Notes: generated from the letters alone by a model not told the origin. Positions 1 to 64,000 are shown, numbered from the stretch's first letter. The stretch: 64,000 bases of DNA from Candidatus Wolframiiraptor gerlachensis (GCA_021323375.2 JAJPCT020000018.1:1-64000); one strand, 5' to 3'. Numbers and translations are program-made.

Positions 1-271
1 CGACATGGCTCATTTTTAGAACCGGAAGGCAAGGACTATTAACATACTTCACTACAATCACTACAATATAACCTGATTATGACTTTCAAGTCTTGAGACG
101 CCTTACTACTCCGCTTCTTCTACTCTTCCTTATGTCACCTCCGAAGCATACTCAATAACATGGCTACGGTTTGGGAAAATCCTCCACTTAATCGCCTCAC
201 TAATCCAATGGAGAGACCTTCATCTAAATAATGCCGACCTTACCAACTGTCAACATATTAAAGGTTTCATG

Positions 272-853
272 TTACTTCGCAGGAGTGTATGTAATCAGTT
301 GATTTTCTTCTAAGATCTTCTTCAATTTGTAAACGGCCTCGTAGACTTCCTTCTCCGTCTTAGCACCAGTACAAACCAGCTTGCCACTCGCAAACATCAA
401 AATAACTACCTTCGGGGAATCCATCCTAAAGATTAACCCTGGGAACTGCTGCGGCTGGTACATTGTATTTTCGAGCTTGAGTGCTGCTTCTTCGAGGTTT
501 ATGCGTCCGTGTAGGTCTATTGATGCGACGATGTTTTGTATTTCGATTATTGGTTCGTGTTTGATTAGGAATCCTTCTTTTTCGAGTAGTTTGATTACTG
601 TTTGTACTGCTCTTATTGATTCTTTTTCGCTTTTTGCTCCTGTGCATACCATTTTTCCTGATGAGAAGATTAGTGTTGCTGTTTTTGGTGTTGCTAGTCT
701 GAAGACTAGGCCGGGGAATTGTGCTGGTTTGTATTCTGTTTCTGGGAAGGCTTTTTGGATTTGGGCTAGGTCTAGTTTCTGGTTTATTGTGACTGAGGCG
801 ACGACGTTCTGGATTTCTATTGTTGGCTCCGGTGTCTTTGTCTGTTCTGTCAT
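272..853 (-). CDS. tbp: TATA-box-binding protein (divergent stirrups)
   Basis: Two TBP repeats: IQNVVAS/IQNIVAS, QFPGL..R, IFSSGKMVCTGAK/MFASGKLVCTGAK. Confidence 0.97.
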   Translation of the reverse strand: MTEQTKTPEPTIEIQNVVASVTINQKLDLAQIQKAFPETEYKPAQFPGLVFRLATPKTATLIFSSGKMVCTGAKSEKESIRAVQTVIKLLEKEGFLIKHEPIIEIQNIVASIDLHGRINLEEAALKLENTMYQPQQFPGLIFRMDSPKVVILMFASGKLVCTGAKTEKEVYEAVYKLKKILEENQLITYTPAK

Positions 854-1012
854 GCTTGTTCAGCCCCTTTTTAAAGCCTTGATATAAGGTGTTTTATAGG
901 GGTTTATAAATGTTCGGGGTGGTTTTTGGGAGGGGTCTTTTGGGCCTTTATAAGGGCTTGTGGGTTTTCTCGATTGTCATGTTTATTTATTGCTTGTGGC
1001 CATTGGTTGTTT

Positions 1013-1076
1013 GGAGGATGAGCGGTGACGGTGCTGAGCCCTTTTTGGGCTGTGAGGATGGCGTTGAGTTCTGACG
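1013..1076 (+). ncRNA. Box C/D methylation guide sRNA
   Basis: C box AGGATGA 1015-21, 12-nt guide, D' CTGA 1034-37, GCCC-T5-GGGC hairpin, C' GTGAGGA 1052-58, 12-nt guide, D CTGA 1071-74; TTTATTTA about 25 nt upstream. Confidence 0.8.
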
Positions 1077-1297
1077 TTTTTCATAATTCTTCTTGGCCTT
1101 CATGTATTTCATGTGATGGTTTGGTTGATGGGGGTAGTGTTAGAGTATCCTTGCCTTTGTGCGTTTTATGAGCAAATCTAATTTCTTGGCTATTGTTCCG
1201 ATTGTTGTGAATGCTTCCCGGCGGACAAGGAATTTGACCTATGGAGGCCGCAGGGCTTAAGATTTGCTTGGAGGCAGCGTTAATTGGTTAGGGTGTC

Positions 1298-3547
1298 TTG
1301 GATGCGGCGAGTACCTTAAGGGAGTTTAACGAGAATGTTAAGGGGAGGCTTGGCGTTTCCCTCAGGCGCTACCAAGAGGATGTAGCTCGAGAAATTCTTA
1401 GCTGTCTTGATCAGGGATGTCGTCATGTTGTTGTTTCTATGCCTACGGGTAGTGGTAAGACTCTGCTTGAGATGTTTATAGCATACTACTTTTTATCGAG
1501 GTTATGTAAGCGCGTCCTCGTGGTTGAACCCACTAGGTTTCTCTGTGATCAGATGTATTCGCGTCTGTGGGGTAGGGTGTTTGGCGATATAGTGGGTAAG
1601 GAGTATGAGGGTGAGTGTGTAGACTTTCTTAATCCTGGTAAGAAGATCGTTATTGCCACGCCTCAAACGGCGTTGAAATGTTCTTCCCATCTAGAGGCTG
1701 AGCCATTCGATGCCGTGATAATAGATGAGGCCCATCATGCGTTTGGAGGTAGGCATTATGCTGAGTTGATAACGTCGATTAGACCATGTATCGTGGTAGG
1801 ATTCACGGCTCTGCTTCCTGGCTATAGGTTGTCTAATCTTGATCCCAGAATTGAGTTAATGCTTGGAGCGCCCAGGGTCTTATCCTACGATTTCAAGAAG
1901 CTTGTTGAGATGGATAGCTCTTTTGAGCCTCCGAAAGCCATTGCGGATCTATTCGATGCTGAGATGGATGAGCTTGAAGCCAGAGTATACGAAGAGCTAT
2001 TTATGGGGAGGGTTGAAGGCGATCCTAGGACCATTAAGCGTCTCGAGATCACGTTAGTTCGCTATGGTTCGATGGCCCTCCGTGAGAGCTATGAAAATGC
2101 GTTAGAGAAAAGCAGGATGGCGAGAAACTTGGCGCTTGAAGAGTTGTGTAATTCCATCAGGTATTCTCATAAAGCTAGAGTGCTATTGGATGTGCTTAGA
2201 ATCTACGACATATGGAATAACAACGATCTTAAGCCTGTTCTTGTATTCACATCGCGTAAGACCACAGCTGGCGAATTTAGGGAGGCTATTGTTAAAGAGC
2301 TTGGATTACAGATGGATAGAGTCCAAGTCCTCACTAGTGACATGGATAGGGATGAGAGGCGTGAGCTCGTTGAGAGAGCCAAAGGAGGGGATATTGACGT
2401 AATAATATCCACACTTGTTGGTGAGGAAGGTGTCGATATCCCTGAAACAGGGTTGTTAGTAATGACTGATGTTCCTAAGTCGCCGCTTCGCTTCTACCAG
2501 AGGCTTGGACGTTTGATTAGACTGGCTAGTCCTAGGAAACTAAAGTACCTGGTTATTACACTTACGCCGAAAACATATGAGTATCTAGATTTGGAAGATG
2601 CTCTGTGGAATCTATACAGCGAGGAGGTTGATGTGAGTTTCATCATTATGAACATAGATGCGAAAAGGCCTACAGCAAGAGTTGACGAAATACTTGAGAA
2701 ATTCTCAACAATATATAACGATGTTGCGGTACCATATACATTAATAACGCAAGGAAGGGAGCTTAGCAATCCACTGAATTATGTTGTTAGCATTGCTAAG
2801 CAAAACAAGGATTTTCTAGATGTTCTTAGAGAAACCTTTCAGTTGGAGGGTATAGAGCTGGATCTCAGCTCGGATGATGCCCTTGAAAGAGCCATCTTCG
2901 ATCTAACCACGTTATACTTCTTGAGAGCGGGTGACAAGATGAAGAGGGCTTATGATAGGCTTGACAAGTTAATGAACAAAGGTAGGTTTGCTAACGTGCT
3001 AAGCGAAGCTATAAGGACTGGGAGGGTCTTCTATATTTACGATATAGATAAGATGGCTTTGCTAATAGCTGAAGGTCTCAAGCATTTATACCGCAAGTGT
3101 ATAGAGAGGGGGAAACAATACTGCGAGGGGCGCTTCTTTAGACTAGACAAGAAGTGGGTGTTGAGACTCTATGCAAAGCTGTTTATGCTTGAACATATAG
3201 GAGGTATCAAGAACAAGCTACAAGGGTATGTAAGGGACTTAGAGTCAAGTCTAAGGTTTGTTTTAGATGAAAAGTTGTCAGTAGACATAAGGAGGAGCGA
3301 CTATCACGCTGGAGCAAGAATGTTAGCTCCTAAGATACGTCTCTCTATAAGCCTAGATTCTATGAGCCTATACATCTTAGCACAGGTAAACTACTATGAT
3401 ATGGGTGGGGAACTTGGTGAACACGATGATATTTATGAGTTGATAAGGCTTAACCTTCAAGCCGTAGGCTATAAGGCCATTGAGTATTTTCTTGAATGGC
3501 TTGAGGCATCTGATAGTAACTGCTACAAACACGAAATAGTCTTCTGA
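1298..3547 (+). CDS. SF2 DEAH-box helicase with uncharacterised C-terminal ~300 aa
   Basis: MPTGSGKT (I), DEAHH (II), GFTA (III), EEGVDIP (V), QRLGRLIR (VI); TTG start. Confidence 0.9.
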   Translation: MDAASTLREFNENVKGRLGVSLRRYQEDVAREILSCLDQGCRHVVVSMPTGSGKTLLEMFIAYYFLSRLCKRVLVVEPTRFLCDQMYSRLWGRVFGDIVGKEYEGECVDFLNPGKKIVIATPQTALKCSSHLEAEPFDAVIIDEAHHAFGGRHYAELITSIRPCIVVGFTALLPGYRLSNLDPRIELMLGAPRVLSYDFKKLVEMDSSFEPPKAIADLFDAEMDELEARVYEELFMGRVEGDPRTIKRLEITLVRYGSMALRESYENALEKSRMARNLALEELCNSIRYSHKARVLLDVLRIYDIWNNNDLKPVLVFTSRKTTAGEFREAIVKELGLQMDRVQVLTSDMDRDERRELVERAKGGDIDVIISTLVGEEGVDIPETGLLVMTDVPKSPLRFYQRLGRLIRLASPRKLKYLVITLTPKTYEYLDLEDALWNLYSEEVDVSFIIMNIDAKRPTARVDEILEKFSTIYNDVAVPYTLITQGRELSNPLNYVVSIAKQNKDFLDVLRETFQLEGIELDLSSDDALERAIFDLTTLYFLRAGDKMKRAYDRLDKLMNKGRFANVLSEAIRTGRVFYIYDIDKMALLIAEGLKHLYRKCIERGKQYCEGRFFRLDKKWVLRLYAKLFMLEHIGGIKNKLQGYVRDLESSLRFVLDEKLSVDIRRSDYHAGARMLAPKIRLSISLDSMSLYILAQVNYYDMGGELGEHDDIYELIRLNLQAVGYKAIEYFLEWLEASDSNCYKHEIVF

Positions 3548-3738
3548 TATGTAGAAATTCTCCGCTTTCTCCTCCATTAGATGTTTCCAAATGAACGCGT
3601 TATACTTCATCACTCTATCTTAGTTATAATCTAGCTTCCTTTTCGAGGGCTTTAGTTCCCTTCGCTTTTTGATGATTTGTTTAATTTGTTTAAGTGGTTG
3701 TAAAACCTTGGTTATTCCTTCGTTTCATTTGCTTATGG

Positions 3739-4548
3739 CTATTGTCTTGGTTCTGTGGGTTCGCTTAACTTTTTCCGTGTGGCGAGTATGAATGCCTGGT
3801 TTTCGGCGCGTGTGTCGAGTTTTATGATGGTTTCGAAGCCGTTGTCTTTTAGGAGTTTGTCGAGTTTTGGGATCGAGCATGCGTTTAGATGCGCCTCGAC
3901 TAGGATTCTCCTTATTCTGCTGAGCTCGCTCATGGAGTGTTCTAGGACATCGTATTCGAGGCCCTCTATATCGAGCTTGAGGAGGTCGATCTCCTCGTGC
4001 CCGGCAATGTTTAGGAGTGTTCTCAGGCTCACGCACTCGACCTCGTGCTCCTCCAGGATCTCTCCGCAAAAGTACTCGGGATGCTCTCTTCTCAATGATG
4101 ATAGGGCCCTGTATCTCGGGGAGTAGAGGGTGCTTTTTCCATCGTGTGTTGATAGTGCGTATGGTAGGATTCTGACGTTTTGTAGGTTGTTGAGCTTTAT
4201 GGTTCTCTCTAGGAGTGTTCGGCTTCTTGGATGGGGTTCCAGTGCTATGATCTCTCCGCTTGGCCCGATCCTTCCTGCGCACCATAGTGTGTAGGTTCCG
4301 AGGTATGCTCCTGCGTCGATTATCTTCCATCCGGGTCTTGGGAATGCCTCGGGGGTGAAGGCGTAATCCATGTGATAGTAGACGTGTAGGATGTTGTCGA
4401 GCACGCTGGGGGCTTGGCTGAGGTCTATGATTATTCGCATGCCATCGGGTAATCTTAGGATGGTCTCCTTGAATCCCATGGCTTTGAGGAGGTTAACCTT
4501 CATGGCTTGGAATGGGCCGAGTATCCGGGATATCTCACTCCAGGGCAT
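3739..4548 (-). CDS. FkbM-family SAM-dependent methyltransferase
   Basis: IDAGAYLG, ALEP, IDLLKLDIEGLE motifs. Confidence 0.9.
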   Translation of the reverse strand: MPWSEISRILGPFQAMKVNLLKAMGFKETILRLPDGMRIIIDLSQAPSVLDNILHVYYHMDYAFTPEAFPRPGWKIIDAGAYLGTYTLWCAGRIGPSGEIIALEPHPRSRTLLERTIKLNNLQNVRILPYALSTHDGKSTLYSPRYRALSSLRREHPEYFCGEILEEHEVECVSLRTLLNIAGHEEIDLLKLDIEGLEYDVLEHSMSELSRIRRILVEAHLNACSIPKLDKLLKDNGFETIIKLDTRAENQAFILATRKKLSEPTEPRQ

Positions 4549-4666
4549 GTCGTTCCATCCATTGGGCTGAAGCTGGGGGAGGAGATTAGCCTTTTAGGCT
4601 TGCTGGCTCGATGTGAGACTTGAAGCCGCTAGTAGGGTGTGCGTGAGCGGGTTAGGTGCCCTCGCT

Positions 4667-5794
4667 ATGGTTGATTTGATTAGGGTTTGGGAGGAGAAGG
4701 TGAGGCTCGTCTCGATGCTGGGGGATAAGCTTAGTGAGCGCGAGATCGAGGAGGCTAAGCGCGATTCTCATGCGCATCGGCTTCCAAGACCATGTGGCTT
4801 AACCGTGCATACAGGGCTTGGCTGCAAGTTCGGCTGCCTCTACTGCTATATCTATGACATGGGCTTTCCGAGCACGCCGAGGCCATATCCGCTGAAGGGT
4901 CTCCAGCTCGCCTATGCCCTCGCCTTGAATCCGGCTGTGGCCCCGGGGCACTATGGGACATTCATGGCCTTCGGATCCGTGACCGAGCCATTCATGGATG
5001 AGACCGTTGAGAGGGCCCTCGAATATCTCGATGCTGTTGCAGGAATCCTTGGAAACCCGATACAGCTCTCGACGAAGGCGTGGATTAATGATGAGCTGGC
5101 CGCGAGGATCAGGTCAATCCCGGATCACTTGAGCATCCTCGTTACAATAGTGACTACGAGCCTTCACAGGATGCTCGAGCCCGGAGCACCGGATCCCGAG
5201 GAAAGATTCCAGAGCATCCAGATGCTATCTAGGCGCGGCGTTCACACGTGTCTTTTCCTGAGGCCTATACTTCCTGGCCTGTGTGAGAGGGAAGTTGAGG
5301 ATATTCTTGTCAGGGCTCTGGATTCTGGGGCCGCCGGTGTTGTGCTGGGCTCGATGAGGGTTACGGGGGGCATTATCAGGAGGTTGGAGGCGGTTGGCTA
5401 CCCCTATATGCGCGAGATCCTTAGCAGGATTCCAGGGGATCTTAAGCCCGAGGTCCAAGTAACTCTCAGGATGAGTGATTTGAAAGGGAGGTTTGCGAGG
5501 CTGGCGGGGGAGCTTGGTCTAAGAGTTTATCCATCTGCCTGCGCCGCTAACGTGGATGCTCATGGGCTTGGATGCGCGGCATGCAAGTTCGGGCCATGTG
5601 GAGACGTGAATAAGTTGCCCGATGTTGATGAACATGGTCTGATGGAGATCTCGGCGAAATACGGCCTATCCCTGGAAAAGGTTATGATTGATGAGCGCGG
5701 GATGTTTTTGGCCGTGAAGGGCCCGAGGGCGAGGATTGCCCAGTTCCGCGAGTTCGTTAAGAGCGTGTGTAAGAGGCGGGTGATCGTTAGATGA
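4667..5794 (+). CDS. Radical SAM protein (SplB/COG1533-like)
   Basis: CKFGCLYC (CxxxCxxC), GSVTEPF, STK, LEPGAP..EER, LFLRPILPG; extra Cys cluster near C-terminus. Confidence 0.85.
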   Translation: MVDLIRVWEEKVRLVSMLGDKLSEREIEEAKRDSHAHRLPRPCGLTVHTGLGCKFGCLYCYIYDMGFPSTPRPYPLKGLQLAYALALNPAVAPGHYGTFMAFGSVTEPFMDETVERALEYLDAVAGILGNPIQLSTKAWINDELAARIRSIPDHLSILVTIVTTSLHRMLEPGAPDPEERFQSIQMLSRRGVHTCLFLRPILPGLCEREVEDILVRALDSGAAGVVLGSMRVTGGIIRRLEAVGYPYMREILSRIPGDLKPEVQVTLRMSDLKGRFARLAGELGLRVYPSACAANVDAHGLGCAACKFGPCGDVNKLPDVDEHGLMEISAKYGLSLEKVMIDERGMFLAVKGPRARIAQFREFVKSVCKRRVIVR

Positions 5795-6453
5795 TTGATG
5801 AGCGCGAGAGGATTTCCATGGTTGTGGATAAGGTCATTGAGATGTTTCAGCCGGATCCTGCTCGCATCCGATTCGATGACCCATTCTACGCGCTTGTCTC
5901 GATAATATTGTCGCAGAATACTAGTACGAAGAATGTTCGGGCGGCGATGGAGCGGTTTAGGAGGAGGTTTAATAGCGTTGAGGCGGTGGCTTTCGCGAGC
6001 CTAAAATCTATTCAGGAGGCGATTAAGCCGGCTGGCCTCTGGAGGATGAAGGCCCCGAGGATAAAGCTGATCGCGCGCCAGATCGCGGAGGGGAGAATCG
6101 ACCTGAGGAAGGTCCTCTCAATGCCATATCCCGAGGCCAAGAGGACCCTCATGTCCCTGGATGGTGTAGGACCTAAGACCGCTGACGTCTTCCTAATGTT
6201 CGCGCGAGGTGAGCATGTTCTCCCAATAGATACCCATATCTTCAGGGTTATGAGGAGGCTTGGGATAGCCCGTGAGAAGGATGATTATGAGGTGGTGAGA
6301 TCAAAACTCGAGTCGGCGGTCAAGCCTGAGAAGAGGATCTCAGCACACCTAGCCCTAATAGAGTTTGGGCGGAGGATATGCACTGCCAGAAACCCGAAAT
6401 GCGGTGAATGCCCCTTCTCCAAAATATGTCCATCCAGCAGGGTGTTGAGGTAA
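5791..6453 (+). CDS. nth: Endonuclease III-family DNA glycosylase
   Basis: ILSQNT, HhH LDGVGPKTA, PIDTHIFR, 4Fe-4S C-x6-C-x2-C-x5-C. Confidence 0.93.
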   Translation: MIDERERISMVVDKVIEMFQPDPARIRFDDPFYALVSIILSQNTSTKNVRAAMERFRRRFNSVEAVAFASLKSIQEAIKPAGLWRMKAPRIKLIARQIAEGRIDLRKVLSMPYPEAKRTLMSLDGVGPKTADVFLMFARGEHVLPIDTHIFRVMRRLGIAREKDDYEVVRSKLESAVKPEKRISAHLALIEFGRRICTARNPKCGECPFSKICPSSRVLR

Positions 6454-6491
6454 AACTGATATTCGATTTCTCATAATATTGTTTAGCTGAT

Positions 6492-7277
6492 ATGGCTGGC
6501 AGGCTAAATGGGAAGGTTGCAATAGTTACTGGTAGCTCGCGTGGTATAGGGAGATCGATAGCTATTATGTTTGCGAGAGAAGGGGCTAAGGTATGCGTGA
6601 ATTATGTCGGGTCCGAGGATAAGGCTAGAGCAGTGGTGGAGGAGATAGCGGCTAATGGAGGTGAGGCTATAATGGTTAGGGCTGATGTCTCAAAGCCTAA
6701 TGAAGTTAAGCATCTTGTTGAGACGGTGGTGAACACCTTTGGCACGATAGACATACTGGTTAATAACGCGGCCATCATGTATTATGGTTCCATAATGGAT
6801 ATGAAGGATGAGGAGCTTGACAGGATGTGGGAGGTCAATGTCAAGGGCGTGATATATTGCTGTAGGGAGGCCGCGAAGTACATGATTGAAAAGAGGTATG
6901 GCAAGATCATCAACATAACGAGCACAGCTGCCATCGGAACGGCTTCGCGTGGTACAACGCTTTATGCGCTCACGAAAGCCGCGGTCATAATACTTACTAG
7001 ACGACTCGCCTTCGAGCTGGGAGAATACGGTATAAACGTGAACGCGATTGCCCCGAGCTTCGTCCCGACAGACATGTTCCTGCAAGGGAAGACTAAGGAG
7101 GAATTGGAGGCTATTCTAGAAAAGAGAAAGGAGACGATATCGCTGAGAAGGATTGCGACGCCTGAGGACATCGCTAGGGTTGCCGTCTTCCTCGCATCGG
7201 ATGAGTCGAGCTACATAACCGGGCAGGTAATAGTTGTTGATGGTGGTAGGATAGATTACTTGATGCACTCACTTTAA
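6492..7277 (+). CDS. Short-chain dehydrogenase/reductase (FabG-like), copy 1
   Basis: TGSSRGIG, LVNNAA, YALTK. Confidence 0.93.
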   Translation: MAGRLNGKVAIVTGSSRGIGRSIAIMFAREGAKVCVNYVGSEDKARAVVEEIAANGGEAIMVRADVSKPNEVKHLVETVVNTFGTIDILVNNAAIMYYGSIMDMKDEELDRMWEVNVKGVIYCCREAAKYMIEKRYGKIINITSTAAIGTASRGTTLYALTKAAVIILTRRLAFELGEYGINVNAIAPSFVPTDMFLQGKTKEELEAILEKRKETISLRRIATPEDIARVAVFLASDESSYITGQVIVVDGGRIDYLMHSL

Positions 7278-7331
7278 GTGAGGAATTTAACGCGTAAAAT
7301 CTTAATTTCACGAATCTTTCTCGTTAATAAC

Positions 7332-8105
7332 ATGGCTCGTAGGCTTGATGGTAAAATTGCTATAATCACTGGGAGCTCGCGTGGAATCGGGAGAGCTATC
7401 GCGCTGGAGTTCGCGAGAGAGGGAGCGAAAGTATGCATCAACTATGCTAAGTCTGAGGATATGGCTAGACAGGTTGTCGAGGAGATAAAATCGCTCGGTG
7501 GAGAGGCCTTGATGATCAGGGCGGATGTTTCAAAGCTCGATGATGTTAAGCAGCTCGTGAAAGGCGTTATTGACAGGTTTGGCAGGATAGACATCCTCGT
7601 GAATAACGCGGCGATAATGTTCAGGGGAGATTTTCTCGAGACTGAGGATGAGGAGTTCTATAGAATACTTGATAGGATGTGGGAGGTTAATGTTAAGGGT
7701 GTTGTTTACTGCTGCAAGGAGGTGGTGAAGCATATGGTCAAGAACAGATATGGCAAGATCATTAATATAGCGAGTATTGCGGGTATAGGGACGGCTTTCC
7801 CCGGCACCACACCATATGCAATGACTAAGGCAGCTATCGTAATCCTGACTAGGAGGCTAGCCTTCGAGCTGGGGCCTTATGGCATTAACGTTAATGCCAT
7901 AGCTCCGGGGATGGTCTTGACAGATATGTCCACGCCGGAAGGAGTCGAACTCGCTAGGAAGAGGTGCGTCTTAGGCAGGGTTGGGAGCCCCGAGGATATT
8001 GCGAGGCTGGCGGTCTTCCTAGCTTCCGACGAGTCGAGTTATATCACGGGCCAAGTTATAGTCGCTGATGGTGGTAGGATCGATTATCTAACGCACTCGC
8101 TCTAG
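7332..8105 (+). CDS. Short-chain dehydrogenase/reductase (FabG-like), copy 2
   Basis: TGSSRGIG, LVNNAA, YAMTK; start at ATG 7332 by alignment with copy 1. Confidence 0.93.
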   Translation: MARRLDGKIAIITGSSRGIGRAIALEFAREGAKVCINYAKSEDMARQVVEEIKSLGGEALMIRADVSKLDDVKQLVKGVIDRFGRIDILVNNAAIMFRGDFLETEDEEFYRILDRMWEVNVKGVVYCCKEVVKHMVKNRYGKIINIASIAGIGTAFPGTTPYAMTKAAIVILTRRLAFELGPYGINVNAIAPGMVLTDMSTPEGVELARKRCVLGRVGSPEDIARLAVFLASDESSYITGQVIVADGGRIDYLTHSL

Positions 8106-9499
8106 GCTATCATGTGTATCGGCTTCCAGAGAGCGGCCTCAGCAGCCTCCATAAGGGCCTCGCTGAAGGTTGGATGAGGCCTGACGCACTTGGCAAACTG
8201 CTCAATACTCATACCATTCTGTATGGCTAGAACGGCCTCCGAGATGAGCTCTGTCGCATGCTGGCCGACGATCTGGCATCCGATGACCCGGCCCGTAGAG
8301 GAGTCGATGATAACCTTTACAAAGCCATCCGTGGCCTCCTCGGCGACAGCCCTCCCCGACGCCGTGAATGGAAACTTGCCAATCTTGGGCTCTATCCCCC
8401 TCTCCCTCGCCTCCGCCTCGGTCAGTCCCGCATAGGCTATCTCCGGGTCCGAGAAGATCGCGGATGGGATAACCACATCCCGCGCGCTTACATTCACACC
8501 AGCAATATTCTCAGCTGCAATCATCCCATGATATGATGCCCGGTGAGCTAGGAATGGCGGCCCAGTAACATCTCCAACAGCATAAACCCCGGGCACGCTC
8601 GTCTCCATATGATCATTCACGATTATGAACCCCCTTTCATCGAGCTCCACGCCGACATCACTTAACCCGAGGTCCATTGATGCGGGCTTCTTGCCCACCG
8701 CGACCATTGCATAATCGGCTCTCACCTCGAGGCTCCCGCCATCCCTCCCCTCCACAACCGCCACGACACCATCCTCAAGCACCCTCGACTCCACAACCCT
8801 CGAGCCGGTGTATATCTTGACTCCCAGCTTTTTCATCCTCTTCGCGACGACGTCCACAAGATCCCTCTCCACCCCCGGGAGGATCTGATCCATGAGCTCC
8901 ACGATCGTAACCTCGGTCCCGAGCTTCGCGTAAAGAGTCCCTATCTCGACCCCCGAGACTCCTCCACCAACTATCAATAGGCCTCGCGGGATCTCTCGAA
9001 GCTCAAGAGCCTGGGATGAGGTTACAACCCTATTGCCGTCAAACGATATTTCACTTAATGAGATATGCTCACCGCCAGTCGCGATGATAATATTCCTCGC
9101 CCTGAACATCTTGGATGATCCATCGCGCAACCTAACCTCCACCTCCTTGTCAGATCTTAGCTTAGCCTCCCCCTCAACAACCTTGACACCATTTCCCTCC
9201 AAGAGATACTTCACGCCCAGCCTCAGCCTCCTGATGACCCTCTCCCTAATTGCTTGAATCTCCCCCCAGTTCACCTTTAAGTCGCCGCCGCTCAGCCACC
9301 TCGCGTTCCTCGCAGACCAGTATATGTTCACCCTGCTTATGAGGGTCTTGGATGGGATGCATCCGCGGTTGAGGCATTCACCACCCAGCTCATCCTTCTC
9401 GATTAGAAGCGTTTTCAAGCCCCGCTGGCCGAGCCTAATCCCCGCGACATATCCCCCAGGCCCGCCTCCAATCACTATAGCGTCAAACTCCTCGATCAT
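8102..9499 (-). CDS. lpdA: Dihydrolipoamide dehydrogenase
   Basis: GGGPGGY, GGECLNRGCIPSK, HPTFSE. Confidence 0.95.
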   Translation of the reverse strand: MIEEFDAIVIGGGPGGYVAGIRLGQRGLKTLLIEKDELGGECLNRGCIPSKTLISRVNIYWSARNARWLSGGDLKVNWGEIQAIRERVIRRLRLGVKYLLEGNGVKVVEGEAKLRSDKEVEVRLRDGSSKMFRARNIIIATGGEHISLSEISFDGNRVVTSSQALELREIPRGLLIVGGGVSGVEIGTLYAKLGTEVTIVELMDQILPGVERDLVDVVAKRMKKLGVKIYTGSRVVESRVLEDGVVAVVEGRDGGSLEVRADYAMVAVGKKPASMDLGLSDVGVELDERGFIIVNDHMETSVPGVYAVGDVTGPPFLAHRASYHGMIAAENIAGVNVSARDVVIPSAIFSDPEIAYAGLTEAEARERGIEPKIGKFPFTASGRAVAEEATDGFVKVIIDSSTGRVIGCQIVGQHATELISEAVLAIQNGMSIEQFAKCVRPHPTFSEALMEAAEAALWKPIHMIA

Positions 9500-9609
9500 G
9501 CGCTCTTATTCGCTTCTAAGCCGTCCTTTAAATATTCACGGCTGTCTAGCGCGCATGCTAAATGGTAAATAGGCGCTGTTTAGAGCGTTACGATGCTGGT
9601 GATGGCTTC

Positions 9610-10182
9610 ATGGTATTAATCGAGATAAGATGGCATGGACGAGGAGGACAGGGCGTTGTTACCGGCAGCAACCTGCTGGCCAGGGCCTCCATCATCGAGG
9701 GAAATTATGCGCAGCACTTCCCAGAATTCGGACCTGAAAGGGCTGGCGCGCCCGTTAGATCATATACGAGGATCTCGGATGAGCCGATAGATATCCACTG
9801 CGGGATTTATGAGCCCGACATCGTCGTCATAATCGATCCCGTGATGTCTAAGACTCCCGAGGACTATGCTTATGGGCTAAAGAAGGGCGGTGACTTGGTG
9901 TTAAACCTGTCTCCGGACAATAGTGAGAAGGTAGCGAAATGGGCTAGGGAGAATGGCTACAGGCTCCACGTCGTTGATGCCAGGAAGATCTCGCTCGAGG
10001 AGACAGGCGGCCGGGAGATCTATAACGTACCGATGCTCTCAGCTCTCCTGAGAGTAAAGAAGCTGGCATCTCTCGAGACCCTAGAAAAGGTCCTGGCCGA
10101 GAGGTTCTCGGGAAAAGTTCTTGAGATGAATCTTAAGCTGAGTAGGAGGTGTTATGAGGAGGTGAAGACAATTGTCGGCTAA
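9610..10182 (+). CDS. porG: Pyruvate/2-oxoacid:ferredoxin oxidoreductase gamma subunit
   Basis: EIRWHGRGGQG, FPEFGPERAGAPV. Confidence 0.92.
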   Translation: MVLIEIRWHGRGGQGVVTGSNLLARASIIEGNYAQHFPEFGPERAGAPVRSYTRISDEPIDIHCGIYEPDIVVIIDPVMSKTPEDYAYGLKKGGDLVLNLSPDNSEKVAKWARENGYRLHVVDARKISLEETGGREIYNVPMLSALLRVKKLASLETLEKVLAERFSGKVLEMNLKLSRRCYEEVKTIVG

Positions 10183-10480
10183 GAAGATCGTCGAGCCGGT
10201 TATCAAGGGCCAATTCACATACAAGGATCTTCCAATCGCCGCCATGATACCTGTCCCCGCAACATCCCTCGAATACAAGACTGGTGTTTGGAGGACTAGG
10301 CAGCCCAAGATAGATTATGGGAAGTGTATAAAGTGCCTCCTCTGCTGGGTCTTCTGCCCAGATGCTGCGATCAAGAGGCTCGAGGACGACTCGGTCAACG
10401 TTGACTATGAGTATTGTAAGGGGTGTGGGGTCTGTGAGACCGTTTGCCCTGTTAAGGCGATAAGCATGGAGGAGGTGTGA
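10172..10480 (+). CDS. porD: POR delta subunit (2x4Fe-4S)
   Basis: KTGVWR, CIKCLLCWVFCPD, YCKGCGVCETVCP. Confidence 0.93.
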   Translation: MSAKKIVEPVIKGQFTYKDLPIAAMIPVPATSLEYKTGVWRTRQPKIDYGKCIKCLLCWVFCPDAAIKRLEDDSVNVDYEYCKGCGVCETVCPVKAISMEEV

Positions 10481-11676
10481 TGAATATGGCGAGGCAGGCT
10501 CAGGAAAGGATAGCGATAATGGGTGATGAAGCAATCGCGCTCGCGGTCAAGCAGTCAAATGTTGATGTGATAGCCGCATATCCCATAACACCACAGACGA
10601 TAATAGTTGAGAGGCTGAGCGAGTACGTGGCTAATGGGGAACTTGACGCCGCCTTCATTCAGGCTGAGAGCGAGCACTCCGCCCTCTCGATATGTGTTGG
10701 GGCGAGCCTCGCCGGCGCGAGGGTCTTCACCTCGACCGCGAGCCAGGGCCTAGCCCTCATGCATGAGATCGTTTATGCCACTTCCTCGATGAGGGTCCCG
10801 ATGGTGATGGCGATAGCGAATAGGTCGCTTAACGCGCCGCTAAACATACATTGCGAGCATGGCGATGTGATGCCTGAGAGAGATTCTGGATGGGTCCACC
10901 TCTTCGCAACCAACGTCCAGGAGGCATATGACCTGACATTCATTGCATTCAAGCTCTCAGAGCATCCGGATGTCCAGCTCCCGGTATCCGTTAACCTCGA
11001 TGCATTCATCCTAACACACAGCGTCGAGCCGCTTACACCAATCTCCGATGAGGATGCCTCTAAGTTCCTGCCACCCAGGCAGCCATTATACTCAATAGAC
11101 TTCGATAGCCCGGCGACCTTCGGAACCATGGCGCTGCCCGACACATACATGGAGTTCAAGTATCAGCTCAAGGAGGCGGCTGAGAAGGCTGGCCAAGTTT
11201 ACCCGGAGGTGGCCGGGGAATATGCGAGGATAAGTGGGAGAAGGTACTGGTACTTCAACTCGTATATGGCTGATGATGCGGATGCCGTTGTCCTTGTTCT
11301 AGGCTCGACATATGGCACGCTAAAGGTTGCAGCTAGGAGGCTTAGGGAGGGTGGGCTTAAGGTTGGCGTCGTCGGGCTGACCATGTTTAGGCCGTTCCCC
11401 GAGAAGCAGCTGGTCGAGCTATTAAAGAACGCGAAGTCCCTCATAGTTATGGACAGGGCCTATTCCTATGGCGGCCTTGGAGGCCCACTCTACATGGAGG
11501 TTCTTGCGATGCTCTACAGGAATGGCCTGAGGATCCCGGTGATGAACGTGGTTTATGGGCTTGGTGGAAGGGACTTTAGGCTGGATGAGGCCGAGGCCGT
11601 GTTGAAGATAGCGTTAGATGGAGCCCGTAGGGGCAGGTTTGACGAGCATGTGAGGTGGTGGGGGGTGAGGGCATGA
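10477..11676 (+). CDS. porA: POR alpha subunit
   Basis: AAYPITPQT, ESEHSA, TASQGLALMHE. Confidence 0.94.
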   Translation: MMNMARQAQERIAIMGDEAIALAVKQSNVDVIAAYPITPQTIIVERLSEYVANGELDAAFIQAESEHSALSICVGASLAGARVFTSTASQGLALMHEIVYATSSMRVPMVMAIANRSLNAPLNIHCEHGDVMPERDSGWVHLFATNVQEAYDLTFIAFKLSEHPDVQLPVSVNLDAFILTHSVEPLTPISDEDASKFLPPRQPLYSIDFDSPATFGTMALPDTYMEFKYQLKEAAEKAGQVYPEVAGEYARISGRRYWYFNSYMADDADAVVLVLGSTYGTLKVAARRLREGGLKVGVVGLTMFRPFPEKQLVELLKNAKSLIVMDRAYSYGGLGGPLYMEVLAMLYRNGLRIPVMNVVYGLGGRDFRLDEAEAVLKIALDGARRGRFDEHVRWWGVRA

Positions 11677-12620
11677 GCAGCCAGACAATCTTCTACAAGA
11701 CACCAAAGGATCTTCCGAGGGAGGAGTGGTTCGCATCGGGTCATAGGCTCTGTGCTGGATGCGGTGCCGGTATAGCTGCTAGGCTCATCTTCAAGGCCAT
11801 TAGAGGCCCAACAGTCGTCGTGAATCCAACCGGATGCGTTGAGGTCTCCACATCCTGCTATCCATACACGGCCTGGAAGATACCATATGTTCATGTTGCC
11901 TTCGAGAATGCTGCGGCCGTTGCATCGGGCGTAGTCGAGGCCATAAAGATACTGAATAAGAAGAGGGGGAGGAAGCTTCATGACGTCATAGTCTTCGCCG
12001 GCGATGGAGGGACGTTCGATATAGGTCTTCAAGCCCTCTCGGGAGCGCTTGAGAGAGGCCATAACCTGCTCTACATATGCTATGATAATGAGGCATACAT
12101 GAATACGGGGATCCAGAGGTCAGGCGCGACGCCGATTGGAGCCGCCACCACGACGAGCCCGGCGGGCAAGGTCATACCCGGGAAGCAAGAGAGGAAGAAG
12201 GACTTGATCGCGATAGCGGTTGCGCACAAGATCCCATACGCGGCGACGGCGAGCATCTCCCACCCGCTAGACCTCGTGAACAAGGTTAGGAAGGCATTGG
12301 AGATAGAGGGGCCGAAGGTTCTCCATGTCCTCGCGCCATGCGTCCCGGGATGGAGGTATCCGCCATCAGAGACTGTCAGGATCGCGAGGCTGGCCGTCGA
12401 GACCAGATACTTCCCAGTATACGAGGTGGAGTATGGAAGGGTGAAGATAAACATCAGGGTGAAGGAGCCGAAGCCGCTCGAGGAGTTCCTGAAGGCGCAG
12501 GGGAGATTCAGCCACCTATTCAGGCCCGAGAATGCCCACGTCCTAGAGGCGCTGAAGAAGGCTGTTGAGGAGAACTGGGAGAGGCTGGTAAAGCTCGAGG
12601 AATCCGGAATAGCCCTCTAG
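11673..12620 (+). CDS. porB: POR beta subunit (TPP-binding)
   Basis: GHRLCAGCG, GDGGTFDIG, YDNEAYMNTG. Confidence 0.94.
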   Translation: MSSQTIFYKTPKDLPREEWFASGHRLCAGCGAGIAARLIFKAIRGPTVVVNPTGCVEVSTSCYPYTAWKIPYVHVAFENAAAVASGVVEAIKILNKKRGRKLHDVIVFAGDGGTFDIGLQALSGALERGHNLLYICYDNEAYMNTGIQRSGATPIGAATTTSPAGKVIPGKQERKKDLIAIAVAHKIPYAATASISHPLDLVNKVRKALEIEGPKVLHVLAPCVPGWRYPPSETVRIARLAVETRYFPVYEVEYGRVKINIRVKEPKPLEEFLKAQGRFSHLFRPENAHVLEALKKAVEENWERLVKLEESGIAL

Positions 12621-12664
12621 CGCATAATTTTTCTCAAACCCCTCAATAATATTTTCCGGGAATC

Positions 12665-13354
12665 TTGACCAAGCCCCTGATAGTGGTCTGGGAGGGTCTC
12701 GACGCTGCTGGCAAGACAACCCTCATAACCAAGGTTAGATCAATGTTGGAGTCTAGGGGGTATAGGGTCTCGGCGCATAAGACCCCGAGCAGCTCAAAGA
12801 CCGGCGAGTTCGCCAAGACATATGGAAATGACCCGGAGATAGATCACTTAACCCGGATGCTCCTATTCCTCGCGAACACGAGCGATGACTCGAGGATTCT
12901 CAGGCGCATAATCGCCGAGCAATCCCCAGACTTCCTCTTCATAGACCGATACTACCTCTGTTCGATAGTATATGGCTTCGCCCTCTCGAGGCTGAGGGGC
13001 GCCAAGATCTCCGAGCAGGACTTCAAGGAATTCCTAGAGATAGTCGAGAAGCTCGGTGAGAATGTTTTCGTTAAGCCGGACATATACCTGATCATAGACG
13101 CGCCGGAGGAGGATCGCGCCAAGAGGCTTGGGGTGAAGGAGGGGCAGGGAGGGCTCGAGAACATGCTTGAACGGGACTCGCTAATGCAGCAATATGTCCG
13201 GGAGTTCTATAAGGTCTTCGGGGAGATGAGGCCGGGACAGGTCTCCTGGATAATGAACCCCCAGGGCATGGCTGACGAGGTCGCTGACAAGATAGTGAGG
13301 CTGCTCCTCGAGAGGCTTGATGGCTCACATGGATCATACTTACGGAGAGTTTAA
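12665..13354 (+). CDS. tmk: Thymidylate kinase-family protein
   Basis: EGLDAAGKTT P-loop, IDRY motif. Confidence 0.75.
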   Translation: MTKPLIVVWEGLDAAGKTTLITKVRSMLESRGYRVSAHKTPSSSKTGEFAKTYGNDPEIDHLTRMLLFLANTSDDSRILRRIIAEQSPDFLFIDRYYLCSIVYGFALSRLRGAKISEQDFKEFLEIVEKLGENVFVKPDIYLIIDAPEEDRAKRLGVKEGQGGLENMLERDSLMQQYVREFYKVFGEMRPGQVSWIMNPQGMADEVADKIVRLLLERLDGSHGSYLRRV

Positions 13355-13499
13355 GTCAGTAACCTCCAGAAGCCGGAGTAGTGGGCATGAGAACCTGACA
13401 GTAAGCTTTAAGAGAAAAAAATGGGGGTAATGGGAGGTGGGGCTGACCGGCGAGTTATCATAGCTGAAGCCAGGATCGAATAAAACGTGTGCCCATAGC

Positions 13500-13585
13500 G
13501 CAAGATTAGTGTTCTGGGCCTTTTTAGCCCTTCCCTCCTCGCCTCATTGGAGGGCTTTCGGGGGGAACACGAACTCCCCACATCT
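13500..13585 (-). ncRNA. Putative TnpB omega/sot-RNA scaffold and right end
   Basis: Minus strand from the tnpB stop reads GATGTGGGGAGTTCGTGTTCCCCCCGAAAGCCCTCCAATGAGGCGAGGAGGGAAGG: GGGGA/TCCCC and CCCTCC/GGAGGG stems, then a GGGCT-A5-GGCCC hairpin; resembles 3' motif of archaeal tnpB elements; ends approximate. Confidence 0.6.
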
Positions 13586-14760
13586 ATCTGGTCGCTGGAC
13601 ATAAAAGAGAATTTTTAGAGGTCTTTGTATTCATGTATTCCTCATAATAGCGTTTCGTCAGGTTTTTCACAGCTATCACGTCCCTGTCCCCCTCCAATCC
13701 ACATCTCCGGCATCTCATCAGCCTACGTCCATTCGGACTTGGATCCAGCTCGCTTCCACATACCGGACACGTTTTTGAAGTATGCGCTGGATCGACATAC
13801 TTCACGTTAAGTCCATGAAGCTTCGCCTGATACTCAAGGATCCACTGGAACCTCCTGCAGCTCCATCTATGCAACCTCCCGTTAAGCTCCCTTGAACCTT
13901 TATCCTCCTTATAGACATCAAGATTCTCCATCACAATTACCGTTGCACCAACCTCCCTAGCCTTGTCGATAATCTCCCTCGCCGCCCTGTAATAGGTCTC
14001 CCTGATTCTTTGCCACTCCCGCCCCTCATACTTCTCAAGCAACTTTCTCTGTAACTGTTTACCGCGAACCTTCAACTGTATTCTTCTACGTTTAAGGAAA
14101 TATCTAGTCCTTATAATCCCCTCATTGGTCACGATTATCTCAACAAAATCATCATTGCCATACGCGATAACATTCTCATTAATATCGACCGCAATGACCC
14201 TTTCCTCAGCATTCAGTTCCGGTAACATAACCGTCTGATGGAAGGCGGCATTCAGGTAAAGGCCATCCTCCCTCAACACTAGCCGCGCCTCACCCCAGCT
14301 TCATCCCCTTAAACCTCTCATGATATTTTCCATGAAGTAGCCTCAATGTGATCCATCTCCCGCCTTGAGCCGCTATCAAGGCCCTCCAGCTATCAGCATC
14401 AAACTTGAATAACTGTCTGTCAAGCCATATTGTCCGCCCCTTGAATGTCGGCTTCTCCTTCTCACACATCCCCAGTCTCTTCAATTCTATGAAGGACTTG
14501 CATATGCTGGCGGCATACCGGCAGGCGGTAAAAATATAATGCGATGGTAACATCGGAAATCTCTGCCGTAGCTCGCGATATTTTGCGTGATACAGCTCCA
14601 CGAAACTCATAATATGCTTACTTGCCGCAAACTCTATGAGCTCATTCACGATCCTCCTATACTCTTTGAAGAGGCGATATATCTCCGAGATCACGGCCTC
14701 TTCGACATCCGTGAGATCCACCTTGAACCTTGCTGTAAGCTTAACAATTTCCACAAGCAT
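13584..14760 (-). pseudogene. tnpB: TnpB RNA-guided nuclease (IS200/IS605, IS1341-type) with one frameshift
   Basis: RuvC VIAVDIN / IVMENL / DRDVIAVKNL, Zn ribbon TSKTCPVCG..CRRCG; removing one G from the GGGG run at 14293-96 joins both ORFs (KLG-EARLVLRED). Confidence 0.88.
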
Positions 14761-14778
14761 CCTCACTCCATCTCCGGA

Positions 14779-15159
14779 TCAGCTCCCAATGATGTCGAGA
14801 ACATCCTGCTCTTCCCACCAGCTGATTGCCTGCTCCAACAGCTCATATATCTCATGCCTCAGCCTCTCCATCAATGGTGATCCGAGCCACCTAGCGTAGA
14901 ACCGGCAGAACTCGAAGACATCACTCCTAATCTTTCCGCAGTCCATAAGCTTGACTTTGAAACTCGTTTTCGACGCTGGGAGGTCGAAGAAGGCATCAAC
15001 ACAATCAATCATATGCTTAAAGTCCTGGAAGGCACCTGGGTCAAGCTCGTCGGCGAACGCGGCGCCATACCGATCCTCAACGTCTCTCAGCAACCTTCTC
15101 AACTCCGCCTCTCCCTGATAGAAGGCCGCTGGAGAAATAGATCCCTTCTCGGCCATCAT
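14779..15159 (-). CDS. Hypothetical protein (acidic, helical)
   Basis: Open frame, ATGATG start overlapping upstream TGA, GGGGTGA SD, ends about 20 nt before tnpB. Confidence 0.65.
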   Translation of the reverse strand: MMAEKGSISPAAFYQGEAELRRLLRDVEDRYGAAFADELDPGAFQDFKHMIDCVDAFFDLPASKTSFKVKLMDCGKIRSDVFEFCRFYARWLGSPLMERLRHEIYELLEQAISWWEEQDVLDIIGS

Positions 15160-15299
15160 ATCACCCCGGCCAGCGCCAGCAGCTGTAGCAGCAATAGCAT
15201 GGGGATCCACCACAGAATCCAGGATCTATCGGCCTCGGCAACCACATACCCACCCCCCAAGGCGCCGCCTCTCTTTCCAACACATAGATCACCATCCAT
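15156..15299 (-). CDS. Small 47-aa protein with C-terminal hydrophobic helix
   Basis: MDGDLCVGKRGG..WILWWIPMLLLLQLLALAGVI; GGGGTGA SD 4 nt upstream; stop overlaps next start; below ORF-track cutoff. Confidence 0.55.
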   Translation of the reverse strand: MDGDLCVGKRGGALGGGYVVAEADRSWILWWIPMLLLLQLLALAGVI

Positions 15300-15339
15300 G
15301 GTTTCACCCCCTTATGGGGTTAAAGGGTTCTTGGCCTCA

Positions 15340-15513
15340 TTATCTCGGCCTGCTCCTGAGGATCGTCCCGCAGAATGAGCATCTCCTAAACTCGTTTAGC
15401 GGGTAGGCTGAGGCGCAGACGCTACAATACCCCTACCCCTGCCTGCAGAGCGGGATCAGCCCCATAGCCCTAAGCCTCTCAAGATCGAATATGTCTAGGT
15501 TTGTTTGGCCCAT
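15340..15513 (-). pseudogene. Small Zn-ribbon protein interrupted by in-frame TAG
   Basis: MGQTNLDIFDLERLRAMGLIPLCRQG*GYCSVCASAYPLNEFRRCSFCGTILRSRPR; TAG at 15433-35; CxxC..CxxC-LRSRPR. Confidence 0.6.
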
Positions 15514-15632
15514 GAGCTGTAGCCACTGCGCGCCGGGCCCGCCCTCCGGGGTCTGGGCGGGCCCCTGTGGGGGGGTTCACTGAGGCTGCCGGACCATACC
15601 CCAAACCCCCCTTTTTCTTGAGGTGTGGTCGG

Positions 15633-16019
15633 ATGGAGTGGGTTGAGTATCTTGTTAGGTTGAGGTTTCACGTGAATGGCTTTTATCCGGAGAAGCTAAC
15701 CAAGGAATATGTTGAGAGGGAGATCAGGAGGAAGCTCTCTATCCCGGAGCTTGAGGAGGAGGGGCTGATGGAGGTAATTGTCTCGGAGGTGGGGGTTGAT
15801 GGGTTATTGAATATTCCGGTTAAGCAGGGGGAGCTTTGGGTTGAGGAGCTTAAAGATGGGAGATTCGCCCTTAACCTAGATGACCCGGATGAGCCTAAGA
15901 TCATGTGTGCCGAGGTTCAATTAGTGCATGAGGGTTTAGAAGAGGAGACGATCAAGGTCAGGGATGTGAAGCATGTCATTCTAGGGATATTCCGGATATG
16001 GGTAGTAGGGCGAGGCTAA
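15633..16019 (+). CDS. Hypothetical acidic protein
   Basis: Open frame with GAGGTG SD and protein-like composition. Confidence 0.6.
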   Translation: MEWVEYLVRLRFHVNGFYPEKLTKEYVEREIRRKLSIPELEEEGLMEVIVSEVGVDGLLNIPVKQGELWVEELKDGRFALNLDDPDEPKIMCAEVQLVHEGLEEETIKVRDVKHVILGIFRIWVVGRG

Positions 16020-16068
16020 TAAGCGATAAGGAAGGGGGTTAGGGAGGTTGAGGAGGCTTTTAATACGA

Positions 16069-16287
16069 ATGATTAGATTCTCGGAGATAGCGAGCTATCC
16101 GGCCTTGAGACTTGATCCAAGCCACTAGATCCCAAGACACAGGGTATGGGAGTGCGGGGAGGCGGATAAATCAAGGAGGAGAGCATTACTGGAGGCATAG
16201 CTGGATGGTGAGGTAAGCTCCTCCGAAGAACTATTAGAAATGATTAGGATCGAGCTTGAGAGGGGAGGAGAGCAGAATTCTCCATAG
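16069..16287 (+). pseudogene. Small ORF with two in-frame TAG codons
   Basis: MIRFSEIASYPALRLDPSH*IPRHRVWECGEADKSRRRALLEA*LDGEVSSSEELLEMIRIELERGGEQNSP; TAG at 16126 and 16198; GAGGAGG upstream. Confidence 0.5.
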
Positions 16288-16309
16288 GCTCGATTATAGG
16301 GGTTTGGAG

Positions 16310-16657
16310 ATGGAACGGAGACACGTATGCGTGTGCGGCAGGCTGGCCGAGAAGCCCCTCCCAAAAGATATAGACGGCCTGTTTGTTAAGGGTAAGGCGT
16401 ATGAGATTGTCTGTGAGGAGTGTTTTAGGCGGATAAAGAGGCTTAGGAGCAGATTCAAGCCGAGCTTTGGGGGATGTGTGTCAGTTACGATTGTCTATGA
16501 TCCCGGGCCTAGGATCTTCATTATTAGTGCTTTCAATGAATACGGGGATTCGGCATACTTGAGCGAGGATATGAGGAAGACTAGGAGTCTTGTTAGGAGT
16601 CTCTGGACTGGTGAGACCGTGATCCTAGAAGGGGATAAAGTGGTAGGAGTAGTCTGA
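16310..16657 (+). CDS. Hypothetical Zn-finger protein
   Basis: CVCG..VCEEC motif pair. Confidence 0.65.
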   Translation: MERRHVCVCGRLAEKPLPKDIDGLFVKGKAYEIVCEECFRRIKRLRSRFKPSFGGCVSVTIVYDPGPRIFIISAFNEYGDSAYLSEDMRKTRSLVRSLWTGETVILEGDKVVGVV

Positions 16658-16958
16658 TACTAGACTATGTTAGGGCTATCGTGTTAGATGTTCTGCCGGG
16701 AAAGCAGGAGGGATGAGGAGGATGGGGGCTAGGATGATCGTTTAACGCCTATTGATAGAGACCCGAGGGCTCAGGAATTGACTTTGAGATCCTTGATAAT
16801 TACAATATGTTGATTAGGAGGGGTAAGATTAAGGAGGTCTTACATATTGAAAAGTATGGGGCAATCTGTAATCTATGTGGAAGGCTTATAGCTTTAACAA
16901 AGAAGGTGAGAATTTAATCCTAATGGGGGGAAGTTGGAATAAAATTGATGGAGGGGTT

Positions 16959-17243
16959 TCAGGACTCGCGCCTCAGCAGTATCTCGATGGTGCTAACGCT
17001 TACAGGCTGATTGTTTGGGCCCATGAGCTCCTGCGTGCCAAGCTTTATGTCGGCGACCTTCAAGTCCTTATAGAACCTCCTCTGGAGGATCTGGACGACG
17101 TCGACAGCCCTGCTGATGGCCCTGCCCCTAGCCTTGATCATCAGCTGCTTAGCCCCTCCTTGGAGAGTCGTTAGACAGGCGAAGACATAGTTCATCAGCG
17201 GCTTCTTACCAACCAATACTGTTGGAATCTCGCTCTGAGACAT
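16959..17243 (-). CDS. albA: DNA/RNA-binding protein Alba
   Basis: VGKKPLMNYV, KARGRAISRAVDV, VSTIEI. Confidence 0.97.
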   Translation of the reverse strand: MSQSEIPTVLVGKKPLMNYVFACLTTLQGGAKQLMIKARGRAISRAVDVVQILQRRFYKDLKVADIKLGTQELMGPNNQPVSVSTIEILLRRES

Positions 17244-17391
17244 TCTTCTACCCCCGTGGGCTACACTTCAATTGACATTGGCTTCCACATAAATTTATTT
17301 TCCGGTGCGATGTCAAGCCGCGGCCCCAAGCCATATTAGGCGATAATCGAGGATAATGGCTAAATTATTCCATTTCCGGGGACACTCCAGT

Positions 17392-17553
17392 ATGCCGATA
17401 AGGGATATCACGCTCCTTCAGCTGGCTCAGAGGCGCAGGCTCTACTATAAGATCTGCATGAAATGCGGGGCTAGAAACGCGCCCACAGCGGAGAAATGTA
17501 GAAGATGCAGGAGCTATGATCTAAGGTGGAAGCGAAGGGAGATAAAGAGGTAA
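17392..17553 (+). CDS. rpl40e: 50S ribosomal protein L40e
   Basis: KICMKCGARNAPTAEKCRRC..LRWK. Confidence 0.95.
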   Translation: MPIRDITLLQLAQRRRLYYKICMKCGARNAPTAEKCRRCRSYDLRWKRREIKR

Positions 17554-17604
17554 GATCGCCGAAACAAATTTATCTAAAGCTTTGAATAATGTTAGGATGA
17601 CGCT

Positions 17605-17677
17605 GGGCCGGTAGTCTAGAGGCTATGACGCCGCCCTGACGCGGCGGAGGTCGTGGGTTCGAATCCCACCCGGCCCA
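17605..17677 (+). tRNA. tRNA-Val(GAC)
   Basis: GGGCCGG/CCGGCCC acceptor, CCGCC-CTGACGC-GGCGG anticodon arm, TTCGAAT T-loop. Confidence 0.96.
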
Positions 17678-18419
17678 CATCTTCTCCGAACCCGATATGT
17701 TTGAGAATTTCCCCCGCTTGAAGGCTGCCGGACTCTAGGAGCTCTGAGACCCGGCTCCATGGAAGCGGCTTAATGATTACACCGCCGGGAATCCTTTGCC
17801 GCAACCTATTCATGAACTTATCAAGCCTTGTTCCAAGCCGCAGGTATAACATGTGCGCTAAGAGGGTTAAGTGATCGTGATATGCTATCTGGTCTCCGAA
17901 AAAGTCTATGAGCTTATCAACCTCACCTATGGCCGCGTTTAGGATCATTATCCGATCAAGCCCCCTCATCACCTGCTCGGCGAGAAGCTCGAGCTGTATG
18001 AGGGATGGCATGTCGGCTGACAGGCTCACGGGCGCGCCCTCAATGACCCCAACGCTCTCCAGAAACTCTAGGGGCTTATCGCCACCATATCCCAAGCCCG
18101 CCGCGAAGGAGCTGGCGGATAGAATCCTCTTCACCGTGACTCCATTAGGGCTTGGATACTCCACGACTACCTTTGACCCCGAGATATCCTCGACGCGGGC
18201 GGCATAGGGGGGCTTCCCCGATGAGATAGGATTGATTCTAGCATGAAGCCTGATCATAGTCTCGACAAGCTCCTCATCCGGCTCTATGACGATCCATCCA
18301 TCGACCCCCTCCTTCACCTCGACGCGGAGCCCTGAGGCCTCCTCGAGAAGCCCATTAAGCCACTCCTCGATAGCCCTTACCAGCTCCCCCCTCCCCACAA
18401 CCCTCTCAGCGAGGATCAT
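17616..18419 (-). CDS. Hypothetical protein, possibly DUF2110-like
   Basis: Long ORF adjacent to tfe/trm56, where DUF2110 genes often lie; 3' end runs antisense over tRNA-Val. Confidence 0.55.
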   Translation of the reverse strand: MILAERVVGRGELVRAIEEWLNGLLEEASGLRVEVKEGVDGWIVIEPDEELVETMIRLHARINPISSGKPPYAARVEDISGSKVVVEYPSPNGVTVKRILSASSFAAGLGYGGDKPLEFLESVGVIEGAPVSLSADMPSLIQLELLAEQVMRGLDRIMILNAAIGEVDKLIDFFGDQIAYHDHLTLLAHMLYLRLGTRLDKFMNRLRQRIPGGVIIKPLPWSRVSELLESGSLQAGEILKHIGFGEDVGRVGFEPTTSAASGRRHSL

Positions 18420-18468
18420 GCTCGCAGAGGAAGTTTTTTAGGCAACACTATAAGCTCTATCCCATAGA

Positions 18469-19023
18469 ATGCTTCTGATAATCGAGAAGGAGACGCTGGT
18501 TGAGCTGGCGAGGCTTGTTGGAGGGGAGGAGGCCGCGAAGGTCATGCGCCTTCTCGTAAGCAGGCCAGGAATAGTTGACGAGCAGATCGCGAAGAAGCTC
18601 AACATGGATGTGCGCGAGGTGAGGAAGATACTCCACAGGCTCAATAGCATCGGGATACTCTACTATGAGCTTGCGAGGGATAAGAAGACTGATCATAGGA
18701 TATTCAAGTGGTATGTCCAAGAGGAGCAGGCAACAGGCTTCATAATCTCAAACATGCAGAAGATCCGGGAGAGGTTGATTGAGAAGCTCCAAGCTGAGGA
18801 GAGCAACCAGTTCTACTGGTGCGGCACCCTGGGCCATCCCAGGCTCCTATTCGACCAGGCCATGGAGCAGCTCTTCAGATGTCCGGTATGCAAAAAGCCC
18901 ATGGAGCCCCATGAGAACAGGGATCTAATAGAGGCTCTTAAGCGGAAGATCGAGGAGGTCGAGAAGGCCTTAAGTGAGATGACCGAGGTAAGAAAGCCTG
19001 AGGTGGCCGAGAAGACAGGATAG
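18469..19023 (+). CDS. tfe: Transcription factor E (alpha)
   Basis: Winged HTH DEQIAKKLN..VRKILHRL, Zn ribbon FYWC..FDQAME..FRCPVCK. Confidence 0.93.
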   Translation: MLLIIEKETLVELARLVGGEEAAKVMRLLVSRPGIVDEQIAKKLNMDVREVRKILHRLNSIGILYYELARDKKTDHRIFKWYVQEEQATGFIISNMQKIRERLIEKLQAEESNQFYWCGTLGHPRLLFDQAMEQLFRCPVCKKPMEPHENRDLIEALKRKIEEVEKALSEMTEVRKPEVAEKTG

Positions 19024-19032
19024 CGTGGGGAG

Positions 19033-19614
19033 ATGTCTAGGATAACGGTTCTGAGGCTCGGCCATAGGATAGCGAGGGATAAGAGGGTTACCACGCATGT
19101 GGCCCTAGTCGCGAGAGCATACGGCGCCCATGAGATAATAATCACGGGAGACCGCGATGATAACCTAATACGCCGCATAGAGATTATAGTCGAGAAATGG
19201 GGCGGGCCGTTCTCCGCGAGATTCGAGGATAACTGGAGAGAGGTAATCAGGAGGTTCAAGGAGGCTGGAGCAGCAATAATCCACCTGACAATGTATGGTG
19301 TAAACCTCCCCGACATAATAGATGAGATTAGAAGGATCTGGAGAGATGGTAAAGATCTATTGGTGATTGTCGGAGGCGAGAAGGTCCCAGGAGAGGTTTA
19401 CGGCCTAGCAGACTACAACATCGCTGTTGGAAACCAGCCCCATAGCGAGGTCGCAGCACTAGCAACATTCCTAGACTGGCTCCAAGAGGGAGAGGAGCTG
19501 AGAAGGGAGTTCTCGAACGCGAAGCTGAAGATAATCCCGAGCCCAAGAGGAAAGAAGGTTATACGCCTAGGGAGTGAAGGCTTACCGATTAACGAGGATG
19601 ATGCAGGTCATTAG
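19033..19614 (+). CDS. trm56: tRNA (cytidine-56-2'-O)-methyltransferase
   Basis: [39 protein letters not shown]. Confidence 0.96.
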
Positions 19615-20885
19615 ACGCCATTACCAGCTAAGGGTATGACATAGGGGCCTTCTGGAATTACCATGATCTCGGCATCCCTCCTCCCGACAATATTGAATGC
19701 CATTTCAAGAGCCTCCTCCACGGTCTTAGCACGCTCGAGCATAAAGCTCCTCGCAAGCCTCTCAGAGATATAATCGCTCACCAAAATCACCTTAGCCCTT
19801 TTCAGAACCCTCGCTAGTACCTGCGCCTCCCACTGATCATTTATCGGCTCATTTCTCCTAATATTCTCAAGAACCTCGTCGGAACTGCCGGCACCCTGAA
19901 AGATTCTCAGGAAGTCCTCGTGGCCGCCAAGCCCATCCCTGCACTCTGAGGCAATTATTATAACGCCACCATCCCTAACAGCATAAGCGGCGGTATCCAT
20001 CCCCTTAACGGCCTGATAGAGATCCCTATCCAGCGGGAAGCCGCCATTAGTCGTTATCACGATATCGACAAGCCTCTCAACATGGAGCTTAACAAAGCGA
20101 TCTAGGAACTCAACTCCAGCGAGATGAGCCTTTACCGGATCCCCCGCGAATATCCCAGTAACCTCCCTCCTCTCATTAATCGTCACATTGATTATGAAGT
20201 TGAGCCGGGTCATCCTCATGAACTCGACCATATCCATGTGGATCGGATTTCCCTCCAAGATCCCAGCCCTAGATCTCGGATTATCAATCATCTTAAAGCC
20301 ATGATTCCTGAATACCGCCTCCCTACCCGCAACCCCCGGCAGGATCGTCTTCCTGCCACCACTATATCCGGCGAAGAAATGGGGCTCGATAAGCCCAGCC
20401 CCTATAACAATATCACTCTCAAGAACAAGCCTATTAACATGAATTGGCGTTCCATAGCTCGTCTTCGCATCAAGCTTCACAACCTGCTCATCATCAGATG
20501 CTCTATGATTGATTACTTCATACTTCTCTAGAACATCTTCACCAAGCATTCTCCTCAGCTCATCCCTCCCAACCTCCCTGTGGAGGCCGGTCGCAACCAG
20601 AATCCGAACCTCGGCCATGGAGTTAGCTCTCTCAACATAATTCAGCAGATGGGGGATTATACGCCTAGATGGAAAAGCCCTAGTATTATCCGGCACTATT
20701 AACAGAATCCGGCCAGCCCCCTTTAAGAGATCACCAAGACTTGGACTAGAGATGGGATATCTTAAAACTCTCTCAAGTTCCCCTTCAACGGATGCTAGAG
20801 CGGGCATCTCCCTAGACCTTAAGATCCTACATCCCTCAAGCTCTATCTCAAGCGCGCCCTCGCCATAAGGCAGCTCAACCCTCAT
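19611..20885 (-). CDS. larA: Nickel-pincer lactate racemase family protein
   Basis: [37 protein letters not shown]. Confidence 0.9.
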
Positions 20886-20988
20886 AATTCACCCTACATT
20901 AGCAAGCCCTAACTAATGTTCATATCTCCAAGCATGTATCCATCTCATGCTTAAAATTTTTAAAGCAGAGCATAAATAAGAACGACTT

Positions 20989-21077
20989 GGGCCGGTAGTC
21001 TAGAGGCTATGACGCCGCCCTCACACAATTCTAGGAGGATACGGCGGCGGTCGTGGGGTCGCATCCCACCCGGCCCA
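20989..21077 (+). tRNA. tRNA-Val(CAC) with 16-nt intron (about 21026-21041) and atypical T-loop
   Basis: Near-identical to tRNA-Val(GAC); anticodon CAC 21022-24; insertion after position 37; T-loop GTCGCAT. Confidence 0.85.
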
Positions 21078-21144
21078 TATCGCTTAGCATCCTCGGCGGC
21101 ATAATCTTTTTCAAATCTCTTATCGCTTATGTCAATGCAGCGAG

Positions 21145-21318
21145 TTGGCTCGGAAGAAGATTCTAAAATGCCCGGCTTGCGGCTTCCAGTTCGAGGTTAG
21201 CTATGCTAGAGCCTTCGCCTGTAGCGGATGCCCCTCATCCATATCATGCGACTATGTCAGATGTCCAAAATGCGGCGAGGAATTTCCAGAGGTCTCTACG
21301 ATATATCAGTCATCGTAG
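21145..21318 (+). CDS. Small Cys-rich Zn-ribbon protein (57 aa)
   Basis: TTG start; KCPACG..YARAFACSGCP..CDYVRCPKCGEEF; below ORF-track cutoff. Confidence 0.8.
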   Translation: MARKKILKCPACGFQFEVSYARAFACSGCPSSISCDYVRCPKCGEEFPEVSTIYQSS

Positions 21319-21360
21319 AACAACGCTTATGTGTAAAGAAATTAACTATTGCATCAAGCC

Positions 21361-22668
21361 ATGAGGTATGAGGATACGACCTTGGCCTCTAGAAGGATGT
21401 TCGAGGAGGCGTGCAGATATCTTCCGGGAGGGGTGTCTTACTCGATAAGATACTTTGAGCCCTATCCTATCTATGTCTCAGCTGCGCGTGGTCAGAGGAT
21501 TTGGGATCTTGATGGAAACGAGTATACTGATTACTGGATGGGGCATGGTGCTCTGATTATGGGACATGGTTATCGGCCGGTTATCGATGCTGCGGTAAGC
21601 CAGTTGCAGGATTATGCTCATGTTGGTTTCCCCCATGAGTGGGAGGTTAGGCTGGCGATGCAGGTGTCGAGAATGGTTGAGAGCGTTGAGATGATGAGAT
21701 TCACGAATAGCGGGACGGAGGCGGCGATGTATGCCTGCAGGCTCGCTAGAGCATATACAGGGAGAAAGGTAGTCGCGAAGTTCGAGGGCGGGTGGCATGG
21801 TGGATACGACTGCCTCCATATCGGGGTTCAGCCCCCATATGAGGTCCCCGGGAGCCTGGGGATACCCGAGGAGTCGCTCAAGTATACGATACTCCTGCCA
21901 TTCAATGATCTTGAGAGTGTTGAGAAGCGTGTGAGAGACCTTGACCTCGCGGCGATAATTGTCGAGCCGGTCCTCGGAGCTGGTGGAGTGATACCGGCTG
22001 AGCCTGAGTTCCTCAGGGGGCTGAGAGAGATCTGCGACATGCTCGGCGCACTCCTGATATTCGACGAGGTTATCACGGGCTTTAGGCTGTCCCCCGGAGG
22101 GGCGCAGAGGATCTATGGTGTCAGGCCGGATCTAACGATCTTCGGGAAGATATTGGGCGGCGGCATCTTCCCGGCTGGGGGCTTCGGGGGAAAGACTGAG
22201 ATAATGGAGCTTCTCGATCAACTAAAATATCCTCGGCCGCATGAGAGGGCATTTCAGGGCGGGACTTATGCCGCGAATCCGCTGACCACGAGGGTGGGAT
22301 ACACGCTTCTCAAGGAGCTTGAGGAGAGGCCTGAGATCTATCAAAGGCTTAACCAGCTTGGAGAATATGTTAGAAAAAGTCTCGAAGATGTTTTCTCTAG
22401 ACATGGCCTAGCAGCTCACATTACTGGGATTGGCTCGATGATAGGGATACACTTCACGAGGGAGAGGCCCCGGGATGCTAGGATGGCCCAGCAGACGAAG
22501 AATGTGGAGATAGCTAGGAGGTTCTTCAGACATGTGCTGGAGAATGGGATGATATATCTGACGCCCGAGGTCCCGCATCTCTTCATTTCTGCGGCGCACA
22601 CCCGGGAGGACTTGGGTGATCTGATCTCGGTCGCGGAGGATTTTGCGAGGAGGAATGCTACTCCCTGA
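21361..22668 (+). CDS. Class III aminotransferase, glutamate-1-semialdehyde aminomutase-like
   Basis: FTNSGTEA, KFEGGWHG, LIFDEVITGFR, FGKILGGG. Confidence 0.88.
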   Translation: MRYEDTTLASRRMFEEACRYLPGGVSYSIRYFEPYPIYVSAARGQRIWDLDGNEYTDYWMGHGALIMGHGYRPVIDAAVSQLQDYAHVGFPHEWEVRLAMQVSRMVESVEMMRFTNSGTEAAMYACRLARAYTGRKVVAKFEGGWHGGYDCLHIGVQPPYEVPGSLGIPEESLKYTILLPFNDLESVEKRVRDLDLAAIIVEPVLGAGGVIPAEPEFLRGLREICDMLGALLIFDEVITGFRLSPGGAQRIYGVRPDLTIFGKILGGGIFPAGGFGGKTEIMELLDQLKYPRPHERAFQGGTYAANPLTTRVGYTLLKELEERPEIYQRLNQLGEYVRKSLEDVFSRHGLAAHITGIGSMIGIHFTRERPRDARMAQQTKNVEIARRFFRHVLENGMIYLTPEVPHLFISAAHTREDLGDLISVAEDFARRNATP

Positions 22669-24787
22669 AGTAGGGTTGGAGGAATGCTTTGGGCGGCCTC
22701 GCCCTCTTGCCGAGGGCTGCTGAGACCGCAACCGTCAATAGGTATGGTATGGATTGGAAGAACTGGTATGGTAGCTGGACTATCGTGACGAGCCATGCTT
22801 GGAGGGCGTTTAGGAATCCGAAGAAGATGCATGCAAGCCATATCCATGCAGGGTTCCAGTTTCCGAGGACGACGAGGGCCATAGCTATCCAGCTCCACTC
22901 GCCGCCAACATTTAGATTGAATGATCTCAAGTCTATGAGGGAGTAGAATGCGCCGCCGATGGCCATTAGCGCGGAGCCCGCCAATATCGCGTAATATCTC
23001 ACCGCGTGAACCCTGATCAGGGATGAGTCTGCGGCCCTCGGGTTCTCGCCAACAGCTCTCATCACGAGGCCCCATCTAGTCTTAGCTAGAATGAAGATTA
23101 GGATTAGCGGCAGGATGTATGCTCCAGCATAGATGTATGGGTTCTGGTTGAAGGCTGAGCCTATTATGGGCAGGTCTCCGAGGGGCCCGAGCTTTAGGGG
23201 CGGCGTGGCCGGGACTGTCGGCTCGACTAGCGGCGACCCAATCAATACGCGGTGCACAAAGTATGTCAGGTTCATGGCATAGAATGTTATGGCTATTCCC
23301 GAGATATGTTGCTGGCATCCAAGGCTCACTACTAGGAGGGCGTGGAGTAGGCCGAGGAGAGCGCCGATGAGGGCCGCGGCCACGACCCCGATCAATATGC
23401 TGCCGGAGAGGTAGGCGGCCACGAAACCCCATCCAGCGCCGGCTATCATTATCCCGAGTATTCCTAGGTTCAGGACGCCGGTCTTCTCTATGAGCATCTC
23501 ACCTAAGGATGCGAAGATTATTGGTGTCGCCGAGACAAGCGTTAAACCCACAATACTCGAGATGATCCTCTCTAGGTAGCTTCCTTGTATAATCGCGCCG
23601 ACGGTCGCGAGGATTGCGAGCGCCATAATGGCGTAGAGCATCATAGTTAGAGTTCTCCTGCCGAGAATGATTTGGGATGATGAGCGGCCTCCGCCTAAAC
23701 CACCTACGGTGGCTGAGGGCTTCTCGAGCTTAACAGCCTTTCTAAATCCAATGCGTATTCTGTATGTTGTGATGGCCCCTAATATTAGGAAGATTATGAG
23801 GGTCTGTGCTTGTATGAGGTCTGATAGGAATGATGGGACGCCCGTGTTCCAGCTCATGGCATTCGCGCCGTTTATCAATATGCTGAAGAATATCCCGGCT
23901 AATGCTGCTCCTATTGGATCAAGGCCTCCGAGCATCGCTATCGCTAGGGCTATGAGGCCATAGTTTGGGCCGACAAATGGTGTCATGTAGAATAGTATTC
24001 CGGTTACTTCACATGCCCCAGCAAGTCCCGCAAGACCGCCGCTGATAAAAGCCACCCAGAAATAGATCTTCGGGAGGCTGAATCCCTCGAGCTCCGCAAC
24101 CCTTGGCGAGGTCGCGGCTATAATCCAGTTCCTGAGAATAGTCCTATTCATCAGGATCCAGAGGACTCCTAAGATGATGAAGGGCAATATTACGCCTAAG
24201 TGGAGCCGAGTTCCCGGGATGAGTATCGGGAGTTTCGCATTAGCTCCTATCTCGGCTGACTGTGGATAGGTGGTATAGGGGGCTCTCATCGGCCCTGTGA
24301 GAAGACCGGCACATATCTGGAGAACCGCACTCCAGATTAGGAGTGTTGTCAGGACCTCATCTTGGTTACGTCGAACCTTCAGCCACCAGCTCACGAGGCA
24401 TACGGCCGCGCCCCCAAGCCAGCTTAACATGAAGATCAGCAGTATCAGGAGCTGGGGCGGGAGATGCTTTAACTGGACTCCGAGATATGCTGCGATTAGG
24501 CCGCCGACTATGAACTGGCCGTGCACTCCGAGGTTCCAGAACCTGGCCCTAAATGCGACTAGGATTGCGAATGCTAATATTATTAGCGGTGATGCAGTGA
24601 CTAAGATCTCCGTGGGGTTCTCGAAGGGCCATGTAAGGAGATAGTAGTATACTGCTCCAAGATCCCCCCTGGCCATCAGGACGTATATCGCGGAGGCTAG
24701 GATTGAGAGGATGACGGCTAGAACGGTGATGCTCAACCTCTTGATGGGTGTAAGGGCTCCCCTTCTCTCGAGGCTAAGTTCGAGCAA
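22658..24787 (-). CDS. ABC transporter permease, two nucleoside/sugar-type permease domains fused
   Basis: WNLGVHGQF..GGLAGLAG domain followed by EKTGVLNLG..RAVGENPRAAD..GNWNP domain in one frame. Confidence 0.88.
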   Translation of the reverse strand: MLELSLERRGALTPIKRLSITVLAVILSILASAIYVLMARGDLGAVYYYLLTWPFENPTEILVTASPLIILAFAILVAFRARFWNLGVHGQFIVGGLIAAYLGVQLKHLPPQLLILLIFMLSWLGGAAVCLVSWWLKVRRNQDEVLTTLLIWSAVLQICAGLLTGPMRAPYTTYPQSAEIGANAKLPILIPGTRLHLGVILPFIILGVLWILMNRTILRNWIIAATSPRVAELEGFSLPKIYFWVAFISGGLAGLAGACEVTGILFYMTPFVGPNYGLIALAIAMLGGLDPIGAALAGIFFSILINGANAMSWNTGVPSFLSDLIQAQTLIIFLILGAITTYRIRIGFRKAVKLEKPSATVGGLGGGRSSSQIILGRRTLTMMLYAIMALAILATVGAIIQGSYLERIISSIVGLTLVSATPIIFASLGEMLIEKTGVLNLGILGIMIAGAGWGFVAAYLSGSILIGVVAAALIGALLGLLHALLVVSLGCQQHISGIAITFYAMNLTYFVHRVLIGSPLVEPTVPATPPLKLGPLGDLPIIGSAFNQNPYIYAGAYILPLILIFILAKTRWGLVMRAVGENPRAADSSLIRVHAVRYYAILAGSALMAIGGAFYSLIDLRSFNLNVGGEWSWIAMALVVLGNWNPAWIWLACIFFGFLNALQAWLVTIVQLPYQFFQSIPYLLTVAVSAALGKRARPPKAFLQPYFRE

Positions 24788-26315
24788 CTTCCATCAACCC
24801 GCTTATCATCATGCCGAGCTTCTCAACAGTTATCTCGGAGGGCTTAAATGTCCCGAGGATCCTCTTGTTCGCGAATGCTGAAACCCTGTCGCATATGGCT
24901 AGCAGCTCCTTTAGATTTGGAGAGAATATTATCGTTGTTAATCCTCTCCGCCTCCTCTCCAAAACCCTGTCAAAGAACAGCTTTACGCCGCGTGGGTCTA
25001 GGCCGACAGTCGGGTGGAGGGTTATCAGGAGCTTATCCCACCTCCCCAGCACTCTCCCGATATAGGTCCTCTGCATGTTTCCGCCAGAGAGGGTTTCAAC
25101 AGGGCTCTTCAAGTCCCTGAAGACAATCTGAAACTCGCTCGCAAGCCTCTCAGCAAGCCTCCTCCGCTTCTCCGGCTCAAGGAAAATTCCATGTGAGAAG
25201 AGGCTCTCGCTCCCGATCGTGAGGTTATCCTCTATGCTCGCCCCGAGGATCAAGCCATCCCATATCCTATCATCCGAGAGGAATCCGACGCCGCGCCTCC
25301 TAAGCTCTGCCGCGCCCAGGCCGGTAACATCCTCGCCAAACAATATGATCCTCCCGGATGCGGGCTTCCTAACACCATAGATACATTCTGCCAGCTCCTT
25401 CTCCCCGGTCCCGGGAACAGCCGCTACCCCGTGAATCTCCCCCTCAAAAACCTCGAGATCGAGATCCTCTACAATGACCTCGCCCCTATCATCCACAACA
25501 ACAAGATCCTCAAGCCTCAAAGCCGTCCTCTCACAAGCCTTCTCCAAGATCTCAACCTCCTCCAATGGCTTGAAGTACTCCACCTCATCGAACATGCTCT
25601 TGATGAGATCCTCAAGCTTGGCCTCTCTCGCATCGAACCTCGAGACTATCTTGCCGCCAGTCATCACAAGAATCTCATCAACGGCCTCGATCAGGTCCGA
25701 GAGATCGTGGGAGATGATTATCACGGTATACCCGCGGCTGGCCAGCTCTCTCAGGTACTCGCTTATCCTCCGCTTCTGCTGCGCCGGGAGATAAGCCATG
25801 CTCTCATCCAGTATCAGGATAGGCCTCCTCCCCATCTCATGGAGCATCTCGCAGATCATTAGGGCTCGGATGATCTCGAATGCCCTCAGCTGCCCTATCG
25901 GAAGCCTCTCCGCCAGCTGATCAAGAGCGAGCTTAACGCCGATCTCACTAGCTATCCTCTCAGCCATTCTCCTGACCTCATCTAGATCGGGCATTATGCC
26001 TGGATGAAGAAGCGCGAGCTGCTCGAGAAGCGTTAGAGCTGGAGCAAGGTTAGGATGCTGCTCAACCTTAACAACACCTGCCTCAACCACCGCCTGATGA
26101 TATTCCTCAATCCTAACACCATTAACAAAAACATCCCCGCGATCAGGCCTCAGATATCCAGAGATTATGTTTGTCAGAGTTGATTTCCCAGCACCATTAG
26201 GCCCAACGAGCCCATAAACCCTACCACCATCGAGCTCCAAAGTGACGTCATCTAGCGCTATCGCGCCCCCGATGAAGGTCTTCCTTACGTTTATCAGCCT
26301 GATCGCGGGGATCAA
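24774..26315 (-). CDS. ABC transporter ATP-binding protein (tandem NBD, CUT2-type)
   Basis: GPNGAGKST, ILILDE, LSGGNMQR. Confidence 0.92.
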   Translation of the reverse strand: MIPAIRLINVRKTFIGGAIALDDVTLELDGGRVYGLVGPNGAGKSTLTNIISGYLRPDRGDVFVNGVRIEEYHQAVVEAGVVKVEQHPNLAPALTLLEQLALLHPGIMPDLDEVRRMAERIASEIGVKLALDQLAERLPIGQLRAFEIIRALMICEMLHEMGRRPILILDESMAYLPAQQKRRISEYLRELASRGYTVIIISHDLSDLIEAVDEILVMTGGKIVSRFDAREAKLEDLIKSMFDEVEYFKPLEEVEILEKACERTALRLEDLVVVDDRGEVIVEDLDLEVFEGEIHGVAAVPGTGEKELAECIYGVRKPASGRIILFGEDVTGLGAAELRRRGVGFLSDDRIWDGLILGASIEDNLTIGSESLFSHGIFLEPEKRRRLAERLASEFQIVFRDLKSPVETLSGGNMQRTYIGRVLGRWDKLLITLHPTVGLDPRGVKLFFDRVLERRRRGLTTIIFSPNLKELLAICDRVSAFANKRILGTFKPSEITVEKLGMMISGLMEVART

Positions 26316-26331
26316 GGCTATCTCACCAGCC

Positions 26332-27570
26332 CTACTTCTTCGCCCTCATGGCTCTCCGCGCCAACAATGCTATCACTATCGCCTCGATCACGACTACAAC
26401 TGCCAGCATATACGTTGCTATCTCAAAGATCTGTGTCGGCTGCTGGGGCGCCGCGCCTCCAGCCTGTCTAAGCTCCGGCCAAACCTGCTCCGGCGGCAGC
26501 TCGATTATCGGAACCCAGGTCATCCCAGTCCTAATCTTATCCTCCCACTCCCTGACCAGTGTCAGGATATCTTCGTTTAGCGGCGGGCTCGGCTTACCAA
26601 AGTGGTGGAATGGAGCGAGATATGATCCATTAAAGTTCATCCAAGAGTATGTTCCGAGGTTGTCGGCGGTGTATGATCCTGATAAAACCCTCTCGAAGAC
26701 TACTCGGACCGTTGGCCTCATATCCCATACGAGGCTTGTTATTGTGACCTCGGGCGCCCTCTCATATTGATCCGCCATGTTGCCTATGACCCAGACCTCC
26801 TTGCCTGCGGCATAAGCCTCCCTTGCGGCCTCCTCGGCCCCAACCCTCTCAGCGAAGATCACGTCAACCCCGCTATCTATCAGAGTCTTCGCCAGCCTCT
26901 TCGCGGTCGCTGGATGATACCATGGAGACTCGCCTGGTGGAATATTGCCGAGGAGATAGACCACCTTCGCCTCAACATTCGGATTAACCATCTTGGCACC
27001 ATAAATGAATGCGTTAACGATCCTGTTCACCTCATTTATCGGCATCGCGGCAACAACACCTATCTTATTAGTCTTCGTGATCTTTCCAGCAATTATCCCC
27101 GCGAGGAATGCTGGCTGATGAAGCCAGTTATCGAAGACCGCGAAGTTCGGCGGTGTCGGGGAATACTCGCTACCAGCGGCAAAGGCCACATTCGGATAAT
27201 CCCTCGCAACTCTCCTGGCGATATCCTCCTTAAGGAAGGCGTCGAGGAAGACTATGTCAGCGACCTTCGCAGCATCCCTGAGCGCGAGCTCAAACTCCTT
27301 GGGATCCTGCTTCCTATCCACGAACTGGTAATCAACCTCTATGCCCTTAGCCCTATACTCCTCAGCAACGGCGAGGATCGCCTGGTGTATCGCTCCATCC
27401 CATGGCTCGCTAACAGGTGTCTGGAAAACCGCCCGGACGACGAGCCTTCTACGCGTCTCCTGGCCTTCAGCGGATGTCAGCGAGAACCCGGCGAGAATAA
27501 TGCAGAGCAAGAGCAACATGGCGAGAAACACTATCCGCCTCGCCGCAAAACTCCTACTCACTCGGGGCAT
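26332..27570 (-). CDS. BMP-family ABC substrate-binding protein
   Basis: Signal peptide, FLAGIIAGKITKTNKIGVV, GVDVIF, C-terminal TM anchor. Confidence 0.9.
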   Translation of the reverse strand: MPRVSRSFAARRIVFLAMLLLLCIILAGFSLTSAEGQETRRRLVVRAVFQTPVSEPWDGAIHQAILAVAEEYRAKGIEVDYQFVDRKQDPKEFELALRDAAKVADIVFLDAFLKEDIARRVARDYPNVAFAAGSEYSPTPPNFAVFDNWLHQPAFLAGIIAGKITKTNKIGVVAAMPINEVNRIVNAFIYGAKMVNPNVEAKVVYLLGNIPPGESPWYHPATAKRLAKTLIDSGVDVIFAERVGAEEAAREAYAAGKEVWVIGNMADQYERAPEVTITSLVWDMRPTVRVVFERVLSGSYTADNLGTYSWMNFNGSYLAPFHHFGKPSPPLNEDILTLVREWEDKIRTGMTWVPIIELPPEQVWPELRQAGGAAPQQPTQIFEIATYMLAVVVVIEAIVIALLARRAMRAKK

Positions 27571-27703
27571 ATTGAATGATTGTTAGAGCTTCATTTATAC
27601 CCTTTCCAGGCAGAAAAACCGGGAAGATATACCCAGAGATTATGCATTTGTGTAAGAATTTCTAGAGAAGATTTTTAAGAACCTGGTAAGATCTCTGAAA
27701 ATG

Positions 27704-27775
27704 GCCCCGGTAGCTCAGCGGGAGAGCGCCCGGCTGAAGACCGGGTTGTCGTGGGTTCAAATCCCACCCGGGGCA
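27704..27775 (+). tRNA. tRNA-Phe(GAA)
   Basis: GCCCCGG/CCGGGGC acceptor, CCCGG-CTGAAGA-CCGGG, TTCAAAT. Confidence 0.96.
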
Positions 27776-27816
27776 TCTTCCTAGGGGAAAGGTATGCTCT
27801 CCGACATCATCATTTT

Positions 27817-27888
27817 GGATGATGAGCTGCCCACATCCTGAGCCCTCTTGGGATTTCTCGGCGATGAGGATCCCCCTTGATGCTGATA
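27817..27888 (+). ncRNA. Box C/D sRNA
   Basis: ATGATGA 27819-25, 12 nt, CTGA 27838-41, C' GCGATGA 27861-67, 15 nt, CTGA 27883-86. Confidence 0.78.
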
Positions 27889-27912
27889 TATAGGTAAGCT
27901 ATCATAGTCTTG

Positions 27913-27972
27913 GGATGATGAGTTCCCACCCGACTGAAGCAGGTCTTATGATGAACCCCAGCTTTGCTGATT
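27913..27972 (+). ncRNA. Box C/D sRNA
   Basis: ATGATGA 27915-21, 12 nt, CTGA 27934-37, ATGATGA 27948-54, 12 nt, CTGA 27967-70. Confidence 0.9.
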
Positions 27973-28062
27973 AAGTCAAAGTTAACATAATATAGAACCG
28001 GTGTATGCGTGAAGGCGGAGAGGAGTCTAGGAATAATTTGCGCGATTTACGGTGATCTTCCT

Positions 28063-28866
28063 ATGAGTGGTCAGGGCTTCAATATAATCGTCCTGATCAA
28101 GCAGGTTCCCGATATTGAGAAGGTTAGATTCGACGTTGAGACGGGGAGGATTGATAGGAGCTCGGCGCCCGGCGAGACGAACCCGTTCGACTTACATGCT
28201 CTGGAGGCTGGATTGCAGATTAAGGAGAGGTTTGGAGGCTTTGTTACCGTCATTAGCATGGGGCCGAGGCAGGCTGAGTCATCGCTCAAGGATGCTTTGG
28301 CCAGAGGGGCCGATAGGGCGATACTATTGACGGATGCGAGGCTGGCCGGGGCCGACACGATAGCGACCGCGAAGGCCCTCGCCGCCGCCATCAAAAAGCT
28401 GGGTAAATTCGACTTGGTGCTCTGCGGCGAGAAGACTGTCGACGGCGATACGGGGCAGGTTGGCCCAGAGGTTGCCGAGCTCCTCGGAATACCCCACGCG
28501 ACCTATGTCTGCGAGATCAGGGAGATAACACGAGATAGCATCAGAGTCGTCTCCGATATGGGTGACAAGTATCTCTATGAGCTGAAGCTGCCAGCCCTAC
28601 TAACTGTGACTAGGGAGCTTAACTCGCCTAGGCTCCCGACATTAAAGGATCTCCTAAGAGCCAAGAGAATGCAGGTTGAGATCTGGACCGCCGACCATCT
28701 CTCGGAGATAGTCCCAATTGATCAACTCGGCTTCCAGGGATCTAAGACTAGGGTCGTTAAAGTCGTGATACCGAGCACAGAGCATAGGAGGGGGGTGATC
28801 CTAAAGGGCGATGACGCGGTTGAGAAGATTGGTGAGATCATCTTGAGGGAGGTGCTTAGTGGATGA
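28063..28866 (+). CDS. etfB: Electron transfer flavoprotein beta subunit
   Basis: KQVPD, NPFDLHALE, SMGP, GADTIAT, DGDTGQVGP. Confidence 0.95.
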   Translation: MSGQGFNIIVLIKQVPDIEKVRFDVETGRIDRSSAPGETNPFDLHALEAGLQIKERFGGFVTVISMGPRQAESSLKDALARGADRAILLTDARLAGADTIATAKALAAAIKKLGKFDLVLCGEKTVDGDTGQVGPEVAELLGIPHATYVCEIREITRDSIRVVSDMGDKYLYELKLPALLTVTRELNSPRLPTLKDLLRAKRMQVEIWTADHLSEIVPIDQLGFQGSKTRVVKVVIPSTEHRRGVILKGDDAVEKIGEIILREVLSG

Positions 28867-29861
28867 CTGGAATACTCGTATATGCCGAGGCCAGCGGCCC
28901 CGAGATACATCCTATATCATTTGAGCTTCTTGGCAAGGCTAGGGAGCTGGCTGAGAAGCTTGGCCTAGAGGTCTGGAGCGTGGCCCTTGGATATGGGATC
29001 TCAGATAGGGCCCCCGAGCTGATATATCATGGCGCCGACAAGGTCTACGTCTACGATGATGAGAGGCTCCGAGACCTAAACGTTGTAGCATACAAGAATG
29101 TGCTCGTGGAGCTTGTGAAGGAGATTAAGCCGGAGATCTTCCTCCTCGGCGCGACTCCTTGGGGCCGGAGCCTAGCTCCAAGGGTAGCTGCAGCCCTCGA
29201 TACCGGCCTAACAGCGGACTGCATAGATCTCCAAGTCAGCGAGGATGGCAAGCTCATCCAGATTAGGCCCGCTTTCACCGGGAACATCCTCGCACACATA
29301 GAGACTGTTAGCAAGCCGGTCATGGCCACCATAAGATATAGGGTGATGAGGAAGCTGCCCCGAGACCCGAGTAGAAAAGGGGAGATAATAGTCTGCAGTG
29401 TCGAGAAGATAGACTGTGATGGGATAAGATGCTTAGGGAAGGTGTCGGAGAGGAGGATAAACCTAGCTGATGCCGAGATAGTGGTTGCTGGTGGAAGGGG
29501 CTTGAAGAAGAAGGAGGATCTAAGATTGCTAGAGGAGCTGGCAAGCGTGATCGGCGGGGTTGTTGGGGCGAGCCGGCCATTAGTCGAGGAGGGCTGGATC
29601 TCTAAGGATCACCAAGTCGGCTTTAGTGGGAACGTGGTCAAGCCAAAACTATACGTCGCATGTGGGATATCCGGCTCACCACAGCACTTAGCCGGGATGA
29701 GAGACTCGAACATAATCATAGCGATAAACATCGATCCATCAGCACCAATCTTCAGACATGCAGATTATGGTGTAGTCTCCGATCTCTACGACTTCATACC
29801 AAAGCTCATAAATTATCTAAAGGAGAGGGCTGGAAAATCCGTGGAGACAAAAATGATGTAA
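28863..29861 (+). CDS. etfA: Electron transfer flavoprotein alpha subunit
   Basis: TGLTADC, VAGGRG, QVGFSG, GISGSPQH. Confidence 0.95.
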   Translation: MTGILVYAEASGPEIHPISFELLGKARELAEKLGLEVWSVALGYGISDRAPELIYHGADKVYVYDDERLRDLNVVAYKNVLVELVKEIKPEIFLLGATPWGRSLAPRVAAALDTGLTADCIDLQVSEDGKLIQIRPAFTGNILAHIETVSKPVMATIRYRVMRKLPRDPSRKGEIIVCSVEKIDCDGIRCLGKVSERRINLADAEIVVAGGRGLKKKEDLRLLEELASVIGGVVGASRPLVEEGWISKDHQVGFSGNVVKPKLYVACGISGSPQHLAGMRDSNIIIAINIDPSAPIFRHADYGVVSDLYDFIPKLINYLKERAGKSVETKMM

Positions 29862-29886
29862 ACAGCAATTATAGTCCAGTGAGCAA

Positions 29887-31773
29887 CTACTTTATTTTTT
29901 CCAAGAGCGTCTTATATGCATCGAATTTGCTCTCCTCTAAGCATTTCATGAGCCCGAGCCTTTCAAGGGTCTCCCTCTTCGGGTAACCATCCGGACCCCA
30001 TCCTCGATACTCATAGTACTCCTTCAGCATTTTATCTAGCTCAACAACTTGGCCTGAAGCTCCACCATTTGATAGAGGCTCCTTAAGCAATCTATCGGGG
30101 AGCTTATCATCCTCACCACTCATCCCACATGCTAGGTTGAATAGCCTCTTCAGATTGAAGATCGCCGTCCCTCTTTGATGCAGGTCCTTGGCTGTGGTCT
30201 TTCTACCCGTTGCTAGTGAGTAGACTGAGGCGACATGGCCGGGGGTTATCATGAGGAACTTGCATATGCCTAGAGACTCGATCACTTCATGCCAATCCTG
30301 CATTATCGCCACTATCCTACCCTTCCCATCCACGTCAAATCTCCAGACCCTCTCATGTATCCCCAAATCTGTTACCCTCTCGCCCTGCTCGATCCTGAAG
30401 ACAAGCCCATAGAGGTGATCCGCGCCCCTATTGGATGTCGCATATTGGAGCCCCATGCCCTTAAAAGCCCTTGGATCATGCATGGGTATCTCAAGGCCCT
30501 TAGAATGCATTGCAAATGACTCCGATCCCTTAACCTCCTTAGACGCCTCTCTTACGCCCCTCGCCAATAGCTCCCCAATACCATACCTCTTCGCGATCTT
30601 CATAATCAATTCTTCAACAAGTTTATGATCACCCCATCTTGGCTTGATCCCATCTAGTTTCTCATCACTTATCAGCCCCCTCTCATATGCCTCGATAAGC
30701 CATGCTATGACAACGCCGGTTGAGATCACATCTATGCCGAGCTTATTGCAAAGCTGATGTAGCTTCGCCACCTTCGTAGGGTCGCTTATCAGGAGAAGTG
30801 ATCCTAAAGCCCCTATACTCTCGTACTCAATAGCCCTTCCCACGACCTTCTCTCCATCAACCTCACAGTCAACATATCTCCAGCATCCTATTGGACAGTT
30901 GAAGCAGGCCCTATGCCCCCTAACTATCCTCTTTGCCACCTCCTCACCCTCTAGATTACGCACCTCATCCCAAGTCCCCATGCTGAAGTTTTTTATCGGC
31001 AGATCCCCGTACGTATACATAGGCCCAACTTCTGCGGTCGTGCCATAAGTTGAATAAAGCTGCGTGGTCGGGAAAGACATTATCGATGGAAGTATCCTCT
31101 TGAGATATTCTCTTAGGCTGGGTAGGTTCTCCACCTCGACCTTGCCCGAGCCCTTCACAGCTATCGCCTTCAAGTTCTTTGAACCCATTACAGCGCCCAT
31201 CCCACATCTCCCAGCAGCCCTCGGACCATCCGGCCTAACATCAAAGAATACTCCCGCGATGCTTACAAGATTCTCGCCAGCCGGGCCTATGACCGCGCAT
31301 CTAACATTCTCGCCAATAAGCTTCTTCAACTCAATATCAGCCCCATATGTATCTAGGCCCCAAAGCCTGCTAGCATCCCCAATCTCCACCTCTCCATCAT
31401 GGATATAGAGGTATACGGGTTTCTCAGCCCTCCCAGTCACGACTATTCCATCATATCCAGCCCTCTTCAGCTCGGTGCCCCAGAAGCCCCCAGCATGAGC
31501 CTCGCCCCAGCCTCGAGTTAACGGAGACTTTGCCGCCACCGTCATACGAGCTCCAGTCGGCATTATCGTCCCGGTTAGAGGCCCAGTCATGAAGACAAGG
31601 ACATTCTCTGGTGAAAGTGGATCCACCGCGGGATCTACTAAGTCGAATATCAGCCTAGCAGCCAGTCCACTTCCACCGAGGAAGTTCGTGAGATATTCTT
31701 CCGGAATCTCCCTGGCCTCCACCCTGCCATCGCTAAGGTTCACATAAGCTATTTTCCTGCAATAACATTTCAT
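29887..31773 (-). CDS. Tungsten-type aldehyde:ferredoxin oxidoreductase family protein
   Basis: KSPLT, AAGRCGMGAVMGSKNLKAI, ACFNCPIGC, EYESI, DPRAF. Confidence 0.94.
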   Translation of the reverse strand: MKCYCRKIAYVNLSDGRVEAREIPEEYLTNFLGGSGLAARLIFDLVDPAVDPLSPENVLVFMTGPLTGTIMPTGARMTVAAKSPLTRGWGEAHAGGFWGTELKRAGYDGIVVTGRAEKPVYLYIHDGEVEIGDASRLWGLDTYGADIELKKLIGENVRCAVIGPAGENLVSIAGVFFDVRPDGPRAAGRCGMGAVMGSKNLKAIAVKGSGKVEVENLPSLREYLKRILPSIMSFPTTQLYSTYGTTAEVGPMYTYGDLPIKNFSMGTWDEVRNLEGEEVAKRIVRGHRACFNCPIGCWRYVDCEVDGEKVVGRAIEYESIGALGSLLLISDPTKVAKLHQLCNKLGIDVISTGVVIAWLIEAYERGLISDEKLDGIKPRWGDHKLVEELIMKIAKRYGIGELLARGVREASKEVKGSESFAMHSKGLEIPMHDPRAFKGMGLQYATSNRGADHLYGLVFRIEQGERVTDLGIHERVWRFDVDGKGRIVAIMQDWHEVIESLGICKFLMITPGHVASVYSLATGRKTTAKDLHQRGTAIFNLKRLFNLACGMSGEDDKLPDRLLKEPLSNGGASGQVVELDKMLKEYYEYRGWGPDGYPKRETLERLGLMKCLEESKFDAYKTLLEKIK

Positions 31774-31774
31774 C

Positions 31775-32432
31775 CTAAATCCCCCAATACTTCTTGGCAA
31801 CCTCTATCTCTTCCGGCGGAACTTCTGGCGGCTCCCTTCCCAAGGTATAGCAGACAAATTCTATAGTAGCTATTGCCTCGAGAAGCTCTACTATCGCCTC
31901 AGCCTCTAGCAGGTTTGTTCCGAGTGCAAGGACCCCATGGTTCTTCAGGATTATTGCGCGGGCACCTCTCGATGCAGCCTGAGCAACGGCCTCGGCCAAC
32001 TGAGTGGTCCCAGGAAACTTGAACTCGATCTCCTCAATTCTCCTAAGCAGTAGAACCGCCTCATCCGTTATAGTTGTTTTAATCTTCTTGCCGGCGAGAG
32101 TTAATCCCAAGACCATGGGGTTGTGAGCATGCACAACGGCATTAACATCGGGTCTAACCTTGTAGACCGCTGCGTGCATGGGCCACTCGATGGATGGCTT
32201 GAGGAACCCCTCAACAATATCGCCATCAAGGTTGAGCTTGACTAGGTCGTCAGGCTTGAGAGCACCCTTGAAGACCTGGCTCGGGGTAATCCAGAACTCT
32301 GCCTGCCCCGGGGATCCTCGCGCTAATATTGCCGCCTAAGGCCGTGATCAGGGATCTATCATAAAGCGTCTTCGAGATCCTGATAATCTCCTCCTTAATC
32401 TCATCCTCGGAGAAGAGTTCAAACTCACTCAT
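31775..32432 (-). pseudogene. fucA: Class II aldolase (L-fuculose-1-phosphate aldolase-like), frameshifted
   Basis: GGNISAR..WITPS..KPSIEWPMH..VVHAH..LKNHG; frame break at the GGCAGGCA tandem (32300-07). Confidence 0.8.
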
Positions 32433-32551
32433 AGGATTGCTCGCCTAAAATCTACCTAGCAGATTAAAAAACTTATACTTTCATGGAGCCTTCCAATAAC
32501 AGGCCTTCTAGCGGCTTCAGCGAAATATTTTAAATATAATCGAGCATAAAA

Positions 32552-34081
32552 ATGCTGTTGCCGGACATGATGAGTCAAAAGCAGGATCTTGTTCTAGTTT
32601 ATGATTGTGGTTCTACAAATCTTCGAGTGCTGGCGATGGATTCCCGTGGAGAGGTTATTGCTCACAGGAGGGAATTGAATTCCACGAAGCCTCAGCCGGG
32701 CGGCCACCCGGAATGGCGCATCTGGGATCTTGATGATATCTGGAAGAAGCTATGCATGCTTACACGTGGGGTGTTATCCGATCTTGGAGACAGGTATAGG
32801 GTTGCTGGCGTGATAGTCACTACTTGGGGGGCCGATGGCGTGTTCGTTGATGAGAGGGGCAATCCAACCTATCCCGCGATATCATGGCAATGTCCCAGAA
32901 CTAGGGAGGTTATGGATTATGTTCGGGAGCTGATCGACCCATGGGAGGTCTTCAGGATAACGGGCTACCAGTTTATATCATTTAACACGATTTTTAAGTG
33001 GATCTGGATTAGGAAGAATGCTCCGGATGCGATAAAGAGGGCTAAAGCATTTCTCATGATCCCCCACTACATATCATATAAGCTCACGGGAGAGTTTCAT
33101 GTTGAGCCGACTGATGCCTCGACAACCATGGCCATGGACTTGGCTAAGAGGGACTGGTCGGATGAAATGCTATCAATAGCGGGGGTTGATCGAGCATTAT
33201 TTCCGGAGTGGAGGGAGCCTGGAGACTATGCGGGCTATGTAACCGAGCAGGCAAGTAGGGAGACGGGCTTGAAAAAGGGCCTCCCAGTAATAGTCGGCGG
33301 CCATGACACGCAATTCGCTATCTTCGCGGCAGGTGCTCGGAGGGATGAGGCCGTCCTCTCGAGCGGGACGTGGGAAATACTCTCATTCAGATCTGAGGAA
33401 TACATCACGAGTAGAGACGCTTATGAACATGGCGTCGTGGTTGAGCTCGATGTTGAGAAAAATAGGTGGAACCCGCAATTCCTGATGATAGCATCAGGTG
33501 TTTTAGAGTGGCTTAGTAAGATAGCATACCACGAATGTGAAAAAAGATATGAGCTGATGGTTGAGGAGGCGTCGCGAATTTCCCCCGGATCGGAGGGCGT
33601 GTTCTTTCTCCCAAGCTTCTTCCCCGGCTCCGGCCCCACCGGGAAATACAATGTTCCAGGTGTGATCGTGGGGCTAACATTATCGATCACTAGAGCGCAT
33701 CTGTATAGGGCCGCTCTAGAGGGGCTCTCATACCAACTGAGGCTGGCATTAGAGCTTCTGGAAAGATCATTCAATCTTAGATTCTCGGCGATACGTGTGG
33801 TTGGAGGCGGATCGAGAAACGAGTTATGGAACATGATCCGGGCAAACATCACCGGGAGAAGGATAATCACGAGCAGATTCGCTGAGACAACAGCCTTGGG
33901 CGCGGCGATAGTGGCCTTTAAGGGCATAGGATTATTCAGAACCTTCGAGGAAGCAAGAGAAAACTTGGATTACGACCTAAAAGTAGTTGAGCCCGAAAAG
34001 GACCGAACCGTATACGAGGAATGCTATGAGCGATATCTCCAGTTATATCAAAACCTCTCCACACTTTTCAAAAATGATTGA
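32552..34081 (+). CDS. fucK: L-fuculokinase-like FGGY kinase
   Basis: DCGSTNLR, VTTWGADG, ISWQCPRT, SFNT, GHDTQFA, VLSSGTWEIL closely follow E. coli FucK motifs as recalled. Confidence 0.82.
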   Translation: MLLPDMMSQKQDLVLVYDCGSTNLRVLAMDSRGEVIAHRRELNSTKPQPGGHPEWRIWDLDDIWKKLCMLTRGVLSDLGDRYRVAGVIVTTWGADGVFVDERGNPTYPAISWQCPRTREVMDYVRELIDPWEVFRITGYQFISFNTIFKWIWIRKNAPDAIKRAKAFLMIPHYISYKLTGEFHVEPTDASTTMAMDLAKRDWSDEMLSIAGVDRALFPEWREPGDYAGYVTEQASRETGLKKGLPVIVGGHDTQFAIFAAGARRDEAVLSSGTWEILSFRSEEYITSRDAYEHGVVVELDVEKNRWNPQFLMIASGVLEWLSKIAYHECEKRYELMVEEASRISPGSEGVFFLPSFFPGSGPTGKYNVPGVIVGLTLSITRAHLYRAALEGLSYQLRLALELLERSFNLRFSAIRVVGGGSRNELWNMIRANITGRRIITSRFAETTALGAAIVAFKGIGLFRTFEEARENLDYDLKVVEPEKDRTVYEECYERYLQLYQNLSTLFKND

Positions 34082-34191
34082 GGGCGATATCTAACTGGAA
34101 GCTCGTCTGAAAATTATGCTTGAGATAGATGGTAAAGCGCGTCAAACGCCAGATTTATATCATCTTGCTTGCCTTTGTCTAGGCTGATAGG

Positions 34192-35580
34192 GTGAGTGGA
34201 GGAGTGGGGCGGGAGATTATAGAGGAGCTCAAATCAATTGTAGGGGATGAATGGGTTGTATCCGCTAGGGAGGCTATCGAGGGATACTTGTACGATGAGA
34301 CCCCAATACCTATTAGGCCTGAGGCATGCGATGATGTTGTTGTGGTTAAGCCTGGCTGCTCTGAGGAGGTGTCGAGAATACTTCAGCTCGCGAATAAGTA
34401 TCTGATTCCGGTGTTCCCTAGAGGCGGTGGGACGGGTCTTGCTGGGGCATGCATTCCAACTATGAGCGGGATAATTTTGTCGCTTGAGCGGATGAATAAG
34501 ATCATCGTTGATACTGATAATTTGATGGCTGAGGCCGAGGCTGGGGCGACGCTTAAGGACCTTATCGAGGCCGCGGATAGGGCGGGCTTATCCTTCCCGC
34601 TTCATCCAGGTGATGAGGGTGCTCAGATCGGCGGATTGATAGCGTGTAACGCTGGTGGTGCTAGGGCGATTAAAACCGGGGTAATGAGGAACTGCGTCAA
34701 GGGGATTGAGGTTGTCCTGCCGACGGGTGAGATAATTAGGCTGGGTGGAAAGGTTCTGAAGAATAATGTCGGCTATGACTTAATGCACTTGATTATCGGT
34801 AGTGAGGGGACGCTGGGAGTGATAACCAAGGCTTGGATAAGGCTTCAGCCTAGGGATATTGCCTCCGCCACGATAGTCATCCCGTTTGAGAGGAGGGAAC
34901 AGGCTCTGGGAATAGTTCCAAAGATATTCAAGGAGGGGATAGTGCCCCTGGCCGTGGAGTATGTTGAGAGGAATCTTGTCGAGATGGTTGCGAGGAGCCT
35001 TGGGCTTAAATGGCCATGCGCCTCGGCGGAATACCAGCTGATCGTCATTCTGTCTGAGACCTCCGAGGACGCGCTTCTTGGCGCCCTAGAGAGGCTTCTC
35101 AATCTCTGTGAGAAGTCTGGTGCCCTTGAGCCGGTGGTAGCTGAGACGAGGAAGGAGCAGGATGAGATCCTGAAGATTAGGAGCGAGATCTATTCCACCC
35201 TCAAGCCTAACATGGTTGATATACTGGATGCAACCGTCCCTCCCGCCAGATTGATAGACTTAATAGAGAAGGTGAATGAGCTTGAGAAGAAATATGGCGT
35301 CTACATGCCCGTTTATGGACATGCTGGGGATGGGAATCTACACGTGCATCTAATGAAGTGGGATGGATGGACTGATGAAAGATATGATGAGCTTAGGAGA
35401 GTAATTTATGCTAAGGCCCTCGAGCTCGGAGGGACGATAACCGGGGAGCATGGCATAGGATATGTTAGGAGAAAGTATGTTGAGATGGTGCTAGATAGAA
35501 AATCAGTCGAGCTCATGAGGGAGATTAAGAGGATCTTTGACCCGAATAACATATTGAATCCTGATAAAGTTCTACCATGA
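34192..35580 (+). CDS. FAD-linked 2-hydroxyacid dehydrogenase (GlcD/LctD-like)
   Basis: PRGGGTGL, NAGG, GSEGTLGVIT, GHAGDGNLH, GEHGIG, FDPNNILNP. Confidence 0.92.
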   Translation: MSGGVGREIIEELKSIVGDEWVVSAREAIEGYLYDETPIPIRPEACDDVVVVKPGCSEEVSRILQLANKYLIPVFPRGGGTGLAGACIPTMSGIILSLERMNKIIVDTDNLMAEAEAGATLKDLIEAADRAGLSFPLHPGDEGAQIGGLIACNAGGARAIKTGVMRNCVKGIEVVLPTGEIIRLGGKVLKNNVGYDLMHLIIGSEGTLGVITKAWIRLQPRDIASATIVIPFERREQALGIVPKIFKEGIVPLAVEYVERNLVEMVARSLGLKWPCASAEYQLIVILSETSEDALLGALERLLNLCEKSGALEPVVAETRKEQDEILKIRSEIYSTLKPNMVDILDATVPPARLIDLIEKVNELEKKYGVYMPVYGHAGDGNLHVHLMKWDGWTDERYDELRRVIYAKALELGGTITGEHGIGYVRRKYVEMVLDRKSVELMREIKRIFDPNNILNPDKVLP

Positions 35581-35592
35581 GTAGTAAGCGCT

Positions 35593-37365
35593 TCACATGC
35601 TCGAACTTCTCTTGATGATGTTATCGAATTCTTTAAGCGCCTCCTCAAGGTATTCTCTCGAGATCCTTCCAAGCGGGGTCGGCGTCTCGATTATTCTCCT
35701 CGGTATTCTTAGACCGCTTGCCCTGAAGCCCTCCTCCCATTTCAGCCTTTGCTTCTCGAAGTATATCTCCCTACCAAGCCTCTTGAGATCTTCTGGAGAG
35801 TAATCATAGCCGAGGCTTCTCAATGCCTCAGAGACGAGGTTCTCGTCATAGACTCCCCTCGCGAAGAGGCATAATACGAGTGATGTGAGGATCTGCCTCC
35901 AAGCCTCCTCCTCAATGATCCTCTGAACCGCTTCTCGTGGGCTGGGCAGCCTCTCACCCAAGGAGAATATTTTCTGGTCTAGGGAGTATGCGCCGGAGTC
36001 TAGGTGCGAGTGTCTGAACCCTATTGCGAGGGAGATGAAGAATAATGGGCCGGTCAGATATCCGGCTGGCTCAATCCTGTTAAAGGCCATGGCGAAGTCC
36101 TCTCCACCATATCTTCTAGCCGCCTCCTCGACGCCCATCGCGAGGACCTTATAGAACTCGTTGGGTTGACTCACGATGTTCTCTATGGCCGCCATGTAGC
36201 CCCTCCAATCGCCCCACTTGAGATCCACAAGCGTCTCGGATTTCGTGATTAGGCCGCGCTCGAGGGCCTCCGTCGCCCATGCTAGGATGACTCCAGTGGA
36301 GATCGCGTCAAGACCCCAGTCCTCCACCGCTTTAAAGAGCTTGAGGAGGCCGAATCTATCCCTGACCCCGAGGTTCGTGCCGAGAGCATAGATGGGTTCA
36401 TAGTCATATGAGATGAACTCGGTCTTATACATGAACCTCTCATCCTCATATTCCTCTCTTATGGCTGCGAGGTGTATGCAGGCGACGGGGCATGCTGAGC
36501 AGGCGACCCTGCGCGCGAGCACGTTCTCAACTAAGGCCTCACCACTAATCTCCTCAGCCGCATCAAACCTGCCCGAGCTGAAGTTCTTCGTGGGCAGGGC
36601 CCCTATCGCGTTGAGAACAAGCACGTTCTCTGCTGTTCCGAGGTCATGGTATTTTTTGGTCTTCGGGCCCTTGGCGAGATCATAGATCTTCTTATAGATA
36701 TCCCGATAACGCCTCATGTCCGGGAATCTGTAGACCTTTTCCGGGGCTACGACTATGGCCTTGAGCTTCTTGGAGCCGAAGACGGCGCCGAGGCCCATCC
36801 TCCCGAAGTGGCGGAAAGTCTCAACCATGACCATAGCATATCTCACCAGCTTCTCTCCAGCCCCACCTATCCTAAGAATACTCCTCATTCCGGCTCCCGG
36901 GGTAATCTCTCTGAGAATTCTCCCGACGGTCTCGGCGCTTCTAACACCCCAGAGAGCGCTCGCATCTCTAAACCTCACTCGATCATGCTCTATCACGAGA
37001 TATACCGGCCTCTCGCTCACACCTCTTATCACGATCGCGCCATATCCCGCGAACCTTATTGCTAAAGCCGACCTCCCGCCCGCATGGGACTCCGCGAAAT
37101 AGCCGTTTAAAGGAGACTTGAAGACCGCAACAGTCTTTGACGCCATCGGAAATACTCCCGTTAATGGGCCGACGGCGAATATTATCGCGTTCTCCGGGCT
37201 CAGCGGGTCGGCGCCCCTCGGGACCTCCTCCTTATAGAGCTGGGCCGCCACACCTATTCCGCCAAGCCATCTACTGAAGAGGTCTTCACGATCCTCAACC
37301 CAATACCTCTTCCTAGCCAGGTCCACGTAAAGCACTCTTGAAAGCGTCCTCACCCAGTATGACAT
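35593..37365 (-). CDS. Aldehyde:ferredoxin oxidoreductase family protein (second AOR)
   Basis: KSPL, GRMGLGAVFGSKKLKAI, ACSACPVAC, DYE, GLDAISTG. Confidence 0.93.
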   Translation of the reverse strand: MSYWVRTLSRVLYVDLARKRYWVEDREDLFSRWLGGIGVAAQLYKEEVPRGADPLSPENAIIFAVGPLTGVFPMASKTVAVFKSPLNGYFAESHAGGRSALAIRFAGYGAIVIRGVSERPVYLVIEHDRVRFRDASALWGVRSAETVGRILREITPGAGMRSILRIGGAGEKLVRYAMVMVETFRHFGRMGLGAVFGSKKLKAIVVAPEKVYRFPDMRRYRDIYKKIYDLAKGPKTKKYHDLGTAENVLVLNAIGALPTKNFSSGRFDAAEEISGEALVENVLARRVACSACPVACIHLAAIREEYEDERFMYKTEFISYDYEPIYALGTNLGVRDRFGLLKLFKAVEDWGLDAISTGVILAWATEALERGLITKSETLVDLKWGDWRGYMAAIENIVSQPNEFYKVLAMGVEEAARRYGGEDFAMAFNRIEPAGYLTGPLFFISLAIGFRHSHLDSGAYSLDQKIFSLGERLPSPREAVQRIIEEEAWRQILTSLVLCLFARGVYDENLVSEALRSLGYDYSPEDLKRLGREIYFEKQRLKWEEGFRASGLRIPRRIIETPTPLGRISREYLEEALKEFDNIIKRSSSM

Positions 37366-37772
37366 ACAACCTCCACCTCTTGGAGCCTTATCACCTTATG
37401 GGGGCAGAACTGGGCACAGTATCCGCAGTATACGCAGATTATGGGCTTCCCAGTCTCTTCATCCATCCATATCGCGCCTATATCGCATGCCTCGGCGCAG
37501 TGGCCGCAACCATTACATCGCTCGGGTTTCAGGAGGACTCCTCCGCCGGGCCTCGGGATCAACGCATCCTCGGGACATACTCTGGCACATGGTGGATCCA
37601 AGCATGCCCTACAGACGATAACCGTGAAGCCCCGCTCAACACCACCAGCACTGCGAACCTTGATTGCCGACTTCTCATACCCGGCGAAGCCAAGCCTCCT
37701 AGAGCAGGCGAGCATGCAGAGCTGGCACCCAACACACCTATTCGCATCAAGAACTGCTAACCTCTTAACCAA
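37350..37772 (-). CDS. 4Fe-4S dicluster protein, partner of the adjacent AOR
   Basis: CVGCQLCMLAC, CRACLDPPCARVCP, CNGCGHCAEAC, CVYCGYCAQFCP. Confidence 0.92.
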   Translation of the reverse strand: MVKRLAVLDANRCVGCQLCMLACSRRLGFAGYEKSAIKVRSAGGVERGFTVIVCRACLDPPCARVCPEDALIPRPGGGVLLKPERCNGCGHCAEACDIGAIWMDEETGKPIICVYCGYCAQFCPHKVIRLQEVEVVCHTG

Positions 37773-38051
37773 GCAAATAACCCTCAACAACTAAATGATC
37801 CGCCAGCTTTAAACATTTCCAGATGATCACCACGATACACACTCATCGGGATAAGTCCAATAGAGATAAAACTTTACAGTTTCGGCGATAACTAGTTTCA
37901 CAACAATAGGCTTGCAGCTAAGAATCGTTTATGACGTCGCATCACCTGCTTTAACATCCACCCGAGAGTATCCCCCATCATATTCATGCCTAGGTTATCG
38001 TGGGGGTTTAGTTTAGATTAAAATGCGCCGAGGATATTTTCTATCGTAGCC

Positions 38052-40331
38052 GTGAGAGGGATGGAGTTGCTCGCGGAGGTTGCGCGGAGGCTTGAGGAGG
38101 CTGTTAGGTCGAATCATCGGGTCCTAGTATACTTGGTGAACGAGTGTGTTCAACGCGGCATCTTCAAGTCAATCTTGGATCAGTTCATCGGCGTCAGGGA
38201 TAATCCCCGGATCCTACTCGCGTATAGGGAGAGGGGGGATTTGATGACGAGGATGCTGATCAACGAGATGCAGGGGGTGAGGTTCAGCGAGGTAAATTAT
38301 GATGATGTTGAGAAGATTCTTGGGACGACATGGGACGCCGTCATAATGGATGTTAATCGGCAGATGAGGCCGAATGACCTCGGGATACTCGTCGAGGTGG
38401 TAAGGGGCGGCGGGATGGTGATGATGATCGGGCCATCAGCCCGGGAGATCGACTCATGGTTAACCGACTTCCATCTGAAGTGCGTGACGCCGCCATTCGA
38501 GGTAAAGGATCTGGTGAAGAGGTTTGAGAGGAGGATGTTCTCGAAGACGATCGGGAGGTCCGGCGTCATCTACATAGACCCTGACGGCGAGGTGGCTTTT
38601 GGCGACATCCCGTCACCCCAGCCTAGGATTATCACGGAGCCCTTCGGCACAATCTTCCCGCGAGAGATCTATGAGCTCTGCATCACGAATGATCAGATTC
38701 TTGCCTTGAAGGCTATTGAGAAGCTCCTGCCGAAGAGGAGATGGGCCCTCATCTTAAAGGCTAATCGTGGGAGGGGTAAGTCAGCGGTCCTAGGCCTCAT
38801 AGCTGCATGCCTAATAATAGGAAGGAGGAAGAGGAGGTTCAAGGATATACTCGTGACATCGCCAGAACCCGAGAATGTTCAGATGGTCTTTGAATTTGCT
38901 TGTAGGGGGCTGGATAGGATTGGCGTGGAGTATGATCTTAGGGAGCGGCAGGGCCTACCAATAGAGCTGGAGTGCAAGTTCACGAGGATGTTCTATAGAA
39001 GACCTCTATCAGCATTGAATGCGAAGGCTGGGATAGCTCTGATAGATGAGGCGGCTGGAATACCTGTCCCAATACTCCTCGGCTTCAAGAAGAGGTTCTG
39101 GAGGGCGATCTACTCCTCGACGATACATGGCTATGAGGGTGCCGGCAGGGGGTTCATGGTAAGACTTCTCACGAGGCTTAGAAAGGAGTTCCGCCAAGAC
39201 TTTATGGAGCTGGAGATGAAGGAGCCGATAAGATATAGCAATGGGGATCCGGTTGAGTCATGGCTCTACGACGTACTCCTTCTCGACTCCGAACCGGCGA
39301 TCCTAGACCCGGATGAGCTAGAACTAAGGCCCGAGGAATGCGAGTACACGGAGCTTGACAAAGATAAGCTGTTCATGGAGAATGAGCATATCCTGAGGCA
39401 GCTTATAGGTCTCTATGTCCTAACGCATTATAGGAACAGGCCGAATGATGTCGCTATGCTAGCGAACTCGCCGCATCACATGATCCGGGCGCTGCTCTCG
39501 CCGAACGGCAAGGTGCTCGCAGCCCTCCATCTCTGTCTCGAAGGCGATCTATCGGATGAGCTGCTACGAGAGATTGAGACCCTGCCAAAGGGCCACATGA
39601 TACCATCGGTGATAAGCAGATACTATCCATACATGAAGAGCTTTGGGAGGCTTAGGGGCTTAAGGGTCGTGAGGATAGCAGTCCACCCATCACTATGGGG
39701 ACGAGGCTTCGGCTCCCATATTCTCCAGAAACTCAGCGAGGAGTTCAGGCAGAAGGGCTTCGACTGGGTTGGAGCAGGATTCGGCGCGAGCCCGCAGCTA
39801 CTACGCTTCTGGTTCAAGAACGACTTCTATCCCGTGGCGATAGGGCCGCTCAGGAACAAGGTTTCCGGGGAATTCAGTGTGATAGTTGTGAAGCCGTTAA
39901 CCCCGAAGGCTGAGAGATTCGTCGAGGAGCTCGGGAGAGAGTTCAGGCTCAGGTTGATAAACGGCCTCTCGGACCCATACTTCGACATGGATCTTGAGAC
40001 TGCTTGGATACTATTATCTAAGACAGCCGGCAGCTATAGGCCAAGACCATATTTCAGGGGCTCTCAGAAGATGAGGCTTGAATCCTACCTGAAAGAATAT
40101 GTAAATTATGAGGGCGCATCCGACGCGATCAAGTGTCTCGTTGAGGCCCACTTCCTATCAACGAAGAACAAGAGGATTGGGCTCTCAGAGAAGGCCGAGA
40201 AGCTCCTGATAGCGAAGACGCTTCAGGGGAGAAGATGGGATCAGATAGGCAAGATACTTAAAGAGAAGCCGGAGGACCTAATAAGCCTGATGAGGGAGAC
40301 GGTCATCAAGCTCTCGGAACATTATCTATAG
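38052..40331 (+). CDS. tmcA: RNA cytidine acetyltransferase TmcA/Nat10
   Basis: NRGRGKS, IDEAA, STIHGYEGAGRGF, HYRNRPND, RIAVHP..GRGFGS. Confidence 0.95.
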   Translation: MRGMELLAEVARRLEEAVRSNHRVLVYLVNECVQRGIFKSILDQFIGVRDNPRILLAYRERGDLMTRMLINEMQGVRFSEVNYDDVEKILGTTWDAVIMDVNRQMRPNDLGILVEVVRGGGMVMMIGPSAREIDSWLTDFHLKCVTPPFEVKDLVKRFERRMFSKTIGRSGVIYIDPDGEVAFGDIPSPQPRIITEPFGTIFPREIYELCITNDQILALKAIEKLLPKRRWALILKANRGRGKSAVLGLIAACLIIGRRKRRFKDILVTSPEPENVQMVFEFACRGLDRIGVEYDLRERQGLPIELECKFTRMFYRRPLSALNAKAGIALIDEAAGIPVPILLGFKKRFWRAIYSSTIHGYEGAGRGFMVRLLTRLRKEFRQDFMELEMKEPIRYSNGDPVESWLYDVLLLDSEPAILDPDELELRPEECEYTELDKDKLFMENEHILRQLIGLYVLTHYRNRPNDVAMLANSPHHMIRALLSPNGKVLAALHLCLEGDLSDELLREIETLPKGHMIPSVISRYYPYMKSFGRLRGLRVVRIAVHPSLWGRGFGSHILQKLSEEFRQKGFDWVGAGFGASPQLLRFWFKNDFYPVAIGPLRNKVSGEFSVIVVKPLTPKAERFVEELGREFRLRLINGLSDPYFDMDLETAWILLSKTAGSYRPRPYFRGSQKMRLESYLKEYVNYEGASDAIKCLVEAHFLSTKNKRIGLSEKAEKLLIAKTLQGRRWDQIGKILKEKPEDLISLMRETVIKLSEHYL

Positions 40332-40493
40332 CCTCTTTCACCAAGAAATTCTTGGCCAAAGCCGTCCTAATGCCTTGGATGAATGATTTACGTGAATGTG
40401 CACTGGATGTGATGTACCTCAATAGTCTATGTATGAAACTATAGATTATGGAGGGATGATATTTATTGTGATAACACGAGCTCGTAATGGGCT

Positions 40494-41531
40494 TTGGATA
40501 CAGCAACAATCGCGCTAGGAATAGGCTATTTTCTTTCCTTCTTAATGGCGGTAGCTCTAGGTGGAAATGATGCCGCAACACCATGTGATACCTCTGTCGG
40601 CGCTAGGGTTATCTCGATTAAGAACGCGCTCATCCTCTTCGCGATCTTCACGAGCATTGGCGCGCTGACGCAGGGATACATGGTAATGAAGACTATCGGC
40701 AGGGGCATAGTGCCGGCAATAGACCTGCTCGGAGTCCTAATAACGGTCTCGGTAGCATTCGCATGGATAATGTTCTGTAACTTCTATGGCCTCGAGATCT
40801 CCGTCACCCACTCGATAACAGGCGCCGTCCTAGGCTACGGGATCGCGGCTTATGGCCTCGGCCGCGTCAACTGGAGCCTCATGACAAACATAGTCGTGAG
40901 CTGGATAGCATCACCCTTATTCGCGATGCTCATGGCATACTCTGTCTACAAGCTTCTAGCGCGCATGATAAGAGAGAAAAACTCGCTGGCCTCAAGGACG
41001 ATGCCCATTCTTCTCATAGCAGCCCTCTGCTACTCGGCCTACGCGTTTGGCACGAATGATATAGCTAATGCCACGGGCGTCTACGTGACGATAAGCCAGA
41101 TAGTCTTCGGGGGACTGCCGGAGCAGAACATAATGTTCATCCTCGCGGCGTTTGGGAGCATCGGCGTGGCTACTGGAGGCTTCCTCCTCGGAGCCAGGGT
41201 CATCGGGACCGTAGCCTTCAGGATAACTAGGCTCGACCCGGTTTCGGGATTCGCGGCCGAGCTAGCTAACGCCTTCATAGTACACATGTTCACAACAATA
41301 CCATACATGATCATCGGCTATGGTATACCGATCTCAACATCAATCGCCGGCGTAGGCGCCGTGATAGGAGTCGGCCTCGCCATGTACAGGTCGGCGGGCG
41401 TGAATAAGAGGACTGTTCTAAAGCTTTTCATGGCCTGGGTTGGGACCGTCACAGTCACGGCCGCCGCAAGCTACATGCTCTACACGCTCATCGCGCCGGT
41501 AACAGGTCCCATACTTGAACCAAAAACTTAA
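40494..41531 (+). CDS. Inorganic phosphate transporter (PiT)
   Basis: GGNDAA and GTNDIANA signatures, ISVTH/PISTS, many TM helices. Confidence 0.93.
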   Translation: MDTATIALGIGYFLSFLMAVALGGNDAATPCDTSVGARVISIKNALILFAIFTSIGALTQGYMVMKTIGRGIVPAIDLLGVLITVSVAFAWIMFCNFYGLEISVTHSITGAVLGYGIAAYGLGRVNWSLMTNIVVSWIASPLFAMLMAYSVYKLLARMIREKNSLASRTMPILLIAALCYSAYAFGTNDIANATGVYVTISQIVFGGLPEQNIMFILAAFGSIGVATGGFLLGARVIGTVAFRITRLDPVSGFAAELANAFIVHMFTTIPYMIIGYGIPISTSIAGVGAVIGVGLAMYRSAGVNKRTVLKLFMAWVGTVTVTAAASYMLYTLIAPVTGPILEPKT

Positions 41532-41574
41532 TTATAATCAGAGTTAGGGAGATCATGTAAGATCCTCGGAGGTA

Positions 41575-42261
41575 ATGATTTTGGCGTTTAAGGGTCATCC
41601 GATGATCTGGCTTGGGAGGAAGCGGGAGCGGGAGATGCTAAAGCTCTCTAAGCTCCACTTCGACAAGGTCGTGGAGCTTACAAAGGCCTTCAAGGAGTAT
41701 ATTGCATTATACTCAAGTTGCAGACCGGAGGAGTATTCCAGCAAGTATCAGATGATATTCGAGCTCGAGAGAGAGGCGGATGAGGAGAAGGAGAGGATAA
41801 TCTCGGAGGTCTCGAGGGGTCCGTTCCACCCGATTGACCGCGAGGATATAATTAGCCTAGTATTGACCGTTGATGACATCGCGGCAAACCTGAAGTCTGC
41901 CACTCGAAGGCTCCTCTACACGGATTCGAGGAATGTTCCTGAGGCTGTTAGAGGTAAGCTAGTGGGGCTTGCGGATCTCATGGTTGAGATAGTCGAGAAG
42001 CTGGGAGAAGCTTTTAACGCGCTGATAGAGGGGTCAAAGGATACGCTAAAGCTCGCCGACCTAGTTGAGCGGAAGGAGGAGGAGATAGACGAATTCAGAC
42101 ATGATCTGATTAATGATGTGTTGAAGTGGGGCGATTCCTCCGGGAGGCTTAGCGACGTCTTGATGGTGAAGGAAGCTGTGGAGAATATTGAAACCGCATC
42201 GGATAAGGCCGAGGATGTCGCAGACCTCATAAGAAGGATAACTGTCACGAGGATCCCATAG
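41575..42261 (+). CDS. DUF47/PhoU-like phosphate transport regulator
   Basis: LEREADE, PIDREDI..DDIA, DKAEDVAD; downstream of pit. Confidence 0.9.
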   Translation: MILAFKGHPMIWLGRKREREMLKLSKLHFDKVVELTKAFKEYIALYSSCRPEEYSSKYQMIFELEREADEEKERIISEVSRGPFHPIDREDIISLVLTVDDIAANLKSATRRLLYTDSRNVPEAVRGKLVGLADLMVEIVEKLGEAFNALIEGSKDTLKLADLVERKEEEIDEFRHDLINDVLKWGDSSGRLSDVLMVKEAVENIETASDKAEDVADLIRRITVTRIP

Positions 42262-42667
42262 AATTGTTGCCAGTTGCTTCTCCTACGGCTTCCTGTGCCT
42301 CCCGGAGCTTGAGAGCATCCTCAACCGCCTTCTTAACAACACTCTCCCCGATCTCCCTGAAAGCCCTAACTCTTAGATTCGAGTAGTCCCAGATTATCCT
42401 CCCCTCGGATATAGTGTATGGAGCTTCTATCCTGACTAGATCGCCCTTTGATAATGCGAGATACTTGACGAGGGCCTCATAGAGCACAGAGTTGAGCTCA
42501 CCCGCCGCCCTCGCGACCTCCTCCTTATCTATCTCCCCGGACTTCACCTTCTGGGAGAGCTGGGCGAAAAGAACCCTCCTAACCCTATTCGCATAGGCTC
42601 CCGCGAGGACGACCCCCGTCCTCACAATCTGCTTCTCCTCGGGCCTTCCAGCCCCCTCCATAACCAA
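42245..42667 (-). CDS. DUF2258 / ThermoDBP-related ssDNA-binding protein
   Basis: TGVVLAGAYANRVRRVLFA..AAGELN..KGDLVRI..WDY. Confidence 0.82.
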   Translation of the reverse strand: MVMEGAGRPEEKQIVRTGVVLAGAYANRVRRVLFAQLSQKVKSGEIDKEEVARAAGELNSVLYEALVKYLALSKGDLVRIEAPYTISEGRIIWDYSNLRVRAFREIGESVVKKAVEDALKLREAQEAVGEATGNNSMGSS

Positions 42668-42752
42668 TATCTAATTATGCTATGCAGACTTATAAGTAAT
42701 CGAGACCCTCAAGGCGGAAGATTTACATTATACGTGTAAAATCACTCATCTC

Positions 42753-43400
42753 ATGGCCATTCTCGGCGAGAGGGAGAGAAGATATCTCAGGTCTAGGTTC
42801 GAGAGGGAGCTCTCCGGCAAAGTTAGGCTCATAGTCTTCACGCAGGAGTTCGAGTGTGAGTACTGCGCGGAGGTCAGGAGCCTCGCGGAGGAGATCGCGG
42901 AACTCGATGATAGGATAAGCGCCGAGGTATACGACTTCCAGTCCGATAGAGGGCTCGCGGAGAGGCTTAGGGTGGATAAGATCCCAGCCCTACTCGTCTT
43001 CGGGGAGAAGGAGTATGGCGTCAGGTTTTTCGGGATACCAAGCGGATACGAGTTCATGACGCTTGTTGACGACATTATCCAGGTCTCCAGGGGGTTCTCA
43101 AGCCTCCCAGCACACCTCAAGGAGAAGGTTAAGCAAATTGATCGCCCAGTCCATATCCAGGTCTTCGTTACGCCAACATGCCCCTACTGCCCGATAGCCG
43201 TTAGAACAGCACATCAGATGGCGATAGAGAACATGAACATAACCTCGGACATGATCGAGGTCCTCGAGTTCCCCCACCTCGCCCACAAATACCAAGTCAT
43301 GGCAGTCCCAAAAATAGTGATCAACGACAAGATAAGCTTCGAGGGAGCACTACCGGAGACACTATTCGTGGAGCATGTTCTCGCCGCTGTGAGGGATTAA
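42753..43400 (+). CDS. Protein disulfide oxidoreductase (two thioredoxin folds)
   Basis: CEYC, GIPSGYEF, FVTPTCPYCP, AVPK. Confidence 0.93.
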   Translation: MAILGERERRYLRSRFERELSGKVRLIVFTQEFECEYCAEVRSLAEEIAELDDRISAEVYDFQSDRGLAERLRVDKIPALLVFGEKEYGVRFFGIPSGYEFMTLVDDIIQVSRGFSSLPAHLKEKVKQIDRPVHIQVFVTPTCPYCPIAVRTAHQMAIENMNITSDMIEVLEFPHLAHKYQVMAVPKIVINDKISFEGALPETLFVEHVLAAVRD

Positions 43401-43435
43401 GCTTAACAAGGCCCAAGCCAAGATCTTTATGAGTA

Positions 43436-43804
43436 ATGTCCCTCGCAAGAATCCCCGTGAAGATTGAGATAGAGGGTCTTGGCGAGTTGGATGGCGAGCT
43501 GATTAGGTTTTATGCACCACTCACGGTCAGCGCTCTCGTCAAAATGCTCCCGATAGGTGGTGCTATAGCCAAATGGGATTACGCAATATACTTTCAGGTC
43601 CCGCTTGAGAGGGGGGCGGAGAAGCCCGTGAACCGCGTGAGCGCCGGCGACATCCTCTACTGGCCACCTAGAAGCTGCATAGCACTAGCGTTCGCGGACG
43701 TTACTCCGCCAGCCCAGATGATCAAGATCGGCAGATATCGAGCCGACTATGAGAGGATTAAGTTAGCCCAGGTTGGGTCGAGGATAACAATCAGGAGGAC
43801 CTAG
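43436..43804 (+). CDS. Cyclophilin-like fold protein
   Basis: APLTV..LP..W..IYF..GDILYWPP..IAL. Confidence 0.8.
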   Translation: MSLARIPVKIEIEGLGELDGELIRFYAPLTVSALVKMLPIGGAIAKWDYAIYFQVPLERGAEKPVNRVSAGDILYWPPRSCIALAFADVTPPAQMIKIGRYRADYERIKLAQVGSRITIRRT

Positions 43805-43809
43805 GCAGC

Positions 43810-44154
43810 CTACTTCTTCTTCGGCTTCTTCGCCTTAACCTCGGCTAGAGCCTCCTTGACCGGCGCGTATATCTTGAGCCTCCTATTCCCGACGACGAGC
43901 CTGACGAATCCCTTTCCAGCGAGGTCGCGGAGAACCTGTCTAGCGATCGAGATCCTCACTCCGAATTTGTCCGCCAGTAGATTCGGCGTAACATATGGTT
44001 GTTCCCTGAGAAACTCTATGACATCATCGATGGGCGGTGGGATGATGCTGGCGACAGCCTTCTCCCTCGCCTCGGAGACGGCGGCCGCTCCACCCTCCCG
44101 CGCACGCGCAGTCTTCTTCTCAAGTTGGCTCATGCTCGGCTTCTTCGGAGGCAC
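43810..44154 (-). CDS. rps25e: 30S ribosomal protein S25e
   Basis: KKPSMSQLEK, YVTPNLLADKFGVRISIARQVLRDL..IYAP; GTG start after GGAGGTG. Confidence 0.88.
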   Translation of the reverse strand: MPPKKPSMSQLEKKTARAREGGAAAVSEAREKAVASIIPPPIDDVIEFLREQPYVTPNLLADKFGVRISIARQVLRDLAGKGFVRLVVGNRRLKIYAPVKEALAEVKAKKPKKK

Positions 44155-44255
44155 AGCCACACCTCCCAGCTGAAGGGGGACGATACCCCCCATAAATATT
44201 TTGTAGCGTCCGAGGCAATAGTCTAATCCAGCTGGGCGTCGTAATTATTCTCGGC

Positions 44256-45086
44256 TTGAGGCTGAAGGACTACCTTGCTCAGAATATTCAGGGTGTTCCG
44301 GCGGAGTATCTCCCATCTCATGCAAAGCTGATGGATCGTGTGGCTCTTGTCAGGCTGAGGGAGGAGGTCAAGGGCCTTAAACGCGAGATAGGGAACCTCA
44401 TCCTCAGATTCTATAACGTGCGGGCGGTATATCTTGTGCGGGGTGTCGAGGGCGTTGAGAGGCGTCCACGCCTCGAGCTCATAGCCGGGGAGCCCATCCG
44501 CGAGGTAACCCATCGAGAATATGGCTGCATCTTCAGGCTAGATATCGTGAGGCTCATGTTCTGCCTCGGCAACAGTTTCGAGAGGCTTAGGCTCGCAGGC
44601 CTCGTGTCGGATGGTGAGATCGTGGTCGACATGTTCGCCGGGATAGGGCAGTTCACGATCCCGATAACGGTCATCGCGAACCCGGAGAAGGTCTACGCGA
44701 TAGAAATAAACCCGGAGGCATATGCCTACCTCGCCGAGAACATTAGGCTGAATGGGGTTGAGGATAGGGCTCAGCCGATTCTCGGGGATTGTAGGAGGGT
44801 TGCCGAGGAGGAGCTGCGCGGCATCGCGGACCGCGTCATCATGGGCTACTTCTGGGGCACGATCGAGGCTCTCAGCCCAGCCCTAGGAGCCCTCAAGCCC
44901 GAGGGGGGAATAATACATTTCCATGACCTCGCGAGAAGAGGTGGTGAGAGGGAGTTCGTCGAGAATGTATTGGAGAGGGCGAGACGGATGGGATATAGGG
45001 TCGAGCTCCTAGGGTGGAGGCGGGTCAAGAGCTACTCGAGGACGAGAAACCACGTGGTGATAGATTTCTTCGCGACGCGTATCTGA
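44256..45086 (+). CDS. Trm5/Taw2 (Met-10)-family tRNA-modifying SAM transferase
   Basis: HREYGC.F.LD, VDMFAGIGQF, EINPEAY, ADRVIMGY, VKSYS. Confidence 0.88.
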   Translation: MRLKDYLAQNIQGVPAEYLPSHAKLMDRVALVRLREEVKGLKREIGNLILRFYNVRAVYLVRGVEGVERRPRLELIAGEPIREVTHREYGCIFRLDIVRLMFCLGNSFERLRLAGLVSDGEIVVDMFAGIGQFTIPITVIANPEKVYAIEINPEAYAYLAENIRLNGVEDRAQPILGDCRRVAEEELRGIADRVIMGYFWGTIEALSPALGALKPEGGIIHFHDLARRGGEREFVENVLERARRMGYRVELLGWRRVKSYSRTRNHVVIDFFATRI

Positions 45087-45133
45087 GTCTTCGGCAAAGC
45101 TTATTACCGGTGGATCTGCGGGATAGCAGTGTA

Positions 45134-46115
45134 ATGCCCGGCGGGATTTCTAGGAGGAGGTTCATGAAGCTTCTAGGCGGAGCTGCTGCCGCCATAGGCT
45201 TAGCATCACTCGGATATTCGCTGGGATGTTTTAGCGCCGGTGAGAGGGCTACCCTTGGGAGGAGCGTTAGCGGGAAATACTTCACCACCCTCGAGAGGCC
45301 GCTGGTATCGCTGGTTAAGGGCCGCGATGTTGATGCAATGGTGAGGAGGGCAATCGAGGCCATCGGAGGGGTCGAGGCGCTTGTGAGCCCGGATTCCAAG
45401 GTTCTGATAAAGTCTAATGTCGGCTTCAATAGACTGAGGCCGTAACATCGCCGGAGGTGCTGAGAGCTGTGATAGAGGTTGTCAAGGATGCCGGCCCCAG
45501 GGAGATAATAGTGGCTGAGAGCGCCGTCCGCGGCTATAATACATCTAGCAACTTCGAGGCAACCGGGGTAGCTGATGTGGTGAGGGGGCTTGGCGTGCGC
45601 TTAGTGGACTTGGATAAGAGTAGCGAGGTCGTCAAGGTTAAGACCTTGGGAAGGCTCCTTGGCGAGGTCAGCATCTTCAAGCTAGCATATGATGCTGATG
45701 TCATAATAAGTGTCCCGAAGCTTAAGAGGCACTCTCAAGCAATTGTCACGATCTCCATGAAGAATATGATGGGGATTCTGCCGGGTGATCAGAAGGGCAT
45801 GTTCCACGTGTTGGGGCTGCAGCAGTGTATAGCCGATCTGAACACCGTGTTCAGGCCGGATCTGGCGATAGTTGACGCGACCGAGGTCATGACGGTCAGC
45901 GGGCCGGGGATGGGCAGGATGGTTCCGGGAGAAGCAATTCTAGTGAGCAGGGACCCGGTAGCGCTGGACCTCATAGCAGCTGAATACCTCTTTAGGCTCG
46001 AGGGAGATGAGAACCCGCTTGAGACAGCATTAAATGTGCCGCATATCCGGCCGAGCTCGGCATAGGCATAAACGACCCATCGAGAATACGCGTGGTCGAG
46101 GAGAAGACGAGTTGA
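45134..46115 (+). pseudogene. Tat-exported DUF362 protein with two frameshifts
   Basis: SRRRFMK Tat motif, VLIKSN, PKLKRH..SMKNMMG, DPVALD; frame breaks near 45434 and 46049 (continues AELGIG..*). Confidence 0.78.
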
Positions 46116-46723
46116 CCACACGAAGAGAATTATTCAGGATGATGCTGGGGCTCCTCTTCATCCCATTAGCCGGCGGTTTTCTCTCGATGCTACCGGGCGG
46201 AAGGGTAGTGCGGCCCCCGGGCGCCGTAGACGAGAGGCTCTTCCTAGAGCTCTGCACACGCTGTGGAATATGCGTGAAGGCATGCTCCAGTGAGGGGAGG
46301 GGCACACTCGAGCCCTGCGGGCTCCTGGATGGAGTGTCCATGATGGGCACGCCCAAGGTCAATCCTCTGAGAGCTCCCTGCGAGTCCCGATATGGGATGT
46401 GTGAGGGCAGGCTTCCATGCGTCAGGTCCTGCCCCACAGGAGCCTTGAGATGGATCGAGCCCGAGGAGATAAAGTTAGGATCTGTTAGCTGGAGCCCTGA
46501 TCGCTGCATCGCGGTTCTTGGGGGCGAGTGCCTGGTCTGCGCTGAAGTATGTCCGGCGCCCGGCGCGATAACCCCGAGAAATGGGATCCCGGTCTTCCAT
46601 AGCAATAGGTGCGTGGGGTGTGGGCGATGCGTCTACGCATGTCCAGCCGATCCAAAGGCATTAAACCTCATGCCTGAGGGAGAGAGGAGGCATCATTGGG
46701 ATCGAGCAGGTTTCTCAAGATAA
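46112..46723 (+). CDS. MauM/NapG-type polyferredoxin
   Basis: TTG start overlapping upstream TGA, TRRELF, RPPGA, CTRCGIC, four Cys clusters. Confidence 0.88.
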   Translation: MTTRRELFRMMLGLLFIPLAGGFLSMLPGGRVVRPPGAVDERLFLELCTRCGICVKACSSEGRGTLEPCGLLDGVSMMGTPKVNPLRAPCESRYGMCEGRLPCVRSCPTGALRWIEPEEIKLGSVSWSPDRCIAVLGGECLVCAEVCPAPGAITPRNGIPVFHSNRCVGCGRCVYACPADPKALNLMPEGERRHHWDRAGFSR

Positions 46724-47475
46724 ACCTGCTAACGGTCGCGGCGGTCATAGCCGCCTACGTGATCCTAAATTCATTCGGCGTGGCTTGGGGTGGATACTGC
46801 CTACTATCCCTCGGCAACATCCTCTTCATCTGCCCGCTGGGCTTTTTCCAGCGCCCAAGCCTTGTTGAGGCCACCACCCACACAACCCTCATAGGCCTAG
46901 CGATCACGTTGGCTCTAATCGCGCTGCATGGAAGGATCTTCTGCGGCTGGATATGTCCCATAGGGATAGGACTCCGCCTCCTGAAACACGATAAGGGTAA
47001 TGGCCGCGGGATAATCCTCGTATTCTCGATAAGCATGGCCTCGATGCTTATCACATCATGGATTCTAGGCTTCCCAATATTCTGCCTCGTATGCCCGATC
47101 GGGATCGTGAGCAGGATTATCGCCTCCGCCCTAGCTGGATCACTCGACTTATGGAGCATACTTTGGGGGATAATTATATTCGCGGTGATAACGCTAGTGC
47201 TTAGAATACGTAATTGGTGTGGTGGTGTATGCCCGCTAGGCGCTCTCCAAGCACTCCTAAGCCCCCTCAAGATACTGAGGATAAAGGTGAGCAGTAGATG
47301 CACGAGGTGCAGAATCTGCGCGAGAAGCTGTCCACTAGGCCTAGAAATACATGAGGACAGGGTGATTGATTACATGAGCTGCACGGCTTGCATGAAATGT
47401 ATTGCAGAGTGCCCCTTTAAGGCGCTAAAGCCCGCCCTGAGCAGCCCATTATCCTCCATGAGGTCGAGAGGTTAG
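46696..47475 (+). CDS. NapH/MauN-type membrane 4Fe-4S protein
   Basis: GRIFCGWICP, FCLVCPIG, WCGGVCPLG, two CxxCxxCxxxCP. Confidence 0.88.
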   Translation: MGSSRFLKINLLTVAAVIAAYVILNSFGVAWGGYCLLSLGNILFICPLGFFQRPSLVEATTHTTLIGLAITLALIALHGRIFCGWICPIGIGLRLLKHDKGNGRGIILVFSISMASMLITSWILGFPIFCLVCPIGIVSRIIASALAGSLDLWSILWGIIIFAVITLVLRIRNWCGGVCPLGALQALLSPLKILRIKVSSRCTRCRICARSCPLGLEIHEDRVIDYMSCTACMKCIAECPFKALKPALSSPLSSMRSRG

Positions 47476-47495
47476 TTGCTGGATCTCAAGACAAT

Positions 47496-47532
47496 GCTTA
47501 GATAATTATGCTTCGGCTTAGATAATTATGCT
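47496..47532. repeat. 17-bp direct repeat duplicating the rpl14 3' end
   Basis: GCTTAGATAATTATGCT at 47496-512 and 47516-532. Confidence 0.9.
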
Positions 47533-47952
47533 CGCGGCGTTGGCTATTCTGGGCCAGCGTTCAGCAGCCTCCCTGGCCACGGGCCCCTTGATCTCTGTCG
47601 CCTTGAGATCTCCCTCAGGCGTTACTAGGACCGCTGCAGTATCCTCAAACATTATCCATGTTCCATCAGGCCTACGATACGGCTTCCTCTGCCTTATTAT
47701 CACGGCATGCATCGGCTTCTTCCTAAGGTCTATCGGCCCCTTCTTCACTGTGACCGAGACTAGGTCTCCGACGGCGGCGCATGGATGCCTCCCCCTCCTA
47801 GTCTTAATGCCATGTACTTGGATTATTTTGAGGAGCTGGGCTCCCGAGTTATCGGCGCATGGGATGAGAGAGCCCACGTTAATAGTCCTTGGCAGGTCAG
47901 GCCTCCTCTCGAGAATTCCTACAGCCGCGACCGCCCTACTCCTCTTGGACAT
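47518..47952 (-). CDS. rpl14: 50S ribosomal protein L14
   Basis: CADNSGA, VKKG, RQRKPYRRPDG, KGPVAREAAERWP. Confidence 0.97.
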   Translation of the reverse strand: MSKRSRAVAAVGILERRPDLPRTINVGSLIPCADNSGAQLLKIIQVHGIKTRRGRHPCAAVGDLVSVTVKKGPIDLRKKPMHAVIIRQRKPYRRPDGTWIMFEDTAAVLVTPEGDLKATEIKGPVAREAAERWPRIANAASIII

Positions 47953-47993
47953 ACTGCACCACCTCCCCTAGGATTTCCGGGGCTTTTTAAGGA

Positions 47994-48338
47994 TCACTTC
48001 TCCTCAAGCTTCTCAATAACCACGAAGTGGACGGTCTTGCTGAGAGGCCTACATTCCGCGATCCTCACCTTATCCCCCTCCTTGACATCTATGCATGGCG
48101 GGAGGTGTGCGGGTATATTGCTCCTCCTCCGCTCATATCTTTTATACTTCCTCACGTAATGGAGATACTCCCGCCTAACGATGATCGTCCTAGTCATCCT
48201 CTTCTTATAGACGACCCCAGTGAGGATTATCCCCCTAACCTTCAAGTGGCCGTGGAATGGGCATCTCGGGTCATCGCACTCCCTCTCCGGGGGCTTGACC
48301 GGTAGCCCGATGTCCTTTGCAGGCATACTCACACTCAC
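47994..48338 (-). CDS. rps17: 30S ribosomal protein S17
   Basis: [26 protein letters not shown]. Confidence 0.97.
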
Positions 48339-48405
48339 TCTCCTCCTCGAGTCGCTAGCGCTGGCACCGACTCGGAACAGCCTCTTAATAATGTTTCCAG
48401 CCCTC

Positions 48406-48693
48406 CTACCATCTCCTCAGCCTCCTCTTCAGCCTCTCCTCCGGCCTGCCGACAAGAACCCTTCCATCCACAAGGACCTTCTCGCCCGATGGGAGCTCGA
48501 AAATGAACCTGTAGGCGTTCTTCGGCAGGCTCACGATCCTGCCATCATCCATCAACATCTTGAGCATGTTCCTCGTCTCGCCCACGATCTCACCGACATG
48601 CGTGAATCCTCCCTTCAGGGGCTTAGCCCTGGCCCTCAACCCCAGAAGCTCATGCCTCGCCAAATTTCTCGGCGTAAGCGTCCTAGACCTCAT
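48406..48693 (-). CDS. rnp1: RNase P protein subunit Rpp29
   Basis: [29 protein letters not shown]. Confidence 0.92.
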
Positions 48694-48719
48694 CACGAGG
48701 AAACTGGGATTCAAGCAGC

Positions 48720-49442
48720 TTAAATCTCGATCGGAAGATCACTATTCAAGAGGATTATTGAGGAGCCCGTCGGCTCATATACCATCTGGATAGCTTTGAT
48801 CTCGAGCCCAGCTTCATGAGCCCTCGTGATAAGCCCGCATAATGCTGGATCCGCCTCATGGTTTAGCTTAAAGCCCTTGACATGGGGGAGGGCTGCGATG
48901 AATAGGATGACCGCCCGGCCGCCGCGCTCGACGTGCTCAAGCATCCCCTTCACCTGTCTCACAGCCCTACTTGATGGGCAGTCGGGGTAGGAGGCATAAT
49001 TGCCGAGCCTTAGAACAGCGCTCTTAAGCTCCAAGAGCATATCACCCAGCTCACAGGACACGAGATAGTCTATCCTAGTCCCAGCTAGAGGGATGTCCCT
49101 TCTCAATATCCGGCAGCCCCTGAGCCATGGTACGAGGCCTTGTTTAACGGCCTCCTCGAAAGCCCTTGACTGGAGATGCGTGTCAACGATGGCGGCGAGA
49201 TCATCCTCTAGGATCGCGAAAAGCCTTCTCGAGAGCTTTCCAGGCCTCTTAACCGGGATGCAGAAGCCCCTCCTCCCGCGCGTCATGTATTCTAGAAGCC
49301 TCCCAGTATTCTGGAGAAATGCGAGGCTCTCTCGGCCCTCAGCCTCAACCCTAACAGTGAACCTGTTCAGCCTCTCCAGTATCAAGCACTCCTCAACGCC
49401 CTGTAAAGCCAGTAGCTTAGGATATTCCCGGATCGTGGTCAA
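48720..49442 (-). CDS. sfsA: DNA/RNA nuclease SfsA
   Basis: RLNRF, NTGRL, RIDY, LELKS, YPDCPSSR. Confidence 0.9.
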   Translation of the reverse strand: MTTIREYPKLLALQGVEECLILERLNRFTVRVEAEGRESLAFLQNTGRLLEYMTRGRRGFCIPVKRPGKLSRRLFAILEDDLAAIVDTHLQSRAFEEAVKQGLVPWLRGCRILRRDIPLAGTRIDYLVSCELGDMLLELKSAVLRLGNYASYPDCPSSRAVRQVKGMLEHVERGGRAVILFIAALPHVKGFKLNHEADPALCGLITRAHEAGLEIKAIQMVYEPTGSSIILLNSDLPIEI

Positions 49443-49448
49443 AGCCTT

Positions 49449-50657
49449 TCAAGATTGCTCGAGAAGCTTTCTAACACCATCCCTAATTCTTCGGGCATCC
49501 TCCTCACTTGGAGAGCCCTTGAACTCGACCGCCCCGACGATCTTGAAGCCGGCGGCCGCCAATTTTTCCGAGAGCCTCCTAGCAACGGCGCCAGCCCATC
49601 CATATGATCCCAAGATGAGCACGGGCTTTGGCGGAATCTTCTTGACAATTAGATCCACAAGATTGTCGATTAACGGGTAGACCCCTGCCTCATATGTGGG
49701 CGCGGCTAGTATGATGGCCCTCGAGTCAATAGCATCTCCTATAATCTCCGAGAATGGCGGCTGCTCCAAGTCGTTGAACCAGTAGGATGCGGCTCTTCCC
49801 CCGAGCCTCTCAACCTCCTCCACCGCGATTCTCGCAGCCTCCCCCATCAACCCGTACATGGAGCCGGAGACAACCAAGATCTTATTGCCATCGGGGTGTC
49901 CTTCGGCCAAGCTCCTGTAATAATCTATGATCAGCTGCGGATTCCTCCTCCAGACAAGCCCATGAGCCGGGGCCACAATACTGATATCCAGCTGAAGCCC
50001 CTGGAGCTTCTCGATATTCCGGATTATGTGCTGCCTGTAGAATCCTATCACGGTTGCGACATACTTCCTAACACTTGGCAGATACTCCCGGACAACCTCA
50101 TCATTATCATCGAATATCGTTCTCGGGATCGAGTATCCGCCGAAGGCATCGCATGGTATCAGTATCTTATGGCCCACTAGATAGCTCATCATGGTCTCGG
50201 GCCAATGCAGCCACGGCGTGTGGATAAGCCTAATCCTCTCACCAGCTGCCGAGATCTCCTCTCCATCCCTCACCAGCCTGAACTTCGGAGATATCTTGTA
50301 GAAGGACCCGATCATGGGCTTAGCGATGGGATGGGCAACTACCTCAGCTCTAAATCCATTCGCCTCAAGAACCTTGGGCAGCGAGCCCGAGTGATCTGGC
50401 TCAACATGATGAACAATCACATGCGTAAGATCGCGGGGGCTCATAATCCCCCCAATCACCTCGATAAGATCATCGGCGTAAACAGTCTTCCATCCATCGA
50501 ATAAAACAGCCCCATCATCCCCGACGAGGAGATACGCGTTATAAGTCACCCTCTCGGGAATGCTCCAGATGCCCTCAAAGTAATTAACCCTCTCATCATC
50601 AACCCTCAGCAGATAGAAGCCGCGCTCAATCTCCTGACATAGGATCCTAAGGCTCAT
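49449..50657 (-). CDS. fprA: Flavodiiron protein (O2/NO reductase)
   Basis: TYNAYL, HHVEPDHSG, HWPET, DAFG, PAHG, flavodoxin SMYG..GSYGW. Confidence 0.94.
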   Translation of the reverse strand: MSLRILCQEIERGFYLLRVDDERVNYFEGIWSIPERVTYNAYLLVGDDGAVLFDGWKTVYADDLIEVIGGIMSPRDLTHVIVHHVEPDHSGSLPKVLEANGFRAEVVAHPIAKPMIGSFYKISPKFRLVRDGEEISAAGERIRLIHTPWLHWPETMMSYLVGHKILIPCDAFGGYSIPRTIFDDNDEVVREYLPSVRKYVATVIGFYRQHIIRNIEKLQGLQLDISIVAPAHGLVWRRNPQLIIDYYRSLAEGHPDGNKILVVSGSMYGLMGEAARIAVEEVERLGGRAASYWFNDLEQPPFSEIIGDAIDSRAIILAAPTYEAGVYPLIDNLVDLIVKKIPPKPVLILGSYGWAGAVARRLSEKLAAAGFKIVGAVEFKGSPSEEDARRIRDGVRKLLEQS

Positions 50658-50732
50658 ACCGCATTGACAGCCTCCTATAAGGGAAAGGTCAAATTACTAT
50701 GTAATAAAAATTGCGAGAGAAAAAGAAGGGAG

Positions 50733-51110
50733 TTACTTGGTCTTCCAGAGTCCGTGGATGTTGCAGTATTCTCTGGCTGAGAGCTTCTCAGCCTTGACTG
50801 GGAAATCCGCCTCCGGAGCGTCGCCCGGCTTCAGGAACTTTATGTAGATCCTGTCGTCAGCGGTTAGCTCGATCCACTCGATGTAATGCTTCATCTCCAT
50901 GGGGTGGGGTATTGAGCCGACCCTCACCTTTACCCCGGTCTCGGTCTTCTCTATCACGGGGACATGCTTCTCCATCCCAACATCCTCGGTCTTCTCCTCT
51001 AGCAGCTGCATTGGCTGGCCGCAGCATACGAGCGTGCCGACGCTTGGATGCATTACCATAACGATGTTACCGCAGACATTGCACCTGTATACCTGGAGCC
51101 TCTGAGTCAT
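50733..51110 (-). CDS. dfx: Desulfoferrodoxin (2Fe superoxide reductase)
   Basis: CNVCGN..CCG, EKHVP, HPM..HYIEWI, YCNIHG. Confidence 0.95.
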
Positions 51111-51122
51111 GTTATCCCACCA

Positions 51123-51542
51123 CTAGATCTCCTCTAGGAGGCTTGTGAAGAAATCGTGATGTCCCTCCTCATCGGCGAGGATTTTCTCGAAGAGTGTTGC
51201 TGTTGTTATGTCTCCCAGCTCCCGCGCCTTCTGGATAATCTGCTTGTACAGCTTTATCGCATATTCCTCATCGCGGGCATCCTGCTCGATCATCTCCTTG
51301 AGTGTTTCTCCGACCTTTATTGGATCTGGCTGGGTTGTTGGGATCCCGCCGAGATAGTATAGCCTCTCCGCGATCATCTCAGCATGCTTCATCTCTGTTA
51401 TCGCGATCTTCTTCAGCTCATCACTAACAGCGAATGCCTTGACGCCCCTCCATTGGACATGCTGCCACATGTATTGGATCGAGACTTGAAGCTCCCTAGC
51501 GATCGCCTTGTTAAGTAGGTCAAGGAGCTCCTTGGATGGCAT
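51123..51542 (-). CDS. Ferritin-like (bacterioferritin/Dps-like) di-iron protein
   Basis: RELQVSIQY, EMKHAE, EE.AI, DEEGH; start ATG 51542. Confidence 0.9.
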   Translation of the reverse strand: MPSKELLDLLNKAIARELQVSIQYMWQHVQWRGVKAFAVSDELKKIAITEMKHAEMIAERLYYLGGIPTTQPDPIKVGETLKEMIEQDARDEEYAIKLYKQIIQKARELGDITTATLFEKILADEEGHHDFFTSLLEEI

Positions 51543-51570
51543 GATGCCCACTACCTGCGTTTCATAGGAT

Positions 51571-52230
51571 TTAAGGCTTCTTGTAGCAGAACCACCAGTC
51601 GTAGCACTCGATCTCCTTCGCTTTCGCCCTCTCCAGCCTCTCCTTGGCGGTCTTCTCATCACGCGGCGGTGGTATTATCACCTTGTCCCCAATCAGCTCG
51701 TTATTTGGCCAGTTTGCCGGCAGCGCCACCTTCTTCTCATCCGAGACTTGGAGGGCTTTAACGAGCCTTAGGATCTCATCCATGTTTCTGCCGACCTCTT
51801 GCGGGTAGTAGAGGATCGCCCTGATAACGCCCTCGGGGTCAATTATAAAGACTGCTCTAACGGTGTTCGTCCCCTTGCCGGGATGAATCATGCCTAGCAT
51901 GCATGCTATCTTCCCCTGGTCATCGGCGATTATCGGGAACTGTATCTCGACGCCGAGCTTCTCCTTGATCCACTCCACCCATTTTATGTGGCTGAATACT
52001 TGGTCTATGCTGAGGCCTATGAGCTCGCAGTCCAGCTTCTTGAACTCCTCATATCTCTTCTGGAATGCTACGAACTCCGTTGTGCAGACGGGCGTGAAGT
52101 CGGCTGGATGCGAGAATAGCACGACCCACTTTCCCTTATAGTCATCTGGAAACTTAATCACGCCATGCGTTGTCTGGGCTTCAAATCTCGGAACCTTTTC
52201 TCCCAATAACGGAATACGAACTTGCTCCAT
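51571..52230 (-). CDS. Peroxiredoxin (archaeal Prx6-type)
   Basis: [25 protein letters not shown]. Confidence 0.95.
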
Positions 52231-52271
52231 TTCCACCACCTCACTTCGCATTACGTATATATTATGGTCGA

Positions 52272-52290
52272 AACCATAAATTTTATGGTT
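52272..52290. promoter_or_regulatory. Perfect palindrome, candidate Lrp operator
   Basis: AACCATAAA-T-TTTATGGTT in the prx/lrp divergent region, overlapping the lrp ATG. Confidence 0.6.
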
Positions 52291-52707
52291 CGAATATCGA
52301 ACCAAGACCTCATAAGGCTACTCATGGAAAACGCCCGGGCATCTTACGTCGAGATAGCCGAGAAGCTCGGCGTCTCGGAGGCCGCAGTGAGGAAGAGGAT
52401 CAAGCGCCTCGAGGATCTCGGCGTGATCAGGAGATACACGATTGATTTAGATCCTAGGAGGCTGGGCTATGAGGTGCTGGCGATAATAGGGCTGGACGCG
52501 GAACCCGAGCATCTACTCAAGGTTATGGAGGGGCTGAAGACCAGGGAGGAGGTTGTGAGACTCTACTTGACAAGCGGCGACCACATGCTCATAGTAGAAT
52601 GCTGGTTCGAGAACTCGCAGGAATTCTCAAGCTTCATCAAGGGCCTTGAGTCGAGGGAGGGTATTAGAAGAGTCTGCCCAGCAATAGTCCTAGAAAGACT
52701 CAAGTAA
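52285..52707 (+). CDS. Lrp/AsnC regulator (LrpA/Ptr2-like)
   Basis: [42 protein letters not shown]. Confidence 0.93.
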
Positions 52708-52740
52708 ATAGTTGGGGATATCTTTCCAGGTGCGGGGCGG

Positions 52741-52941
52741 CTAAAGCTTAATCCCTCTTTCCCTAAGTATCGTGAGAATTCTCGCGATTCTTCTCCTAAT
52801 GTTTCTTATCTGGGCAGTCTTTTCCAACCCTCCACCCGCGACAGTCTTACTTCTGATTAACACGAGCTCCGCCCGGAGCCTGTCGAGCTCGCTTATCAGC
52901 TCCTCGCTACTCTTCTCCCTCAGCTCCTTCACTTCCCTCAC
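52741..52941 (-). CDS. rpl29: 50S ribosomal protein L29
   Basis: ELREKSSEEL..LRAEL..IRNIRRRIARILT. Confidence 0.93.
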   Translation of the reverse strand: MREVKELREKSSEELISELDRLRAELVLIRSKTVAGGGLEKTAQIRNIRRRIARILTILRERGIKL

Positions 52942-53566
52942 CAACCTCAACCACCTCCATCTTACCCGGCTCCGGAGCAACCACCTTTATCTCCTCCGGC
53001 ATCGGTGCGTCGGGCGGGTAGATCTTCACCTTTACCCCATATACACCCGGCTTTAACAGTATGGAGGCCTTCCCAACCTTGACATACTTCAGCGCCGGGT
53101 CGCCGGACTTCGGCATAATCCCAGCCGTATATTTCTCGGTCCTATGCCTCGCGGAGGTAAGCTTACCACTTATCTCTATCTCGACCCCACGGGCTCCAGC
53201 CTCCATAATTCTTCTCAAAGCCCAGAAGGCAACCCTCCTATGCCTAACACCCCTCTCCAAGGCCTGCGCGATCCTATAGGCCATAACTTGTGGGTTGAGC
53301 TCCGGGACCTCTATCTCGGCAACCGTGACATTCGGGTTCTCGACACCAAACCTTTTCTCAAGCTCCTCCGTTATCTCCTTGATCGTCCTCCCCCTCGGGC
53401 CTATAACCCTGCCGGGCCTCATAGCATAGATAGTAACTCTAGTACCCATGGGCGTAAACGTTATATCAACTCCCCCGAAGCCGGCATCCTTAAGCTTCTC
53501 TGCAAGATACTCGTAGATCTCAGCCTTCTTTATCTTGCTGGATAGAATGTTCTTGATCGCCGACAT
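52907..53566 (-). CDS. rps3: 30S ribosomal protein S3
   Basis: RPGRVIGPRG, PELNP, GARGVEIEISGKL. Confidence 0.97.
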   Translation of the reverse strand: MSAIKNILSSKIKKAEIYEYLAEKLKDAGFGGVDITFTPMGTRVTIYAMRPGRVIGPRGRTIKEITEELEKRFGVENPNVTVAEIEVPELNPQVMAYRIAQALERGVRHRRVAFWALRRIMEAGARGVEIEISGKLTSARHRTEKYTAGIMPKSGDPALKYVKVGKASILLKPGVYGVKVKIYPPDAPMPEEIKVVAPEPGKMEVVEVGEGSEGAEGEE

Positions 53567-53567
53567 C

Positions 53568-54026
53568 TCAGCGCCTCACCTCCCCTACAACCTCAATATG
53601 AACTAGCTGTTTGTCATAGGGCGTGGCCCTCCCAAAAGCCCTAGGCATGAACTTCCTAATCCTCCTAGCCTTATGAGCGGCTGCATGGACTATGACTACC
53701 TCATCCGGGTCTAGTCCCTTGAAATCCGCGTTAGCCTCCAAGCTCTCCAAGAGCTTGAGCATGTGCTTGGCGACCTTAACCGGGTAGCCTCCAGCACCCT
53801 TAGTCTCGGCATGATGCGCCCTATTCTTCTTATATCTGCGATAGGGTATCATCCTCCTCATAGCTATAACATCCTCCATGAGCTTCTTCGCCTCCGGTAT
53901 CGTCAGCCCTATAATCGCCTTACAAACCTCTCTAGACCATTTCGGAGATACATCAATCTCCCTCAAGCTCGCCTTGACAGTTCTCGTCTCATCCAGCTCC
54001 TTAACCGAGTAAGACCAGTGAGGCAT
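53568..54026 (-). CDS. rpl22: 50S ribosomal protein L22
   Basis: SPKWSREVC, GGYPVKVA, NADFKGLD, PRAFGRA. Confidence 0.96.
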   Translation of the reverse strand: MPHWSYSVKELDETRTVKASLREIDVSPKWSREVCKAIIGLTIPEAKKLMEDVIAMRRMIPYRRYKKNRAHHAETKGAGGYPVKVAKHMLKLLESLEANADFKGLDPDEVVIVHAAAHKARRIRKFMPRAFGRATPYDKQLVHIEVVGEVRR

Positions 54027-54178
54027 GCGAAGCACCCTTTAAGCCTCTTCCCGCAAGCCCCTTTCAAGACCTCTATTTAATCTTTGAACAGGCCTCACAA
54101 AAGTTCCTCGTAAAGCTTTATGCATAACGCGATTTTATAAGAAAGCTTTAAGCCGGGCCCCTCAGACAAAATCAAGCC

Positions 54179-55771
54179 GTGAAAGTCGCGGAGCTACTAT
54201 TTCCCCAAGGACCGTTGTCATCTCTGGAGTTCCGCGATAAGGTTCTGGAGGTCTTCCGGAAGGCCGGTCTATCGAGCGATCTAGAACTGGGCCTAATCAC
54301 GAGAGAGCATCTCGAGGCTCTTGCATTTTTCTCACTTGAGGAGCTTGAGCCAGAGGAGCGGCGGAGATTCTTCACACTCCTAGCAGGGCTTCTAGAAGAG
54401 GAGGGTAATGAGCTCTACAAGATCTTCGAGCCCAAAATAATCATAAGGAAATCCAGCGATCGGAGGAACTTCCAAGAAGTCGTGTCCGGCGTGGACTTGA
54501 GGAGCGCAGAGCTTGAGGCTGATAGATGCCTCAGGTGCAGGGTTCCTAAATGCGTTAACGTGTGCCCGGTGAAGTTCCCCGTGCCAGCCTTCCTAAAGGC
54601 TGTCGCGAGTGGAAGGCATGAAGCAGCGTACAAAATCTCCCTAGCTATATATCCGACGCTTGGAATATGTGGGAGAATATGCGATGGATTTTGTGAGCAA
54701 GCATGTACTCTTGGACAAATATGCGGCAACTCGCTCAAGATTAGAGCTATGAAGAGGGCGGTCGCCGATAACATGCAGAAAGTTTCTGGATTAATTGATC
54801 TACCGAAGCCTAAGTCGGGATCAGGGTTTAGAGTCGCTGTGATAGGATCTGGCCCAGCTGGGCTCACAGCGGCATATCATCTGAGGCTTATGGGCCATGA
54901 TGTCACCATCTTTGACGCGGGGGAGAGGCCTGGGGGGAGGCTTGCCGATTCGATACCCGAGTTCAGGCTACCCTTACAAGTTGTTGAGAGGGAAGTTGGA
55001 ATATTGAGGATGCTTGGCGTGGAGTTTAGAATGGGGGTTGAATTCGGCCGCGACCTAACGATCGATGATCTCTTCAAGCAGGGCTATAGAGCGGTCTTCA
55101 TAGCGACGGGCGCTGGCAGGTCAAACATCCCTCAAATGAAGGGGGTCGAGTTGGAGAGCGTTCACGCCGCGCTGGAGTTTCTGAAGCTGGTCAAGGAGGG
55201 GAGGCTTAGATCCATGTCGGGTAAGGTCTGGGTTATAGGCGGGGGCAACACGGCGATAGATGCTGCTCGAACAGCCCTTAGGCTAGGAGCAGAATCTGTC
55301 AGGATAATGTATCGGAGGAGTATGGAGGAGATGCCTGCTAGGAGGGAGGAGATTGAGGAGGCCCTCGATGAAGGAGTAGAGATAATGTTCCTCACTCAGC
55401 CGATAGAGCTGATAGGTGAGGATGGCAGGCTCCGAAAAATAAGATGTATCAAGATGATGCTCGGGGAGCGGGGGCCTGATGGGAGGAGAAAGCCCGTGCC
55501 ACTAGAGGGTTCTGAATTCGAGGTCGAGGCCGATCACGTGATATTTGCGACCGGTGAGCGCCCCTCAACCGAGTGGCTCTCGGAACGGGATGGCATAGAG
55601 CTAATGGAGGATGGGAGGATAAAAGTGAATGAGAGGCTTGAGACCAGCAGGCGCGGCGTCTTCGCTGGGGGAGACGTTGTTAGAGGACCATCGCTCTATA
55701 GCGTGGCCTCGGCTGATGGGATGAGAGCTGCCAAGGAGATTGACCGTTACCTGAGAAGCCTATCTTCCTAG
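54179..55771 (+). CDS. GltD/SudA/NfnB-like FAD- and Fe-S-dependent NAD(P)H oxidoreductase
   Basis: EADRCLRC..CVNVCP, GRIC..CEQAC, IGSGPAGL, IGGGNTAID, YRR, FAGGD. Confidence 0.9.
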   Translation: MKVAELLFPQGPLSSLEFRDKVLEVFRKAGLSSDLELGLITREHLEALAFFSLEELEPEERRRFFTLLAGLLEEEGNELYKIFEPKIIIRKSSDRRNFQEVVSGVDLRSAELEADRCLRCRVPKCVNVCPVKFPVPAFLKAVASGRHEAAYKISLAIYPTLGICGRICDGFCEQACTLGQICGNSLKIRAMKRAVADNMQKVSGLIDLPKPKSGSGFRVAVIGSGPAGLTAAYHLRLMGHDVTIFDAGERPGGRLADSIPEFRLPLQVVEREVGILRMLGVEFRMGVEFGRDLTIDDLFKQGYRAVFIATGAGRSNIPQMKGVELESVHAALEFLKLVKEGRLRSMSGKVWVIGGGNTAIDAARTALRLGAESVRIMYRRSMEEMPARREEIEEALDEGVEIMFLTQPIELIGEDGRLRKIRCIKMMLGERGPDGRRKPVPLEGSEFEVEADHVIFATGERPSTEWLSERDGIELMEDGRIKVNERLETSRRGVFAGGDVVRGPSLYSVASADGMRAAKEIDRYLRSLSS

Positions 55772-56457
55772 CGATACTCGAGGACGACCATGACATGATC
55801 GCGCTCATATGGCTCGAGTGATATGACCTCGATCGGCTTAAACCCATTCTTCTCGAGGATCTCAACCTCCCTCCTATAGATTATCTCGGGCTCTTGGACG
55901 CTGTCGATGCTCCTTGCCTTGACGGCTAGGTATCCATGCCCCCCGCTCTTAAGCATGAGCCTAGCATTGTCCGAGAATAGCTTCGCCTGCTCTGGCTGGG
56001 CCACGTCGCAGTAGATCACGTCAACCTCGCCAACGATGGGCGCATAGGTCTCCGGCTTCCTAGCATCGCCAAAAATCGGAACCACGTTCATCCTCCTATC
56101 CGAGACATTACGCTTGAACTGTATCATGACCCTGGCCGCGAACTCGACCCCATATAGCACGCCCCGCTCCCCTATTATATCGGAGACATGGCTTGAGGTG
56201 GTTCCAGTCGCGGTTCCGAGATAGAGGACTCTCGAGCCAGGCTTTATGAACATGTTATCCATACCCTTTATTATTGCCGCGGCCAGCTTGCTCCGATAAG
56301 GTATCCAGCTACGATACTCCTCGCCCCTAACCCTGTAAAGCTTCTCACCATAAACTTGGACGCCTGGAACTAGATTCTTGGTCGCCAGCACCTTCTCCCC
56401 CTCATCCCTTATCCAGTAAACCCCCTCGAATCTCTCATGTGGAGTTAGCTCCACCAT
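55768..56457 (-). CDS. flpA: Fibrillarin 2'-O-methyltransferase
   Basis: VYGE, YRSKLAA, VLYLG.ATGTT.SH.SD, DVAQPEQ, KARSID. Confidence 0.96.
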   Translation of the reverse strand: MVELTPHERFEGVYWIRDEGEKVLATKNLVPGVQVYGEKLYRVRGEEYRSWIPYRSKLAAAIIKGMDNMFIKPGSRVLYLGTATGTTSSHVSDIIGERGVLYGVEFAARVMIQFKRNVSDRRMNVVPIFGDARKPETYAPIVGEVDVIYCDVAQPEQAKLFSDNARLMLKSGGHGYLAVKARSIDSVQEPEIIYRREVEILEKNGFKPIEVISLEPYERDHVMVVLEYR

Positions 56458-56508
56458 GCTCCCTTACCACTCTACATCGTATACGGCTTCATAATTATCT
56501 TTCTCCCG

Positions 56509-58329
56509 TTAGAGGACCGTCACGCTCTTGGCGAGGTTTCTCGGCTTATCTGGATCCAGCCCCCTCTCCAGCGCCAGGTAGTATGCTAGGAACTGGAATG
56601 GGATGACGTAGATTATCGGGCTCAGGATCTCGTGAACCTTTGGAAGGCCGAGCCACCAGTCCACATTCTCCCTAAGCTCGTTATCGCCCTCGGTTCCAAC
56701 ACAGTATATCTTGGCACCTCGAGCCTTCATCTCCATAATATTCCCCAGTATATGCTTCCGAGTAGAGTCTGATGGGGCTATGAAGAATACGGGATACCCA
56801 TCCTCGATGACGCTTATCGGCCCATGCTTGCTCTCTCCAGCAGGGTATGCTATGCAGGGGATATAGCTGAGCTCCATCACCTTAAGCCTCGCCTCTAAGG
56901 CGGTTGCATAGCTTATCCCCCTCCCGAGGAAGAAGATGCTCCGCGCGTTCGCGAGCTCCTTTGCGAGATCTCGCATAGGCTTATCCGAGATCGCGAGGGT
57001 CTTCTCGACGAGCTCCGGGAGCTTCCTAAGCTCCTCCTCGAGCTCATCTATCTCGTATTGTGCGAGCTTTCCCCTCTTCCTTGCTAGGCGGAGGGCTAGC
57101 TGGGCGAGGACTGTGAGCTGGGCCGTGAAGGTTTTGGTCGCGGCGACCCCAATCTCCGGCCCGGAGTTCTGGAGGACGTATGCCCTCGACACCCTCGTCA
57201 GGGTTGAGCCCACGACATTTGTGACCGCGAGTATCGTCGCGGCCGTCATCCTAGCATGATCAACCGCCGCTAGGACATCAGCGGTCTCCCCCGACTGGCT
57301 CACAGCCAATATGATCGAGTCTATGCCTATGGATCTACCATAGTTCTCTATGAACTCCGAGGCTATCACGGGGATCGTGGTCAGTCTAGCGATCTTCGAG
57401 AACATGTATGATGCGGCTATGCATGCGTTATGGGATGTTCCAGCCGCGAGGAGAAACACATCCCTACCACGGTCCAAGAACTCGGTTAAGAGGTCGAGAT
57501 ATTTCTCCTGCGCCTTGAGGGCCTCCCTAACCGTTTGAGGCTGCTCATATATCTCCTTCAACGTGAAATGTGGATAGCCAGATCTCTCCGCCTCCTCAAT
57601 AGTCCACGTCAACTCTATTATCCTCTTATTGATCTCAACCCCGGAGTCGACCTTGAAGACCCTGACCTCTGAAGGTGTTATGTATCCCACCTCACCATTA
57701 TCGATGAATATTGCTCTACGCGTATGCTCAATGAATGCGGCCACATCGCTCGCGATGAAGTTCACGCCATCCCCAAGCCCGATTATGAGCGGAGACTCAT
57801 TTCTCGCGAAGACAATTTTATCCGGCTCCCTAGGCGATATAATGGCGAGCGCGTAGCTCCCCTTAAGCCTCTTGACCGCGGCGATTGTTGACTCTAGAAG
57901 GCTCTTCCCAGCCTCCAGCCCCTCCTCTATCAGATGGGCGATAACCTCAGTATCTGTCCTAGATCTAAAGAAATGCCTCCTATCAATGAGCTCTTCCTTT
58001 AGCTCGAGGAAGTTCTCTATCACGCCATTATGAACTACGGCCACAAGCCCATCACAGTCAATATGTGGGTGAGCATTAACTTGGCTTGGTGCGCCATGGG
58101 TGGCCCATCTAGTATGAGCTATTCCTATGGATCCCGGAAGATCATCCAAGTTCAGCCTAGCATGTATCTCATCTATCTTCCCCGAGTCCTTTTTCAGATG
58201 TATCTTTCCATCATGTATTGTCGCGACTCCGGCTGAGTCATATCCCCTATACTCAAGCCTCATGAGGCCTTTACGGAGTATGGGCGCTGCGCTTCCATTC
58301 TTTAAGGCGCATCCTATGATCCCGCACAT
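56509..58329 (-). CDS. glmS: Glutamine-fructose-6-phosphate transaminase
   Basis: MCGI, LEYRGYDSAG, HTRWATHG, SQSGETAD, PRNLAKSVT. Confidence 0.97.
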   Translation of the reverse strand: MCGIIGCALKNGSAAPILRKGLMRLEYRGYDSAGVATIHDGKIHLKKDSGKIDEIHARLNLDDLPGSIGIAHTRWATHGAPSQVNAHPHIDCDGLVAVVHNGVIENFLELKEELIDRRHFFRSRTDTEVIAHLIEEGLEAGKSLLESTIAAVKRLKGSYALAIISPREPDKIVFARNESPLIIGLGDGVNFIASDVAAFIEHTRRAIFIDNGEVGYITPSEVRVFKVDSGVEINKRIIELTWTIEEAERSGYPHFTLKEIYEQPQTVREALKAQEKYLDLLTEFLDRGRDVFLLAAGTSHNACIAASYMFSKIARLTTIPVIASEFIENYGRSIGIDSIILAVSQSGETADVLAAVDHARMTAATILAVTNVVGSTLTRVSRAYVLQNSGPEIGVAATKTFTAQLTVLAQLALRLARKRGKLAQYEIDELEEELRKLPELVEKTLAISDKPMRDLAKELANARSIFFLGRGISYATALEARLKVMELSYIPCIAYPAGESKHGPISVIEDGYPVFFIAPSDSTRKHILGNIMEMKARGAKIYCVGTEGDNELRENVDWWLGLPKVHEILSPIIYVIPFQFLAYYLALERGLDPDKPRNLAKSVTVL

Positions 58330-58424
58330 CGCTCTCAATGACCCAAGAAGCTTATTTCTTCTCTTAAAATCTTATCATGTTAGAAAATCTAGAACTTTGG
58401 TGAAGAAGCGATAATGGATGGGAT

Positions 58425-58575
58425 GGGGTGGGCTGGCTGACGTATTCTCGCAGCCATAAAGGCCGCAGAGAAAAGCCTTAAAACCATCCATGGATTCATT
58501 AATCCTCCATGGTGGGATAACCATCCTAACCTTACCGACCCTTATGGCTCTTACTACCAGCCAGCCATCAAATTT
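58425..58575 (-). ncRNA. Candidate structured non-coding RNA
   Basis: Nested stems GGCTGGCTG/CAGCCAGCC (9 bp), AGCCATAAGGG/CCTTTATGGCT (11 bp, one G-U on the minus strand), inner CCATGGA/TCCATGG. Confidence 0.45.
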
Positions 58576-59020
58576 GTTATCACTAGCTATGTCAAAACGT
58601 TTTCAGCACCTTGTAAGAATTAATTAAATAATTCTAATTTGGGTATTGCCTGCCTCTTTGGCAAATAGAGGCCTTCTCACGAAAAACTACAGACATTACT
58701 TCTATCCTATTGAGTTTGGATAACAGGAAGATAGTCAGGCCAGGTGTAGTAAAGATCAAGAGGGGGCTAGACTTCAAAATGTTTAAAATGTTTACTCTAC
58801 TAATCCTAGAGATCCGGGAGAGATCATTATATCGAGAGGACATCTACCTTATAGATCCATAGGTAGAAGTGTAATCCTAGAAACCTAAGCGGAAAATAAA
58901 AGACTTTTTTGAAACGGTTAGGGTAAAGAAGAAGTTATCAAAAACTTTTCCCTTTCCAACCGAATTTTGTTTTTATCATTCTAGAGCTTCCTAGGTTAAG
59001 CTCTCCAAGGAGTAGAATCA

Positions 59021-61333
59021 CTAATCCGCTCCCAAGTATCCGGCGAAATAAACCTGTCCTACAGCTGCTCCACCATCCCCAGGCGGGATCATCCTATTTA
59101 CGTGAATCCTGAACCCTGAGGCTCTTTCTATGGCTGAGAGGATTACATGGTTGACAGCGGCACCTCCTGAGACGTATATAGCCTTGACTCCAAGCTCGCG
59201 GGCCTTCTCAGCGGCGACGGCCCCAAGACAACTCCCCAAGATATACTGCGCCGTGTAAGCTATATCATGTCTAGAGTTGTTGTCGAGGCTCTCCACTATG
59301 GCCCTCATGATCTCGCCAGTCATTATTGTGATCGCATCGCCCTTCTTGGAGACGAAGTCATCCGATGGATTACTGATTATCAGCCTCCCGCCATAAGACG
59401 CCTCCTCAAGCATTATCGCCGGCTCGCCCTCATATGTCCTCTCGAGGCAGAGTGTTAGGAGGGCTGAGACGCTATCAAGAAATCTTCCAGTACTTGATGT
59501 CATAGGCCCTCTTCCCCGCCTTATTTGGGCTAGGACCGCCTCAAGCTCTCTAGACCCATGCTTGAACCCTCTCAGGAGGCCGCGCCTCCGGATGAAGGAC
59601 CCGACCTCATCAAGATCCATGAACTTGGATAGTATTGAGGCGAGCATTCTGACGGGCCTATAGGCTGCTAGGTCGCCGCCCGGCATGAGCGAGTAGTCTA
59701 AGAATCCGGCGCGCTCGAATACTCCATCAGCCCATGCTAGGATCTCGCCTCCCCAGATCGCTCCATCGAGCCCATAGCCGGCTCCATCAATCATTATTCC
59801 CACGGCGGGCTCATCCAGGTCATGGCCTACCTCAGCCATAACCGATGCGAAGTGGGCGATGTGATGCTGAACAAGCTTAAGCTCGAGCCCCTTACCGGAT
59901 GCGTATTTCTCCGCAGCCCTCCTTGAATAATAAGCTGGATGGAGATCCGCCGCGACGACTGGCCTTCTCTCAATTAAGCCATAGCATTCTGAGAGGAATT
60001 CGAGGTTGCCGACATGCTCCTCGAGCACCCTCGGATTATCCATGTCGCCCGAGTAGGGTGCCAAGATTATCTTATCATCAAACCCTATTGCGCCATTAGT
60101 CTCGAGATCGCCCCCAAAGGCTATCACGGGCCTCTTAAGGGGATGCTTGAGCTTCATGATCCTCGGGGCATATCCCCTCCCATATCTCAGGATCACCGGA
60201 CCGCCATGAGTCGGCCTAACAACCGAGTCATCAACCCTATGAACTATTTTCCTATTATGCGTCAGGATATAGTCTACTATGCTCGTGAGCTCTTTTAGCC
60301 TCGAGTCATCGCTTATCATGGGGTCTCCATGCACGTTCCCGCTCGTCATTACTAGGAACTTGTCCCTTGTCTCCATAAGTAGAAGGTAGTGGAGGGGCGT
60401 ATATGCGAGCATGAGCCCGAGGCTTCGAAGGGATGGGGCCACATAGTCGGAGACCGGGCAGTCCTCCCTCCTCAGCAGGATTATTATCGGCTTGATGAAC
60501 CCCGTGAACAGGTCGATTAGGTCCTCGGGGATCTCGACAAGCTTCTCCGCGACCTCTAGGTTGAGCGCCATTATTGCGAAGGGCTTTCTAGGCCTCCTCT
60601 TCCTCCTCCTAAGCTCCAAGACAACCTCATCATCGCTCGCGAGGCATGCTATATGATAGCCGCCAATCCCCTTTACCGCGACAATCATCCCCTCGTCAAT
60701 CAGCCTCGCAGCCTGCTTCACGGGATCATCGGCTTCAACTCTCTCAAAACTCCTATCTAGAAGGGATATTCTGGGGCCACATCTAGGGCAGCTTATCCCT
60801 TGAGCATGATACCTCCTCTCATTCCAGAGATCATTATACTCGCTCAAGCACTCATCACATAACGGGAAATCCCTCATCGCCGTATTCTCCCTATCATAGG
60901 GCGGCTTGTAGATCATTGAATACCTGGGCCCGCACCAGGCGCAGCTATTAAACGGGTACCTATACCATCTGCTCGCGGGATTCACCACCTCTCCGAGGCA
61001 GTGCTCGCAGGCGGCAAGATCCTGAGGAATCTCGGATGCTATGATCCTCTCAATGCCGCTCTCAAGTATGATGAAGTCTTGGAGGCTGGAGGGCTTCACC
61101 TCTTCAACCTTTACAATCTCGAGCTTGGCTGGTGGGGGACGTCTCTCCATGAGTAGCCTGAGAAACTCGCCTACACGACCCTCCTCCTCCGACTCGACAA
61201 ATATCTCAACCTCCCCGCCGCCGAGGTTCCTCACATAGCCTCTCACGCCGGTGATCTTGGCTATCCTCCTGACGAATGGCCTGAAGCCGACACCCTGAAC
61301 CATTCCAGTGACATATATTCTCAGAGCCTTCAT
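59021..61333 (-). CDS. hypF: Carbamoyltransferase HypF
   Basis: GMVQGVGFRPF, two Zn fingers, KGIGGYH, RVDDSV, QHH.AH, DG.GYG.DG.IWGGE, GDGG. Confidence 0.96.
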   Translation of the reverse strand: MKALRIYVTGMVQGVGFRPFVRRIAKITGVRGYVRNLGGGEVEIFVESEEEGRVGEFLRLLMERRPPPAKLEIVKVEEVKPSSLQDFIILESGIERIIASEIPQDLAACEHCLGEVVNPASRWYRYPFNSCAWCGPRYSMIYKPPYDRENTAMRDFPLCDECLSEYNDLWNERRYHAQGISCPRCGPRISLLDRSFERVEADDPVKQAARLIDEGMIVAVKGIGGYHIACLASDDEVVLELRRRKRRPRKPFAIMALNLEVAEKLVEIPEDLIDLFTGFIKPIIILLRREDCPVSDYVAPSLRSLGLMLAYTPLHYLLLMETRDKFLVMTSGNVHGDPMISDDSRLKELTSIVDYILTHNRKIVHRVDDSVVRPTHGGPVILRYGRGYAPRIMKLKHPLKRPVIAFGGDLETNGAIGFDDKIILAPYSGDMDNPRVLEEHVGNLEFLSECYGLIERRPVVAADLHPAYYSRRAAEKYASGKGLELKLVQHHIAHFASVMAEVGHDLDEPAVGIMIDGAGYGLDGAIWGGEILAWADGVFERAGFLDYSLMPGGDLAAYRPVRMLASILSKFMDLDEVGSFIRRRGLLRGFKHGSRELEAVLAQIRRGRGPMTSSTGRFLDSVSALLTLCLERTYEGEPAIMLEEASYGGRLIISNPSDDFVSKKGDAITIMTGEIMRAIVESLDNNSRHDIAYTAQYILGSCLGAVAAEKARELGVKAIYVSGGAAVNHVILSAIERASGFRIHVNRMIPPGDGGAAVGQVYFAGYLGAD

Positions 61334-61386
61334 GGAGGCGCCAGAAAGATGAAGGGGTTCGGAGAATAAAAACTAGATCGCGCCAC

Positions 61387-62685
61387 TTACTCCCTGACTA
61401 TCCTCAGCTTGATGGCGTGAACAGAGCATGAGATACATGGATCATAGTTTCTTATCGTAGTCTCTACTATGTGTTGCGCCTTTTCCGGGGGCCCACTCAA
61501 GATAAGATCCCCGACCTTGAATATGTCCTCCTCCATCGCGGCATAGTTCTGGGTTGTTGGCGGGACTATGTTCGCGTAGAGTATCCTACCCCTCTCATCT
61601 ATCCTATAGCGGTGGTATAGCATCCCCCTCGGGGCCTCGACTATCGCAGCCGCCTCACCAGCCCTGACAACCGCCTCAATATATGGAGCATGAGGTTCTG
61701 AATATTCCTCGATGAGCCTCCCTATCTCGATTATCGAGTGGAGGTTCTCGGCAGCCCTTGCCACGATGCTCTGATAAGTATTCTTGAGGGGGGCTTTGTA
61801 TCCAGCCTTTTCTAGGATATCTTTAACCTCCGGCGCTAGGAGGTCGTAGTTTAGGTTGAACCTTGCGATGGGCCCGGTGATATATGACCTGCCATTCCTC
61901 AACCTGTAATGCAGGCCTGTGGAATACTTCTTCTGCTCAACAATGATGTTATCCTCGAAGGAGTCTTCCGGGAATTCCCAGCCCAAGTTGTTAGCAACCA
62001 CGCCCTCGAGTATCGGGTACTCCTTCTTCCCCTTGAGGGACATAATGACCATGTCATACTCGATGTCCGGCAGATCTAGGTTTAGGATGAACTCGAGGAG
62101 CTTCTCGCCCTTCTTCCTAATCTCATCATAGTCGCGGGCCAGAGGTTCGAGCTCCTCTCTTCTTATGATCCTGTATAGACCTCCAACCCTGAAGCCTATC
62201 GGGTGGATTGCGCGGCCCCCAATTATCTCTATTGCCCTATTACCCCAGCTCCTCACGGCGATGGCGTCCCTGACAAAGTCCGGGTAATCCCTCGCCATCT
62301 CGAGAGCGGAATGATATCCTAGGAAGTCCGGCGCATGGAGGAATGCGAAGTGCAGAACATGGCTCTCGATCCACTCGCCGTAGAAGGCTATCTTTCTAAG
62401 GATCTTTATCTCCTCTGGGATATCTATTCCGAGGATCTTCTCCATGGCCCTGCAGGCCGCAAAGATATAGGCGAGAGGACATATGCCGCAGATCCTCGCT
62501 GTTATATCAGGCGCCTCAAGATAAGGTCTTCCGCGGAGAAATGCCTCAAAGAACCTCGGAGGCTCGAATATGTTGACCTCGACATAGTCTAACTTGCCAT
62601 TCTTCACTCTTACCCAGACTCCTCCCTCACCCTCGACCCTCGCCAGCTGGCTGACCTTTATCTCGAAACTCTTACTCTCGCTCAT
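61387..62685 (-). CDS. hydA: Group 3b NiFe hydrogenase large (alpha) subunit
   Basis: RVEGEG, PPRFFE, RICGIC (L1), DPCISCSVH (L2) plus cleavable tail. Confidence 0.94.
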   Translation of the reverse strand: MSESKSFEIKVSQLARVEGEGGVWVRVKNGKLDYVEVNIFEPPRFFEAFLRGRPYLEAPDITARICGICPLAYIFAACRAMEKILGIDIPEEIKILRKIAFYGEWIESHVLHFAFLHAPDFLGYHSALEMARDYPDFVRDAIAVRSWGNRAIEIIGGRAIHPIGFRVGGLYRIIRREELEPLARDYDEIRKKGEKLLEFILNLDLPDIEYDMVIMSLKGKKEYPILEGVVANNLGWEFPEDSFEDNIIVEQKKYSTGLHYRLRNGRSYITGPIARFNLNYDLLAPEVKDILEKAGYKAPLKNTYQSIVARAAENLHSIIEIGRLIEEYSEPHAPYIEAVVRAGEAAAIVEAPRGMLYHRYRIDERGRILYANIVPPTTQNYAAMEEDIFKVGDLILSGPPEKAQHIVETTIRNYDPCISCSVHAIKLRIVRE

Positions 62686-63457
62686 ACCTCTCCAGGAACC
62701 TCCTAATAGGATCAGACCAACCTGTAAAGCCTCTCAACCTAAGAATAACCTCCTCCTTTGGAAGGCCTATCTCCTCAAGCCTCCTAGCAAGCGCGTCGGG
62801 CTTCGGATCTATCATGGGGCCAAAGCATCCATAACATCCGCGGCCATAACTTGGGCAGAGGGCGCCGCATCCTTCAACCATTATCGGTCCAAGGCATGGA
62901 ATCCCCCGGGAAACCATCACGCAGACATTCCCCCCTCTCTTACACTCTTGGCACAAGCTCTCAAGCCTATGATAAGGCCTCCTACCAGTCAGCACCTGCT
63001 TCAAGACGCTGAAGAGCTGAAGCTCATTCACGGGGCATCCACTAACCTGATAATCCACCCTTATGTGGTCGGATACTGGCGTGGACTTCTCGAGGCTATT
63101 AATCCACTCCGGCTTCGGGTAAACCTGCTTGACAACATCCTGATAATTCATCCAGTTTCTCAACGACTGGATGCCGCCATAGACAGCGCAAGTGCCTATC
63201 GCAATCACGATCCTCGAATTTTTCCTAATCTCCTTGACCAGCTCAACCTCATGCGGCGTTGAGACTGATCCCTCGATTAACGCGACGTCATATGGCCCCG
63301 GATCGATTCTGCTACTGGCCTCGAGGAAATACGCTATCTCGACCTTCTCAATTAGCGAGAGTAGGTTTTCTCCCAGATCTATCAGCTTATCTTGGCACCC
63401 ACTACATGACGAGAACTTGAAAACCGCTAACTTTGCTTTCTTATTATTCCCGCTCAT
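62672..63457 (-). CDS. hydD: Group 3b hydrogenase small (delta) subunit
   Basis: FSSCSGCQ, IEGSV, GTCA, GCP, LCQEC..CLGP..GCGALCP..CYGCFG. Confidence 0.93.
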   Translation of the reverse strand: MSGNNKKAKLAVFKFSSCSGCQDKLIDLGENLLSLIEKVEIAYFLEASSRIDPGPYDVALIEGSVSTPHEVELVKEIRKNSRIVIAIGTCAVYGGIQSLRNWMNYQDVVKQVYPKPEWINSLEKSTPVSDHIRVDYQVSGCPVNELQLFSVLKQVLTGRRPYHRLESLCQECKRGGNVCVMVSRGIPCLGPIMVEGCGALCPSYGRGCYGCFGPMIDPKPDALARRLEEIGLPKEEVILRLRGFTGWSDPIRRFLERYERE

Positions 63458-64000
63458 ATCTCATCCACCCAGAAATACTTCTTAATTAGCCAGTATGGGA
63501 ATACGGGGCCATGTCTGCAGACGAAGTAGGGGCCCACTTGGCAGTGGCCGCAAAGCCCGATCCCGCACTTCATCCTCCTCTCTAGGGAGAAGTAGATCTG
63601 ATTCTCCTTAAACCCGATCTGCTCAAGAGCCTTAACGGTGAACCTCATCATTATCTCGGGGCCGCAGACGAGGGCTATAGTCCTCTCGACATCTATCCTC
63701 GCCATCGGTATAAGCTCTGTAACAACGCCGACATGATACCTCCAAGTCTCATCAGGGTGATCGACGGTAAGGAGGAACTCCGTATTCGGTATCTCCCTAT
63801 ACCGGTCGAACTCATAGCGGTAGAGTAGGAGGCTGGGAGTTCTCGCTCCATAAAGTATCGTTAGCTTCCCATACTTCCCCCTATTCCTTTCAACCTCTAG
63901 GATGACTCCCCGGAGTGGCGCTAGCCCAATACCGCCAGCCACGATGAGCACATCCTTTCCAGCGAGCTTCTCGATTGGCCAGCCCTTACCATAGGGCCCC
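63454..64000 (-). CDS. hydG: Group 3b hydrogenase gamma (FAD/NAD(P)) subunit, 5'-truncated by window edge
   Basis: GPYGKGW, AGGIGLAPLR, CGPEIMM, ERRMKCGIGLCGHCQ..VC..GPVF. Confidence 0.92.
   Translation of the reverse strand, partial: GPYGKGWPIEKLAGKDVLIVAGGIGLAPLRGVILEVERNRGKYGKLTILYGARTPSLLLYRYEFDRYREIPNTEFLLTVDHPDETWRYHVGVVTELIPMARIDVERTIALVCGPEIMMRFTVKALEQIGFKENQIYFSLERRMKCGIGLCGHCQVGPYFVCRHGPVFPYWLIKKYFWVDEI

Follow-up and report, generated by a model that had tools for sequence, protein, structure and literature searches.

The fucose pathway of E. coli and Bacteroides proceeds through FucI, FucK and FucA, after which the NAD-dependent AldA or the NADH-dependent reductase FucO acts on the aldehyde. 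In the E. coli pathways, fuculose 1-phosphate and rhamnulose 1-phosphate both yield L-lactaldehyde, and the E. coli FucI, FucK and FucA also act on D-arabinose and D-ribulose. RhaEW (Chloroflexus aurantiacus; YuxG in B. subtilis) is described as a rhamnulose-phosphate aldolase fused to an NAD-dependent, SDR-type lactaldehyde dehydrogenase, and some RhaEW regulons are described as including the lactate dehydrogenase genes lldD and lldEFG, which extend the pathway to pyruvate (PMC3870299). Lactate is oxidized in Acetobacterium woodii by the Ldh-EtfAB complex LctBCD (PDB 7QH2), which is accompanied by the racemase LctF and catalyzes a reaction described as reversible and ferredoxin-dependent (PMC5861303). 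Eubacterium limosum is reported to co-induce a bifurcating LCT and a tungsten oxidoreductase with lactaldehyde among its substrates, WOR1; as presented there, this pentameric bifurcating enzyme is proposed for acetaldehyde detoxification, without a link to a sugar aldolase (PMC11725836).

The published model of the hot-spring archaeon Candidatus Wolframiiraptor gerlachensis (Caldarchaeales) includes six AOR-family genes, several FGGY kinases and tungsten-requiring, sugar-dependent growth; it assigns the AORs to 2-keto-acid aldehydes, calls the kinases xylulose kinases and describes xylose as the preferred sugar of the genus (PMC9246946). Neither fucose nor the aldolase-AOR pair, fuculose, lactaldehyde, lactate or ETF occurs in the main text and 10 supplement files of that paper.

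We analyzed a 64,000-nucleotide stretch of this genome, hereafter the window (GCA_021323375.2 JAJPCT020000018.1:1-64000), focusing on a block at 28063..37772. Genes were called from an ORF listing together with Pfam and NCBIfam scans, and all of the genes named in a preliminary description of the block were located where it had placed them. The block consists of two interleaved modules: module A comprises etfB, etfA and the gene for an LctD-like dehydrogenase, often with LarA and with AOR-2 and its polyferredoxin nearby, and module B comprises a FucK-like kinase, a class II aldolase and AOR-1. This gene content points to a possible route, oxygen-free and so far undescribed, by which deoxy-sugars would be converted to pyruvate via lactaldehyde and lactate; it would combine phosphorylative sugar cleavage, an AOR and a confurcating lactate dehydrogenase, and we assign it about an even chance.

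Module A and its neighbors

EtfB (28009/28063-28866, + strand; Pfam ETF) is a bifurcating-type ETF small subunit; its five best solved matches were all bifurcating ETFs (186-162 bits), whereas non-bifurcating ETFs scored at most 83 bits. EtfA (28863-29861, + strand) matched 7KOE_B (286 bits) and LctC (7QH2_A, 285.5 bits), with non-bifurcating ETFs at 149 bits or less. Its residues 3-320 align to positions 73-393 of the 7QH2_A chain, a scan of the protein for Cys motifs found none, and the N-terminal [4Fe-4S] domain of the A. woodii LctC is absent. The dehydrogenase, an FAD-dependent D-2-hydroxyacid (lactate) dehydrogenase (34192-35580, + strand; FAD_binding_4, FAD-oxidase_C), had the A. woodii LctD (7QH2_C) as its best solved match at 324 bits, the next being 227 bits; it scored 201 bits against a solved glycolate oxidase and 311 bits, under the cut-off of 568, against the GlcD model TIGR00387. 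The enzyme had earlier been described as a GlcD/LctD-like, ETF-linked dehydrogenase; it proved closest to LctD, and its EtfAB partner scores like bifurcating ETFs. On the basis of these family assignments, we propose that module A is a confurcating lactate dehydrogenase of the Ldh-EtfAB type. The similarity to LctBCD extends to the etfB-etfA-ldh order in relatives and to the nearby LarA homologue; the differences are the archaeal host, the shorter EtfA, the interruption of the operon by module B and the larBCE genes discussed below.

The dehydrogenase gene lies directly 3' of etfA in eight of the 11 genus genomes examined, and AOR-2 adjoins it in the same number. AOR-2 (35593-37365, - strand; AFOR_N, AFOR_C), a divergent AOR-family large subunit, is convergent with the dehydrogenase gene; it matched the solved structure 1AOR (257 bits) and has CxxCxxxC at 289. 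Its polyferredoxin partner (37350-37790, - strand; Fer4 families and Cys motifs) overlaps the start of AOR-2 and contains 17 Cys, which could ligate about four [4Fe-4S] clusters.

LarA (19611-20885, - strand), a nickel-pincer lactate racemase homologue, is a loosely linked part of module A that was found near etfBA in this genome (G000), G002, G008 and G012. The earlier identification held: the protein scored 470.5 against the NCBI lactate-racemase model NF033504 (cut-off 460), its best solved match was 2YJG (331 bits), and an alignment showed that the catalytic His/His/Lys/His positions are kept. The accompanying larBCE genes could not be confirmed: searches of G000 returned neither LarC nor a member of the LarB/AIRC family, and LarE scored only below the family cut-off. 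LarC was found in none of 11 searched genomes holding a LarA orthologue and in one of the 14 genus genomes, which is itself without a LarA orthologue.

Module B: a fixed aldolase-AOR pair and a FucK-like kinase

The class II, FucA-like aldolase gene (31775-32432, - strand; Pfam Aldolase_II) is present as previously described, but the description had overlooked that its frame is broken near 32300-32304, with the C-terminal 186 codons in a different frame from the N-terminal part, which extends to about 32300. Three relatives are without one base at this site, and so are Logan contigs of three of four runs (X1, possibly the source sample itself, X3 and X5; the fourth run, X4, has no coverage there). 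Removal of one base in silico gave a 218-aa frame in which 213 of the 218 residues are shared with the G002 aldolase. Because independent assemblies are without the extra base, the break is most plausibly an error of the assembly. The three zinc histidines of FucA and its catalytic glutamate are all present in the aldolase, although the equivalent of FucA Tyr113 is not conserved. Its best solved match was the S. pneumoniae FucA 4C24 (102 bits), and it fell under every NCBIfam cut-off: the best FucA model gave 122.8 (cut-off 250), the OtnC decarboxylase model 108.9 and the L-ribulose-5-phosphate 4-epimerase model 108, and a haloarchaeal ribulose-1-phosphate aldolase model matched weakly (89 bits).

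AOR-1 (29887-31773, - strand; AFOR_N, AFOR_C) is a tungsten-type aldehyde:ferredoxin oxidoreductase of the single-subunit AOR type, with 1AOR as its best solved match (427.7 bits) and with CxxCxxxC at 290, EYE at 316, RGADH at 449 and ESLGIC at 499. The tight packing noted earlier was borne out, since a single base separates the aldolase stop TAG (31777-31775) from the AOR-1 ATG (31773). This pair is a fixed core with an intergenic gap of at most four bases: it occurs in eight genus genomes, in another Caldarchaeales MAG (L032) and in four of five metagenome contigs encoding a relative of the aldolase, and more than a dozen loci show a spacing of four bases or less (G000, G002, G012, L032 and L130-L132/L134 have 0-4 bases or an overlap). 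The block is far from chance. A more distant pair, in L132, is accompanied by a RhaB-like kinase (TIGR02627, 478 bits; cut-off 528) and a xylose-isomerase-like TIM-barrel protein. The occurrence of the pair either with a FucI-like isomerase and a FucK-like kinase or with a RhaB-like kinase favors L-lactaldehyde as the common product. The arrangement recalls RhaEW in that aldol cleavage would be tightly tied to the next step, in which lactaldehyde is at once oxidized to lactate, with a lactate dehydrogenase leading on to pyruvate; the coupling here is by adjacent genes rather than protein fusion, the oxidizing enzyme is a ferredoxin-reducing AOR and the lactate dehydrogenase is ETF-linked. As in E. 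limosum, a tungsten aldehyde oxidoreductase and an Ldh-EtfAB occur in one context, but AOR-1 is encoded directly after an aldolase.

The kinase, an FGGY ketose kinase (32552-34081, + strand), is divergent from the aldolase. Its best model was TIGR02628, L-fuculokinase, at 429.6 bits (cut-off 470.9), followed by XylB at 253, and it is 39.7% identical to the E. coli FucK and 23-25% identical to RhaB, XylB, LyxK and GlpK. In our tree, it fell inside a FucK-containing clade with 95% support, on the FucK/RhaB (1-kinase) side and not the AraB/XylB (5-kinase) side. Its own subclade is archaeal/Aerophobetes and is sister to the E. coli/Bacteroidales FucK subclade, in which an E. coli-type FucI is encoded beside the kinase. 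Its FucK affinity was thus upheld at the level of the clade, but it stands outside the subclade of proven FucK and scores below the model cut-off. The kinase is divergent from the aldolase and AOR genes in G000, G002, G005 and G007 and precedes them in the order kinase, aldolase, AOR in G012; in L032, a FucI-like isomerase gene precedes the kinase, divergent from an ABC-aldolase-AOR operon.

By tblastn, E. coli-type FucI, FucU, RhaA, RhaM, XylA and AraA were found neither in the window, in agreement with the earlier observation on fucose isomerase, nor in the rest of the 89.5%-complete genome. A FucI-like isomerase is present in G002 and G007 and was not found in G000, G005 or G012. The L032 isomerase, which adjoins the kinase, is a short 497-aa form that scored 119 bits against the FucI cut-off of 775, and its best solved match was the D-arabinose isomerase 3A9R (96.7 bits; FucI, 82.6 bits). 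Searches for GH29 fucosidase and FucU in the five kinase-bearing genomes were empty, and FucP was not found. Compared with the E. coli and Bacteroides pathway, module B therefore shares a FucK-lineage kinase, a zinc class II aldolase whose His triad and Glu match those of FucA and, in a relative, a FucI-family isomerase beside the kinase; it differs in the sister position of the kinase, the unconserved Tyr113, the short isomerase, the missing FucU and FucP and the ferredoxin-linked enzyme at the aldehyde step.

A candidate route to pyruvate and its alternatives

In the proposed route, the kinase would form a ketose 1-phosphate, most likely from L-fuculose supplied in relatives by the FucI-like isomerase, and the zinc-dependent aldolase would cleave it to DHAP and a 2-hydroxyaldehyde, most likely L-lactaldehyde. 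AOR-1, taking the place of the bacterial AldA or FucO, would oxidize the aldehyde to L-lactate and reduce ferredoxin. After racemization by LarA, the LctD-like dehydrogenase with EtfAB is predicted to convert lactate, reduced ferredoxin and 2 NAD+ to pyruvate and 2 NADH, so that the ferredoxin reduced by AOR-1 would pay for lactate oxidation where module B lies inside or beside module A; overall, lactaldehyde + 2 NAD+ would yield pyruvate + 2 NADH. The pyruvate formed may be consumed by POR, which is encoded in the window as previously described (9562-12620, + strand; gamma 9562-10182, alpha 10477-11676 and beta 11655-12620; Pfam POR, POR_N/PFOR_II and TPP_enzyme_C).

The same enzymes could instead act on a pentulose, with C1 phosphorylation of D-ribulose (derived from D-arabinose or ribitol) or of L-xylulose and cleavage to DHAP and glycolaldehyde, which AOR-1 would oxidize to glycolate for excretion or for conversion to glyoxylate by the GlcD-like dehydrogenase with ETF. 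The published preference of the genus for a pentose (PMC9246946) is consistent with this, as are the match of the L032 isomerase to 3A9R, the GlcD and ribulose-1-phosphate aldolase model matches and the missing LarBCE, since glycolate needs no racemase. The substrate range of the E. coli enzymes points the same way. We nevertheless consider this alternative unlikely, because the dehydrogenase is much nearer to LctD than to glycolate oxidase, a LarA that passes the lactate-racemase cut-off is conserved nearby, and the aldolase-AOR pair also occurs with a RhaB-like kinase. In addition, D-arabinose and L-xylulose are rarer in nature than fucose and rhamnose.

A transfer of lactate and ferredoxin from module B to module A is proposed as part of the deoxy-sugar route that we favor. 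The preliminary description had treated the block as one pathway; the genes are indeed co-located, but EtfBA, the LctD-like dehydrogenase and LarA form a module independent of the sugar genes. EtfA orthologues, taken as the marker of module A, were found in all 14 genus genomes, compared with five for the kinase and nine for AOR-1, which indicates that module A has its own role. The two modules are also unlinked in G012 and L032. In an alternative reading, the acid would be the end of module B: lactate or glycolate would leave the cell, and ferredoxin would go to hydrogenases. Module A would independently consume lactate from outside or, operating in the opposite direction, serve as a bifurcating pyruvate reductase for NAD+ regeneration and ferredoxin reduction; the reversibility of LctBCD, with a free-energy change near +6 kJ/mol (PMC5861303), is in line with this reading. 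The interleaving would then mark a rearrangement-prone spot beside tRNA genes, and a tRNA-Phe gene and a variable ABC cassette do flank the site. However, the block is conserved in relatives with the modules adjoining or nested in four genomes and in two different arrangements: module B separates etfA from the dehydrogenase gene in G000 (this genome), G002 and G005, and the kinase, etfB, etfA and dehydrogenase genes follow one another on one strand in G007. Bacterial rhamnose regulons are reported to recruit lactate dehydrogenases likewise (PMC3870299), and we regard adjacency without a metabolic hand-off as improbable, to a degree similar to the pentulose alternative.

An epimerase or decarboxylase of the AraD or OtnC kind that releases no free aldehyde, with AOR-1 as a general scavenger of the 2-keto-acid aldehydes assigned to AORs in the published model (PMC9246946), would fit the closely spaced sub-cut-off scores for OtnC, the 4-epimerase and FucA and the absent Tyr113, but it is very improbable given a catalytic Glu as in FucA rather than Asp as in AraD, a partner kinase that groups with FucK and RhaB in the tree, a distinct AraD-like protein encoded, together with a kinase of its own, on contig C16, and a fixed pair whose spacing is hard to account for without an intermediate common to both enzymes.

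Flanking genes

A BMP/PnrA-type ABC importer is encoded upstream of the block at 22658-27570 (- strand; Pfam BPD_transp_2, ABC_tran and Bmp), with fused permeases at 22658-24787, an ATPase at 24774-26315 and a binding protein at 26332-27570. The earlier suggestion that it feeds a ribulose/glycolaldehyde alternative was not sustained, and we rejected the importer as a part of the pathway: a tRNA-Phe gene (27704-27775, + strand; ARAGORN; Rfam RF00005, 72.5 bits) separates it from etfB, and at the corresponding position G012 (L107) does not have it. Its role is probably nucleoside salvage; no AIRC/PurE-family protein was found in the genome. A class III, HemL-like aminotransferase (21349-22668, + strand; Pfam Aminotran_3; TIGR00713, 391.7, below the cut-off of 527) is a conserved neighbor of LarA and etfB by synteny.

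Gene content of the block and a candidate pathway

Genes of the window, which belongs to Candidatus Wolframiiraptor (Caldarchaeales), were called from an ORF listing together with Pfam and NCBIfam scans, which recovered every gene named in the preliminary description where it had been located. On the plus strand, etfB (28009 or 28063 to 28866) is followed by etfA (28863-29861) and, further downstream, by the gene for a GlcD/LctD-type FAD dehydrogenase (34192-35580); these genes are referred to as module A. Module B consists of AOR-1 (29887-31773; AFOR_N, 266 bits, and AFOR_C, 438 bits) and a class II aldolase (31775-32432) on the minus strand, and of an FGGY kinase (32552-34081) encoded on the plus strand, divergently from the aldolase, whose best model is TIGR02628, L-fuculokinase. 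The stop codon of the aldolase and the ATG of AOR-1 are one base apart. AOR-2 (35593-37365) and an overlapping gene for a polyferredoxin with 17 cysteines (37350-37790) lie on the minus strand, as does larA (19611-20885), and POR is encoded on the plus strand (9562-12620). This gene block is real and conserved, and its interpretation as a pathway is partly supported.

We infer all of the substrates in the following scheme. The kinase would convert a ketose, most likely L-fuculose, to its 1-phosphate, from which the aldolase would release DHAP and L-lactaldehyde. AOR-1 would then oxidize L-lactaldehyde to L-lactate with reduction of ferredoxin, and LarA would convert L-lactate to D-lactate. A complex of the Ldh-EtfAB type would oxidize D-lactate to pyruvate, spending the ferredoxin reduced by AOR-1 and making 2 NADH, and pyruvate would pass to POR. 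For Ldh-EtfAB (LctBCD), we used the lactate reaction described in passages of PMC5861303. The scheme amounts to a tungsten-dependent 'lactaldehyde shunt' in Wolframiiraptor and its relatives, in which a dedicated AOR oxidizes the hydroxyaldehyde half of a 6-deoxy-sugar and its ferredoxin is used one-for-one by an Ldh-EtfAB without the usual Fe-S domain, giving a closed loop, lactaldehyde + 2 NAD+ -> pyruvate + 2 NADH. We put this reading forward tentatively. The system is a variation on known deoxy-sugar and lactate pathways and not a separate kind. The preliminary description had already run a chain from fuculose through lactaldehyde and both lactates to pyruvate; the genes and their conservation agree with it, but LarB and LarC were not found and LarE fell below its cut-off in the genome of the window, GH29 and FucU were missing from the kinase-bearing genomes, and the importer proved to be detached.

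Kinase, isomerase and transport

The FGGY N- and C-terminal domains span the full length of the kinase (PF00370, 208.5 bits; PF02782, 106.5 bits). Its score against TIGR02628 was 429.6 bits, below the equivalog cut-off of 470.9, with XylB second at 253. The kinase shares 39.7% identity with E. coli FucK and 23-25% with RhaB, XylB, LyxK and GlpK. Among 80 loci considered for a kinase tree, 70 gave one stop-free match of at least 430 aa; after 33 Bacteroidales-type rows had been removed for thinning, 50 rows remained. The kinase and E. coli FucK fell into one 39-row clade (SH-aLRT 95), sister to RhaB. Inside this clade, the kinase belonged to a 24-row subclade from archaea, Aerophobetes and Armatimonadota (support 89); a separate 11-row subclade held the E. 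coli and Bacteroidales sequences (support 99), and E. coli-type fucI neighbours occurred only there. The earlier FucK-like assignment is supported by the shared clade and the identity, but it is qualified by the separate subclade and the score below the FucK cut-off. Judged from sequence, the substrate is most likely L-fuculose, with phosphorylation at C1. Of the 14 genus genomes, 5 contained a kinase orthologue (at least 55% identity); 27 additional genomes from the family and order contained none.

A locus from another Caldarchaeales MAG (L032) carries one operon for a CUT1 binding protein, two permeases, the aldolase and AOR-1, with a divergent partner encoding a 497-aa FucI-family isomerase and then the kinase. 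Orthologues of this isomerase were found in the genus genomes G002 (on a different contig) and G007, and those of the CUT1 transporter in G002 (also on a different contig); an isomerase of this type was not found in G005, G012 or G000, the assembly of the window. Against solved structures, the isomerase scored 96.7 bits with D-arabinose isomerase and 82.6 bits with FucI, values that do not discriminate between the sugars. Searches of G000 by tblastn with E. coli FucI, FucU, RhaA, RhaM, XylA and AraA gave no match at E <= 1e-5, and neither GH29 fucosidase (PF01120) nor FucU/RbsD (PF05025) was detected in the five kinase-bearing genomes (G000, G002, G005, G007 and G012). A pentulose version of the pathway, with glycolaldehyde as the aldehyde, we consider unlikely.

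The BMP-type ABC importer had been suggested to feed an alternative route through ribulose, glycolaldehyde and glycolate. A tRNA-Phe lies between the importer and etfB, and the importer is absent from this position in G012. We set it aside as a feeder of the pathway, which in L032 and G002 is accompanied by a CUT1-type ABC system. That no protein of the AIRC/PurE family was found in G000 fits a role of the importer in nucleoside salvage.

On another contig of G000 (C23:22672-24863; locus L121:3670-5855), we noted a 466-aa Fucose_iso_C protein with a weak match to sulfoquinovose isomerase (164 of 700 bits). Its gene is located beside those for a ribulose-phosphate 3-epimerase and a MalK-type ATPase and is conserved in L032, G005 and G012. 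In the L-fuculose reading, this protein could be the missing isomerase.

Gene order in relatives and the proposed lactate-oxidizing module

The window proteins were mapped onto relatives, and their context was examined in 11 genus genomes. The block is conserved, in differing layouts. The genus-wide unit, etfB-etfA-dehydrogenase, forms an unbroken row in eight genomes (G001, G003, G007, G008, G010, G011, G012 and G013); in the other three (G000, G002 and G005), the aldolase and AOR-1 genes and the divergent kinase gene of module B lie between etfA and the dehydrogenase gene. G007 has the same divergent arrangement of module B, followed by etfB, etfA and the dehydrogenase gene. G012 carries the kinase, aldolase and AOR-1 genes in this order on a separate contig, all on one strand; G003, G004 and G006 show the aldolase followed by AOR-1 on short contigs. 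AOR-2 and the polyferredoxin are encoded convergently, downstream of the dehydrogenase, in 8 of the 11 genomes, and larA with a class III aminotransferase gene lies upstream in G000, G002, G008 and G012. Orthologues of EtfA (at least 72% identity) were found in all 14 genus genomes and those of AOR-1 (at least 65% identity) in 9, the next best match to AOR-1 elsewhere being 45% identical. Across 41 genomes searched, 11 had a LarA orthologue, among them 9 of the 14 from the genus, where the spread of LarA does not track that of the kinase. The presence of EtfA in all 14 genus genomes, against 5 for the kinase and 9 for AOR-1, would fit two independent modules with no hand-off between them; the placement of module B inside or beside module A argues against such a separation, which we regard as unlikely.

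The proposed scheme calls for an ETF-dependent lactate dehydrogenase. The closest solved match of the dehydrogenase was A. woodii LctD (7QH2_C, 324.2 bits over residues 13-460), and the next scored 227.5 bits. Scores against the five solved bifurcating ETFs were 235-286 bits for EtfA and 162-186 bits for EtfB, and those against non-bifurcating ETFs at most 149 and 83 bits, respectively; these values express similarity only. The N-terminal [4Fe-4S] ferredoxin domain of LctC is missing from EtfA, of which residues 3-320 align with LctC 73-393 and which contains no Cys cluster motif.

LarA exceeded the cut-off of the lactate-racemase model NF033504 (470.5 versus 460 bits), and the catalytic His/His pair, the Lys that binds NPN and the His that binds Ni were kept in comparison with 2YJG ([18 protein letters not shown] + NH); we take these residues to be H108, H174, K184 and H200 in L. 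plantarum numbering. LarC (PF01969) was absent from the search of G000 (1.28 Mb in 27 contigs, 89.5% complete) and was found in 1 of the 14 genus genomes; in the full set of 41 genomes, LarC was present in 5, and these did not overlap with the 11 that have a LarA orthologue. The AIRC/LarB/PurE family (PF00731) had no match in G000, and the best LarE match there (TIGR00268) reached 36 bits, far below the cut-off of 150. The proposed racemase step is favored by the score and residues of LarA itself, but not by the cofactor genes LarB, LarC and LarE in G000. If the shunt is true, LarA would work without a home-made nickel-pincer cofactor, through scavenging or an unknown synthesis route.

Elsewhere in G000 (C18:125620-127100; locus L122:6620-8101), another GlcD/LctD-like FAD dehydrogenase is encoded, which shares 60% identity with that of module A. 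It has no ETF genes beside it and adjoins radical SAM and branched-chain amino acid genes.

The aldolase-AOR pair and its significance

As the window stands, the aldolase coding sequence is divided between two reading frames. Alignment with three relatives revealed one extra base near 32300-32310; in a fourth, G005, this stretch is filled with N. Logan contigs from four public runs were compared over the region: those of three (X1, X3 and X5) lacked one base at 32300, and those of X4 did not cover the site; X1 may be the source sample and hence not independent. In silico removal of one base gave a 218-aa frame that shares 213 of its 218 residues with the aligned G002 aldolase. Because the relatives and the run contigs lack the extra base and its removal restores the frame, we attribute the break to an assembly error. 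A true pseudogene or a programmed frameshift was ruled out, since the base is absent from three relatives and from the contigs of three runs. A deletion of the N-termini of the aldolase and the kinase in G005 was also ruled out, the run of N being a scaffold gap.

The three zinc-binding histidines of the aldolase are kept as invariant columns (H101, H103 and H165) in an alignment with E. coli FucA (A3), in which they presumably correspond to His92, His94 and His155. The catalytic Glu is likewise kept: the archaeal PSIEW aligns with PSSEW of FucA, whereas AraD has PSSDT, and we take this residue to be Glu73 in FucA and Asp in the epimerase AraD. The equivalent of Tyr113 is not kept, the archaeal TTITDEA standing opposite AIHYMIA of E. 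coli FucA in a loop whose alignment is uncertain; S. pneumoniae FucA reads SHYMIA there. In FucA, Tyr113' is presumably the acid/base supplied by the neighbouring subunit. No NCBIfam model reached its cut-off on the aldolase, the best being NF040649 (FucA_Meth) with 122.8 versus 250 bits for the intact G002 orthologue, and the closest solved relative was S. pneumoniae FucA (102 bits). A non-aldolase function of this class II protein would suit the altered Tyr113 position and the low scores, but with the FucA-type Glu retained it is highly improbable.

AOR-1 resembles the P. furiosus AOR (1AOR, 427.7 bits) and has the [4Fe-4S] motif CFNCPIGC at 290, EYE at 316, RGADH at 449 and ESLGIC at 499; we take the roles of its active-site Glu and His motifs from the P. 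furiosus residues. AOR-2 is more distant from this enzyme (257 bits). At 4 of the 5 metagenome loci recovered with the aldolase alignment, an AOR gene lies directly downstream of the aldolase, and at every locus measured the two genes are separated by 0-4 bases or overlap. An archaeal metagenome contig (L132:5974-11203) carries the aldolase and AOR genes followed by those for a RhaB-like kinase (TIGR02627, 478.3 bits, below the cut-off of 528) and a xylose-isomerase-like TIM-barrel protein, and may represent a candidate AOR-linked rhamnose operon; genes for Opp/Dpp-type ABC ATPases are located upstream of it. Because the aldolase-AOR order recurs across loci with differing partner enzymes, the pair is the constant element, joined to fucose-type or rhamnose-type upstream enzymes. 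The classical fucose and rhamnose pathways both yield L-lactaldehyde and DHAP.

The aldehydes that the many archaeal AOR paralogues oxidize in the cell are a long-standing open question, and the fixed pair points to a concrete and assayable substrate, lactaldehyde or glycolaldehyde. To our knowledge, only non-phosphorylative routes have been described for archaeal catabolism of the fucose/rhamnose type, and our literature searches found no counter-example. Nothing linking lactaldehyde, AOR and archaea was found in a search that covered a minority of the subscription journals; fuculokinase or fuculose with archaea gave no archaeal pathway by title or abstract, Aigarchaeota or Caldarchaeales with fucose gave none among the matches listed, and LctBCD with archaea gave reviews only. 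Functional precedents are, as excerpts of the respective papers describe them, RhaEW, in which an aldolase and a lactaldehyde dehydrogenase are fused and whose regulon includes genes for lactate dehydrogenase (PMC3870299), and a lactaldehyde-active tungsten oxidoreductase of E. limosum that is induced together with the bifurcating LCT (PMC11725836). According to passages of the Wolframiiraptor paper (PMC9246946), growth of a genus member needs tungsten, which is essential for sugar growth in the genus; the AORs are assigned to 2-keto acid-derived aldehydes, the substrates of all six being only guessed, and multiple xylulose kinases are named. The terms fuculose, lactaldehyde, aldolase, ETF and lactate are absent from the searchable portions of that paper and its 10 supplement files. 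If the shunt is true, it would be the first dedicated sugar-pathway role of the AOR family besides GAPOR and a direct reason for the tungsten need in sugar growth. If the link to an ETF-dependent lactate dehydrogenase holds, this would be the first archaeal Ldh-EtfAB system, a single pathway would balance its own ferredoxin, and phosphorylative fucose/rhamnose-type catabolism would exist in anaerobic archaea.

Another kinase-AOR adjacency occurs in G000 (C16:13867-18043; locus L120:3868-8043), where an XylB-like FGGY kinase (below cut-off), an AOR and a cupin-type glucose-6-phosphate isomerase-like protein are encoded in this order on one strand, with a zinc alcohol dehydrogenase gene adjoining the operon. 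The same contig encodes an AraD-like class II aldolase/epimerase (C16:22949-26312; L120:12949-16312; longest ORF, 323 aa; NF005123, 188 bits) near a further XylB-like FGGY kinase; the two are probably an L-ribulose-type pair distinct from that of module B.

A search for an operator motif common to the intergenic regions of both modules yielded nothing usable, only short 9-12-mers of which the longest came from tRNA-like sequence. Between larA and the aminotransferase gene, a tRNA-like sequence (20980-21080) that neither ARAGORN nor Rfam called could be an intron-bearing tRNA. Upstream of etfB (27790-27990), two stretches resemble C/D box sRNAs, with C-box/D-box-like motifs (RUGAUGA ... CUGA). 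On the minus strand (13584-15213), two unannotated ORFs follow a 231-aa ORF that has a Cas12f1-like/TnpB TNB domain; the group may represent a TnpB-type element that is split or decayed. The minus strand at 61387-63999 encodes the large and small subunits of a sulfhydrogenase-like NiFe hydrogenase and an NAD-binding Fe-S subunit, adjoined by HypF (59021-61333); this hydrogenase is a possible sink for NADH and ferredoxin from the proposed pathway.
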